Shown piece by piece: positions 1 through 64,000 of a stretch of DNA of 64,000 nucleotides. The DNA comes from Mobula hypostoma (taxonomy: Eukaryota). The notes beneath the pieces are model-generated. The model was not told the origin of the DNA, did no database searches, and worked only from the letters and a program-made list of their open reading frames with translations. The position numbers were made by a program, and so were the translations under genes. Every line of letters begins with the position of its first letter. Within the stretch, counting starts at the first letter, position 1. The stretch covers positions 91,390,001 through 91,454,000 of the forward strand of contig NC_086097.1 in NCBI RefSeq assembly GCF_963921235.1, written 5' to 3'.

Positions 1-304
1 TGAGTGATATTGGTACCTTGTTAGAGAATGAATTTGTTTGATGATACAAAGAATACATTGATTTGATAGTGCACATGATGAAGAAAGATGTGCTGATTGT
101 ATTGTCCTGAACATAGAGTATTTGTTTGAGTATTTTTTTGACATAGCAAAAGCTCTAGGCGGCCTTCTACTCATTGATTAGACGGTATGAATCCTGATAA
201 CATTGTGCTAACCAACAGGTTGGAGGCAGGGTTTTAATTTACAGAGTGTCTCAACTCCTGACTGAAACTCTGGCAGAGTCTCCAGACCAGGCCAAGGCTA
301 TTAG

Positions 305-730
305 AAAGCATTCTGTCTAGATGCACAATAGCTTGGTATGGCAACTGCTGTGCACGTGGCTGCAAGAAACTGCAGAAAGTTGTTGAAACAGCTTAGCACA
401 TCACAGGAACCAGACTCCCCTCTGTGGACTCAGCCTATACCTCTTACTGCCTCAGTAAAGGAGCCAGCTTAATCAAAGACACACCCATCCCAGACATTCT
501 GCTTCTCTCTCCCATCAGGCAGAAGATACAAAAGCCTGAAAGTATTTGCCCCCCGTCACAGGGACAGCTTCTATCCAACTGTTGTCAGATTCTTGAATGG
601 ACTTCTTGTAAGGTGAACTCTTGGCCTGACCATTTAGCTCATTATGAACTTGCACTTTATCATTTACAACTATATAAAATAAGCTTTTCACTGTATCTTG
701 GTACATGTGACAATAATAACTAATACCAAT
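305..730 (+). mobile_element. Rex1/Babar-type LINE 3' fragment
   Basis: Decayed ILSRC.IAWYGNC-like coding remnant followed by the 3'UTR (ttttcactgtatcttggtacatgtgacaataat) that recurs at about 6440, 29580 and 32695. Confidence 0.65.
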
Positions 731-1074
731 GCCATTTTTTGTCCTGCAAAATGCAGTGACTGAAGGTTAGTTATTTCAGACAAATTATATTTTGATGTCA
801 GTCCGGTCATTCATAGTAGGTCTGCAGACACAAATGGTGCAGAATTACTCAGTCAGCTCCATTCTGTCACCTTCAAAGAGTTAGTCAGAAATGGTCAGGC
901 TAAGTGGTAAATTAGTAAATTCTGTCTATTGATAACAGTACCAGAATCAGGGAGCATAATGAATCTAATTACATTAATTGTGAAAAGCACACATTGTTCT
1001 TTTAGAACAGAATGTTCCTCAATTCACTAATGTTCCATTTATGATTAGGAGTGTGTATGTCTGTGTCTGTGTCT

Positions 1075-1076
<2 letters not shown>

Positions 1077-1114
<38 letters not shown>
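1077..1114. repeat. (GT)n microsatellite
   Basis: Direct reading of the sequence. Confidence 0.95.
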
Positions 1115-1116
<2 letters not shown>

Positions 1117-1189
1117 GTGAAAGACCAAGCAGGAAGGCAGGGTGTGCAGGTGAGGGAAGAGATATACCATTGAAAGTATCCTGAAAAAA

Positions 1190-1680
1190 TGGCAATTTGA
1201 ATGCAGAGGAACACAAGTTGGAGAGAGTCGTGGACTCTGTCCAATACATCACTGGTACATCTCTCCCACCATCGGTCGTATCTCACTGAGGTGCTCCCTC
1301 AAGAAGGCAACAACTATCAGCAAAGATCCCCATGCCATCTTCTCACACCTACCATCAGGCAGGAGTAACAAAGGCCTGAAGTACCACACCACCAAGTTCA
1401 AGAACAACTATTTCCCTTCAACTATTTGCTTCCTGAACCAACAAGCACAACCCTGATCACTACCTCAGTACAGCAACAGTATGACCGTTTGACTACTTTG
1501 CACTAAAAAGGACTTTGCTTTTTTGTTCTAATTATGCTCTTTCATGTGAAAAATTAGCATAATTTATGTTTAATTTGTTTTTCTGGTGAATGTGATATAT
1601 CTGAAGCTATGCACTTGTGATGCTGCTGCAAGTATTTCATTGCACCTGTGCGTACATGCAGTTATGCAGACGACAAGTTG
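1190..1680 (+). mobile_element. Rex1-type LINE 3' fragment
   Basis: accaccaagttcaagaacaactatttccc (TTKFKNNYFP-like C-terminus) followed by a 3'UTR. Confidence 0.6.
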
Positions 1681-2429
1681 TTTGTTGCATTAACTGTGAC
1701 CAAGTTCAAGTTAAATTGTCATTCAACTACACATGAATACCCATGAATACAGCCAAACGAAACAGTGTTACTCCAGGGCCAAGGTGCCAACAGTCACGAA
1801 CAGCACAAGGCACGTACAGCACATATAAGATAACAGTAAAATATAGTTACACGGAAGATCCATCTTATCCATGCCCCTCATGATTTTATTAACCTCTACA
1901 AATTCAATTCATCAGTTCAGCCTTCTTCGCTCCAAGGAAAACAGTCTCAGTCTATCCATTCTCTCATAATTCACGTCCTCTTCAGTCCTTCCCATTCTTT
2001 TGTGACAAACAGAACGGGAAGAAGCTAGATCATGTCATTAAAGTGATAGCTAATTGCATCTTGTACACTGACTCTGAGTCATTACAAATATTATGACGCA
2101 ATTCCTTGGTTGCTATTTAATACAGTGCAAAAGATGAGTTTTGACTGCTATGTTAGGTATTGTATAAGAGTTCTGCGGGAGTATTTGGTGCATAATCAGT
2201 AATTTACAGCATCGTTTAGTCATGGCTGAAACCTCCTTCATTCAAGTCCAAGCAGCATTTCCATTCCATTGTTTATTTAATAGTTTATTTCCCTGCCGCT
2301 TCTCTTTTGAAGAACCCGAGTACATACAACTTTACAGGAAGAGGCCATTTTGGCCCATTGTTTCTGCACCAGCTCTTCCTTAAACCAGCTCAACACTAAT
2401 TAAGAAGAGCATAAGAAATAGAAGCAAGA

Positions 2430-3095
2430 GTAGTCATAGTCATAGTCATAATCATACTTTATTAATCCCGGGGGAAATTGGTTTTCATTACAGTTGCTCC
2501 ATAAATAATAACTAGTAATAGAACCATAAATAGTTAAATAGTAATATGTAAATTACGCCAGTAAATTATGAAATAAGTCCAGGACCAGCCTATTGGCTCA
2601 GGGTGTCTGACCCTCCAAGGGAGGAATTGTAAAGTTTGATGGCCACAGGCAGGAATGACTTCCTATGATGCTCAGTGTTGCATCTCGGTGGGATGAGTCT
2701 CTGGCTGAATGTACTCCTGTGCCCACCCAGTATGTTATGTAGTGGATGGGAGACGTTGACCAAGATGGCATGCAACTTAGACAGCATCCTCTTTTCAGAC
2801 ACCACCGTCAGAGAGTCCAGTTTCATCCCCACAACTTCACTGGCCTTACGAATGAGTTTGTTGATTCTATTGGTGTCTGCCACTCTCAGCTTGTGGCCCC
2901 AGCACACAACAGCAAACATGATAGCACTGGCCACCACAGACTTGTAGAACATCCTCAGCATCGTCCGGCAGATATTAAAGGACCTCAGTCTCCTCAGGAA
3001 ATAGAGATGGCTCTGGCCCTTCTTGTAGACAGCCTCAGTGCTCTTTGACCAGTCCAGTTTATTGTCAATTCATATCCCCAGGTATTTGTAATCCT
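2430..3095 (-). mobile_element. Rex1/Babar LINE, 5'-truncated
   Basis: ORF 2590-2961 (FYKSVVASAIMFAVVCWG...HPLH...SFLPVAIKLYN); on the minus strand AATAAA is followed by an (ATGACT)n tail. Confidence 0.85.
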
Positions 3096-3416
3096 GAGTA
3101 AGTAACTCAGCTCCTTCTGTCTGCTCCACTGTGCAATAAAGTCATGGCTAATAATTTACCTCAGTGTCACTTTTTTGCACTAAATCTGTGTCCCCTGATT
3201 CCTTTAATATTTTATAGCCCATTAGTCTCTGTTATAGAATCATACAGCGTGGAAAAAGACCCAGCTTGTCCAGAAACAAGATTCCCATCCAAGCTAGTCC
3301 CACTTGCTTCGGTTTTGCCCCTCGACATTTAAACCTAGATGTTTTGGACAAATAATTATCACAGATATGTTATCCTCTGGGTGAGGAAAAGTCTCCTAAT
3401 GTCCTCTCTGATGCCC

Positions 3417-5058
3417 TCCTTTGGCTCCTCCTACTTCCTCCAAACTAAAGGTCTAGCTATGGGCACCCGTATGGGTCCTAGCTATGCCTGCCTTTTTGTT
3501 GGCTTTGTGGAACAATCTATATTCCGTGCCTATTCTGGTATCTGTACCCCACTTTTCCTTTGCTACATCGACGACTGCATTGGCGCTGCTTCCTGCACGC
3601 ATGCTGAGCTCGTTGACTTTATTAACTTTGCCTCCAACTTTCACCCTGCCCTCAAGTTTACCTGGTCCATTTCCGACACCTCCCTCCTCTTTCTAGATCT
3701 TTCTGTCTCTGTCTCTGGAGACAGCTTATCCACTGATGTCTACTATAAGCCTACTGACTCTCACAGCTATCTGGACTATTCCTCTTCTCACCCTGTTTCT
3801 TGCAAAAAATGCCATCCCCTTCTCGCAATTCCTCCGTCTCCGCCGCATCTGCTCTCAGGATGAGGCTTTTCATTCCAGGACGAGGGAGATGTCCTCCTTT
3901 TTTAAAGAAAGGGGCTTCCCTTCCTCCACTATCAACTCTGCTCTCAAACGTATCTCCCCCATTTCATGCACATTTGCTCTCACTCCATCCTCCCGCCACC
4001 CCACTAGGAATAGGGTTCCCCTGGTCCTCACCTACCACTCCACCAGCCTCCAGGTCCAACATATTATTCTCTGTAACTTCCGCCACCTCCAACGGGATCC
4101 CACAACTAAGCACATCTTTCCCTCTCCCCCCCCCCGCTTTCCGCAGAGATCGCTCCCTACGCGACTCCCTTGTCCATTCGTCCCCCCCATCCCTCCCCAC
4201 TGATCTCCCTCCCGGCACTTATCCTTGTAAGCGGAGCAAGTGCTACACATGCCCTTACATTTCCTCCCTCACCACCATTCAGGGCCCCAGACAGTCCTTC
4301 CAGGTGAGGCGATACTTCACCTGTGAGTCGGCTGGGGTGATATACTGCGTCCGGTGCTCTCGATGTGGCCTTCTATATATTGGCGAGACCCGACGCAGAC
4401 TGGGAGACCGCTTTGCTGAACACCTACGCTCTGTCCGCCAGAGAAAGCAGGACCTCCCAGTGGCAACACATTTTAATTCCACATCCCATTCCCATTCTGA
4501 CATGTCTATCCACAGCCTCCTCTACTGTAAAGATGAAGCCACACTCAGGTTGGAGGAACAACACCTTATATTCCGTTTGGGTAGCCTCCAACCTGATGGC
4601 ATGAACATTGACTTCTCTAACTTCTGCTAATACCCCACCTCCCCCTCATACCCCATCCGTTATTTATCTTTATACACACATTCTTTCTCTCACTCTCCTT
4701 TTTCTCCCTCTGTCCCTCTGACTATACCCCTTGCCCATCCTCTGGGTTCCCCCCCACCTTATCTTTCTCCCTGGGCTTCCTGTCCCATGATCCTCTCATA
4801 TGCCTTTTGCCAATCACCTGTCCAGCTCTTGGTTCCATCCCTCCCCCTCTTGTCTTCTCCTATCATTTTGGATCTCCCCCTCCCCCTCCCACTTTCAAAT
4901 CTCTTACTAACTCTTCCTTCAGTTAGTCCTGACGAAGGGTCTCAGCCTGAAACGTCGACTGTACCTCTTCCTAGAGATGCTGCCTGGCCTGCTGCGTTCA
5001 CTGGCAACTTTGATGTGTGTTGCTTGAATTTCCAGCATCTGCAGAATTCCTGTTGTTT
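3417..5058 (+). mobile_element. Penelope-like element (Neptune-type), 5'-truncated: RT + GIY-YIG endonuclease + pseudo-LTR
   Basis: QTKGLAMGTRMGPSYA and YIDD RT motifs; Cys linker CKRSKCYTC; VIYCVRCSRCGLLYIGETRRRLGDRFAEH; two frameshifts at homopolymers (about 3805 and 4130); hammerhead-bearing 3' repeat. Confidence 0.95.
4925..4960 (+). ncRNA. Minimal type-I hammerhead ribozyme in the PLE pseudo-LTR
   Basis: AGTC-CTGACGA-AGG(gtctcag)CCT-GAA-ACGT-C-GACT: stem I AGTC/GACT, CUGANGA and GAAA core, palindromic ACGU stem III, GUC site. Confidence 0.85.
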
Positions 5059-5324
5059 GCCCTCTGTGATTGATTGGTCCTTTATTTTTAGGCTGATACC
5101 CCATAGATACTATTCCTGGTCCACTGCAGAACCTGAGTTATTCCCAAATCATTTCATCATTGAGTACCTATGGCATTATTAACTACTCCATTTAACAAGT
5201 TTATGTTGTGGAGTTGCACTTTTATAATCCCAGCTAGATGCAGCCAAAACAATTCACTTCATACTGAACTGGATCCCAGTACCAGGCTCCACAGACGGAG
5301 ATCTGCACAGACTTCCTTCTAACC

Positions 5325-5405
5325 CAAGGGTTCCCAACCCCTTTTTATGCCATGGACTCCTACCATTAACTGAGAGGTCCATGAACCCCAGGTTGGAAAC
5401 CTCTG
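5325..5405. mobile_element. 81-bp hAT (Charlie-like) MITE
   Basis: TIRs CAAGGGTTCCCAACC / GGTTGGAAACCTCTG; 8-bp TSD TTCTAACC / TTCTACCC (7/8 match). Confidence 0.8.
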
Positions 5406-6309
5406 TTCTACCCTCTTCTCACTACACACAAGTAATTCAAGGTCATAGGAGAGAAGCATTGGAATCCAGTGCACATGCGGGCTTCTTCATATGTTAACAC
5501 TTTAAGACAGAAATGTTGAACAACAGTTTATGGAATTCTTGAATGCAAACAAGCTAGAACAAGGTAGAGTCCCATGCACCAGCTCTCTAAAGAGTGAATT
5601 ACTTATCAGTTTTACTTCAAAGTACTCAGAGTTGGCTACAATAGGAAAACCGATGTACAACGGCTGATGGAAATGCATGTAGATATGTCTGAGGACTTAT
5701 CCATCCTGCCTGAACACTTGAGTGAGGCAGTTAAAAATATAAGTGAGTCTAGCTCCAACAGAATTTTGCCTGGATCAAGAAATTCACCCATTCAGAACTG
5801 AATTACCGACTAATTTTATGTCAACTCTCACACACCCAATCTCAGTGCAATATCTGATCATTGGGATCACAGACTACACCATAGAATAGACTCAAGCCTG
5901 CTGCTCAGTGGGTTAGAACCCGGATCATTGGTATGGAGAGGCATTATATGTGCCTCATGTCTTAGCATCTTGGGTGTATTTTGCCTTTTATGCTTGGAAT
6001 TATACTTTAGAAAGTTTCCTTTTGCAATATGTCGACTGTAAGAACTCAATTGGATTTTGTGATACATTTTACACCTCAATTTAATTCTAGTATGTATTAA
6101 AGAACATGCAATAATCAATTGAATTCCTTGGAAAAGCATTTGATTGTAAACAACCTAGCACAAATTATTTATTGTGAACAATTTAATTCCTTCATCAGCT
6201 TCTAAACTTCCAAACCTGGAGCCAGATCATGGTGATTCATTGCAAGTTGCTTCCTGCAGTTCAACTCTTTGTTTCTATTATAAGTGTTCTGTTCCTTTAA
6301 ATCTAAATT

Positions 6310-6502
6310 CAGTGTGTACCTGCACTGCAGTTGTTCAATAGTTTTTATACTTTATTCCACATTGTTATTGTTTTATCTTATTGTATGTCAACGCACTGTG
6401 TAATGATCTGATCTGTATAAACAGTATGAAAATCAGGCTTTTCACTCTATCTTGGTACATGTGATAATAATAAACTAATAATAATAATGATAATAATAAT
6501 AA
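6310..6502 (+). mobile_element. Rex1-type 3'UTR fragment with (AAT)n tail
   Basis: Same 3'UTR as 640-730, ending in an AAT microsatellite. Confidence 0.6.
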
Positions 6503-7615
6503 ATCAGCTCTGAATCTATGCTTATCTATAAGCTAGAAAGCTAGCTCATTTAGTTCATCTTGGAACCAGTAATCCACTGTGGCAATCTTTCAAGCAGCTC
6601 TAAATAGAGTCCAATTGTCTGCCAGACCTCTCCCCCTGCTATAACTCAATAATTCTGCAGCATGTCAGGAGAAGGAGCCAGAAATCCTTTTCAGGTTGTT
6701 TGATATGACATTCCTTTTTACTGAGGTGTCAATTCCAGGTCAGTATCTTAAGTTGAAAACCAGATTCGGATCCTAACTTGAAGTGACCCAATTTCGAAAA
6801 AAAAAAACATAGGGAAAGACAAGGAAATAGATTGCCACAATCATTCAGTAATCATTTCAGGAGTAAATTATTGGATAAGGTTATGGGAGCAGAGGCCACA
6901 CATTAGTTGTAATTGATTGTGAGGGTACTGGATAAGGGTCAGTGACACATTGATTTTAACTGCACTTTAGCAGTAAATTACACCAGTCTCCTCTGGATGC
7001 TCACATGATCTACACTAAACTCCGATTTATTCTGGGGTAAATGAGGTTTAAAAGTATTGGTTTTTGACAAAGTTAGGTCAATAGTTCCAAGGAGCTCCTG
7101 TTCATCTGTCATCACTTTCTGGTGTATTTACACATTATTTATATTTTGCTAGTTGTGTTAACATCAATGTCCTTCAGGTTGACTAATTAATGTACCTTCA
7201 TGGGAATGAAACTCCCATAAAAAACATTAAATTATGAGAATAAGTCATGCAATCCAGGCAAGTGTTTTACTGAGCACAAAGGTTAAGGGGCAATGTAATT
7301 GAGTTGTTCAAGATGAGTTTAATAGGTTGGATAGTGGGAGGATATTTCCAGCGGTGTGTGAGTGTGATGTAAGTAACGAGATCAGAGACAGGCAGTTCAA
7401 CCAGTACTTACTGAAATAAAGTCTGTTGAAAATCCAGAGCGCTCTTTCCCAAAAAGCTGCCAAAGCTTGGCTAATTGAAATATTCACGTCAGGGAAGAGC
7501 ATTAAGGGCTACGAAATCAAGCTGGGTAAATTAAGTGGTGGTACAGATTCCCTGTGATCTCAGAGGATGGTGAAATGGGCATAGTCCTATGCAAATGGCT
7601 TCTGTTCCCCAGATT

Positions 7616-8388
7616 TGTCACAAATGCAGGACACAAACACGTTTTGTAGGGTTAACTAAATTGAGTTTATTACTCGTTACAAGGAGAGCAAAGCAGAAGC
7701 GCAAATAGTGTAATGGACAAGGGCTCAGGCCCTGGACTAGGCTGGGACTCAGGGTCTGGGCTAGGACTCGGAACATGGACCTCGGAGGCAGGATTTGATA
7801 CTTGAAACCCCGGAGCTTGGACTTGATATTTGGAACCCCAGAGCCAGGACTTATTACTTGAACCTCGGAGCCCGGACTTGGAACTCAAACACAGGACATA
7901 GAACTGAGCCGGGGCTCCTCCTTTGACACAGGATGGAGTCTGGACTCTTCTTGACACAGGGTCAGGGTCCTTCCAGGGTACAGGGCTGGGACCCCTTTTA
8001 GACGCAGGACATAGATACGGAGACCAAACGATAGGCAGTGCTATAACTGGGCACAAGTACGCTCCAAGCCGCAGCGAGCTCTTGACTCACCCCAGCAGGT
8101 TAACTTTGACTGACCCGCTCTGGCAAGGGAAAGCGGCTTGCTGGCACTAGCTTTGGGGAGGAGACTTAGCTTGCTCTGGCAAGAGACTTAGTTAGCTCTG
8201 GGAAGATGACTTTGGTTCGCACTAGCTTTGTTGACTTTGTTAACGCTCTCACGCCGAACGGCTGAAGCAGGAGACTTATAAACTGCTGGTTCAGTTGAGA
8301 GTAAATTGTCTTTAATCACCAAGCCCGAGGGACACGGGAAAACAGGGAATTAAAGGGAAACAGGGAGTCAACAGTCTGGATCGTAACA
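7616..8388 (-). mobile_element. Probable solo LTR (gypsy-like)
   Basis: TGTCAC...GTAACA ends; minus-strand TATA-like motif near 8276 and AATAAA near 7666; internal short repeats; no matching TSD found. Confidence 0.6.
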
Positions 8389-8954
8389 CTGAGTAAGTTC
8401 AGCTGATAGTGATTAGAGCTTAGTAGAATGAGAGAAGATCTTACTTAAATCTGAGGAGCTCTTCAGAGTAGCTGCTTTGTTGAGGTATTCCCTCATGAAG
8501 GACTCCAGAAGTGAAGGCACAGTTTCAGAATGGAGGGTCACTCTTTTGAGATAGCCATAAGGATGTTCTTGAAAAAGGTGGTGAATATGGAATTCTCTCC
8601 AGAGAGGTCAAGAGTAAGAGGGTTTAGGCAAGAAAGCAGAGGCCGGTAACAGATCAACCAAGGCCTATTAAAAGGCAGAACAGATTTGAGGGACTGAGTG
8701 GCCTACTCCCACTCCTACTTCTTGTGATCTTGTATTCTTATGATGGAGAAGAATTCAGCCACAATAGAATGGATAGATGAAAGCAAACTAGACACATCAA
8801 TGTTTGGTAAAATGTCCTCTTCACTTTACGATCTCTTATAAGTAAGGGAAGAACACGCCGTCCTCACTTCATGCATTGAACTTGTAACTCCTTCATCACC
8901 ATACAAGCTGTTCCCATTCGCCTTCTCCTAATCTATAGTTTCCTAATAAAATCC

Positions 8955-9935
8955 AGGCGGCTGGTAGAGCTGATACCTCAGAGCTCCCAGAGACTCAGGT
9001 TTGATCTCGATATCTGCTGTCAGTGTGGAGTTTGCACGCTTTCCCTGTGACCATGTGGGTTTCCTCCAGTTGTTCAGGTTTCAGTAGTTCCATTTAATAT
9101 CAGAGAAATGTATACAATATACGTCCTGAAATTCTTGTTCACAAGCAGCAGCAAGGCAACAACACCCTCTCTCCCCAACTTACTTCAGCAAAGAGCATCA
9201 GCACCCTTCACCCACCAAGCAAGCAATAGCAAAGCCCCCAAGAAAGACCATGATCTGAGAACAACAAAAACTAATTGTTCACACACCCAACAAATCTGAC
9301 ATACCATAGGCTCTCTTTCTCTCCCTATAAAGGAGCAGAGGAGTCACTCTGTGAGAGGGGAAACACAAACAAAGCAACTCGCTGACTTGCAATGATAAAG
9401 TCTGCCACGTCGCCTTTTTTTCCCCAAGTTCTCTGACCCAAGAATGTTCCCAATGTTCTATTTTCTCCTGCAACACTTGAGTTGGCAGCACCGGCTTGTC
9501 CACAGGGCCATAGAGCTTTGGAGCCTGGAAGGCACGCTCGTCTTCTAGGCCACATCCTTGGAGCCAGTCGTGAGCTGATGGAAGCGGGACCCACCACCGT
9601 AAAGAACAGAAGTCTGAGTGTAACTCCAGGTCAGGGTCTCTGACAGAAACTCATCCATCCTGAAAAAGAAAAAGAGAGACTTCAAGGGGAGAAATTAAGC
9701 TGTTTCCGCAGATGAGCTCAAAGGGTTCGCTATTAAGTGCCATTGTAGCTCCGCCCCGTTCTCTTCCACATCACAAAGATGCATGGGCTGGTAGACAAAT
9801 TGGCCACTGCAGAACTGCCGCTGGTGAATAGATGAGTCGTATAACCAAGGGGGGAGTTGATGGAAATGTCAGAAGAGTAAAATGAGATTAATATAATCGG
9901 GTGCTTGCTGATCAGCATGGACCTCCTCTGCTGCT
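8955..9935 (+). mobile_element. V-domain (HE1-like) SINE split by an insertion
   Basis: gtgtggagtttgcacg...gtgggtttctcc V-domain stops at about 9083 and resumes (ccacatcacaaagatgc) at about 9758. Confidence 0.75.
9084..9756 (-). mobile_element. Non-autonomous LINE-derived insertion, family unresolved
   Basis: Interrupts the SINE; minus strand starts ggggcggagctacaatggc and ends ...ctctgatattaaatggaactact; no coding capacity seen. Confidence 0.45.
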
Positions 9936-9974
9936 GGATGGTAAAACTACCGCCAAGGCAAATCCACTCGGCAG

Positions 9975-10640
9975 CTGAAGGCAGGGCAGTGAAACGTGTG
10001 CAAGAGCAGCCCAGATAAGAAACGCTCTGGAGCATTACGGAAGGACACGGTGGGGATTTCCGTGAGATGGCTCACGTTTTGCGGGACCCTCTCCCACGTG
10101 GTATCTCAAGACCTGGGTCCAACGGACACTTCCAGCCCATCAGGTGGTGGTGCAGCCGGAACCCCTCCACTTCCTCGAGCCCCCTCGACATACACCCTGA
10201 TAGGATGGGGACCAGTCCCCAAAACAGCTAGAACACCATCTCCACCTGCGCAGGAGCACCCTGTCTGGATGAGACTAGGCCCCACTCCCTCAACACCTCT
10301 CGGTTAAGACAAGGCAGTTCCCTCAAAGCGGCAGCAGCTGATGCTGTCCGCTAGAAGCCACGTGTCCTCCTGCAGGCAATGTTTCCGGCGGAGAAGGTGA
10401 TCACCAGCGCATGCCATCGCAGAGGGTGGTCGCTATACAGGTATCTCTACAGGTCCTGAGGCAGAGAGCCACCAGCTGGGTGTGCACATTCACCAATGAC
10501 TGACTGCCCTCCGCAATTGAAAGACTCAGGACCCAGGCAGAGACCCAATGTCTCCTGTTGCCCCACAAGAAGTTCACCAGCCTGTTCTGGGTCAGGAGAC
10601 TAAAGTAGTGGGCGGGATTAAAGTAATCAACCGGTCCCAT
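9975..10640 (-). mobile_element. Tx1-clade LINE ORF2 C-terminal fragment
   Basis: LVNFLWGNRRHWVSAWVLSLSIAEGSQSLV..TQL resembles the post-RT region of Tx1 ORF2. Confidence 0.7.
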
Positions 10641-10649
10641 ATCTTTACA

Positions 10650-12013
10650 ATGAAAGTTACTTATCAATGGGTTTTAAATGGACTGGTGACCCAAGTTGTC
10701 CAATTCCATTGATTCCATTGTGCCTAGTCTGTGGCAAACAGCTTACAAATGTAGCAATGGCTCCAGCAAAATTGAAAAGACACTTAACTACAAATCACAG
10801 CCATATGATACGTAAAAGTGCTGATTATTTTAAACGACTATTGGAATCTCAAAACAAATAGATTAGAACTTTTGAAAATAAAATCACAGTCAGTAAAAGG
10901 ATTCAGGATGCAAGTTATTTAGTAACGTTAAGACTAGTTCAATTGAGAATGTTTAAAAAACTGTAAAAAACCTGGACAAAGAGCAGACCAATCTCCTGTT
11001 ACATGTAGAGATCCAGTGGCTTTGCAAAGGAAGAGTTTTGAATGAGGTGTTTGAGCTGAAAGGGGGATTACAGGTGTACTTTCAAGAAAATAGTTGGCCA
11101 GATTTTGCTAAGTGCTTTGAAGCTGAAGAATGGCTGGAGTAACTAGCCTGCATAACATACATTTTCATCATATGAACCAGTTGAACAAGGCCCTGAAGAA
11201 ATTGTTTTGACTTCAAGTGACAAGATTCTTGTATTGAAAAGAAAACTGAATCTTTGGAAAAATCACACTGCAAAAGGAAATCTTGGAATGTTTCCACCGC
11301 TGCTTGGGCTTGAGAGTGAGGAAGGATATGAGAAAGTCTCGAGTCTTATTGAAAACCACCTGGAAGAAATACAGGAAAAAAATTGAACAGTATTTTTCCT
11401 CCCTTTCAACACAAGTGTATGACAGGGTGAGGGGTCCTTTCTCTGAATCTTCTGCTCAGCCTGAGAAATTGACTTTGAGAAAAGAGGAAGAACTTCTTGA
11501 ACTGCACTCTGAACCTGGACAAGTTCTGGATTTCTGTGAAGGAAGAATGTCCTGCCATTCATAGAAAGCAATGAACATTTTGCTGCAGTTTTCAATTTCT
11601 AACATGTGTGAGCAAGCTTTTTCTTGTTTAACAAGCATCATGAACAAGGATAGAGATTGTCTCATTTCATTTGAAGGTGAAATCCATCTGCTTATCTCAA
11701 GTTTGACCCAAAATTGAGTAATTTATTATTTTTGCCTTATGAGTTTTTAACATTTATGAAAGAGGAAGAAAGAAAGAGTAATTTCAAGAAAGGGAAGCTA
11801 AGCTTAACTACCTATTTTTTTCAAGAAAGATTGGCTAACAATTCATTCGCTACTCAAAAGAGCATTGACAATTATTTTTGGATCATTATATCAACAAACT
11901 GATCACGCTAATGTACTGTGAGCTCTAGATACAATAATTTATAGGCAGAGGTTCCCTGAGACCTGGAAATCATTTCAAGGGCTCCTCCAGGGCAAAAAGG
12001 TTGAGAAAGGCTG
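10650..12013 (+). mobile_element. hAT Charlie/Buster/SPIN-like DNA transposon, decayed and internally deleted
   Basis: PLCLVCGKQL...PAKLKRHLTTNH; WLCKGRVL; CEQAFS dimerisation-domain motif; right TIR ...GGTTGAGAAAGGCTG followed by CTCTAGTC; many stops and frameshifts. Confidence 0.85.
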
Positions 12014-13364
12014 CTCTAGTCTCTGTGAGGAAACGAAAGGAAATTCTGTGGAAACCTGAGCAAGGTGATTGTTATTTAGACAACACCTCTCAGGACCATA
12101 TGACATCACTACACATGAGGTATTCTTCAAATGTAGTTGCTCATGTATTATCAGATGCAAACTGAACAATTTGAGCTCAGCATGATTCCAGGAATGCCTA
12201 TGTGATCATGATTACCAAGCTGAGGTGGGCAAGCTCCTGGGTGAAGATGGGTTACTACTTGAGAGAGCATGTGGAAGAAATTGTGCAATGGTGGCTTTAA
12301 TTTTTATTAGAGTGTAAACAGTGAGTTTACTAGATCTGGTATCAGCTCCTGTCAATCCTCAGTATTGGTCTCAGGCACAGGGACCAGTTGGCAGGGGCAG
12401 AAACTTCACAGAGATATGACAAGACCAAGGGTTCATTGACAAGGGTGTGAATGTAATCACTCACCTTGTCAATAGTTCTCCTATTATCAGGTAGCCTCTA
12501 GTCCAACATGCTGGCATTCACTAGGCAGAGGAGCAGAGTAAGGGCCTTCAGAGTGAATTGTTAATTCAGATTCTCTCTCCACAGATATTGCCTGATCTGC
12601 TGAGTGTTTCCAACATTCTCTGTTTTAATGATGTGTCAAATGTGATTCAGGAACAATTGGGAATGGGCAATAAATACTGGCTTTGCCAGTTTTGGCCAAA
12701 AATGAAAGAAAAAAATTACTTTAGTAAGAAAATTTAGGAACTTCCATAATGACTGACTAGATCTTGAATTGCTAGGGACTATATTCCAACCCAGACATTA
12801 AAGACAATCTCCTCCTAAATTCACTACAATAGTAGCATTGTGGAGCAGACACGATGCGCTCAACAGCCTAATTCAACTCCTGTGTCTTTTGGTGTTTTAC
12901 TTTGACAGGAGAATTTTGGTTGGATTCCAGAATATGCATGATAGGAAGTGGGGAAGGGGATGGCAGCAGAGCCAATCAGAAGGTCGTCAGTGGTGGGGAT
13001 CTGTCAGGAGGCAGGGTGAGGACAGGGTCAGTCAGCAGTTGGGGAAAAGTGGGAAGTTAGTCAGAAGTAGAGAGGGTGGGCAGTCAAATGTGGATAGGGA
13101 GGAAGTCAGTCAGGAAATGGGGAGGGAGAGTATCTGTTCAGAAGGGATGAGGGAAGCTGAGGAAAAGTGAGGGTTAGTTGGGAGAAATGTCCCTGTGTTA
13201 CCACACCTCAGAGATTACTGTCTAGAATATTCCATGTCATTTTCACTGAATATTTGTGAACACTTTCAGGAATTGGAGAATAGGATGCAGATCTATCAAT
13301 GATATACACACCACTAATGTCCAAATTACCTCAGTTTCAGCCTATGGTCAAACATTGTACTAGT

Positions 13365-14828
13365 CAGCATGAGGAATTCTGCAGATGCTGGAAATTTAAG
13401 CAACATACATCAAAGTTGCTGGTGAACGCAGCAGGCCAGGCAGCATCTCTAGGAAGAGGTACAGTCCACATTTCAGGCCGAGACCCTTCGTCAGGACTAA
13501 CTGAAGGAAGAGTTAGTAAGAGATTTGAAAGTGGGACGGAGAGGGGTAGATCCAAAATGATAGGAGAAGACAGGATGGGGAGGGATGGAGCCAAGAGCCG
13601 GACAGGTGATTGGCAAAAGGGATATGAGAGGATCATGGGACAGGAGGCCCAGGGAGAACGAAAGGGGGGGGGAACCCAGAGGATGGGCAAGGGGTATAGT
13701 CAGAGGGACAGAGGGAGAAAAAGGAGAGAGAGAGAAAGAATGTGTGTATATAAATAAATAACGGATGGGGTACGAGGGGGAAGTGGGGCATTAGCGGAAG
13801 TTAGAGAAGTCAATGTTCGTGCCATCAGGTTGGAGGCTACCCAGATGGAATATAAGGTGTTGTTCCTCCAACTTGAGTGTGGCTTCATCTTTACAGTAGA
13901 GGAGGCCGTGGATAGACATATCAGAATGGGAATGGGATGTGGAATTAAAATGTGTGGCCACTGGGAGATCCTGTTTTCTCTGGCGGACAGAGCGTAGGTG
14001 TTCAGCAAAACGATCTCCCTGTCTGCGTCGGGTCTCGCCAATATATAGAAGGCCACATCGGGAGCACCGGATGCAGTATATCACCCCTGCCGACTCACAG
14101 GTGAAGTGTCACCTCACCTGGAAGGACTGTCTGGGGCCCTGAATGGTGGTGCGGGAGGAAGTGTAAGGGCATGTGTAGCACTTGTTCTGCTTACAAAGAT
14201 AAGTGCCAGGAGGGAGATCAGTGGGGAGGGATGGGGGGGACGAATGGACAAGGGAGTCGTGTAGGGAGCGATCCCTGTGGAAAGCAGAGAGAGCGGGGGA
14301 GGGAAAGATGTGCTTAGTGGTGGGATCCCGTTGGAGGTGGCGGAAGTTACGGAGAATAATATGTTGGACCCGGAGGCTGGTGGGGTGGTAGGTGAGGACC
14401 AGGGGATCTCTATTCCTAGTGGTGTGACGGGAGGATGGAGTGAGAGCAGATGTGCGTGAAATGGGGGAGATGCATTTGAGAGCAGAGTTGATGGTGGAGG
14501 AAGAGAAGCCCCTTTCTTTAAAAAAGGAGGACATCTCCCTCGTCCTAGAATGAAAAGCTTCATCCTGAGAGCAAATGTGACGGAGACGGAGGAATTGCGA
14601 GAAGGGGATGGCATTTTTGCAAGAGACAGGGTGAGAAGAGGAATAGTCCAGATAGCTGTGAGAATCAGTAGGCTTATAGTAGACATCAGTAGATAAGCTG
14701 TCTCCAGAGATAGAGACAGAAAGATCTAGAAAGGGGAGGGAGGTGTCAGAAATGGACCAGGTAAACTTGAGGGCAGGGTGAAAGTTAGAGGCAAAGTTAA
14801 AGTCAACCAGGTAAACTTGAGGGCAGGC
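13365..14828 (-). mobile_element. Penelope-like element, same family as 3417-5058, 5'-truncated
   Basis: ORFs 14109-14534 and 13791-14084 (IYCIRCSRCGLLYIGET); pseudo-LTR with a mutated hammerhead at 13463-13498. Confidence 0.95.
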
Positions 14829-14884
14829 TATGTTTCTTCATCTTAATCAATAGTACCTTCACATTAAGTTGAAATTGACAGAAT

Positions 14885-15125
14885 ATTTTTTTAGAGCTAC
14901 AGTACATTAACAGAGCCTTCCAGCCCAAGAAGCCCATGTCACCCAATTACAGCAATTAACCTACTAACCTGTAAGTCTTTGGAATGTTTGAGGAAACTGG
15001 AGCACCTGGAATAACCCTACACAGCCACAGGGCAAACATACAAGCTTCTTACAGACAGCAGTGAAATTGAGTGCAGGTTGCTGCAGTGTAATTGAGTTAA
15101 TGCCAACAACTGCACCATCGTGACA
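14885..15125 (-). mobile_element. V-domain SINE, decayed
   Basis: Reverse complement of the V-domain (ggaaactggagcacctgga...) with a CR1-like tail. Confidence 0.65.
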
Positions 15126-18100
15126 TCCCAATTACTCAAATATGGCACCAAAGTTCAAGTATGTTTTTATTTTTACCTATTGAACGCACAAATGACATGG
15201 GCTGGTGTGTAATTTTCTATTCTACTTCAACAATGAACATTTGAGCTTTACATTTTCAAATGTAGAACAAATTTTCTTTGGGTACATCAGCTAAAATGGC
15301 TTGAACAGAAGATAATGACATCAGAGAAAGGAATATCTGGCATTCCTAAAAAAAATCTCAGTGCATCCTGAATTTTCCTGCAGTCAATGGAATATTTCAT
15401 TGTGGCAACATCTGTAAGACAGTAGAAACAAATAACGTGGTAATCACTAGTTCTGATCATATCTTTGGTCCCTGTCTTTATAAAGGAAGGCATAAACTGC
15501 AAAAGCAAGAAAGTGATATCAAACAATTCATTGGAGTAATGTGTCCAATTTTGGCCTTGGGGAGAAGGATGAATTTGCTTGAACAATCTCAGTGTTAGGT
15601 AGGTAAACAAAAGAAGAGTTGTTTTCCTTAGTGGAGAAAGTTTAAGTCAAGATTTATGGATGTGCTCAAGATAATGAGGGAGTTTGATAGGTTAAATAGG
15701 GAGAAACCTATTCTACTGGCACGAGAATCTTTTACAAGAGGATATAGATTTCAGATAAAGAGAGACAGAGGTGAGATGAACAGGATTTATTTTTACACAG
15801 GGGATTATTCTAATCTGAAACACATACCCTAAAATGTTGGTGGAGGCAAGTACAATGGTAACTTTCAAGGGGTTGAATGGATTGGAGAACCTACAAAGCT
15901 TTCAAAGAGCTCCAGCAGGACGATGAAAAAATAACTTGTTTCTTTTGCTGCAAGATTTGTTTTAGTGTTTCTGGTTCAGAGATATATTATACTTTATACC
16001 TTATACTTTATTGTCGCCAAACAATTGATACTAGAACGTACAATCATCACAGCAATATTTGATTCTGTGCTTCCCGCTCCCTGGATTACAAATCGATAGT
16101 AAATATTAAAATTTTAAATTATAAATCACAAATAGAAAATAGAAAAATGGCAGGTCCGGATATTTGGAGGGTACGGCCCAGATCTGGGTCAGGATCCATT
16201 CAGCAGTCTTATCACAGTTGGAAAGAAGCTGTTCCCAAATCTGGCAATTGAACAGGGCACCAGGAATATCACCCTTACCCTTGTCTGAAATTGTGCACAA
16301 GGTTTCTAGTGTACTACCACACCACCCTACCCCAAAGGACAGATTAAATCTTTATTTGATGTCCCTTCTCAAATCATGTCAGGTTCAATTATGTTCCACC
16401 TCATGTTTGTTCCCTCTGTCATCCCTGCAGCCACACTATTTTGTGGCTTCACAGGATAAATTGAGTTCCAGGTTTCAAAGTTGCATCTGTTTAGCTAGGC
16501 CTCAGGTGGCAGATCTCAAAGATGCACTCCAAACTCGCTGGTGGCCTTTCAACAACTCGTACTGCTTTTGGATATCAGCGATGATCAGGGGCATTTAAAA
16601 ATTGATGGGAAATACATGCAGCCTTTCTGGAATGTATGACTAAACGCCATTCCTGGACTGAGTGCTAGGTGCAGTGACAAACCGCTGGTCTAGGGGTGCC
16701 ACCATTTCTGATCTTCAGCACTTCCAGACCTCCATGCTATAACATGATGGTTAGTAGGTTGCATGATCATTGTAAATTTTCCTGTGATTAGGCTAGTGTT
16801 AAATCAGTGGGCTGCACATTTGGCAGGAAAGCCTATTCTGTGCTGTAACTCTAAGTAAATAAATACAAAAGGCTAGCAGGGAAGACGAGAACTGGCTGGC
16901 TTGTGCAGTGCTGTTTACTCCTGGGTCTCCTTGGTTAAGAATCAGCATGATTTGTTAGGCCTTACTCATTACTTTACCCTGCTGTTCAGTGGATACTTCA
17001 CCCTCAGATCACACCACAGCCAGCAACTTCCGATATAAGCCGTGGCTGATTCCTTTAAAGAGTTGGAGTTATTAACTGATTTTTAACTGGCTTTGAACCT
17101 CAAATAATTTTGCAGTAAAACCTTTCTGGATGACAGAAAACCAATAATTAATTAATTCCATGCACATTAACCAATGAAGCCAGGGAACATAATATATATC
17201 AGATCTGGAGGAACTTAGAGAAAATTATTCATAGGTTTATTTTAGAAAAGCTATTGAATCAAGAGGTTAATTGAATACATTTTAGAAGGTATTTATTATC
17301 TACTAGTTCAAGGAGTTTACTGCTTGTTAGTTTAGTCTCTACCCAAGACGAGGGTGGTTTACAGGTCTATTCAGCATTCAGTGATCCCTGTATCATAGTG
17401 GATTGGCAGCTGGCAAGGTTTGTCTCAGGACTATCAGCAATCTAGGGACATGCTGGTAGGCTAATCGGCGACTGTAAATGACCCCTTAGGGTAGGTAAGT
17501 GTCAAAAGAATATAGAGGAGTTAATGGGTGTGTGAGAGAGAATGAGTTGTAGCAGTACCGGAGATTAAGAGAAGGGTGTGTGACTACGCTGGTGGAAGCT
17601 GCAGTGAGTCCAATGGGGGTGAATGACCTCCCTCTGCTAGTAATGCTTTCAAACCACAGGTGAGAAGCAAAATAAGAACACTAGATGAAAAGTACGCTTG
17701 ACCTCTAAGCAACAAATGATGTAACCAGGCACAATAAAATGTGGGAAAATGTGACTGTATTAAGAGAGCACGGGTACCCAAGTGTTCTTGTACACAAGTC
17801 ACTGAAAACAACAATTGCATATGTAACAAACAATTAAGATGAAAAAATGATGTATCAGTCATTATTACTTAGATACAGGTGTCAGGAAGTCATACTGCAA
17901 TTGAATAGGACCTTGGTGAGATCGCATTCGGAGTGTTTTGGTTTCTTTACCTAAGAAAGGCCATCGAGGGAGTGAAACAGATATTCACTGGATTGGATGC
18001 AGAGTCAGCGGGTTTGCCATATGGGCAGAAATTGAATAGACCAGGTCTGTAGTATCTGGAGTAGGTCTCAAAATGAGGGAAAGCCAAGAAGGATTAAGAC

Positions 18101-18234
18101 GAGGAGAAATTTCTTCATTCAAAGGGTGGGGTGAATCTTTGAAATTCTTCCCACTGGAGGGCTGAGGAGGTTCAGTCAGGAGTTGATTCCATACAGCAAT
18201 TGATAGATTGGAGGGATCATCCAGTGTGCCACAC

Positions 18235-18631
18235 ATACATGGCAGGGAAGCTATTGAGAGGATTCTGAGGGATAGGATTTATGTGCATTTGGGAAGTCAT
18301 GACATGCTTAGAGACAGTCAGTATGGCTTTTGTAGGGCAGGTTACATCTTATAAAACTGATCAAGTTTTTCTGAGGAGGTAACAGAAGCTTGATGGGGGT
18401 AAGGAAGAGGACATTATCTTCATGGACTTTAATAGGCATTAGTTAAGGTCCCTTTTGATAGGTTGTTTCAGAAGATAAAAATACATGGAATCCAGGGTGA
18501 TTTACAAGTTTAGTTACAGAGCTGGCTTGCCCATAGAAGACAAAGAGTAGAGGTGGAAGGCTGTTATCTTGGCTGGAGGTCTGTGAACAGTAGTGCTTCA
18601 CAAGGAGTGGTTCTGGAACCTCTGTTGTGAG

Positions 18632-18669
<38 letters not shown>

Positions 18670-19550
18670 ATGATTTGGATGAAAATATAAATTTGCAAGT
18701 TTGCGGAAAGACACCAAAGAGTGGTAGAGTTGTTGACAGTGTAAAGGTCAAGTAAAAAAATACGGCGGGATATAGATCAGTTACAGATATGGACAGGGAA
18801 ATGGCAGGTGGAGTTTAATCTGGACAAATGTGAGGTGTGGAGATTGAATGAAAGAAGAATGTTAACAGTTAATGGTAGACACCCTATTGCAATAAGATAC
18901 AGAGGGATCTTAGGGTCCAGGTCCGTAGTTCACTGAAAGTGCCTAAGCAGGTGGCTAGAGAAGAAATATGGCATGCTTTCCCACAGTGGCAGTGCTGTTG
19001 AGTGTACGAGTAAGGATGCCATCCTCCAGCTATATAGAACTTCAGTCAGATTGAGTTTGGAGTATTGTGTGCAGTTCTGGTCGCCCCATTATAGAAAGGG
19101 GGTGGAGATTGCCAAGAGGGTGGAGAAAAAGATTTACCAGGGTGGTCCTGTATTCAGGAGCATTGAACAAAGTTGGGTTGTTCTCCATGAGCACCAGAGG
19201 CTGAGAGGAGATCTATGATGGGGTAGTCAATCAGAATCTTTTCCCCAGGGGTAGAAATGTCAAACACCAGAGTGCACTTTTTAAAGGTTTGAGGGGGAGA
19301 AGTTTAATGACAATGTGAGGGGCATGTGGAGTGGACGGTGCCCGGAATAGGTTACCAGGGGCAATAATGCAACTGGACAGTCTGGTGAAGTTCAGGAGGC
19401 TTTTAAATAACAAATGAATATGAAGGGAAAGGAGACTTATGGATGATACTCAGAAGAAAAACATTTAGTATAAATTGGCATCAAGATTATCAAAATATTG
19501 TGGGCCAAATGGTCTTTTCATTCTGTTGCCTTTTCTATGTTCTAAGTTCT
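18235..19550 (+). mobile_element. CR1 (HER1-like) LINE RT/3' fragment, decayed, with internal (AT)n at 18634-18667
   Basis: catggacttt (MDF motif); LEYCVQFWSPHYRK; ttctatgttct tail. Confidence 0.85.
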
Positions 19551-19868
19551 ATGCATGGAAGATCAGTCATAGTTTTGATGCATGACAGAACAGGCTTGAA
19601 GGCTCCTATTTCTTACATTTTATGCATTCAGTGGGAAGACTTTTATCATGCTCACGGCTATATTTTTCATTTTATGTCCTCCCCTCAGTATCTCTTCAGG
19701 AAATCCAACTTATCATCTTAAAGAGCTGTGCACAGAGGGAAGACCTACAGTACATGGGTAACAGCCCATTCCTTAGCCTGAAGATGTTCTGAGAGATCTC
19801 CCTAATGCAGAAGTACAATTACTGTTGCTTTGTAGGAAGTACAGAAGAAACTGCAGATGCTGGAATCT

Positions 19869-20128
19869 GGGTGGCACAGTAGCATAGTGGTTAGCACCAT
19901 GGTTTACAGTACCAGCGATCCAGGCTCAATTCCTGCCACTGCCTGTAAGGAGTTTGTACATTCTCCCCGTGACCACATGAGTTTCCTCTGGGTCCATGTT
20001 CCAAACAAGTACTGGTTGGTAGTTTAATTAGTCATTGTAAATTATCTAGAATTAAATTAGTGGATTGCTGGTCAGCACAGCTTGAAGGACAAGAAGGCCT
20101 ACTCCGCGCTGTATGTCAATAAATAAAT
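19869..20128 (+). mobile_element. V-domain tRNA-derived SINE inserted in a PLE pseudo-LTR fragment
   Basis: Head ggtggcacagtagcatagtggttagc with B-box-like ggctcaattcc; V-domain; (AAAT) tail; PLE end sequence at 19840-19868 resumes at about 20130-20215. Confidence 0.75.
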
Positions 20129-21011
20129 GAGTGTCAAAGGAACTCAGCAGATTAGACAGCATCTATGGAGGGAAATGAACAGTTGACATTTTGAGTTGAG
20201 GCCCTTTATCTTGACTGAAGTCCAGATAATTTGCACACAAGTTCTCAATTTGGTAATAACCAAATAATCAGTTTTTAGTGAAGCTATTGAAGCATCAATT
20301 TAGGCTCCAGATCCTGGTGAGTTTTTAGCTCATCTAAGCCATAGCCTTGGTTTAAGGTTACATCCTGATAGACAGCACCTTTGTCTTTGCAGCCACCACA
20401 ATAGTCCTCCACTGAATGGTTTACTCACATCCAAAGTGATATTTGAACCCACAATTCAGGCAAGGGTTAAATAGGACATCTTTAGTCATGTCTTTTTCAA
20501 ACTCTACTCTACCATTGTCACTGCAGTATTTCATTGTCACTATCATTGTCCTCACCCTGAGTTAGTCAAAACCCTCATGAGAAGAAGGGGAACAAACAGG
20601 AACAAGGTCAAGAAAACCATTAGTCAGTGAGATCTAGAAGAACAAGTATGTTGACAATAGCAGGAGGATGTAAAAGCAAGAGGATTGCAAGTACTAGGTG
20701 GTTTTTAACTTTCTCGATATTGATTGGATATGTCTTAGCATAAGGCCTAAGATGGCATAGAATTGGTTAAGTGCATTCATTTTATGTTTTCCCCTTGCTC
20801 TGATCATAACTGCGAGAATTGTGGACACCTCTCAATACTTTAGGGAAACAAGTTACCCCTTGATGGACTCTGTCTATACTTTTTGCTGCCTCAGTTAATC
20901 AATCAGCATGATCAAAGGTTCTGCCCTTCCTGAACATTTTCCCTTCTCCCTGCTCCCAATAGACAGAAGATACAAAAACCTAAAAGCACATACCACTACG
21001 GCCAAGAGCAG

Positions 21012-24000
21012 TTTATTTTCTTTTCTTTTTCAATCTTTTTATTAGTTTCATAATGATAAACATAACATAGTATTGATAGAAAGTTATTGGGATTACATTG
21101 TTGTAGATAAGATATTTTAAATATAAACCCAGTTAACACACGGGTATTAAACCTCCCAATTGTACAGGATACAAATATAATATACAAACAAATAAAAAAA
21201 ATATATAACATGAAAAGGAAAAAAACATATACCCCAAAAGAAAAACTAACCAGAACAATACTAACCAACTAAACTAAGGAAGGAAAAACATGGGCTGTTA
21301 TGTAACATCAAAAAAAAGGAACCATTAGTGTTGTCGACTCCACTCCTTTTGACATATATTAAAAAAAAATAGAATAGGTTTGGAAAAGGTCAAATTACAT
21401 CATATGAAAGTATTGAATAAATGGCCTCCAAGTCTTTTCAAATTTAATAGAGGGATCATAAATAACACTTCTAATATTTTCTAAGTTTAACCACAACATA
21501 GTTTGAGAAAACCAATGAAATGTGGTGGGAGGATTGATCTCTTTCCAATTCAGCAAAATGAATCTTCTGGCCATTAATGTAAGAAATGCAATCATCTGAC
21601 CATCTGAAGAGGTTAAATGATTTGGTTCTACCATTGGTAACCCAAAAATTGTGGTAATAGGGTGAGGTTGTAAATCAATATTCAGAACAGTTCAAATAAT
21701 ATCAAAGTTACCTTTCCAGTACCTTTTCAAAAAAGGACATGACTAAAACATATGAGTTAAAGAAGCTATCTCAGAGTGACATCTATCACATGCAGGATTC
21801 ATATGAGAGTAATAACAAGCTAATTTATCCTTAGACATATGAGCCCTATTCACTACTTTAAACTGTACCAGTGCATGTTTAGCACATATAGAGGACGAGT
21901 TAACTAATTGAAGAATTTTTTCCCGTTTTTCAATCGGTAAAGTAAACTTAAGTTACCTTTCCCAATCAGTCTTAACTTTATTAAATACGTCTGGACACAT
22001 TTTCATAATTATATTATAAATAGTTGCTATTACACCTTTCTGAAAAGGATTTAAATCTAAAATCTTTTCCAAAATATCCATTGAATATAAATTCGGGAAG
22101 GTAGGAAGAACAGTATTTAAAAAGTTTCTAATCTGTAAATATCTAAGGAAATGGAATCTAGGCAAATTATATTTATTAGATAATTGTTCAAAGGACATGA
22201 AACAATTATCCAAAAATAGATCACAAAATCATACTATACCTTTAGTTTTCCAAGCCAAATAGGCTTGATCCATAATAGAGGGTTGAAAGAAGAAATTAGA
22301 TATAATAGGACATGCTAGAATAAATTGATTCAACCCAAAAGATTTTCGAAATTGAAACCATATTCATAAAGTATATTTTACTATTGGGTTATCCATTTGC
22401 TTATACAATTTAGAAAGAGTAAAGGGAAGCGAAGTCCCTAAAATAGAACCCAATGAAAACCCTTGTAAAGAATTACATTCAAGATTTACCCAATGTGGAC
22501 TTGAAGTTATGTCCAAGTCCCATAACCAAAATTATAAATATCAAATATTAATTGCCCAATAGTAAAATCTAAAATTCGGCAATGCCAAACCCCCTCCTTT
22601 TTAGATTATTGTAGGTATCTTTTACCTAACCTAGGATTTTTATTCTGCCACATATATGATGAAATTTTGGAGTCAACATTATAAAAAAGGATTTCGGAAT
22701 AAAAATTGGCACTGATTGAAATAAATATAAAAATTTAGGTAAAATAATCATCTTGATAGCATTGATCCGACCTATCAATGACAGAGACATTGGTGACCAA
22801 TTAGTAAACAGAAGTGTAGTCTGATCAATTAAAGGTAAAAAAATTAGCCTTAAATAAATCCTTATGTTTTTTTGTAATTTTAACCCCTAAATATGTAAAA
22901 AAGCCAGTAACCAATTTAAATGGTAGATATCCGACCTGCATATTTAGGGGAAATAGTTCACTCTTATTACGGTTCAGTTTATCACCAGAAAAATTACTAA
23001 ACTGAGCCAACAAGGATAAAATAGCGGGAATGGATTTCTCAGGATTAGAAATGTATAATAACAGATCATTTGCATATAATGATAACTTATGTATTTCATT
23101 CCCACAGGTAATACCAAAAATGTTAGGTGAGTCTCGGATAGCAATTGCAGAAGGTTCGAGGGCAATATCAAATAATAATGGACTAAAAGGACATCCCTGC
23201 CTAGTTTTCACTTTTACTGTTAGTGCGCATGCGCCGGTCGTGCATGCAGCCTGGTACAGCCGTTCCGATCTATTCTTACTTTCTTCTTCTTACTTTTTAA
23301 TTTACGTCATTTTTTGTTTTTATTTTCTCACGGTAACACATCAAAGCTGCACCTTCTCTAACATGCTGGTAGAGAGAATTTTATTTGGGTTTTCTCTAGC
23401 GCTGGAAATGGTAACATCCCGACATGCGGGACAGAAGCAAGGATGTAATGCGTATTCCACGGACCAGCAAATACCGGCTGGTTTAGCGAGCAGAGCAGTG
23501 GACACCCCTGCTGAAATCCAGAGGAAAACACACAGAGGATGCAGAGGGGGAACACAAAGCCGAGGAAAAAGGACAGGGTTGAGACAACAAAGACTTTTGG
23601 AGAAGAGGAGTTCGGCGGGTAATACCGTTCCGGCTGACTGGAAGTGCACTGAGAGCGGTAAGCGTAAAGGAGCTGGGTGCTTACTGATCTGATTAACAAC
23701 GGATGGTGCAATCCGGGGCATATTGCGATCGAGGAACGTGTTTGCAGACTGGATATTGAACTTTTTACTGCTGGACTTCAGCCACATTCCACCGTGATAC
23801 AACACTTGGCGGCACTGGAGGTCGTTCCTTCCTGTGGCCATCGAACGTGCAGCTCCTCCCCTGGAGGGTCAGACACCCTGAGCCAATAGATTGGTCCTGG
23901 ACTTATTTTCCATCTGACATAGTTTGCATTTTGTTGTTTGATTGTTGGGGGTTTTTGTATTGCTCTATTTACGCTCTATTCTTGGTTGGTGCAGCTGTAA

Positions 24001-25739
24001 CGAAACCAAATTTCCCTCGGGATTAATAAAGTATATATATCTATCTACCTATCTATTTACTCTGAGATAAGCGAAAAAGGGAGATCTTTGATTGTAGTAA
24101 AAAACGAAGCTGCAGGGGTATGATATATTACTTTAACCCAAGATATAAATATCGGACTAATATTAAATTTCTCAAGCACAATAAATAAATATGGCCGTTC
24201 AACTCTGTCAAAAGCTTTCTCGGCATCTAAAAAATTATTGGGTTACTTTTTAATAATGAAGTTACTATGGTCAATGTTTATTCTCCAAACGTGGATCATC
24301 CCAAATTTTTTAAGCATCTATTCACTTTTTTCCTAATTTAAATGAGTATATGTTGATAATGGGTGGTGATTTTAATTGTTGTTTAAATCCCCTGATGGAT
24401 AGATCCATATCTAGTCAGGCTTTACCGAATAAGTCAGCTACTCTTATCAACTCTTTTATGATTGACTCTGGAATTTCAGAAATTTGGAGATTTTTACACC
24501 CTAAAGATGAAGAGTTTTTATTCTTCTTACATGTTTATCATTCTTATTCCCGAATTGACTACTTTTTTATTGACTCTCATTTAATTCCATCTGTAATTGA
24601 CTGTAATTATGACATTATCGCCATTTCTGATCATGCTCCAATGAAACTTTTATCAAGTTAATGAATACTTCTCCTAGTATTAGACAATGGCGGTTTAATT
24701 CTAATCTGCTTCAAGACCCAGATTTTGTTAAGTTTATGAGGAACAGATTGATCTTTTCTTTTCAACTAATATTACAGAAGAAATCTCCAATGGGACAGTA
24801 TGGGACACTTTTAGAGCATATATCCATGGACAGATTATTTCTTATTCTGTTGGTTTGAAAAAACATATTAAGAATGAAACACTTTTGTTGGTTAATAAAA
24901 TTAAAGAAATTGATAAGAAATATTCTATTGCTCCTAGTAAGGAGCTATATAAACAGAGAGTCGAACTTCAAATGGAACATAGCTTATTATTAACATTCTC
25001 GATTGAAAATCAATTAATGAAAACTAGAAGTGACTTTTATATACATAGTGACAAATCGGGTAAATTATTAGCTAATCAATTGAAAACTGCTTCGGTTAAA
25101 CGTCAAATTATCAAGATTTGCAAACATGATGACACCTTGACAGGTAATCATGAAGAGATAAACAGATCTTTTCAAGAATTTTATACCTCCTTATACCATT
25201 CTGAATTTCCTCATGATCCCAACACCATGCATGACTTTATAAGGAAATTGAATATTCCAAAATTATCACCCGAAGAATGTTTAATATTAGAAACTTCCTA
25301 TTATGGATGAAGAAATAACAGCTGTTATTTCCTCAGTGAATTCTGGCAAAGCACTTGGTCCAGATGGTTTTACAGTGGAATTCTTTAAGTTTCTTTTCTT
25401 CTATTCTTTCTCCTTGGTTGTCTAGAGTTTTTAAAGAAGCAATCAGATTAGATAAATTACCACAATAATTTTATGGAGCTTCTATTTCTTTAATTCTTAA
25501 AAAGAATAAAGATCCTACTGATTGTGCATCATACAGACCGATATCTCTCCTGAATGTAGATTCTAAGATTTTTTTCTAAAGTATTAGCAATTAGGTTAGA
25601 GAAGGTATTACCTCAAATTATCTCTGTGGACCAAACTGGATTTATTAAAAATCGTCATTCATCTTTTAATATTAGGAGGTTAATGAATATTGTTTATACT
25701 CCTTCACTTAGTACTCCAGAAAGTGTTATTTCTTTAGAT
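21012..25739 (-). mobile_element. L1-clade LINE with 5' inversion (twin-priming structure)
   Basis: Minus strand 24231->21012: LDAEKAFDRVE, TRQGCPFSPLLF, LYAND, C-terminus and A-rich tail. Plus strand 24232-25739: NVYSPN, GGDFN, YSRIDYF, SDH endonuclease motifs through RT to SLDA. TSD GCCAAGAGCAG at 21001-21011 and 25740-25750. Confidence 0.9.
23206..24058 (+). mobile_element. Internally deleted Rex1/Babar element nested in the L1
   Basis: 3' end ggagggtcagacaccctgagccaata matches the element at 2430-3095; AATAAA plus (TATC)n-like tail; the L1 frame LSQS|TRQG rejoins across it. Confidence 0.8.
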
Positions 25740-27180
25740 GCCAAGAGCAGCATCCATCCTGCTTTTAGAAGACTATTGAATAGTTATCTAGTATGATAAA
25801 ATGGAGTGACATCACAATCTACAGTACCTTGTTATGATTTTACACCTTAATTTTCTGTCAGAAACCTCAAAGCAGGTGGTCATGGTTGAACTGACAATAC
25901 TTTGGAAACACAAGCAAGAGAAAATCTGCAGATGCTGGAAATCCAAAGCAACACACACAAAATGCAGGTGTCATAGTCTGGTCCGTGAAGTCTGCATTCC
26001 GGTTCACAGTGCGGTCCATTGTTCCTTGTTCTGGGTTTTCCTGTTTTCTCCCTTGTTCTATTGGTTGCCTTAATTGAGGCACCTGATTCTCATTTTGGAC
26101 TGGCACATAAATACCTCTGCAAACCAGAGATGGCTGAGGACTGTTCCCTTTCCCTTCCTTCTGAAGCCTTGCCTGCATTCCCGTCAAGTTGAACCACTGG
26201 AGTGAGACTGGAGCTTTGCCATGCCAAGATAAGGAACTACCTACTGTTGAGTTTGTATCCCTGTGTTTAATGTCTGTGTCAAAGAAGAGTCCTGGCCCTA
26301 GGTCCTGTTCCCAAGGAGGGGTCCTGGCTCTGTGTTCCATGTTCCTGTGTTCAAGTCCGAGGCTCTGTGTTCCTGTGCTCCAAGACCAAGTCCAGGGGCT
26401 GTGTTCCAGCCCTGTCCAAGTCTGAGCTTTGTGTCCTCATCCATTTCTGGTGCCTCGCCCAGCCCAGTGCTGGAGATTCATCGTCCTGTGCTGGAGATTC
26501 CTCATCCTGTGCTGGATCGTCCCCATCTGAATCCTCAGCAGTTTACCTCAGCAAGTATCCTCCGCAGTCATCCCGGCCCTGCGTCCTAGAAAGGGGCCCG
26601 GCCCTGCGTTCCAAGGAGGAGACCCAGCCTTGTACTCAAAAGCCCAGCTAAGCTGAGTCCAAGAGCTGAGCCAAAACTAGTCCAAGAGCCTCGTCCTGCC
26701 CTGGAGTTCCCTCCTCCTGCCATGGAGTTCCCTCATCCTGTCCAGGAGTCTGTTGTCTAGTCCAAGACACATCCAAGAACCTTGTCCAGTCCAAGCCATG
26801 CCCAAGATCCTCGTCCAGTCCAAGTCACGGTTTTGTGTTCTCGTCCTGTCCATGTGCCTCATCCTGTGCAGGAGTTTCACATCCAGTCCTGTAGCCACGT
26901 CTTGTCCTCGCCTAGATCCAGGGTCCAAGCCTGGCCCTGTCCAGTCTCTGGCTCAGAGTCCAGCCCAGGCTCCTAGTTCCAAGTTCCTTGTCCTGGTCCC
27001 GCTTTCCTAGTCTTAGTCCTGGTCCAGGTCCAGTGTCCTTGTCTTGTCCAGGGCCTGTGTCCATGTGCAACGTCGTTTCTTCCTGACTCCCCTTGTTTTC
27101 TTGATAAACCTTGTCCTGTTCCTAGTACTTCAGTGTCTGTGTCTTGTATTTGGGTCCGCTCCCAACACCCTCTTGTAACA

Positions 27181-27193
27181 GAACAGTCCAGCC
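27181..27193 (+). promoter_or_regulatory. Putative self-priming primer-binding site
   Basis: GAACAGTCC directly after LTR1 is the reverse complement of GGACTGTTC (26138-26146), about 30 nt downstream of TATA-like CATAAATA (26106-26113). Confidence 0.7.
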
Positions 27194-27949
27194 TTACATG
27201 GACCCAGCGATGCAGACACTGTTGTTTAACCCTCGCCATCCTGGGTTCCATCCTGTTGAATACACCCCCCCCCCACCCTCCCATGTAGCCCATAGTCTTG
27301 GAAAGCCTTTTGGGTCACCAGGAGGCTCCCATGGGGGTGGGGGGGAGTGTACTGTCATGGTCCTGTCTGTGAAGTCCACATTCTGGTTCACAGCCCGGTC
27401 CATCAACCCTTGTTCTGGGTTTTCCTATTTGCTCCCTTGTTCTGTTGGTTGCCTTGATTGAGGCACCTGATTCTCATTTCAGTCTGGTACATAAATACCT
27501 CTGCAAAACAAGGATGGCTGGGGACTGTTCCCTTTCCCTTCCTTCTGAAGCCTCACCTGCATCCCCATCAAGTTCAACTGCCAGAGTGAGACCAGAGCCT
27601 TGCCACGCCAAGATAAGGAAATATTTATCGTTTGGTTTGCAACTGTCTCTTTGTGTCCCTGTGTTTAGTGTTCATGTCAAAGAAGAGTCCTGGCCCTAGG
27701 TCCTGCTTCCCAAGGAGGGTTCCTGGCTCTGTTCCATGTTCCTGTGTTCAAGTTCAAGGCTCTGTGTTCCTGTGCTCCAAGACCAAGTCCAGGGGCCGTG
27801 TTCCAGCCCTGTCCAAGTCTGAGCTTCGTGTCCTCATCCAGTTCTGGTGCCTCGCCCAGCCCAGGAGTACCTCGCACAGCCCGGTGCTGGAGATTCCTCG
27901 TCCTGTGCTTGATCGTCCCCATCCGAATCCTCGGCAAGTATCCTCGGCA

Positions 27950-28140
27950 GTCATCCCGGCCGTGCGTCCTAGGAAGCATCCTGGCCCTGCGTCCTAGAAA
28001 GGGTCCCAGCCCTGTGAGAGGATCCCGGCCCTGCATCCTAGAAAGGATCCCAGCCCTGTGAAAGGCTCCCGGCCCTGCATCCTAGAAAGGCTCCCGGCCC
28101 TACGTCCTAGTAAGGGTCCCGGCCCTGCACTCCAAGGATT
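27950..28140 (+). repeat. 25/19-bp minisatellite in LTR2
   Basis: Units like tcccggccctgcgtcctagaaagg, about 8 copies versus about 2 in LTR1. Confidence 0.85.
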
Positions 28141-28252
28141 CCTGGCCTTGTACCCAAGAGCCTAACTAAGCTGAGTCCAAGAGCTGAGCCAAAACTAGTC
28201 CAAGAGCCTCGTCCTGCCCTGGAGTTCCCTCATCCTGTCCAGGAGTCTCTTG

Positions 28253-28466
28253 TCTAGTCCAAGCCACGTCCAAGAACCTCGCCCAGTCCAAGCCACATCC
28301 TAGAACCTCACCCAGTCCAAGCCACGTCCTAGAACCTTGCCCAGTCCAAGCCACGTCCCAGAACCTCGCCCAGTCCAAACCACGTCCTAGAACCTCGCCC
28401 AGTCCAAGCCACATCCTAGAACCTCGCCTAGTCCAAGCCACGTCCAAGAACCTCATCCTGTCCAAG
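28253..28466 (+). repeat. 29-bp minisatellite in LTR2
   Basis: Unit cccagtccaagccacgtcctagaacctcg, about 7 copies versus 2-3 in LTR1. Confidence 0.9.
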
Positions 28467-28828
28467 TCAAGGCTTTGTGTTCTCATCCTGTGCAGGAGTT
28501 CTACATCCAGTCCTGTAGCCACGTCTTGCCCTAACGCCTGGATCCGGGGTCCAAGCCCGAGTCAAGACCCAGCTTCCGGATCCCTGTCCAGTCTCTGGCT
28601 CGGAGTCCTAGCCCAGGCTCCTAGTTCCAAGTTCCTTGTCCTGGTCCCGCTTTCCTAGTCTTAGTCCTGGTCCAGGCCCAGTGTCCTTGTCTTGTCCAGG
28701 GCCTGTGTCGATGTCCAATGTCGCTTCTTCCTGACTCCCCTTGCTTTCTTGATAAACCTTGTCCTGTTCCTAATACTTCAGTGTCTGTGTCTTGCATTTG
28801 GGTCCGCTCCCAACGCCCTCTTGTAACA

Positions 28829-29045
28829 GCAGGAGGAACTCAGCTGGCCAGGCAGCATCTGGGGAAAAGAGTAAACAGTCAACATTTTGGGCCAAGACCC
28901 TTCATCAGGACTGGAAAAAGAGAGGAGAAGTCAGAGTTCTCCTCTTTCTTTCTAATCCTGATGAAGGGTCTTGGCTCAAAACATCAATTGTTACACTTTT
29001 CCATAGATGCTATCTGGCCTGTTGAGTTCCTCTAGTATTTTGTGC
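28829..29045. mobile_element. Fold-back pair of PLE pseudo-LTR ends; left portion at 25912-25968, split by the LTR element
   Basis: Minus-strand (28877-28912) and plus-strand (28954-28989) decayed hammerhead motifs within inverted arms. Confidence 0.8.
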
Positions 29046-29460
29046 ATAGTGCCTTGGGAAGTCCAGATTGAGAAAGCATTTTTCTGAGTGTAAGAAAGCC
29101 AAATACCAGGAGCTGGTAGAGTAGTGCCGGAGACAGGTGTGGAGGGCATGATGCAGACCTATAGAAGTGGAGTGTAGAGGTTTTGTTAGCTACTCGCAGT
29201 GCAGAACCCCACTCTCCCTTTGGGGGTCCTGCAAAGAAAAGAACCTCCAGGACCATAACAGAGACTGCTGAGTGAGCCTGCAGATGGCTATGGATCAAGA
29301 GGTGTGACCTGTGGACCAATGCTGTGGGACACAAGCTGGGGTCTGATCAACTCTGGCTAGGTCACTTGGGCAGGGGTGTCAGATGTTGAAAGACCTGAAA
29401 CACCAGATGACCCCAGGTTACATCACTGATGATGTGTCTCTGCGCATCCTAGGATGTATC
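29045..29460 (+). mobile_element. Hero/R2-superfamily LINE 3' fragment (restriction-like endonuclease)
   Basis: VPWE...AKYQELVE...PIEVECRGF...RWLWIKR remnants followed by a 3'UTR. Confidence 0.6.
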
Positions 29461-30979
29461 TCAGCATCGACCTGCACTGCACTTACTCTGTAGCTGTTGC
29501 AATTTATTCTGAATTCTCTTATTATTTTAACCCAAACTGTGCAATCTTTTAATCTGCATGAGCAGTATGCAAGACAAGATTTTCACAGTGCCTCAGTACA
29601 TATGACAGCAACAAACCAATTCCAATTCCAAACTTTTTCCCAGGGTAGGGGAGTCAAAAACTAGAGGACATACGCTTTAAGTTAAGAGAGAAAAGAGCTC
29701 CCAGGGGCAAGTTGTTCACACAGAAGGTGGTGAGTTTATTGAACAAGCTTCCAGAGGAATTGGTAAGAGGTGGGTACGATCAGTGTTTAAAAGACGTTCA
29801 GACAGGGTTATGGATAGGAGCGTTTTAGAGGGATATGAACCCAATACGGGGAAGTGGGATTAGTGTAGATATGCCTCTCTGTCAGCACAGGCAAATTGAG
29901 AGTAATGCCTTTCTCCTTGCTGAACAACTCTGACTCTCTGTGACCCCCCAAGTCCATAACTCTTCACACCGATGTAAAATTATGTAAAGTTACTAGTGTT
30001 TTATTGATTATCTAATTATTCATATTCCATCAAAATTAGATTATTCTGAGAGAGTTGTCATTTTCAAAGTGGAATGTGATCAGTTTTGGCACCTGCTTGA
30101 GGCAGTAAAAATGCAAATGAATCGTATTTATTTTGAAATGAGCTGGACGTCATCAATCAATCCTCTGCTTTGGCTTCCATAGTATTGCGACTTTTCATCA
30201 GAGACACAAAGTATATGCATCAGCAGATAATTCTTTCCAGTCTGCTATCATTCAGCTCTCTTCTCTGTGTCCTCCACTCCTTTGAGGTATACCCTGGGCC
30301 TGCTGCGTTCACCAGTAACTGTGTATCGCTTGAAATTCCAGCGTCTGCATATTTCCTCATGTTTGCAAAAATAAGCTTACAGCCTGTTGTGTCCTTACAG
30401 CTCTTTAAGAGAGCAGTTCATAGCAGCTCAGGCCCAGGTTGGTGCCTGGCGTCCTAGCCTGGCTAATGTGCAAAAGCTTCATGTGGGCAATGAAAACTAC
30501 TGCTTTTAACCATATTACTTGAAATTGAATCGTTGACTGGTTCCACACTCTCAATCTCTCTGCTGCTTCTCTTACCCTCCCTTATCATATGTTTCCACAA
30601 ACAGACTTGATTTGCTGACTTTCAGATAACTGGGTTTTCATTTAAGTCCATCAAGTTAAAAGGCTAACAGTAACTGTGTCATTTGATTTTTCTCCCTCTC
30701 TGTTTTGTTATGCTATCACTTACAATTGGCATCTCATTGGTATAAACACTTCAGACTTTGCGCTTTCTAACAGTCAGGAAAACACAGGCGGGATAATTAA
30801 CTGGCCTCGACGTTCAACAGGTTTATTTCAAAAATTAATTACAACATCACACTTATCTCTGTCATCACCCCACCCAGTCAGTTTAACATGCATTGTGAGG
30901 TTTATGATAGAATAGCTGCATATATTTTCAAACTGGGCATGTTTTCACAAAGCACTTTAAGTGATTTCTAAAAGAAATA

Positions 30980-31298
30980 TAAAAAAAAAGGCATCCATTA
31001 GTCTTGCGAGACCATGGATCTGCGCCTGGAAAGTCTTCACTCTCCAGGGCGCAGGCCTGGGCAAGGTTGTATGGAAGACCAGCAGTTGACCATGCTGCAA
31101 GTCTCCCCTCTCCACGACACCGATGTTGTCCAAGGGAAGGGCAAGGGCCGAAACAGCTTGGCACCAGTGTGGTCGCAGAGCACTGTGTGGTTAAGTGCCT
31201 TGCTCAAGGACACACACGCTGCCTCAGCTAGGGATCAAACTCACGACCTTCAGATCGCTAGTCCAATGCCTTAACCACTTGGCCACTTGCCCACTGGC
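30980..31298 (-). mobile_element. tRNA-derived SINE with CORE-like body and bipartite RTE-like tail
   Basis: Head gtggccaagtggttaaggc...gagtttgatccc; body gtgtccttgagcaaggcacttaacc; TSD AAAAGAAATA at 30970-30979 and 31299-31308. Confidence 0.8.
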
Positions 31299-32805
31299 AA
31301 AAGAAATAGAATACATTATAAATCATACAGTATAATAGTGGTCAACAGCAATGAATTGACAATAAATGTATATGCAGGAGTGTACGGTCACCAAATTCAT
31401 AGTCACCACCACTGCTTGTGCAGGCAGAAAGTATAACACACATGGAACGTGCTCAGTAAAATTCTTAGAAAGAAGTTGACGATTGTCAAACATGATAGGA
31501 TCGAACCCACCTCACTAGAGCTGTGAGGTGGCAGTTCTGTCAGCTGCAACAGTGTGTGAAGCCTGGGAGACTCCTGGAGTGAGAGCTGAGCAAAAACAGC
31601 ATATCCACTAAACAGATACCCCCCACCCCCACCCAGAAACTGCCCTTACAGCTTTGACATCTGACATGGTTCTGCCATTGGCATTGCTGAATGTCAGAGC
31701 TGTAAGCCCTCTAAATGAGTCTGATATTTAGAAATGCACAAAATATTATAAAATAGAAATAAATGAATTTAAAAGAAAATCAGATCACTTAGAAGCATAT
31801 GAATAATTGAACCAAATCACATCCTTGTAATTCTTGATGAAATTAAGGGGGATTACAGATCCTGGATTGTATTTAACCTGGAACAGAATACAAAGGCAGA
31901 TTCACCAGCATCAGCGCTGGGGAATCACAGCAAGGCAGAGCTACTCTGCAGGAGTCTAACAGCACAGGTGGAATATTTTCAGTGAGGTTTGTAGACAGAA
32001 GTTGATGCCTATTGTTTCTGTTGTTTGATATATAGATGACAGGGTTTTGCCAGCTGTCAGTTTCCGGGGCAGTTTCAGTTTGAACCAACTACAATACACC
32101 ATGAGAGGCCCTGTCCCTGTTCAAGTCTTGTCAAGGAGGCTTTGGGCAATGAGGGAAGTCCTTAGGTTGGTAAGAGCATAAGGTGACCACTGCCAAAGTA
32201 AGTCTGACTGTGCAGAAATAGAATTTTTAAGTAGCAAGACAAAAGTGGGCAATGGGTGATGTGGTTAAGTTGCTACCCCACAGCCTCAGTGACTTGGGTT
32301 CAACCCTAATCCCCATTGCTGTCCATGTGGTCAACTTTGCCTCCTTTCCCATCTATGCCCAATAATTTCAATTAACCCACTCCAAACATTATTTTTTTTT
32401 CAGCTTGCCCTCTCCCCACTTCCCCATCAGGCAAAAGATACAAAAACTTGAAAACACACATTACCAGGTTGAAGGACAGCTACAATCCGGCTGTTATAAG
32501 ACTGTTGAACTGACATCTTATAAGCTAAAGATGGACTCTACCTCACAATCTACCTCGCCATGGCCCTTGTGTTTCATTGTTTACCTGCACACCATCCTCT
32601 CTGTAATTATGTTCTACATTCTGATATTGCTGTCCCCTTGTACCACCTCGAAGTACTCATGATCTGTATGAATGGCTTGTAAAACTGCGTTTTCCCACTG
32701 TTTCTCAGTATGTGACAACAATAAACTGAGATAAAAGGATGAAGATGGGAATAAAATTTCACAGATAAGGCATCTTTAACAAATCAATAATATTGGAAAT
32801 CTGAA

Positions 32806-35075
32806 GTATAGAATATAGAATAGTACAGCACAGTACAGGCCCTTCGGCCCACAATGTTGTGCCAACCCTCAAACCCTGCCTCCCATATAAGCCCCCACCT
32901 CCATTTCCTGTCTAGTAGTCTCTTAAACTTCACTAGTGTATCTGCCTCCACCACTGACTCAGGCAGTGCATTCCACACACCAACCACTCTCTGAGTAAAA
33001 AACCTTCCTCTAACATCCCCCTTGAACTTCCCACCCCTTATCTTAAAGTCATGTCCTCTTGTATTGAGCAGTGGTGCCCTGGGGAAGAGGCGCTGGCTAT
33101 CCACTCTATCTATTCCTCTTATTATCTTGTACACTTCTATCATGTCTCCTCTTATCCTCCTTCTCTCCAAAGAGTAAAGCCCTAGCTCCCTTAATCTCTG
33201 ATCATAATGCATACTCTCTAAACCAGGCAGCATTCTGTTAAGTCTCCTCTGTACCCTTTCCAATGCTTCCACATCCTTCCTATAGTGAGGCAACCAGAAC
33301 TGGACACAGTACTCCAAGTGTGGCCTAACCAGAGTTTTATACAGCTGCGTCATTACATCGCGACTCTTAAACTCTATCCTTCGACTTATGAAAGCTAACA
33401 CCCCATAAGCTTTCTTAAGTACCCTATCCACCTTTGAGGCAACTTTCAGGGATCTGTGGACATGTACCCCCAGATCCCTCTGCTCCTCCACACTACCAAG
33501 TATCCTGCCATTTACTTTGTACTCTGCCTTGGAGTTTGTCCTTCCAAAGTGTCCCACCTCACACTTCTCCGGGTTGAACTCCATCTGCCACTTCTCAGCC
33601 CACTTCTGCATCCTATCAATGTCTCTCTGCAACCTTTGACAATCCTCTACACTATCTATAACACCACCAACCTTTGTGTTGTCTGCAAACTTGCCAACCC
33701 ACCCTTCTACCCCCACATCCAGGTCGTTAATAAAAATCACGAAAAGTAGAGGTCCCAGAACAGATCCTTGTGGGACACCACTAGTCACACTCCTCCAATC
33801 TGAATGTATTCCCTCCACCATGACCCTCTGCCTTCTGCAGGCAAGCTAATTCTGAATCTACCTAGTCAAACTTCCCTGGATCCCATGCCTTCTGACTTTC
33901 TGAATAAGCCTACCACGTGGAACCTTGTCAAATGCCTTACTAAAATCCATATAGATCACATCCACTGCACTACTCTCATCTATATGCCTGATCACCTCCT
34001 CAAAGAACTCTATCAGACTTGTTAGACACGATCTGCCCTTCACAAAGCCATGCTGACTGTCCCTGATCAGACCATGATTTTCTAAATGCCCAGAGATCCT
34101 ATCTCTAAGAATCTTTTCCAATAGCTTTCCCACCACAGACATAAGGCTCTCTGGTCTATAATTACCCGGACTATCCCTACTACCTTTTTTGAACAAGGGG
34201 ACAACATTCGTCTCCCTCCAATCCTCCGGTACCATTCATGTGGACAACGAGGACATAAAGATCCTAGTCAGAAGCTCAGCAATCTCTTCCCTCGCCTCAT
34301 GGAGCAGCCTGGGGAGTATTCCGTCAGGCCCCAGGGACTTATCTGTCCTAATGTATTTTAACAACTCCAACACCTCCTCTCCCTTAATAGCAACATGCTC
34401 CAGAACATCAACCTCACTCATATTGTCCTCATCATCATCAAGTTCCCTCTCATTGGTGAATACCGAAGAGAAGTATTCATTGAGGACCTCGCTCACTTCC
34501 ACAGCCTCCATGCACATCTTCCCACCTTTATCTCTAATCGGTCCTACCTTCACTCCTGTCATCCTTTTTTTCTTCACATAATTGAAGAATGCCTTGGGGT
34601 TTTCCTTTACCTTACTCGCCAAGGCCTTCTCATGCCCCCTTCTTGCTCTTCTCAGCCCCTTCTTAAGCTCCTTTCTTGCTTCCCTATATTCCTCAATAGA
34701 CTCATCTGATCCTTGCTTCCTAAACCTCATGTATGCTGTCTTCTTCCACCTGACTAGATTTTCCACCTCACTTGTCACCCATGGTTCCTTCACCCTACCA
34801 TTCTTTATCTTCCTCACCGGGACAAATTTATCCCTAACATCCTGCAAGGGATCTCTAAACATCGACCACATGTCCATAGTACATTCCCCTACAAAAACAT
34901 CATCCCAATTCACACCCGCAAGTTCTAGCCTTGTAGCCTCATAATTTGCCCTTCCCCGATTAAAAGTTTTTCCTGTCCTCTCTGATTCTATAGTTTTCCA
35001 TGATAATGCTAAAGGCTAGGGAGCGGTGGTCACTGTCCCCCAGATGCTCACCCACTGTGAGATCTGTGACCCTGA
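32806..35075 (-). mobile_element. CR1 (HER1-like) LINE, 5'-truncated, relatively young
   Basis: ORFs 34236-34913, 33858-34235 and 32784-33821 with YMDFSKAFDKV, SGVPQGSVLGP, KFADN, HLEYCVQFW; ctattctat tail. Confidence 0.95.
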
Positions 35076-36499
35076 CCCAGGTATTAAGAGTGAATGCTGA
35101 AAAGATGAATCAACGTTGAAGAGGAGAGACCAGTCTATGTTTAACGCAAAGTGTTTGTCTCTTAAATTGGAAGTGGATGGTTGGAAAATTGGGTGGCCAA
35201 GCAGAAAGCTGCACCATTAATTCACATAATCTCCAATCAGATGTCAAAATCTCAGGATTTTGTGGAATAATCTATATCCTTTGCTAAATTTGATTAAACG
35301 CTGTAGTATGGCAGAACATCAGTCAGCAGTTAATTTTCAACAAATTTTTGATTGTTTTAAATCAGCATTTTAATTTGTGTCACAGCTGGCATCTGCAGAT
35401 TGCGATTAAATTAAAATGTGAACAGAGTTTCTTTGTGACATGCTGTAGGTTTAGAGCAATTGACTAGACAACAGAAAAATAAGGTCAAATAAAATAAATA
35501 AATAAAGATTTCTTCTGAAGTATTCTGCTACGAATTATTCCTGAAACTATCCATGTTCCAGACTTAAACGTAATCATAGAGACCCAGAATTCCAAAAATT
35601 ATCCCTACAGCAGACCCACATAGTCACAGATGTACATTATTCCTGGAACTATTGACATACCAGACTTACAAACAGTTTGCAACTGTGGGTTCGTGAGTCA
35701 AAAAAGTGACCTCAAGTTGCCTTTGTGTTTCAATTCTTTTCCTACATTACTGCAGGCTGAACCCAAGTAATCAATGGGTTCCATTTTTACAAATGTCCAT
35801 CAGTCAATTTTGTCTATAAGTTGGAAAATACATTACAAAAAACTCCATATGCTAACCATACCTCCAACAGTATTTTAATGAACAGCATTGAAATCAGCTA
35901 AGACCAATAATAAACACAATTACTAAATGTAATGAAAGAGAGGAAACTGGTTCTGCTGCTCATATGATGGAATGTCTATACATACTGTACTTTGGACTTT
36001 TGAATTTACTGATATTATGTAAACTGCTTTGTACATGGGGGTGACTGTAGATATGTAACCTGGGATGGCGAGTGTCTGTATATTTATTAGAAATTGGAGA
36101 TGTATTATTTTAACACTTCAAGACTAGAAGAGAGCTGGTGCATGGCTGTATTTTGGAGAGGAACAATGATTCATTTCATTTTACTGTTATTAAACAGGAG
36201 GGGTAAGACTGACCCAAGAGTTTCCGTTCTCATATGGGAAAGGCTAATTTTAGTAAAACTTCTTTATTCTCTTTTTCTTTTGCGATATGGGCATTGTTGA
36301 CAAGGTCCGCTGCAGTAGTTGGCATTCAATGAGTGGGCATCTAAGGTAAATATGTTCTCACAAGAGTAAAGAGTGGGAGTCCCAAATCTAGAGCCAAATG
36401 GATAGCAGGCAGCATACAGAGTAAGGCAAATGAAAGGAAGACTTCTATCAGATACCTGAAGCTTAAGGCTGCAACAATTGTAAAGGAACGTAGTTGGTA

Positions 36500-37245
36500 A
36501 GATAGACAGGGTAATGGCAAACAACATTTAATACTGATAAGTGTGAGGTGATGCATTTTGGGAGGCCAGAATGGGTAGAATATATGCCATGAATGGTAGG
36601 GTCCAAGGGAGTATTAAGAAACAGAGGGACCCCTGTGTATGTCCAAGTACCTCTGAAGATGGAGCAGAGGTAGATATGGTGGTGGAGGAAACATATGAGA
36701 CACCCATCTTCATCAGTCAGGTTATAGAATATACTGAAAGAGCAAGGAGGCTATGGTGCAACTTTATGAAGTATTCATTTGACCACAGCTAGAGTACTAT
36801 GGCCTGGAGTACGGTTGGAGAGAGTGCAGAAGAGATTCACCAGGATGCTGTCTGGGTTGGAACATTTCAATTATGAGGAGAGATTGGTTATACTAGGTTT
36901 TTTATGCTTTGACAGATGGTGGAATACAAAGTTATGAAGTGTACAGTTAGAGTTGTTAGTAGGTATAACACAGGTATTTAGAACTGTATTAGAGGCCATA
37001 AACTTAGGGTTAGGAGCAAGAGATTTAGAGGGGATCTGAAGATGAATGTTTCCATCCAGAGGATGGAACACACTACCTGGGTGAATGGTAGAGGCAAGTA
37101 CTCTCATAATGTTGAAGAATTAATCAGACATGTACAATGATATAGACAGCTATGGACCCAGTTCTGGTAAGTGGGATTATCACAGTTAGATACTTAATAG
37201 TCAGCATGGACATGATGAGGTAGTTCTGTGCTGTATGATTCTATG
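36500..37245 (+). mobile_element. CR1 3' fragment, old
   Basis: aagtgtgaggtgatgcatttt (KCEVMHF); ggagagagtgcagaagagattcaccaggatg (ERVQKRFTRM); tgtatgattctatga tail. Confidence 0.75.
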
Positions 37246-39204
37246 ATGGATGAATATAGGAAGCCCATGGGGGCAGGTAGAAAAGATATCATGTTAACAA
37301 AGGAAAGGTATGAAAGGTCATTGACAGGAGAACTTCAGGATATTTAAAAGACACATAAAAAGTGAGAGGGCAATCAAGGAGAGATTAGAAGACTTTTAGA
37401 TGACCAGCAAATGTGGCAATGGGAGATGTGAGTTAGTTCTTTAAACATGTTTGTCTGTAGACACTGTAGTTGACAGGAAAATATAAAAATATCTTTGGTA
37501 AGCATTGAGTGGAGGGTATATTAATGGATTTAGAATCTCTTCAAATTAGATAGTTCACCATGCATGGAAAAAGTGTGCACATCATTTTCAGATAAATGAG
37601 AGAGAAAGTAGCAAGAGCTCTGACTGTCATCTCTAAACCTCCTTTCCAGTAAATTGGAAGATGGCTGACAGCATACTGCTGTTTGAAAAAGGAGAGGAGA
37701 ATAGCTCCATTAACTGCAGTGGTGAACAAGTTATTGGTAGAATCTGTGAAAGGCAGTATTAACTTATGTTTAAAAAGATGTGCAGTGAGAATGGAATTCA
37801 AAGGAGGCCAGATTTGTCTTATCTGATTCAGTCACTTCTGATGGCAATAAGGGGAGTCATGTGATGTTTTGATGTGTTTAAATGGATTTTAGAAAGGACT
37901 TTGATAAGACTTCAGCATCTCTGATCCACTCATTGCAGCCTCAAACCCTCCTCCCAGCAAGGCCTCTGCTCACTGCCCTGTACCCACCCAACAAACCCAA
38001 ATGGTGTTCTAGCCCTCAATTATTCCAAGGATCATATTTCCTTTGCACATTCCATAGTGTGCGGAGAGAAGTACAGATCACCATATCAGTAAATCTCAGG
38101 CCATTGAATGGAGCAGCCATTTATGAACTGTGTGCCCACTGGCATATTAGCATCTTTGGGCCTATGCTCTGTATGGCCGAATATTCTTTTCTGTCAAGAT
38201 TGACTTGTACTTCTCCCTGGGAGATCAACCTGCAACTGTGGGAGGGCCCTGGCCAGTCCTATTTTCAGCCCTTCCACAGCCATGCATGCTAGGATTTATA
38301 TCAGAGATGTTCTGAGCTCTGTGATGCACGGTTTGGCCAGCTATCCTTCATGAACAAAATCAGTTCTTTCCCAACTGTGCATGTGAACTGTGCTGTATAT
38401 TCATTAGGATGCTCTGGGCATCGTAATGCAAGTTAAAGGCATCAATAACCATATTTTTAATTCTGATGTACACCAGAAACCAATAAATATTCTACTATTT
38501 TCTGGTGCTTTAAGGTACAAGATGGCCAATGACATTCAGGGTAAAGGACCTTGGCTGTCAGATCATCATTTCTTGTCAATTCAAGTAAGTCAAACATAGA
38601 CACCAGTAGATATTCAGCAACTGCATTAGAGCTTACAATATGGGATTCCTCCTTCCTCATCAGTGAGGAAAGCTTGTGCTAAACCTGAAGGATTTCACAG
38701 GGTAGTGTGTTTCATCAGTTGGTCTTTCTCAGAAACTTCCAGTAGGGTGTTAACCATATGGCTAAAAGGGTCTGTGTGCTTTCGTGGAAACCCCGGTCCA
38801 CAGCGCAGTGTATGGTGTTTTACATTTTATTTGCATATGCCTTTACACAGGAGACAATTCAAGTCTATACCAGCTAACTGAGCAAAGCTCAGTTATTTTT
38901 CCTGTAACATACCCTTTTCCACCTCTCCACCATTTCTAATGAACTCTACAGACTAGGGGCAATTTACAGTGCACATTCACTACCAATTCTCACATCCCTG
39001 AGATGTGGGGGGAAGCTGGAACACCCCCCCCCCAGAACAGAGAACTGTACAGCACTAGAACAGGACCTTCATCCCACCATGTCTAACCAACCATAATGCC
39101 AACCTAACTAATCCCATTTGCCTACACGTGATCCATATCTTCCCTTCTCTGCATGGTCACATCTACCTAAATGTCTCTGAACCATTGCTTCTACCATATG
39201 ACCA

Positions 39205-41150
39205 TGAGACATAGGAGCAGAAATAGTCCATTCAGCCCATCGAGTCTGCTCTGCCATTTCATCATGGCTGATCCATTTCTCTCTCAAAGCAAATTCCCTG
39301 TCTTCTTTCTGTAACCATTCATGCCCTATTAACCAAGAATCTATCAAACTCCGTCCTAAACACACTCAATGACTTGGCCTCCACAGCTGCCCGTGGCAAC
39401 AAATTCCAGATTCACCACCCTTTGGCTAAAGAAATTCCTCCTCATCTCCATTCTAAATGGACATCCCCCTGTTCTAAGGGTGTGCCCTCTGGTCCTAGAC
39501 TCGCGCAACATAGGAAACATCTTCTCCACATTCGCTCTATCTACGTCTTTCAACATTTTTTTAGGTTTCAATGAGAACCTTCCCCCCCCCAATTATTCTA
39601 AATTCCAGCAAGTACAGGCCCACAGGGATCAAATGCTCCTCAAACAATAGGACTCTCATTCCGGGACTCATTCTCATGAACCTCATGTGAGCCCCCTCCA
39701 ATATCATCATATCCTTTCTTAAATAAGGGGCCCAAAAAACTGTTCACAATTCTCCAAGTGAGGCCTCAGCATTACATCCTTGCTTTTATACTCCAGTCCT
39801 CTCCAAATGTATGCTAACGTTACATTTGCCTTCGTCACCACTGACTCAACCTGCAAATTAACCTTCAGGGAATCCTGCATCAGGACTCCTAAGTCCCTTA
39901 GATACCCAAGATTTTTGAATTTTCTCCCCATTTAGAAAATACTCTATGTTTTTTTCCCTTCTTCCAAAGTGTAAAGTGCATACAGTGTATCTCCACACTG
40001 TATTCCATCTGCCACTTCTTTGCCCATTCTCCTAGTCTGTCTAAGTCCTTCAGCAACCTCTCTGCTTCTTCAACACTACTTGCCCCTCCATCTATCTTTG
40101 TACTGTCTGCAAACTTGGCCACAATGCTATCAATTCTGTCATCCAAATCATTTGACATAAAATGCAAAAACAAGCGGTCCCAACAAGAAGCCCAGCAGAA
40201 CACCACTAAACACCAGCAGCCAATCAGAAAAGGCTCCTTTTATTCCCACTCTTTGCCTATGTCAGGATGCTAGAGCAAGGATCCAGTCGCAGACCAAGTA
40301 CTGTGCGCACTGTGATATTTACTGAGTAGCAAATCCCGGGGGGGGGCAACAAAGTCAGCATCAAAGTTCAGGTAGAGATAAAAAAATTCCAGAGAAATGC
40401 AAAAACCAGAATCAGGAAACAAGCAGAGTCGATATTCAGACAGACAGAGTACAGATACGAATGCTGAAAAGGCTCAGGAAAATTCACTAGCACAATCTGG
40501 CAACGAACAGGTGAAAACACAGGACTGAAATACACTGAGCAATAAACAGAGAGGCAGATGATAGGTGGAGCACAATGAGACACAAGTGGCAGCAATACAG
40601 GTAATAATGAGAAACAGGTGAGAGACGGAGTACTCAGTAATACAGGGGCCGGAGTAGAGCAGGAGCGGGGATAGGAGTACATGGCAATACAAAGCCACAG
40701 ACTGACAACTAGGGGGAAACACACAAAAAGACAGTTTACCTGGAGGTACTAACAGCCTCCTGCCAATCAGCCAATATTCAATCCATGCCGGTATCTTTTT
40801 TGTAATATCATGAGCTCTTATCTTGTTAAGCAGCCTCATGTGCGGCAACTTGTCAAAGACCTTATGAAAATCCAGGTGCACAACGTCCACCAATTCTCCT
40901 TTGTCTATCCTGCTTGTTATTTTCTCAAAGAATTCCAACAGATTTGTCAGGCAAAATTTTCCCTTATGGAAAGTATGTTAACTTTGGCCTTTTTGTCTTG
41001 TGCCTCCAAGTATTCTGTAACCACATCCTTAATAAATGACTCCAACATCTTCTCAACAACTGAGGTCAGGCTAACTGGCCAATAATAGTTTCCTTTCTTC
41101 TGCCTCCTTCTCTTCTTGAAGAATTTAATGACATTTGCAATTTTCCAGTC
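39205..41150 (-). mobile_element. CR1 LINE fragment interrupted by a solo LTR
   Basis: VDVVHLDFHKVFDKLPH, KFADSTK, RNFFSQRVV. Confidence 0.85.
40260..40754 (-). mobile_element. Solo LTR (gypsy-like), 495 bp
   Basis: TGTCAG...CTAACA ends; TSD GCCTA / GCCTC; the host CR1 sequence rejoins across it. Confidence 0.8.
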
Positions 41151-41734
41151 CTCCTTCCCTGTCTTTTATGACTAAGCCAATTGTGGATCCAATTTACTAA
41201 ATTACCATGTATCCCAAGCAACTTAATCTTCTGGACCAGCCTACCATGAGGGAACTTGTCAATGCTCTAATAAAGTCCATGTAGACAACATCCACTGTTC
41301 TACTATTATTGATCATCTTTATCTCCTCCTCTAACAGTGTGTCAAACATAACCTCCCCGCTCAAAGCTATACACTGTATTGACTGAGAAATCCATACTTT
41401 TCCAAAAGCAAGTAGAATCTATCCCCAAGATCGTTCTCTAATAATTTCTCTACCACAGATTCTGTCAGACCTGGACAGGCAGACACCTCCCAGTCTCCAC
41501 CCAACTAACAGGAGTCACCTGCTACTCATTTTCAACTCATCACCTGCAGCCTATTTAAACCCAGCTCTCATCTGCAGTCTTTGTTCACTCATCAAACCAG
41601 CCATTTGCCTTGAGCCTTCAGTTACCTTGTTACCTTTTATGTTTAACATCTGTTCTCTCTCTTGTTTTGTGGCCCCTCATGGCTTGTTATTTTGCAGCTT
41701 ATTAGTAAAGTTTTGTTTGCTGCTCAGTCACAAG

Positions 41735-42405
41735 AACATAAGGACAGAAGAAATAGGAGCAGGAGTAGGCATCTGGCCCATCGAATAAGATCATGGCTGA
41801 TCTGGCCATGGACTCATTTCCACCTACTTGCCTCTTCCCCATAACCTTTAATTCCCCTAAAATGCAAAAAACTATCCAAGCTTGTCTTAAATATATTTAC
41901 TGAGGTAGCCTCCACTACATCATTGGGCAGAGGTTTCCACAGATTCACCACTCTCTGGGAAAAGCAGTTCCTCCTTATCTCCATCCTAAATCTACTCCCC
42001 CAAATCTTGAAACAATGTTCTTTAGTTCTAGTCCTACCTACCAGTGGAAACTACTTTCCTGCCTCTATCTTATCTATCCATTTCATTATTTTATATGTTT
42101 TTATAAGATCTCCTCTCATTCTTCTGAATTCCAGCAATTACAATCCCAGGTAACTCAATCTCTCCTCATAGTCTAACCCCCTCATCTCTGGAATCAACCT
42201 GGTGAACCTCCTCTGCACTGCCTCCAAAGCCAGTATTTCCTTCCTCAAGTATGGAGACCAGAACTGCACACAGTACTCCAGATGTGGCCTCACCAGTATC
42301 CTTTACGGTTGCAGCATAACCTCCCTGCTCTTAAATTCAATCCCTCAAGTAATGAAGGCCAACATACCATTTGCCTTCTTGATAGCCTGCTGCATCTGCA
42401 AACCA
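41735..42405 (-). mobile_element. CR1 3' fragment
   Basis: Reverse complement of HLEYCVQFWSPYL; CR1 3'UTR. Confidence 0.85.
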
Positions 42406-42409
42406 ATCC

Positions 42410-42648
42410 TTTGTCAGGACTAACTGAAGGAAGAGTTAGTAAGAGATTTGGAAGTGGGAGGGGGAGGGGGAGGGGGAGATCCAAAATGATAGGAAATGAC
42501 TGAGTCCTTCAGTTAGTCCTGAGGAAGGGTCTCAGCCTGAAACGTTGACTGTACCTCTTCCTAGAGATGCTGCCTGGCCTGCTGCGTTCACTAGCAACTT
42601 TGATGTGTATTGCTTGAATTTCCAGCATCTGCAGAATTCCTCATTTGC
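42410..42648. mobile_element. PLE pseudo-LTR: inverted partial copy plus a direct copy with hammerhead at 42515-42550
   Basis: 42410-42495 is antisense to 4860-4940; 42506-42648 is sense, with CTGAGGA...GAAACGTTGACT. Confidence 0.85.
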
Positions 42649-42936
42649 CAAAAGAATGGTATTGTATTGTGAAGGAAGAAGAACAGAATATTTCTCTCTT
42701 GTATTGCACTATTATTTGTGAATGACTCACTGAACAATCCAGGAGTAATGACACTCTGGTCAGGTACATAATGTCTGTGTCTACTCGGTCAACTCCAGCA
42801 CTTGTTCATTACACCAGAGAAAGAACAGTTCACTTCCATCTGATACAATAGCTCACTTACAACAATGAATGGTGACGCATTAAGTCAGATGATGGACTCC
42901 CTATTGATTAGCTCACCGCTGCGTGCCTTCATGGCT

Positions 42937-43040
42937 GTCAGATTAGGAAGTGTGTGTGTGGGTAGTGATCCTGGGTCAGATTAGGAAGTGTGTGTGGGTA
43001 GTGATGCTGGGTCAGATTGGGAAGTGTGTCTGGGTGGTGA
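42937..43040. repeat. About 36-bp tandem repeat, 3 copies
   Basis: Unit gtcagattaggaagtgtgtgtgggtagtgatcctgg. Confidence 0.8.
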
Positions 43041-43102
43041 AGGTGATCTACCAGGGTTCCTGATCTCCGTTCATTGAGAGCAAGGTAATAAGGTAATACG
43101 AG

Positions 43103-43350
43103 GCACGGTGGCACGGCTAATAGAGCCATTGTCTCACTGCACAAAAGACCAGGTTCAGTGCTGACCTCCAGTGTGGCTTGTGTGGAGTTTGCACGTTCTT
43201 CCTGTGACCGTGTTGACTTCCCTCGGGTGTCCTGGTTTCCCCCCACATCACAAAGACACACACGTTAACACACTAATTGGCTGCTGTAAGTTATCCCTCG
43301 TGTGTAGTTGATCATAGAATCTGAAGGGTGTTGAAGGGAATGTGGGAGAA
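43103..43350 (+). mobile_element. V-domain SINE
   Basis: ggcacggtggcac head; tgtgtggagtttgcacgttct V-domain. Confidence 0.75.
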
Positions 43351-44451
43351 TAAACTAGGCAGGCAGAATGAAGCAAACTCATTAAGTAATTTATTTTCTG
43401 GAAAGGATGGCATTTAAACAATATAAACTGGTTCCATACTTTTCCAAATACAAGTAAATCCTACCCCTTAGAACCCTTCTCAATAGAAAGTCAAGCTCAC
43501 TGGCCTGTAATTTGTTGGATTAGTTTAATGCCTTTCTTAAACAAATAAACAACATTGGCTACTCTCCCATCCTCCAGGGCCTCACCTCTGGCTAGAGAGG
43601 ATACAAAGATCTCCGTCATGGCCCCAGCAATCTCCTCTCTTGCCTCTTCCGGTAATATGGGATAGACCCCCAACGGGCCCTGGGGTCTTATCCACCTTAA
43701 TCTCTTCCTTGGTATCAATATGCCCTAGAATATCAGCACACTATATGCATGTAGGAGCTCAAAATGAAGTACGCAGTGAGTAGGTAGCATATAGTAGCAT
43801 TAGAGGCAGTCCAAATTAGATTTACCAGACTAAATCTTGGGTTAAGACGCTGTCCTATCAAAAGCGGCAGAACAGCATGGGTCTGTACGCTTTGGAGTTT
43901 AAAAGAATGAGGGGTGGCCTTATTCAAACAGTTGTGATTCTAAAGGGTCTGGATTGGGTAAATGTTAAGATACTTCAGCAAAAGGGAGAGTCACGGCGAG
44001 GGGACATACCTGCAAAATAAGGACTCAGTCACTTAAAACCGAGGAATGTAGTATTTTTTCTAAAGAGCAGTGAAGTTTTATTCTAAAGCGCACCAGAAAT
44101 CTCTGTGTGGTGAAAGAGAGATCAACATTTATATTTAAGGCAGACATAGATAGTTAAAATATCAAGGAATTGAGGGTAATGGGAACCTGACTCAGAAAAG
44201 AAGTCAGCATAGATTAGCTATAATCAAATTCAGTGCTAGGACAGGTTTGAAGTGCTGACTGGCCTTCTCTTGATCCTGTTTTCTCGTTTTCTTGTAGCAT
44301 TCTTATAACACCAATCATTTTACCACTTCCCTTCCCCCCCAGACTTGCAACCAAAATCTCCTTCTACTGTATGTGAAGTAGTGATAACGCTTGCAGTTCA
44401 GTGTACATTCAGTATTTAAGTTGTAGTCTCCTGCACACTGGGGAAAAAAAA

Positions 44452-45770
44452 ATCCTGGACCCTCAGAGGCTCCACCTTCCTCTCACACCAACCCTCCCCT
44501 CTCCACTAACACCACCAGCCTCCCTCCCCCCTCTGATCCTAGCTCTCAAGACTCCAGCCTTGAACTCCAGGCCGGGTCTTCACCTGTGACTCTCGTCTCC
44601 CCTTCCTCCACCACCACTCTGCAACCCCGTCTCCCTCAGATCCCACCGTCAGTTCTTGGGCCCTCGGAGGCTTCATCTTCCTCTCACCCCAACCCTCCCC
44701 TGTCCACTGACACTACCAGCTTCCCTTCCTCTCCCCCCTCTGATCCCAGCTCTCATCCGTGCCGGGTCTTTAATATCCCCTCCGACCTTCAACTCTCTGA
44801 GGCAGAGCGCTCTGTCCTCAGTAAAGGCCTTACCTTTTTCCCCCTTCGCCCACACCTCAGCGGGTTCCGCGGGCGCCAAGACACTGAACCCTTCTTCCGC
44901 TGGCTCCGTCTTCGAGCCCACTTCTTCAGCAAGGACTCTCCCACCCCCACTGACGACCCCGTCTCCTGTCTTCAACCCTTCTCCTCTTCATGGACACCCC
45001 GCTCTGGCCTTCTGCCTGCTCTGGATCTCTTTATTGCTAACTGCCGACGGGACATCAACCGTCTCGACTTCATCGCACCTTGTTCCAATTCCAACCTCAC
45101 TCCTTCTGAATGCTCTGCTCTCCACTCCCTCTGCACTAATCCTAACCTTACTATAAAACCTGCCGATAAGGGGGGGGGGGTGCTGTTGTAGTCTGGTGTA
45201 CTGACCTCTACCTTGTCAAGGCACAGCGACAACTTGCTGATACCTCCTCTTATTTACCCCTCGATTATGACCCCACTAAGGAGCACCAGGCCATTGTCTC
45301 CCACACCATCACCGACTTTATCAGCTCTGGGGATCTCCCATCCACTGCCACCAACCTCATAGTTCCCACACCCTGCACTTCCCGTTTCTACCTCCTACCC
45401 AAGATCCACAAACTTGCCTGTCCTGGTAGACCCATTGTCTCAGCTTGCTCCTGCCCCACCGAACTCGTTTCTGCATACCTCGACACTGTTTTATCCCCCC
45501 TTGTTCAATCCCTTCCCACCTGTGTTCGTGACACTTCTCACGCACTGAATTTCCCCTTTTGCCAATCAACTTTCCAGCTCTTAGCTCCATCCCTCCCCCT
45601 CCTGTCTTCTCCTATCATTTCAGATCTTCCCTTCCCCCTCCCACTTTCAAATTTCTTAATATCTCTTCTTTCAGTTAGTCCTGATGAAGGGTCTCGGCCC
45701 GAAACATCGACTGTACCTCTTCCTAGAGATGCTGCCTGGCCTGCTGCGTTCACCAGTATTTTGTGTGTGT
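44452..45770 (+). mobile_element. Penelope-like element, internally deleted (N-terminal/RT start fused to the pseudo-LTR)
   Basis: LSEAERSVLSKGLTF, TIKPADKGG, FYLLPKIHK, GRPIVS; jumps at about 45553 to the pseudo-LTR; hammerhead motif at 45677-45712. Confidence 0.9.
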
Positions 45771-46744
45771 TGCGAGTTGGATAGTCACTTGACATGACCC
45801 CTTTGTACAGGTTTTCCCTGAGGCTCCAGTTGTCAGAAACTTTAACTCTCCAACTCAATCCCATTCCTATATTAGTCATAGCACTGTTCCAATAAAGCTC
45901 ATCTTTGGCTCGAGAAACATCACTGCACCTTCCAACGCAGGTGAGTCACAATTTGCAGATCACAGCACCAAAGTCAACAATTTCAGAAAGCCAGCCTTTC
46001 CAGTTTATACCGGAACTGCCACAATAACAGGTCGCCAATGGAAATGTTGCATCCCTTTCTCCACACAGCTGCTGTCTGAGTTGTTGGGAACTTCCAATAA
46101 TTTTTGTTCGTATTTCAGATTTCCCGCACCTGCTTGCATTTCTCTGCATCATCAGCCTGTAGCTGAGTTTTAGCAATTTCCCTGCCTCTTACTTTAAATT
46201 GTTTCCCACTTGCATCATCTCCAGGTAGCTCAGCAGTGATAAACATTCAACACCTGCACCACCTGCCATTTTGGTGCTCAGTCTCCACCCTATTACAAAC
46301 ATTACTTTATTAGATATTTTATTTATTTTTTGATCTCTTTTTTTTTAAGAGTCATAGGATGAAAACAGATCTTTTGGCCCCCCAAGTCTGTGCTTGGGCC
46401 ATCAAGTACCTACTAACAGTAATCTTATATCAATCCCATTCCATTCTCCCTACATTCCCACCAGTCTCTCAGACACTACTCCTCACACCAGAGAGGCAAC
46501 TTCTTCACACAGTGGATGATGCAACTCTAAGTTTTTCATTGCACCTCTGCAGACATGTATAGTACTTGTGCGTATGACAGTAAACTCAGTTCTGACTCTC
46601 ACTTTGCGGCTGGTACAATCTTGACATTTAAAAGACACGTGGAAAAGTATACAGCGAGGAAGGCTTAGAGGGATACTAGCTCAATAGGACTTCCTCGGCC
46701 TGGAAGGTTTGGGCAAAATGACCTGTATTCTTCCCGTATTGCTG

Positions 46745-46940
46745 ACCTACACAGCAGAAGGCATTTACAGAAGCCAATTAATTCACCAACTCACATGTCT
46801 TGGGAATCTGCAGCTTCCAGTGGAAACCCACATGGTCACATGGAAAACACGTGAACTCCACATAGACAGCACCACTGGCCAGGATTGAATCCAGGGCTGC
46901 TAGAGCTGTGAGTCAGTGGCTGTGTCACTGTGCCACCCCA
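46745..46940 (-). mobile_element. V-domain SINE, decayed
   Basis: ggaaacccacatggtcaca...gaactccacatagacagc is the reverse complement of the V-domain. Confidence 0.65.
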
Positions 46941-47299
46941 TTGGCTGTTCAAAAGACGACAGGAATATTCATTCCAGCCCCACCTCCATTCATGCTGTGG
47001 CTACTGACATCTCTGGTTTAGCTGTTAATATGCTTTACTTATTTAACCCTACTGGGGCATAGGCCATCTAGATCTGCGCGCCAGAGCTCTCCATCCTAGG
47101 TCAATATTACAAATTGTCAGCAGGTGAGAATTCTGTCCCGGGGCTTTGGATCTTCTGTTGGCGTTTATGTACCACGAGGTTTTTACGGGATGGGGTTGCC
47201 AGACGTAGGCCCAGCCTCAGCTTTTCGTAGTCGTGCTTGGGATCATCCATGGCGGAGTTTAATTACCTTTACGAAAATGATAAATCATTGTCTTGATCA

Positions 47300-48545
47300 G
47301 GCACAACACACACAAAAATGCTAGGTGAACTCAGGAGGTCAGGCAGCATTGATGGAGAGAAATAGACAATCGACATTTTGGGCCAAGACCCTTCATCAGG
47401 ACGAGAAGGAAAGAGCTCAGAAGCCATAATAAATGGTGGGGGGAGAGGGGAGGAGTACGACTGGCAGGTGATAGGTGAATCCAGAGGTGGGGGGAAGAGA
47501 GATGGGTGGGTGAGAAGGGTGGCGGGAACAATGTGAGAAGCTGTGAGTTAATAGGTGGAAGAAGCAGAGGGCTGAAGAAGATAAGAGAGGGCAGTAGACC
47601 ATAGAATAAAGGGAAGAAAGTGCAGAACCAGAGGCAGGTAGGTGTGGGTGTTGGGCAGGTCACGAGGATGGGCAAGAGGAAAGAGAAGGGGGAAGGGACC
47701 AGAGAGAAAAGACACAACAAAGGAGGGAGGGGAGTGGTTACTGGAGATTAGAGAAATTGGTAGTGATGTTGTCAGGTTAGAAACTATCAAACTGGAATAG
47801 GGGATGTTGTTCTTCTAATCTGCACCTAGCCTCAATTTGGCAGTAGAGAAGTCTGTGGACAGACGTGTCAGTGTGGAAATGGGAAGTGGAATTAAAATGG
47901 CTGACATTTGGAAGATTCTGGATGTTACCATAGATGATGTAAAAGTGCTTGATGAAGTGATCGCTCAGTGTGTGTTGAGTCTCACCGAATGTAGAGGAGG
48001 CTCCACCAGGAAACACAGAGGCAATTAATGACACCAGTTGATTCACATGTGAAGTGCTACCTTACATGGAGGGCTGATGAGGGACCTGAATGGTGGTGAG
48101 AGAATGGTGGTGGTAAGGGCAGGTGTAACACTTGGGACAAGTGCCAGAAGGAGAGCTTATGGAGAGGGATAAGTGGACAAGGAAATCATGGAGAAAATGA
48201 TCCCTGCATAAACTGGAGAGGGGAGGGAGGAGGAGCTTTGTCTGCTGGAGAAAGCGCAAGTTGTGGAGGATGAAATAGATACAGAGGCTAGTGAGATAGC
48301 AGGTGAGAATGAGGAGAAGCATAACTCTATAATATCAGAGGGGAGAGGTATGTGCTGGAAATGGAAGAGACGTACAGGTAGGTGAGGGTAGCTTTGATAG
48401 CACTGGAAGGGGAACCTCATTTTCTGGGAGAAGAAGGTATTATGGATGTCCTGCAGTGAAAGGTCTCAACATGGACACAGATGTCACATAGATGGAGGAA
48501 CTGAGAGAAGGGAAGAGCACTCTTGAGAGTGACAGGGCTTTAGGC
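47300..48545 (-). mobile_element. Older Penelope-like element
   Basis: GETQHTLSDHF...HFNS...RLEEQH; pseudo-LTR with a decayed hammerhead at about 47367-47402. Confidence 0.8.
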
Positions 48546-48868
48546 GATAGTAATGTTGCCCCCATGTTGCTACTAGGAGACCACTTGGCAATTCTGGATC
48601 AGCAACAAGGACGAAGGCAGGAAGTGGCTTAACTGGGTTCCAACTCAAATTCCTCTGCCATCCAAAGCTTAACAAGCTCAAATCGTCAAAGTTCAATTTG
48701 CTCATTTACAACAGCAACATCACAGCACCCTCTGGTGCCAGTCTGCAATGAGCACATGTGTTTAGAGACTAGGTTCCTCTCTGACTTGGTATCTGCAGGC
48801 TTGGCCATAAATAGTCCAGGGGTGCTTGATGGACAGTCAGGTGATATTTCGTCAAAACAATAGGTTCT

Positions 48869-49344
48869 TGTAAACGGCTCCAATAAAGCAGAAGTACACC
48901 AACTCCAATTAATTACTTAGGATTACAAAACTGTGTTTATTAGACAGAATAGGTCAAGCTTTGAAACACTTATTTAAATAATGTGCAGACCCCTCTCACA
49001 GCAGGAAACCTCCCATTTGATCCGCATCACTGTTCACAATAGCCCATCGGTGAGGCCCTGTGAAACCACCACCAAGCTCCCCGACCACTCTACTTCCAGA
49101 CTCTTTCCACTGATTTGAAATACTGCAGTGAGTGGGCCAGTACATAGCACCATCTCAAACCACCGAAGCCGAACCAATCATCACTCTTCGCGAGTTGCTC
49201 CTCTGTGTTCAACTAACTTTCACGTTCCCATGGTGGTATTGCATTCTCATGGTTGTATTACTGTAATAGTAATTAAAGTTCTGTTACATTCCAGACCATG
49301 GTGGTGATGAGACATTTGATAAGCACAAAAATTAACCCTTTACA
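48869..49344 (-). mobile_element. Endogenous retrovirus 3' LTR (476 bp)
   Basis: Minus strand TGTAAAGGG...CCGTTTACA terminal inverted repeat; PPT GAGGGGTAGAA (49345-49355); TATA-like motif 48971-48980; AATAAA 48936-48941. Confidence 0.75.
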
Positions 49345-49371
49345 TTCTACCCCTCAAATGTCACCACCCTG

Positions 49372-49670
49372 TTATACCCGGCCCATAGGCTTTAATACAA
49401 CACCTGCAGATGCCCCTCCAATTAAAAGCAAATTGAAAAAGTACTAAGCATAAATCAAAATGGCTATGGTAATACTCCAGCGCACTACAGTAGCCCATCA
49501 CCCTCCTGGCACTCCAAAGGGCCACCAACTCCCTATATAATAGTAATGGAACCGATATCCCACCTTCTGTATTTTATCTACCAAACGTTGGAGATGGTCA
49601 AATTTGTAATATTCTTTGACTCATCACGGATGTACTTACAACACACCTGGTAGATTATGGTGCTGAATTC
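49372..49670 (-). pseudogene. env: Retroviral env TM subunit remnant
   Basis: S-TIIYQV-CC-KYIRDESKNITNL (CX6CC with the first codon AGC one base from TGC), a frameshift, then DHLQRLVDKIQKVG...SWWPFG and a hydrophobic membrane anchor; lies directly upstream of the PPT and LTR. Confidence 0.7.
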
Positions 49671-49679
49671 CCACCTCTG

Positions 49680-49830
49680 GAGTATGTTGTGTCATATGTG
49701 TCTCGAATAGATGATCTGGCCGATCACCCGACACACAAGTCAAAATATCAGAGAAAGGGTATCACAGAGACCAGTCAGTTCTGGATGATAGCTTATCCCC
49801 CATATGGTACTACCCAGGTCATCCTGATGG
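49680..49830 (+). pseudogene. env: Inverted env SU/TM junction remnant
   Basis: YVVSYVSRIDDLADHP...KYQRK|GITETSQFWMIAYPPYG resembles an SU C-terminus, a decayed basic cleavage site and a fusion-peptide region. Confidence 0.5.
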
Positions 49831-49959
49831 CCTCAACCATTGGAATTTATCTTGACAAAGGACCTCTGGCTTCCCACTTTGAGAACATCCTGCAGCCACT
49901 CTGATACATGAGCACCCGAGAGACAATACACTATCCTTGTGTCACTTTTGTGGCCGCAG

Positions 49960-52900
49960 AATCTCCTTTACTGAAATTTGGTTGAAAGAGGGGCAAGAAT
50001 GGATGATTAACGCACCACGTTTTCTCAGTTTTAGAAAAGATAGAGGAGGAGGAGGAGGTAAAAGAGGGGCGGAGGGAAGAGAAGTTGCACTACTAATTAG
50101 GGACAATATCACTGATGCAATCAGAGGAGATATATGGAGGGGTCAGACACTGAGTCCATTTGGGTGGAACTCAGGAAAAGGAAGGGTGCATTCACATTGG
50201 TACTACAGGCCCCCTAATAGTCACCAGGATATTAAGGAATGGATATGTAATCAGACTAATTGAAATGAGTGAAAATAATAGGGGGATTATCAACTTCCCT
50301 AATGTTATCATGGAGGATTTCAACTTCCCTAATATAAACTGAGACCTTCTTAGTGTAAGGGGTTTAGAAGGGGCAGGATTTGTTAAGTGTCTCCAGGAAG
50401 TTCTTTTTAAATCAATATGTGGACAGTCCAATGAAAGGAGGGGCCATACTGGACCTGGTGTTGGGTAATGAGCCTGGCTAGGGTGACTGACCTTTCAGTG
50501 GGTGAACAGTTAGGGAACCGTGGCCACAACTCCTTAACTTTCAGGATAGCCATAGATAAGGATAGGTATGGTCCTTGTGGGTGAGTTTTAAGTTGGAGTA
50601 GGGCAAATTATGAGGGCATTAAGCAGGAACACTGAAGTGTTAACTGAGAAATCTTTGTCTCTGGCAAGTCCACACTGGACATGTGGAGGGTGTTTCATGG
50701 TCAATTGCACAGTGTACAGGAAAAGTATGCTCCTGTCAGAAGGCAGGTCGAGGATGGAAAGATAAGAGAACCTTGGATGTCAGAGAGGTGAAGCATTTGG
50801 TCAAGAATAAAAAGGAAAAGTATGTAAAGCTTTGGAAGTCAGGATCAAATGAAGCGCATGATGAGTAGAAAGAAGCTAGAAAAGAACTAAAAAAGGGAAT
50901 TAGAAAAGTGAGGAAGGGCATGAAAGTCCTTGGCAAGTATGATGAAGGCAAATCCCAAGGCATTCTCTACATACATTAGGAGCAAGAGGAAAATTAGGGA
51001 AGAGGGTAGGACCATTCAATGATAAAGGGGGATACATTTGCTTGGATGCAGAGAATGTGAGTGAGGTACTAAATGAGTACTTTGCTTCAGTGTTTACCAA
51101 GAAAAAGGATATGGTGGACCAGGAGATCAGTGCTGAGCATATAAATACATTAGGGTGTTTAGCAGCCAAAGAGGAGGAAGTGCTGGACTTCCTAAAGAGC
51201 ATTAAGGTGGATCAGTGCCCAGGTCCTGATGGGATTTAACCCATTACTGAATGAGGCAGGAGTCGAGATTGCTGGGGCTTTTACCAGAATCTTCATGTTC
51301 TCAAACCTATGTAATACAAACATCTATGTCAGGAAGCTGTTCATTGACTATAGCTCGGTGTTTAACACCATCATCCCCACAGTCCTGATCAGTAAGCTAC
51401 AGAACCTTGGCTTCTGTACCTCCCTCTGCAATTGGATCCTCAGTTTCCTAACTGGAAGACCACAATCTGTGTGGAATGGTGATATCTCCTCCTTGCTGAC
51501 AATCAACACTGGCACACCTCAAGGGTGTGCGTTTAGCCCACTGCTCTACTCTCCCTATACCCATGACTGTGTGGCTAGGTATAGCACAAATTCCATCTAT
51601 TAATTTGCTGATGATACAACCATTGTTGTTTGAATCTTGGATGAAGATGAGAGGGCATACAGGAGGAAGATATACCAGTTAGTGGAGTGGTGTCGCAGCA
51701 ACAAACTTGCCCTCAACATCAGTAAGACGAAAGAGCTGATTGTGGTATTCAAGAAGGGTAAGACCAGGTAATATGAGTCAATCCTCACTGAAGGATCAGA
51801 AGTGGGGAGAGTGAGCGATTTCAAGTTCCTGGGTGTCAAGGTCTCTGATGATCTAACCTGGTCCCAATATATGGATACAGCTATAAAGAAGGCAAGACAA
51901 TAGCTATATTTCATGAGGAGTTTGAATAGATTTGGATTGTCACCTAAAACTCTCAAAAACTTCTATAGAAGTACCATGGAGAGCATTCTGACTGGCTGCA
52001 TCACTGTCTGGTACGGGGCTGGGGGCGGGGGTCACTACTGCACAGGACTGAAAGAAGCTACAGAAAGTTGTAAAATTAGTCAGCTCCACCTTGGGTACTA
52101 GCTTCCATAGTATCCAAGACATTTTCAAGGAGCGATGCTTCAGAAAGGCGGCTTCCATCATTAAGGACCCCTATTGCCCAGGAATACCCTCTTCTCATTG
52201 TTACCATCTGGAAGGAGATACTGAAGCCTGAAGGGACACAGCAATTCAGGAACAGCATCTTCCCCTCTGCCATCCGATTCCTAGATGGATATTGAACCCA
52301 TGAGCACTACCTCACTTTTTTTAATATATATTATTTCTGTTCTGCTCCATTTTTAATCTAACTATTTAATATATATATAACTGTAATTGATTTACTTCGG
52401 TTTTTTCTTTCTATATTATCATTTATTGTATTGTACTACTGCAGCTAAGTTAACAAATTTCACAACACAAGCCAATGATAAAAAACCTGATCCTGATTCC
52501 TCTAACCACAGGCAAGGTCCCAGATGACTAGCAGGTGGCCAATGTTTTACCTCTATTTGAGAAAGGAGCAAGGGAAAATCCTGAGAACTGAAGACTGGTG
52601 AGTCTCATGTCAGTTGTAGGGTAATTGCTGGAGAAAATTCTTAGGGATAGGATATATGAGCATTTAGAAACTGATGGCCAAATTAAAGAGAGCCAGCATG
52701 GCTTTGGAATGGGCAGGTCGTATCTTACCAACTTGATTATTTGACATGGCGACGAGAGAGATTGATGAGAGTAGGACAGTGGATGTTGTCTACATGGATT
52801 TTAGTAAGGTGTTCAACAAAGTCCCTCATGCGAGGTTAATCCAGAAGATTAAAATGCATGGGGTCTGCAGCAAATTGGTTGTCTGGATTCATAGAAGACA

Positions 52901-53765
52901 GAGGGTAGTGGTTAAAGGGACTTACTCAAACTGCAGGTCAGTAATTAGTGAAGTTCTGCAGAGAACTGTGCTGGGACCTCTGCTGTTTGTAATGTATATA
53001 AATGACCTGGATGAAAATGTAGATGGGGGGGTTAGTAAGTATGCAGATGATACCAAGAATGGTGGAGCTGTGGACAGCGTAGAAGACTGACAAAGAATAC
53101 AGCGTGATATAGATCAGTTGCGGATTTGGGCAGAGGAAAGGTAGATTTAACTCAGATAAGTATGAGGTTTTGCACCATGATAAGGCAAATGCAAGGAGAC
53201 AGTACACTGTTAAGGGCAAGATCTTTAAGAGTGTTGCTGCACAGAGCAATCTTGGGATCCAGGTTCATAGCTCCTTGAAAGTGGTTGATAAGGCGGTTAA
53301 GAAGTTATTAGTTAAGGCATTGAGTTCAAAAGTCAAGAGGTTATGTTGCAACTTTATAAAACTCTGGTTAGGCCACTTCTGGCATATTGCATGCAGTTCT
53401 AGTTGCCCCACTATAGAAAGGATGTTGAGGCTTTGGAGATGGTGTAGAAGAGGTTTACCAGGATGCTGACTGGTTTATATGGCCTGTGCTATCATGAGAG
53501 GCTGGATAAACTTGAGCAAAGTGAGGAGTAAGTTTTCGCTCAGAGAATTGTGGATGCCTGGAATGCACTGCCTGTTATAGTGCTAGAAGCAAATACATTA
53601 GATTCTTTTAAGAGACATTTGGATAGGGACATGGATGTAAGAAAGATGGAGGGATATGGATATTTGGTAGGTAGGGAGATGTTCTTGAATTGATTTTTAG
53701 CTGATTTAGCACAACATTGTGGGCTGAATGGCCTGTTTCTGTGCTGTACTGTTCTATGTTCTATG
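49960..53765 (+). mobile_element. CR1 ORF2 (APE + RT), decayed, interrupted by Rex1
   Basis: TEIWL, YYRPP, MEDFN, LNEYFASVFT, YMDFSK, KYADDTK; tgttctatgttctatg tail. Confidence 0.9.
51302..52500 (+). mobile_element. Rex1 LINE, 5'-truncated, nested in CR1
   Basis: [37 protein letters not shown]; cctgatcctgattc tail. Confidence 0.9.
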
Positions 53766-54802
53766 GTCTACATAGCAGCCGGATCAGCCCATACATATCT
53801 TATCTACTGACCATTGGACATGGTCAGTCAAATCTGCTCTCTGACTCTTCAGGGATGTACCTACAACACATCTTGGTTGGGAGGTAAGTTGCTACTACTT
53901 TTTATCAGGGCTTCTGTGCGTTCCCAACAAATGGATTTAAGATTGTCCATATCATCTTAAATGCTCTTTCTCCCTTGAGTGGTCACCAGTACAAAAGCCT
54001 GATCAGCCACCTCAGAACCTACCAAAGTTCTGAGTGGAAGCAAGTCATCTTTGACTACAAGGGATGACTATGGATGAAAAGGACACAAGAGAGGACACTC
54101 ACTTTAAATAGTCCCCCAAGAGAAAAAATTGAAACTTTTGCATAGCATCCCGACAGAAAGTTGGCAGTTCTGACAGTGCAACTTCTTTTATCATTTGCTG
54201 TGTTAACTCCATTCGAGTGGAGTACTTGAGTCCCATAAATTAGGCTCAACTCACAACACATTTTGTTTGTTAACTTGGGTCTAAAAACCACCTGGAAGTT
54301 GGCAGCACAGGATGATGCAAATCAGGAACTAATTATTGGAGCATACCTGTAGGTTTCAGAGACTTAAGGGAGGGAGCCCTGAAAAAAGGTGTCAATTAAT
54401 GGCATTGAAGTACAACTGAAGCATGTTAAATTATTTATGTGTGTGTCTAAAAGCTACTCATGCTAATCCTATTTCTCAATTCTAACCTGTAGCCTTGCAT
54501 GTTGAGCACATCAAGCTATTTAAGTGATCACGGCCTCTCCCAATGTTATGCACCTTGATTACTCTTTCACAACACACTGGAGGAACTCAGCAGGTCGGGC
54601 AGCATCCATGGAATTGATTACTCTTTCCCCTTGCCACTCACTATTGGCATTGCTAATCTTTCTTTCAAAACAGACTTTTCAAACTCCTCTGTATGTCTTT
54701 GAGAACATCAGATGCTATCCTGCATTCAGCTCTTCAAGCCTACTCAGCTATTCAGATGTGATGGTTGACCACATATCTTGACACAGTTTTACTTTATAAA
54801 TG

Positions 54803-55230
54803 CAAGAAATTCCGCAGATGCTGGAAATCCAAAGTGACGCACACAAAGTGCTGGAGGAACTCGGTAGATCAGGCAGCATCTATGGTAATGAATAAGTAGT
54901 TGGTGTTTTGGTCCGAGATCCTTCATCAGGACTGGAAAGGAAGAGGAAAGACATCAGAATAAAAGGGTGGTGGGGGTGGAGGTAAGATAGATAGCTAGAA
55001 GGTGATAGGTGAAACCAGGTGGGCAGGAAAGATAAAGAGCTGCAGAAAAAAGAATCTGATAGGAGAGGATATGGACCACAGGAGAAAGGGAAGGAGGAGG
55101 GGACCTCATGGGAGCTTATAGGCAGGTGAAGAGGTATGAAGCTGGAGTGGGAAATAGAAGAAGAGGGTAGGGGGAGGGATTTTTTTTAACCCAGAAGAAG
55201 AAATTGATATTCCATTAGGTCAGAGGCTAT
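54803..55230 (-). mobile_element. PLE pseudo-LTR, solo and old
   Basis: gcagatgctggaaatcc end; ccttcatcaggact hammerhead remnant at about 54897-54932. Confidence 0.75.
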
Positions 55231-56231
55231 TTTACAATTTTACTTTGCAATTCTTGCTCTTGTAGTCAACCATCAAAAAACAACCTTCTATCTGCCGCCT
55301 TGATGACGTCAAACATCCATCTCGTTACTTCCATGGACATGAAGGGGTACCCTCAAAGTTCCTTCTGCATCTCCATACTTTTCAGAGTGTTGTGTATTCA
55401 TTTGTTTTCCCACTCCAAATATATTCTTAATGGAACATCGAATAGTACAGCACAGGAACAGGGTCTTCTTTCCATGGTGTCTGTGCTAATCATGTTTCAA
55501 ATTTAAAATGCATATTTGCCTGCACATGGTCTATATCCTTCATCCCTGCCTGTTCATGTTTCTGTTTAAATACCTCTTAAGCTTTGCTGTAATATCTGTG
55601 TGGGTGGCGGGGTGGAGATACAATCTCTACCAAAGGACACCCTTGGGAAAGGTATAACTCTTGCTTAGCCCCCAGATCAGGGTAATGTGAAGCTATGGGG
55701 GCAGGTGGTGGGTAGTCGTATGGGAGTACATCACAGCACATAACAATGATGATGATCATATCTGCTTCCACCACGTTCCAAGCACTTACCACTTTCTCCT
55801 GAAAAAATACTTGCTGTGTAAATCTCCTTTAAGCTTTTCCCCCTTGCACCTTAAATCTGTGTCTTCCTTGTCCAGATAAAACTCCTTCTGCCATTGCTGC
55901 ACTCACATTTCAAAAGGGTCGATATCCTGCCTGCCTTAATTCAACTCCAGTTGATAGTTCTCTGTCAATCTAGCCTGTGCACTGGCACCTTCCTGCAACT
56001 TGTGTCTAAAGGATGGAACAGTTTTCACATTTCTGCATTGGTGACTGGAAATTTGCTGAGATAGATGCTGACTATGATAGAACGAATTTCAGAAACCTGT
56101 AGTAAGGTACAAGTGGTCATGTTAGGTAACTGTTTAACCTTACCATTGTAAAATTAAACCTCCCCCACCATTGCTATGAAACACCCACTACACCCACCCT
56201 TCTGCACAAGAAGGCTAATAAACAGTTGTAT

Positions 56232-56530
56232 TTAATGTAATGTAATGGCTCCGTCTGTCTAAGTAGACAATGGATGCGCCTGCTCCGAGACACAGACCTG
56301 GGCGATGAATATGGAGATCCTGGGCTGCCCAGACATCAAGATCCCCCTCTCGGCCTCGCAGATGTGGTCCAAAGGAATGCAAAGCAGTACATTTGGCATC
56401 AGCTTGGCTGCAGGAGCTGCCGGGAGGTGGCGTGATACGTCATCCAACCGCCTTAGGGGCTTCACTCCGGATTTGTGTAGGGTTTACTCCTTAGCCTTCT
56501 CTTCTCCCGAAGATACCCACAAGGCAGTGG
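56232..56530 (-). mobile_element. Bipartite RTE-like non-autonomous element
   Basis: Collinear similarity to the tail of the SINE at 30980-31298; 3' end ggcgcatccattgtct...gacagacggagcc followed by (ATTAC)n. Confidence 0.65.
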
Positions 56531-57329
56531 GATCTGTAACCCTGGATAGGGGCCCATACCGGGTACTGTCAGCCGGAGCCAACTGAGCCCAGGACTCGTG
56601 TAAGGCAGGGTCGTCACGGCCTGTAGTAATGACATATGGAGCCAATACCCACTACCTATTGTATTTACTCCATAGATAAAAAGTTTACTTGTGAAAGTTA
56701 TTGTCCTAGTTCATGCCATAAGGAACAGTGAGTTCTGTACTAATATGGAACATGGCATCCCATTGAACAACAAATTCGTGGACCCCTACCTACAGCTGGT
56801 AAATTATCCTTTCATTGTAGCATATTTCCTTGCTTTTCCTTTTCATTTCTCTTGGGAAGGGAAAAAGATTTAGCTATTTCTTTCTGCATGTAATTTAGTC
56901 TAGTCCTTTCTTTGTGCTTAAATGCTATTACCTAAGAATTACTGCAAGAGATTGTGGCTTTAAGTCTTGAAGGTAGAGAGAGCCCACATGGCATGCCGCA
57001 AATATTGTATTCCAGCTTGCAAACAAACAATATGGTCAATAGTTAAAGAGGCTAGCATTTGCCGCATTTTAACTCTGCATATATGGAAGAAACTCCCACA
57101 GGCTCAGCGTTTCAGCTGCCTTAAGCTGGTCAGGTACAGGAAGAACAATGAATTGTTGCTAACTGCAGCTTTTCCAAATATATTTAGCCTCTCAAGTGGG
57201 TTTTTTTCTGACTCAGGGGAGGTACTGCTGTACTGCTGCCTGGTAACCCGTATCAAATAGGCACACAACATGCAAGCACGCCTACATATCTGAGTAAACA
57301 GAGCCAGCATCAAGTGCTGTGTCAGTCAT

Positions 57330-57565
57330 ATGCCATTGTTTCTTCTGCACCACCCACATGTATAAACTCTGGCCCCAGCATCAGACCAACAGGTCTGTCT
57401 TGTCTTGTCCATACTGCGCCAACCACCGCCGCTGGGCTATCAACATGCAGGAGCAATGTGTGGTTAAGTGCCTTGCTCAAGGACACAACACGCTGCCTCG
57501 GCTGAGGCTCAAACTCGCTACCTTCAGATCACTAGTCCAACGCCTTAACCACTTGGCCACGCACC
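57330..57565 (-). mobile_element. tRNA/CORE-like SINE, same head as 30980-31298 but a different tail
   Basis: 57455-57562 is nearly identical to 31183-31292; the downstream sequence is unrelated. Confidence 0.7.
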
Positions 57566-57949
57566 AACACAGATGATGCCAGTGTAAGAGTTCTCATGTT
57601 TGTGGAGGTAGTGAATGGAACTCCATCTAATTAGACTCAATTCATGCCAACTTAAGAAGAAAACAAGCACATTTCAACCCTGCTGCCAAGCAGTTCAGAT
57701 TGGCATTTAAAGTGTGGATCCTCTCACTCACCCAGCTCTCCCTCAGAACTCGTACAGACCCTGGTACAAACCCAGCCTCCTACCTCCTACCCTGTCATAA
57801 ACTCACAGCAATCATTGATGTGCACCACACACTAATCTTACACAATTATATGGAATATCTAGCCTCACACATCCCATAACTAGCCATCACTCCTTAGCCA
57901 CATCTTTGCCTGGACTACCTGTAAAACATCCTGACCATCAAATCCAACC

Positions 57950-58080
57950 CAAACAAGAGAAAATCTGCAGATGCTGGAAATCTGAGCAACGCACACGAAA
58001 TGCTGAAGGAACTCAGCAGGCCAGGCAGCATTTATGGAAAAGAGTACAGTCGGCGTTTTAGGCCGAAACCCTTTGGCAGG
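57950..58080 (-). mobile_element. PLE pseudo-LTR 3' end fragment
   Basis: aaaatctgcagatgctggaaa...cagtcggcgttttaggccgaaaccc. Confidence 0.75.
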
Positions 58081-59077
58081 GCTCCCAACCACAGATCACC
58101 CACCAGCTACCAGCCACACTCTGACTAGCCATTATCCACTCGTAACAGTCTTGCCCTGACTATAAGTATTATACCACCCTGACCACCATCATCGCCCACG
58201 ATCTCTGATTGAGGGGATTTCCAGTTGACGGGTTCTAGTTGAAGTATGCAATTGCAGCCATAGGTGGAGATCGATTGTTGAGAGGTACAATCACTATCAA
58301 ATGCTGATTGTGTGGTGTGACACTGTCAGATCCCCAGTGAGATCATTACTGGATCCCTAGCTGAGGGGTGCATTCACTCTCCGATTACCAGTTGTGGAGA
58401 AAAATCACCAGCAGGTCACCATTAGGGGTGCAGTCATGACAGGATCACAAATGCATTGCCAGTTAAGAGGTATATAACTATCAGATGACCAAAAGAGGAA
58501 TGCTATCACTGTTAGATTGCTAGCTGAGGACTGCAGACATATTGTCAGTGTTCGTTGATGGCTTTCAATCACTGCTGTGGAACACACGAGTTGGGGGTGC
58601 AATAGCTGGTTTTGCTGTCAGCTCTAACTGCATCGAAAGCACTGCAACACCCTATTCCACAGCAACAGTCTGCCTCCTAGACGCAGCAAAATCTTTGACA
58701 AATGCGTCCTCCACTCAGATTAGAGAGGGATGCCTCTCCCTCTGTAACATTCACATGGTTCTTGCGTCAGGTAATTAATAAAGCGCTTGGAGCCAATGTT
58801 CCCAATTCTGGCTGAACATATTTTTTTTAATGTTTTGCATAATTTTATCATAATTGACAGTGTCCTTGACTGACCCTCTGCAAGTCATACAAAAGCCATT
58901 TGATACAGAGGCAGAGCAGAGGAGGGAAAATATTACATACATTTATGAAATATCATTTGATTAATATTCTCTCCAGATTTAAACATCAGGGCATCACAGC
59001 TTTATTTAAAACAGATTTAATGCATAATTAGGCATTATATCTGTCAAAGGGGTCCAGCCTTGCTACAGGGATCCCAG

Positions 59078-59156
59078 TATAAAAAGCTAGGCTCGTGCCT
59101 TGTGCTGAGAGCTGCACAGTCAGAGTGGTTCTCTTAGATAAGACAGTGAGGTAAAT
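59078..59156 (+). promoter_or_regulatory. Candidate TATA box, short first exon and splice donor
   Basis: TATAAAAAG at 59078 in non-repeat sequence; GAG|GTAAAT at 59151; motif evidence only. Confidence 0.3.
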
Positions 59157-59264
59157 TGTGTGAGATCTCGGTCATCCTTTGTGCTCATTCTTCATGTTAT
59201 TCCTGCAGCCACCCTGCTGCAGGCCTCAACATTGCTCCAGCCCCTCGGGATCGAATGCTATTCT

Positions 59265-60145
59265 GGTTATAGAGTCATCCAGCCTTTATCAGGATGGAAA
59301 GGAAGGGGGAAGAAGTCAGAATAAGAAGGGTGGGGGAGGGGAGGAAGATGTACCCGGTGGCAGGTGATGGGTGAAACTAGGAGAGGGGGAGTGAAGTAAA
59401 GAGCTGGGAAGTTGATTAATGAAGGAGATAAAGGGTTAGAGAAGTGGGAATCTGTTAGGAGAGGACAGAAGGCCATGGAAGAAAAGGAAGGGGGAGGAGG
59501 GAGATGATGGACAGTTAAGAAGAGAAGGTGTGCGAGGGAAACATAAATGGGGAAAGAGAGGAGAGCAATTACTGGAAGTTTGAGAAATCAATGTTCATGA
59601 CACCAGATTGGAGGCTAGCCAGGCGGAATATAAGGTGTTGTTCCTCCAATCTGACTGTGGCCTCATTGTGGCTGTAGAGGAGGTCATGGACTGACATGTC
59701 TGAATGGGAATGGGAAGTGGAATTAAAATGGGTAGCCATCGGGAAATCCCACATTCCTGGTGGACAGAGTGAAGGTGCTCAGAGAAGTGCTCCCCCAGTT
59801 TATGCACTGTCTTACCAATATACAGGAGGCGATACTGGGAGCACTGGATACAGTAGATGATCCCAACAGTCTCGCAGGTGAGGTGTTGCCTTATCTGGAA
59901 GGACTATTTGGGGTCCCAAATGGTAGTGAGGGAGGAGGTGTAGGGGCAGGTGTAGCACTCGTTTCACTTGCAAGGATGAGTGACAGGAGGGAGATCAGTG
60001 GGGAGGGATGAGGAACAAGGGAGTCAAGTGGGGAGTAATCCTTGTGGGAAGCAGAAAGTGTTGGGGGAGGGGGAAGATATGCTTGGTGGTGGGACCACAA
60101 TGGAGATGGCGGAAGTTATGAAGAATTATGTGCTGGGCGCAAAGG
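59265..60145 (-). mobile_element. Older Penelope-like element 3' part
   Basis: ATHFNSTSHSHSDMS...RLEEQHLIFRL...MNIDFSNF followed by a pseudo-LTR. Confidence 0.85.
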
Positions 60146-60199
60146 CTTGTGTTGAGGGAGATGGGGGTTGGGGGGGGGGGGAGAGAGAGAGAGAGATGT

Positions 60200-61968
60200 G
60201 GCAAACAGTCCAAACCCATCATGTTATATCCTGAGAAAGTAGCTAGAGTGACAGGAAACCCCAAATTATTCCCCCGAATGTCCAATGCAAGGCTCTCCTG
60301 ATGGTTGTTCTGGAGGATCATGAAGAAAAGTTATGCTTACCACCTGGAGTGCTGGTGAGACACGAACTGCAAAAACTTTTGGCTGTCCACACAAACAGGA
60401 TGACTGTGATGGTTAGGAATACCTCAGAGAGAGATGTGGGGTGCCGATGTCACATCTTTTCCCTGTGACAGTAATATCTAGTTTACCAGTGAGAAAACCG
60501 GAAGAGAGTCAGTTTCCTGGATCAGAAAAGTTAACTGCAAAGTCATTCAACTTTGGAGGCTCCCCGGTACCTGAGGAATGGAAAAGGAGACTAACTGAAA
60601 AGATGTTGAAACTCAAAGATGTCTTTTCTACTGGCGAGTTCCATGTTGGATGCTCCAACAGTACTCACCACTCTGTTAGAGTGACGGAGGACACCCTAGT
60701 CTGAGGGAGATCTCGCTTGTTGGCACCAGTGGAAGTTGAATATGTTCAACAGCACCAGTTTAAACTGCGCTCCAATGTAATTGGGGATGAAGCTGAGTTC
60801 AGTCAGGCGGCAAGGTGTCCTGAGTCACTGGGAGGTACGAGAGATAGACAGGGAGAGGTAGCTCCAAATAAACAGGAACAGTCACAAGGAGCGCCTGAGT
60901 CTGAAGAAGCTGAAGATGAGATAAGAACGTCTCAGAGAGTCAGGAAACCCCCAGATCGACTGGCATATGATGCACTGGGGAAACAGAACATTGAATCCAT
61001 CCCATAGTGAGTTATGTTACTTCTATTTGCAAATGGATTGGGGCTCCTGAAATCAAAATTAATTTAAATGCTTTGTTATTAATCATAGTTTAATAAATTC
61101 CATAGTTATGAGGACATGACTATTTTTGATGGGGAGGGGGGAGAATGTGATGCCTTGGTTAAGCTTTCTACTGCTGTGCTTTGAGGTATTTTAGTTTTGC
61201 ATTTTTCTGTAAAAGCAGTGTGTCCCGCTGGTAAGAGTGTTTTCGCTTCATCTAAAGATAAGGAACCATGTTGTCCAACTTAGGAAGGTTGAGTCACCCA
61301 ATCAGGATGTAGAGAAGGTTCCTAGAAAGCTGGGTAGGAAGAGATTTCTGAAGGACAGCAGACTGGTTTGGGGTCCTGTTGGCAGAGCTGCAGAGCGGAG
61401 CGCAAGGGAAGATGCCGCAGAATGCTGGTGGAAGGAGAGTCCCCGTTGCAAGAAGTGCTTTGTACAGATGAGTGGCTCCAAGGAAGAAGAGCCAATACTT
61501 CTGAGACAGCCAGTTCATTCGAGATGGTCTTTGAGGGAAATTTAGACTGGTGCTGGTGCTTTCACACAGACTGTGGGATCAGTACATGAGTAAAGCAATA
61601 CACCCCTGACTACTCCAGAAATGAGCTCCAATGTTTATGTGCACATTGGACTGGCTAACTGGTTTTATTTTTCTTTGCCTTTTTTCTGTAACTGTAAATT
61701 TGTTAAATAAATATTCTTTATAATTTTATGCACGTCATTTCTGGGCTACTGATAGCTGTGTATGGGCAGTGGTTACACAGTATTCACTAAGATCAAATTC
61801 CTTAATCGGAACATCCCAACATTGCTGTTTGGTTGAACCCCAAGTCATACTGATCCTAGACGTATATTACTCATGAAAGGTGGCCTTCTCATCGCTGAGT
61901 CATGTGGCTTTTGGCAGGGTCAGCTAACAAGCCAAGTTGGTGTACGAGCCCTGGTGAGCGGGTTGCAT
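60200..61968 (+). mobile_element. Gypsy LTR retrotransposon remnant (deleted pol plus 3' LTR)
   Basis: FNFGGSPVPEEWKRRL...DVFS.GEF.VG; RTSQRVRKPPDRLAY (integrase tail); PPT 61131-61145 then TGTGATG at 61146; right end uncertain. Confidence 0.75.
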
Positions 61969-62030
61969 ATAAATTGGAAGAACAGCATACCATCTTCTGT
62001 CTGGGCCTGCTATTATTTCAGGATGCAGTA

Positions 62031-63216
62031 CAGGTTGACCTTCCCTTATCCAAAATGCTTGGGGGCGGAAGTGTTTTGAATTTCAGAGTTTTTTTTTGGA
62101 TTTTGAATGTTTTTTATCTATATAACGAGAAAGGTCGAGGATGGAACCCTAACCTAAACATGAAATCCATTTACATTAGATAATCAGCTTATACAAATAC
62201 CCTGAAGATAGTTTTATAAAATATTTTTAATAATTTTGTGCACACAACAATAATTTTGTATCACTACACCGGCTGCCCAGCTGGACAGTCAGTGGCTATT
62301 TAGCATCACCATCATTCCCCACTCTGAATCCATATGCAACCAATAAGCAGTCTTTGATTTACACTTCCTCATCACACATATGTACTGATACAGCATTCTG
62401 TGTGTTAGATTTTCATCAGCGACAGTCTTGGCAAACTCATCAATGAATTTTTCTGCTGCTTTGTGATCAGCAGACGCCTTATCACCACGAACCTTTAAAA
62501 GTTTAATGTCGTGCTTTTTCTTAAATTTCTGTAACCAGCCTACTGAATATTCACAATTGCCTTCAATTTTCAGTTTGTTTGATAGATCTTTGCTTCTTTC
62601 ATGATCACATACAATTCACTCTGTCACTGACGAATCCATTCTTACAATATACAATCGAAATCTTCATTTTTCACTTTATGCAGTGTTTTTCCATTTTTCA
62701 TTAACTTCCGTTCATTACTGTCAGTATAGAACTTTAACAGTGCGTCCTTCTATCCCTTTGGGTCATAGATGGTGGTTGTTCCAAGACCATACTCTGTCAG
62801 GTGCTTCACACTTACACTGCTGTCAAGTTTTTCTAACAATTTGACTTTCTGTGTTATAGATAAACATAAATGCTTCCCCTTTTTCTTTGTACTATTATCC
62901 ATAGTGGGTAACTTCAGACCTTTTTGACATTTTCAACAATCTCTTCACAGCACAGAGCAGAGAATAAGCACAAAAAATATGGTAGCCACTGATTAATGCA
63001 CAAAGGTCTGTCTATAATGACAGCTGAAAACAAATTAGCATCAACAGAGCACCACACAGGGTATATGAGGTCACTTCTCAGAATCATCTGTTGTGTGCAG
63101 AGACCTGCATGTTGACTGGGAACCCTCCCAGCATACTAGGGAATTTCCCATTTGTGTTGTCAAGTCAACACAAAAAAAATCAGATTTTAGATTTTTGAAT
63201 ATGGGGTGCCTAACGC
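62031..63216 (-). mobile_element. Tigger/pogo DNA transposon, internally deleted
   Basis: TA + CAGGTTGA TIR; minus strand 62930->62395 KHLCLSITQKVKLLEKLDS...GTTTIYD...YSVGWLQKFKKKHDIK (CENP-B-type HTH domains); frameshifted. Confidence 0.85.
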
Positions 63217-63224
63217 AATTTTAA

Positions 63225-63420
63225 ACACAAAATACTCTGCAGATGCTGGGGTCAAAGCAACACTCACAACACGCTGGAGGAACTCAGCAGGTCGGGCAGC
63301 ATCCGTGGAAACGATCAGTCAACATTTCGGGCTAGAACCCTTCATCAGGGTTCTGGCCTGAAACATTGACTGATCGTTTCTACAGATGCTGTCTGAGCTA
63401 CTGAGTTCCTCCAGCGAGTT
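63225..63420. mobile_element. Fold-back PLE pseudo-LTR (70-bp arms, 5-nt loop)
   Basis: 63272-63341 is the imperfect reverse complement of 63347-63416; loop TCATC lies inside the hammerhead core. Confidence 0.85.
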
Positions 63421-64000
63421 CCAAACACAATTTTGCTTCTTTTTGTATTAGAACTGGTCAGTTCAGGTGCAAAGTTATCCACTATCGTCTTTGCAACTTA
63501 AAACTAGCTATTTCTCTTTCCACAGGTGTTGCCTCACCTGAGCGTTTTCAGCATTTTCTGTTTTCATATTTTAACTTTTTTTTGGATGTTTCAATTACTG
63601 AGAAATAATTGTGATTATTTTTGAAAGAAGTAAGTTGTTATTATCTGGAATGTTCTTCTAAAAAGTTTGCAGGAAGCAGAATTGTAAATAACTTTGGAAA
63701 ACATAATTGGATGGATATTTAAATAAAACAAGGGGTTTACGGAGGAGGAGATGAAAGTGACTGGGTCTAATAGGATGAATTTTTCAAAGAACCAGATCAT
63801 ACATAACAGGCCAAGTGGGATTCACTGTAAGATTAAGAGCTATTTGTTGCTGGTTCTTCATATTTCCATTTACTTTGTAAAACCACATTGGCTGGTGGCA
63901 CTTAATGAAAGAAGCAAACAGACATAAAGATGCAAATTGATGTAAAAATGATCAGGATCTATTTTAAGAATTTAAATAAGATTAACTGGGATTCTATAGT

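Follow-up and report, generated by a model that had tools for sequence, protein, structure and literature searches.

The locus discussed here raises the question of whether DNA without a visible env open reading frame (ORF) is nevertheless the 3' end of an endogenous retrovirus (ERV). An earlier note had proposed this for positions 48869–49670 of the window, i.e. of the whole 64,000-nucleotide stretch of Mobula hypostoma DNA analysed here, and had taken the env gene to be of the gamma type. Our analysis leads to a similar answer: the stretch is very probably the dead proviral 3' end of a retrovirus with gamma-type Env that had inserted itself into the germ line of one of the host's ancestors.

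Anatomy of the remnant

What can be recognised of env lies on the minus strand and corresponds to the TM part of the protein. A chain-reversal segment (49605–49664) reads S-X6-CC, with the CC pair at 49643, followed by an NIT sequon at 49613. In a different frame, that of the anchor, the C-terminal part of TM (49372–49602) comprises an HR2-like helix (with the helix-like DHLQRLVDKI at 49599), a Trp-rich stretch (WW at 49527), a membrane anchor (a hydrophobic 19-mer from 49473, KD 2.09) and a short tail. The sequon, helical segment, Trp-rich region and hydrophobic anchor named in the earlier note are all present on this strand, and the HR2 helix, anchor and short cytoplasmic tail follow the loop at the spacing seen in the reference proteins described below. 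Because the TM pieces occupy different frames and the anchor frame contains stops at 49500, 49446 and 49374, with the anchor itself broken by a stop, no ORF is visible, which is also what the note had stated.

The literal CX6CC motif, by contrast, is absent from the place where it had been reported, since the in-frame reading has Ser at the position of the first Cys. The six residues before the CC pair align ungapped to the reference loops, with this Ser at position 18, which is consistent with decay. Six-frame translation of the window gives three literal CX6CC matches, all of them elsewhere, with 4.45 expected by chance. As an ordered combination, CC pair and sequon are found at six sites in the window and CC pair, sequon and anchor at this site only, the latter being met 0.38 times per simulated window, with thresholds that were chosen after the sequence had been seen. 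Across the three stricter levels of the motif set, 60 simulated windows yielded 23, 1 and 0 hits, the two strictest levels relying on an upstream IQN segment that we later came to doubt. A long-loop CXnCC or a 70-bp insertion in the loop was also considered and is unsupported, three references aligning ungapped over positions 20–36 or more.

Upstream of the loop, where the ISD and HR1 would be expected, there is a decayed part (49665–49950) with an uncertain upstream boundary between 49836 and 50003: contig depth is at a low-copy level at 49774 and 49836 and at the level of a LINE at 50003. The element thus reaches beyond the coordinates first given for it, to at least 49836. As published, the ISD has 17 residues (L1 Q2 N3 R4 L7 D8 L10 G15 G16) directly before CX6CC (PMC11575397). 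One candidate placement is a GG pair just upstream of the loop, in another frame, aligned to positions 15–16 in the references L088 and L093; the other is the IQN segment, with a Cys at +17, which lies 143 nt before the CC pair, i.e. about 70 nt too far away, lacks L7, D8, L10, G15 and G16, and was used in the alignments of L122 and L072 only. Neither placement is convincing, and no ISD is recognisable with confidence. A tandem duplication comprising the IQN segment and the segment before the CC pair was rejected, with 457 of 2000 shuffles scoring as well.

About 30 bp beyond the end of the env piece, a polypurine tract (49355–49345), so designated by its position, abuts a 3' LTR (49344–48869) of 476 bp with TGTAA...TTACA ends, i.e. 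a terminal inverted repeat of 5 bp (TGTAA/TTACA), and a TATA-like box TATTTAAA at 48980 and AATAAA at 48941 inside it. This bears out the description of a purine tract followed by a TG...CA LTR with terminal inverted repeats. Taken alone, the LTR pattern is weak and near chance, the combination of purine tract, inverted repeat and AATAAA occurring once in the window and 0.7 times per simulated window. The order env, polypurine tract, 3' LTR with TG...CA ends and poly(A) signal is the layout of a provirus. This copy is truncated: a second LTR as well as gag, pol and SU were not found within the window, and Pfam detected no retroviral pol families in 49801–54560 and 10 other ORFs.

Homology to gamma-type TM proteins

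Direct database searches returned no Env. In Pfam, the window was negative for TLV_coat, the family with which the earlier note had proposed to check the reading, and for any other Env family (six frames and pieces); a match to DUF3304 (E 0.014), weak and under the cut-off, was rejected. Sequence search of the PDB gave chance matches only, the piece from the window retrieving no GP2, and neither word-based protein searches nor phmmer against 1.84 billion protein cluster representatives found an Env or a host protein; the three phmmer matches were all tandem-repeat proteins and were rejected. The C-terminal part (49372–49602) alone had no significant match. These blanks weigh little, because the pieces are only 20–77 residues long and decayed. 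Relics of this kind escape Pfam and protein searches, and frameshift-aware scoring is needed for them.

In a reverse test, references were collected by the published pattern of ISD and CX6CC (as given in PMC11575397), i.e. independently of the window. An open-frame filter retained 84 of the 122 loci fetched (25 viral, 97 from metagenomes), of which 21 were left at 80% identity. With tblastn, 3 of these 21 matched 49658–49596 (E 0.008–0.055) and one unrelated site in the window reached E 0.003; in a single-frame hmmsearch the TM site ranked second (E 0.18). For frameshift-aware scoring, L047 was dropped as a chance match and L093 replaced its near-twin L029. A profile of all 20 references then placed the TM site at the top of the window (27.0, equalled in 3 of 12 simulated 128-kb sequences), as did a profile of the 13 non-RRGLD sequences (32.8, equalled in 1 of 12), whereas a profile of the seven MLV-, HTLV- and type-D-like sequences did not, so that two of three profiles put it first.

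With single references, four of 17 (L088, L093, L096 and L122) scored 67–79 here versus at best 48–58 in 205 other window segments, and the other 13 failed to exceed every other segment at the TM site. Eight of the 17, picked after the window result was in hand (the four best, two middling, two blank), were also run on simulated segments: none of 1499 reached the score of any of the four best, for which Gumbel P values were 1e-5 to 1e-4 (at most about 2e-3 when corrected for 17 tests), and the corresponding counts were 8 for L027, 33 for L072, 1364 for L003 and 1001 for L039. L088 and L093, the two references tested, belong to PF00429 TLV_coat (E 3e-19 and 8e-17), and a PDB search with L093 also retrieved syncytins and filovirus GP2. 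Over 20 residues in the frame of the CC pair, the remnant is identical to L093 at 11, to L088 at 10 and to MLV-like references at 3 positions, and BLASTP of the chain-reversal segment gave 11/18 (pairwise E 3e-6). In the frameshift-aware scoring, 49372–49602 aligned to reference positions 39–97, and the distance from CC pair to anchor, about 50–57 codons, compares with 46–60 in the 17 references. Overall, the frameshift-aware TM matches, and the PF00429 membership of references among them, support at modest strength a homology to gamma-type Env with a PF00429-type TM, and with it the original reading of the locus as an ERV 3' end.

The four best-matching TMs have the same CC-x-YI-x-D-x-x-x-N pattern after the loop and a similar spacing to the anchor, but they are only 26–43% identical to the window over aligned residues and show no similarity at the DNA level; they would thus be relatives of the remnant from another family. 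The MLV-, HTLV- and type-D-like references and a group with a PDG loop (L039, L115, L124) score at background. An extra search pattern, chosen after the resemblance had been seen, yielded an env in one of nine loci (L124, at background score). Seven of the fetched loci (L027, L072, L076, L081, L093, L096, L122) are metagenome contigs with open, divergent gamma-type env frames, several of these contigs being 5–12 kb long; they probably represent DNA of a host or a virus that was assembled along with the rest.

Copies, age and alternative readings

Among 24 sequencing runs, 13 with four species labels contain part of the stretch, and one run per label (X1, X7, X10, X13) was compared at 80% likeness, X1 possibly being the source itself and not independent. 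Summed contig depth was 6–9 in unique bins (about 6 in X1), 26–62 in env bins and, in two LTR bins, 44 and 102 (X1), 63 and 163 (X7) and 83 and 175 (X13), a measure that gives no copy number. Alternative letters were shared by 4–12 contigs at several LTR sites and by 2–6 at the env sites 49377 and 49774. The LTR and the env piece are multi-copy, and env-bearing copies exist.

The junction between LTR and flank at 48869 is bridged in the three other species labels. In X7, one contig spans 48300–50016 with 30 differences in 1717 positions (1.7%); X10 has one difference in 236 (0.4%) across the junction. X13, the most distant, reaches across the junction with 48 letters on the flank side and differs at 23 of 363 LTR positions (6.3%); elsewhere it differs at 18 of 323 in the flank and at 13 of 234 in the env piece (5.6% each), the latter not being tied to the flank, so that its orthology is inferred. 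Judged by these sequence comparisons, the insertion is older than the divergence of the most distant label, and env-bearing retroviruses reached the lineage before several species split. With substitution rates assumed from sharks, i.e. from other species, of 0.5e-9 (PMC10699275) or 2.2e-10 (as given in PMC4422223), a divergence of 5.6% would correspond to some 56 or 127 million years.

On its upstream side, the remnant borders a decayed CR1-type LINE on the plus strand (49950–53765), with a second LINE piece nested at about 51300–52500; we take the pieces to be CR1 and L2. Pfam finds RVT_1 (E 4.8e-18 and 2.2e-6) and ALKBH8_N (E 1.8e-6) in it, and it resembles the window's other LINE copy up to 53764, with a depth in the thousands and more. 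Where the LINE's 3' tail ends, about 4 kb from the first env piece, a second TM relic on the minus strand (53772–53877) contains a CC pair and the start of a helix. Its positions 53877–53796 are 75% identical over 81 bp to 49570–49648 (E 2.8e-8; none of 1000 shuffles reached the score), it keeps the same CC-x-YI pattern, and three of eight references score there with P 4e-3 to 2e-2. It is common to two other species labels, and in X13 it and its flank have 38 differences in 757 positions. Upstream of the core shared by the two fragments, homology is not significant (equally good scores arose in 406 of 500 shuffles). No similarity to 11 reference N-terminal parts was found near either fragment, so that the region expected to hold the SU CXXC, furin site, fusion peptide and HR1 appears lost, and neither viral nor metagenome contigs contained a match to a DNA pattern made from the core. 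Upstream of the second relic, the L122 alignment shows a Q-x-R with Cys at +16, about 40 nt beyond the canonical CC spacing, possibly by chance. Next to it, 53878–54077 is a low-copy repeat with a summed depth 3–7 times the unique level, in which a short stretch near 54000–54070 presumably represents an RTE-type LINE piece.

If both fragments stem from retroviruses, they could come from one provirus, its env partly duplicated when the LINE inserted, or from two related insertions. Their common orientation at the two ends of the LINE speaks for a single provirus, as do differences that affect the three codon positions equally (5, 5 and 5 in 72 sites), the pattern that decay would leave in the absence of coding constraint. 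Among the contig joints listed, which LINE sequence dominated, neither an empty site nor an allele lacking the LINE was seen. Yet only about 85–100 bp are shared, the regions upstream of them are unrelated, SU-like sequence was not found upstream of the second fragment, and a divergence of about 21% is far above the 5–6% that separates the window from the most distant species label, and we regard the single provirus as the somewhat less probable of the two.

A much less probable reading drops the retrovirus and derives the LTR from a Ty3/Gypsy-like retrotransposon. The sequence upstream would then be the 3' untranslated part of that element or a piece of host mRNA which it had captured, and the likeness to TM would be accidental. 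Gypsy/DIRS1 elements make up most batoid LTR sequence according to a mobulid genome preprint (bioRxiv 10.64898/2026.10.27.761883), a comparable PPT-GAGAA-TGT junction is present in a Gypsy-like end at about 61130–61150 of the window, and the blank database searches would fit as well. Against this, four TLV_coat-type TMs match frameshift-aware, in the right order and spacing, no host protein was matched in the word-based and phmmer searches, and the second fragment keeps the CC-x-YI pattern. Least probable is a co-option by the host of the env piece or LTR, as membrane peptide, promoter or poly(A) site, and hence its retention in four species labels, for although the junction is common to several labels and the TATA-like box and AATAAA are readable, the env piece has stops and frame changes, no host gene was noticed in a search of the window that was not exhaustive, and, because env piece and LTR diverge in X13 no less than the flank does, there is no sign of constraint.

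We thus return to the dead provirus as the preferred reading, in which a retrovirus with gamma-type Env would have entered the germ line of an ancestor of the host. In the live virus, TM would have been a class I fusion protein, with heptad helices round a disulfide loop whose third Cys was bound to SU, a glycan after the loop and, in the intact protein, a membrane anchor followed by a short tail. Plus-strand synthesis would have been primed by the purine tract, and the LTR would have supplied promoter and poly(A) signal, roles that we take from established retrovirology as outlined in PMC9967133. The family may have left a modest number of copies, of which this one seems to have been stripped of all sequence upstream of TM, either by the insertion of the LINE or later, and to have decayed, presumably neutrally, by stops, frame changes and loss of the first Cys. 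The remnant would now be inert, making no protein, and be a marker of an old infection.

Known relatives and the surrounding window

The earlier note had taken CX6CC as the mark of a gamma-type (class I) Env and had suggested that, if the host is a chondrichthyan, the element may tag a new lineage among sparsely described ERVs. Class I does not follow: in fishes and amphibians, gamma-type Env is reported together with three kinds of pol, epsilon-related and gamma-related (both class I) and SnRV-related (class III) (bioRxiv 10.1101/2021.11.23.469661), and there is no pol here. As neither gag nor pol, SU or a further LTR turned up, the element can be assigned neither to class I nor to a new lineage. 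The suggestion of sparse description and a new lineage was overstated, since the same preprint already reports ERVs with gamma-type Env from six cartilaginous fishes, three of them with over 500 copies, and 46 orthologous insertion groups in Chiloscyllium. In this respect the remnant is ordinary. It resembles those ERVs of amphibians and fishes in having a TM with CC pair, helix and membrane region upstream of an LTR, in being multi-copy and in being inserted orthologously in related species, but it is a decayed 3' piece only, without a recognisable ISD and unplaced among Env-C.1 to C.9. In the elephant shark, three full-length CmiERV lineages, classified by pol as SnRV-like and epsilon-like, have been described (Han 2015, PMC4422223); they too are env-bearing ERVs of a cartilaginous fish and old, the LTR divergence given there pointing to tens of millions of years, yet full-length where ours is truncated, a comparison made by description only.

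A further lead concerns filoviruses. Filovirus-related ERV ectodomains are reported from Chiloscyllium, Scyliorhinus, Amblyraja and Leucoraja, i.e. two sharks and two skates, a group placed as sister to ebola- and marburgvirus GP2 (PMC11521997, Nat Microbiol 2024); in the account given there, the calibration of the tree uses tarsier orthologues together with a root prior, and a fish-side date is lacking. Over the 13 residues that begin with the CC pair, the window shares 8 ungapped identities, counted by eye, with Ravn virus GP2, a pattern also found in L093 and L088 and thus not diagnostic but a lead only. It appears unlikely on present evidence that the remnant marks an ERV family of the ray lineage which bears env, is so far unclassified and has a TM inside this cartilaginous-fish group. 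If true, an insertion common to several related species would provide a dated fish-side calibration point for the ectodomain tree.

One dead, truncated copy is of little significance alone. Its LTR and env piece can nevertheless serve as probes in the search for more complete copies in the host group, for which no ERV env studies in devil rays were found in the literature searched. Retroviral LTRs are put at 0.15–0.63% of batoid genomes by the mobulid genome preprint (bioRxiv 10.64898/2026.10.27.761883).

Other elements were noticed elsewhere in the window. A Gypsy-like remnant at 60300–61970 (plus strand) contains pol-like pieces and an integrase-end-like peptide with no Pfam hit, a G-rich polypurine tract at about 61130–61146 and an LTR-like segment from about 61147. 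Two Penelope-type elements, at 3622–5051 (plus) and 13372–14800 (minus), with GIY-YIG at E 1.4e-4, are 93–96% alike, inverted and about 8–11 kb apart, and further decayed copies of this type lie near 44700–45800, 47330–48500 and 59550–60330. At 25969–28829, a GC-rich block contains a duplicated unit of about 1.4–1.6 kb (83–96% alike) with internal short tandem repeats. LINE pieces on opposite strands at 22825–25310, with RVT_1 (E 2.7e-10) at 22828–23289, are presumably L1/Tx1-like. On the minus strand, a well-preserved CR1-type LINE at 32787–35015 retains a 353-aa open C-terminal piece of RT, and 62292–62615 carries a DNA-binding piece of a Tc5/Tigger-type transposase (E 5.7e-4).
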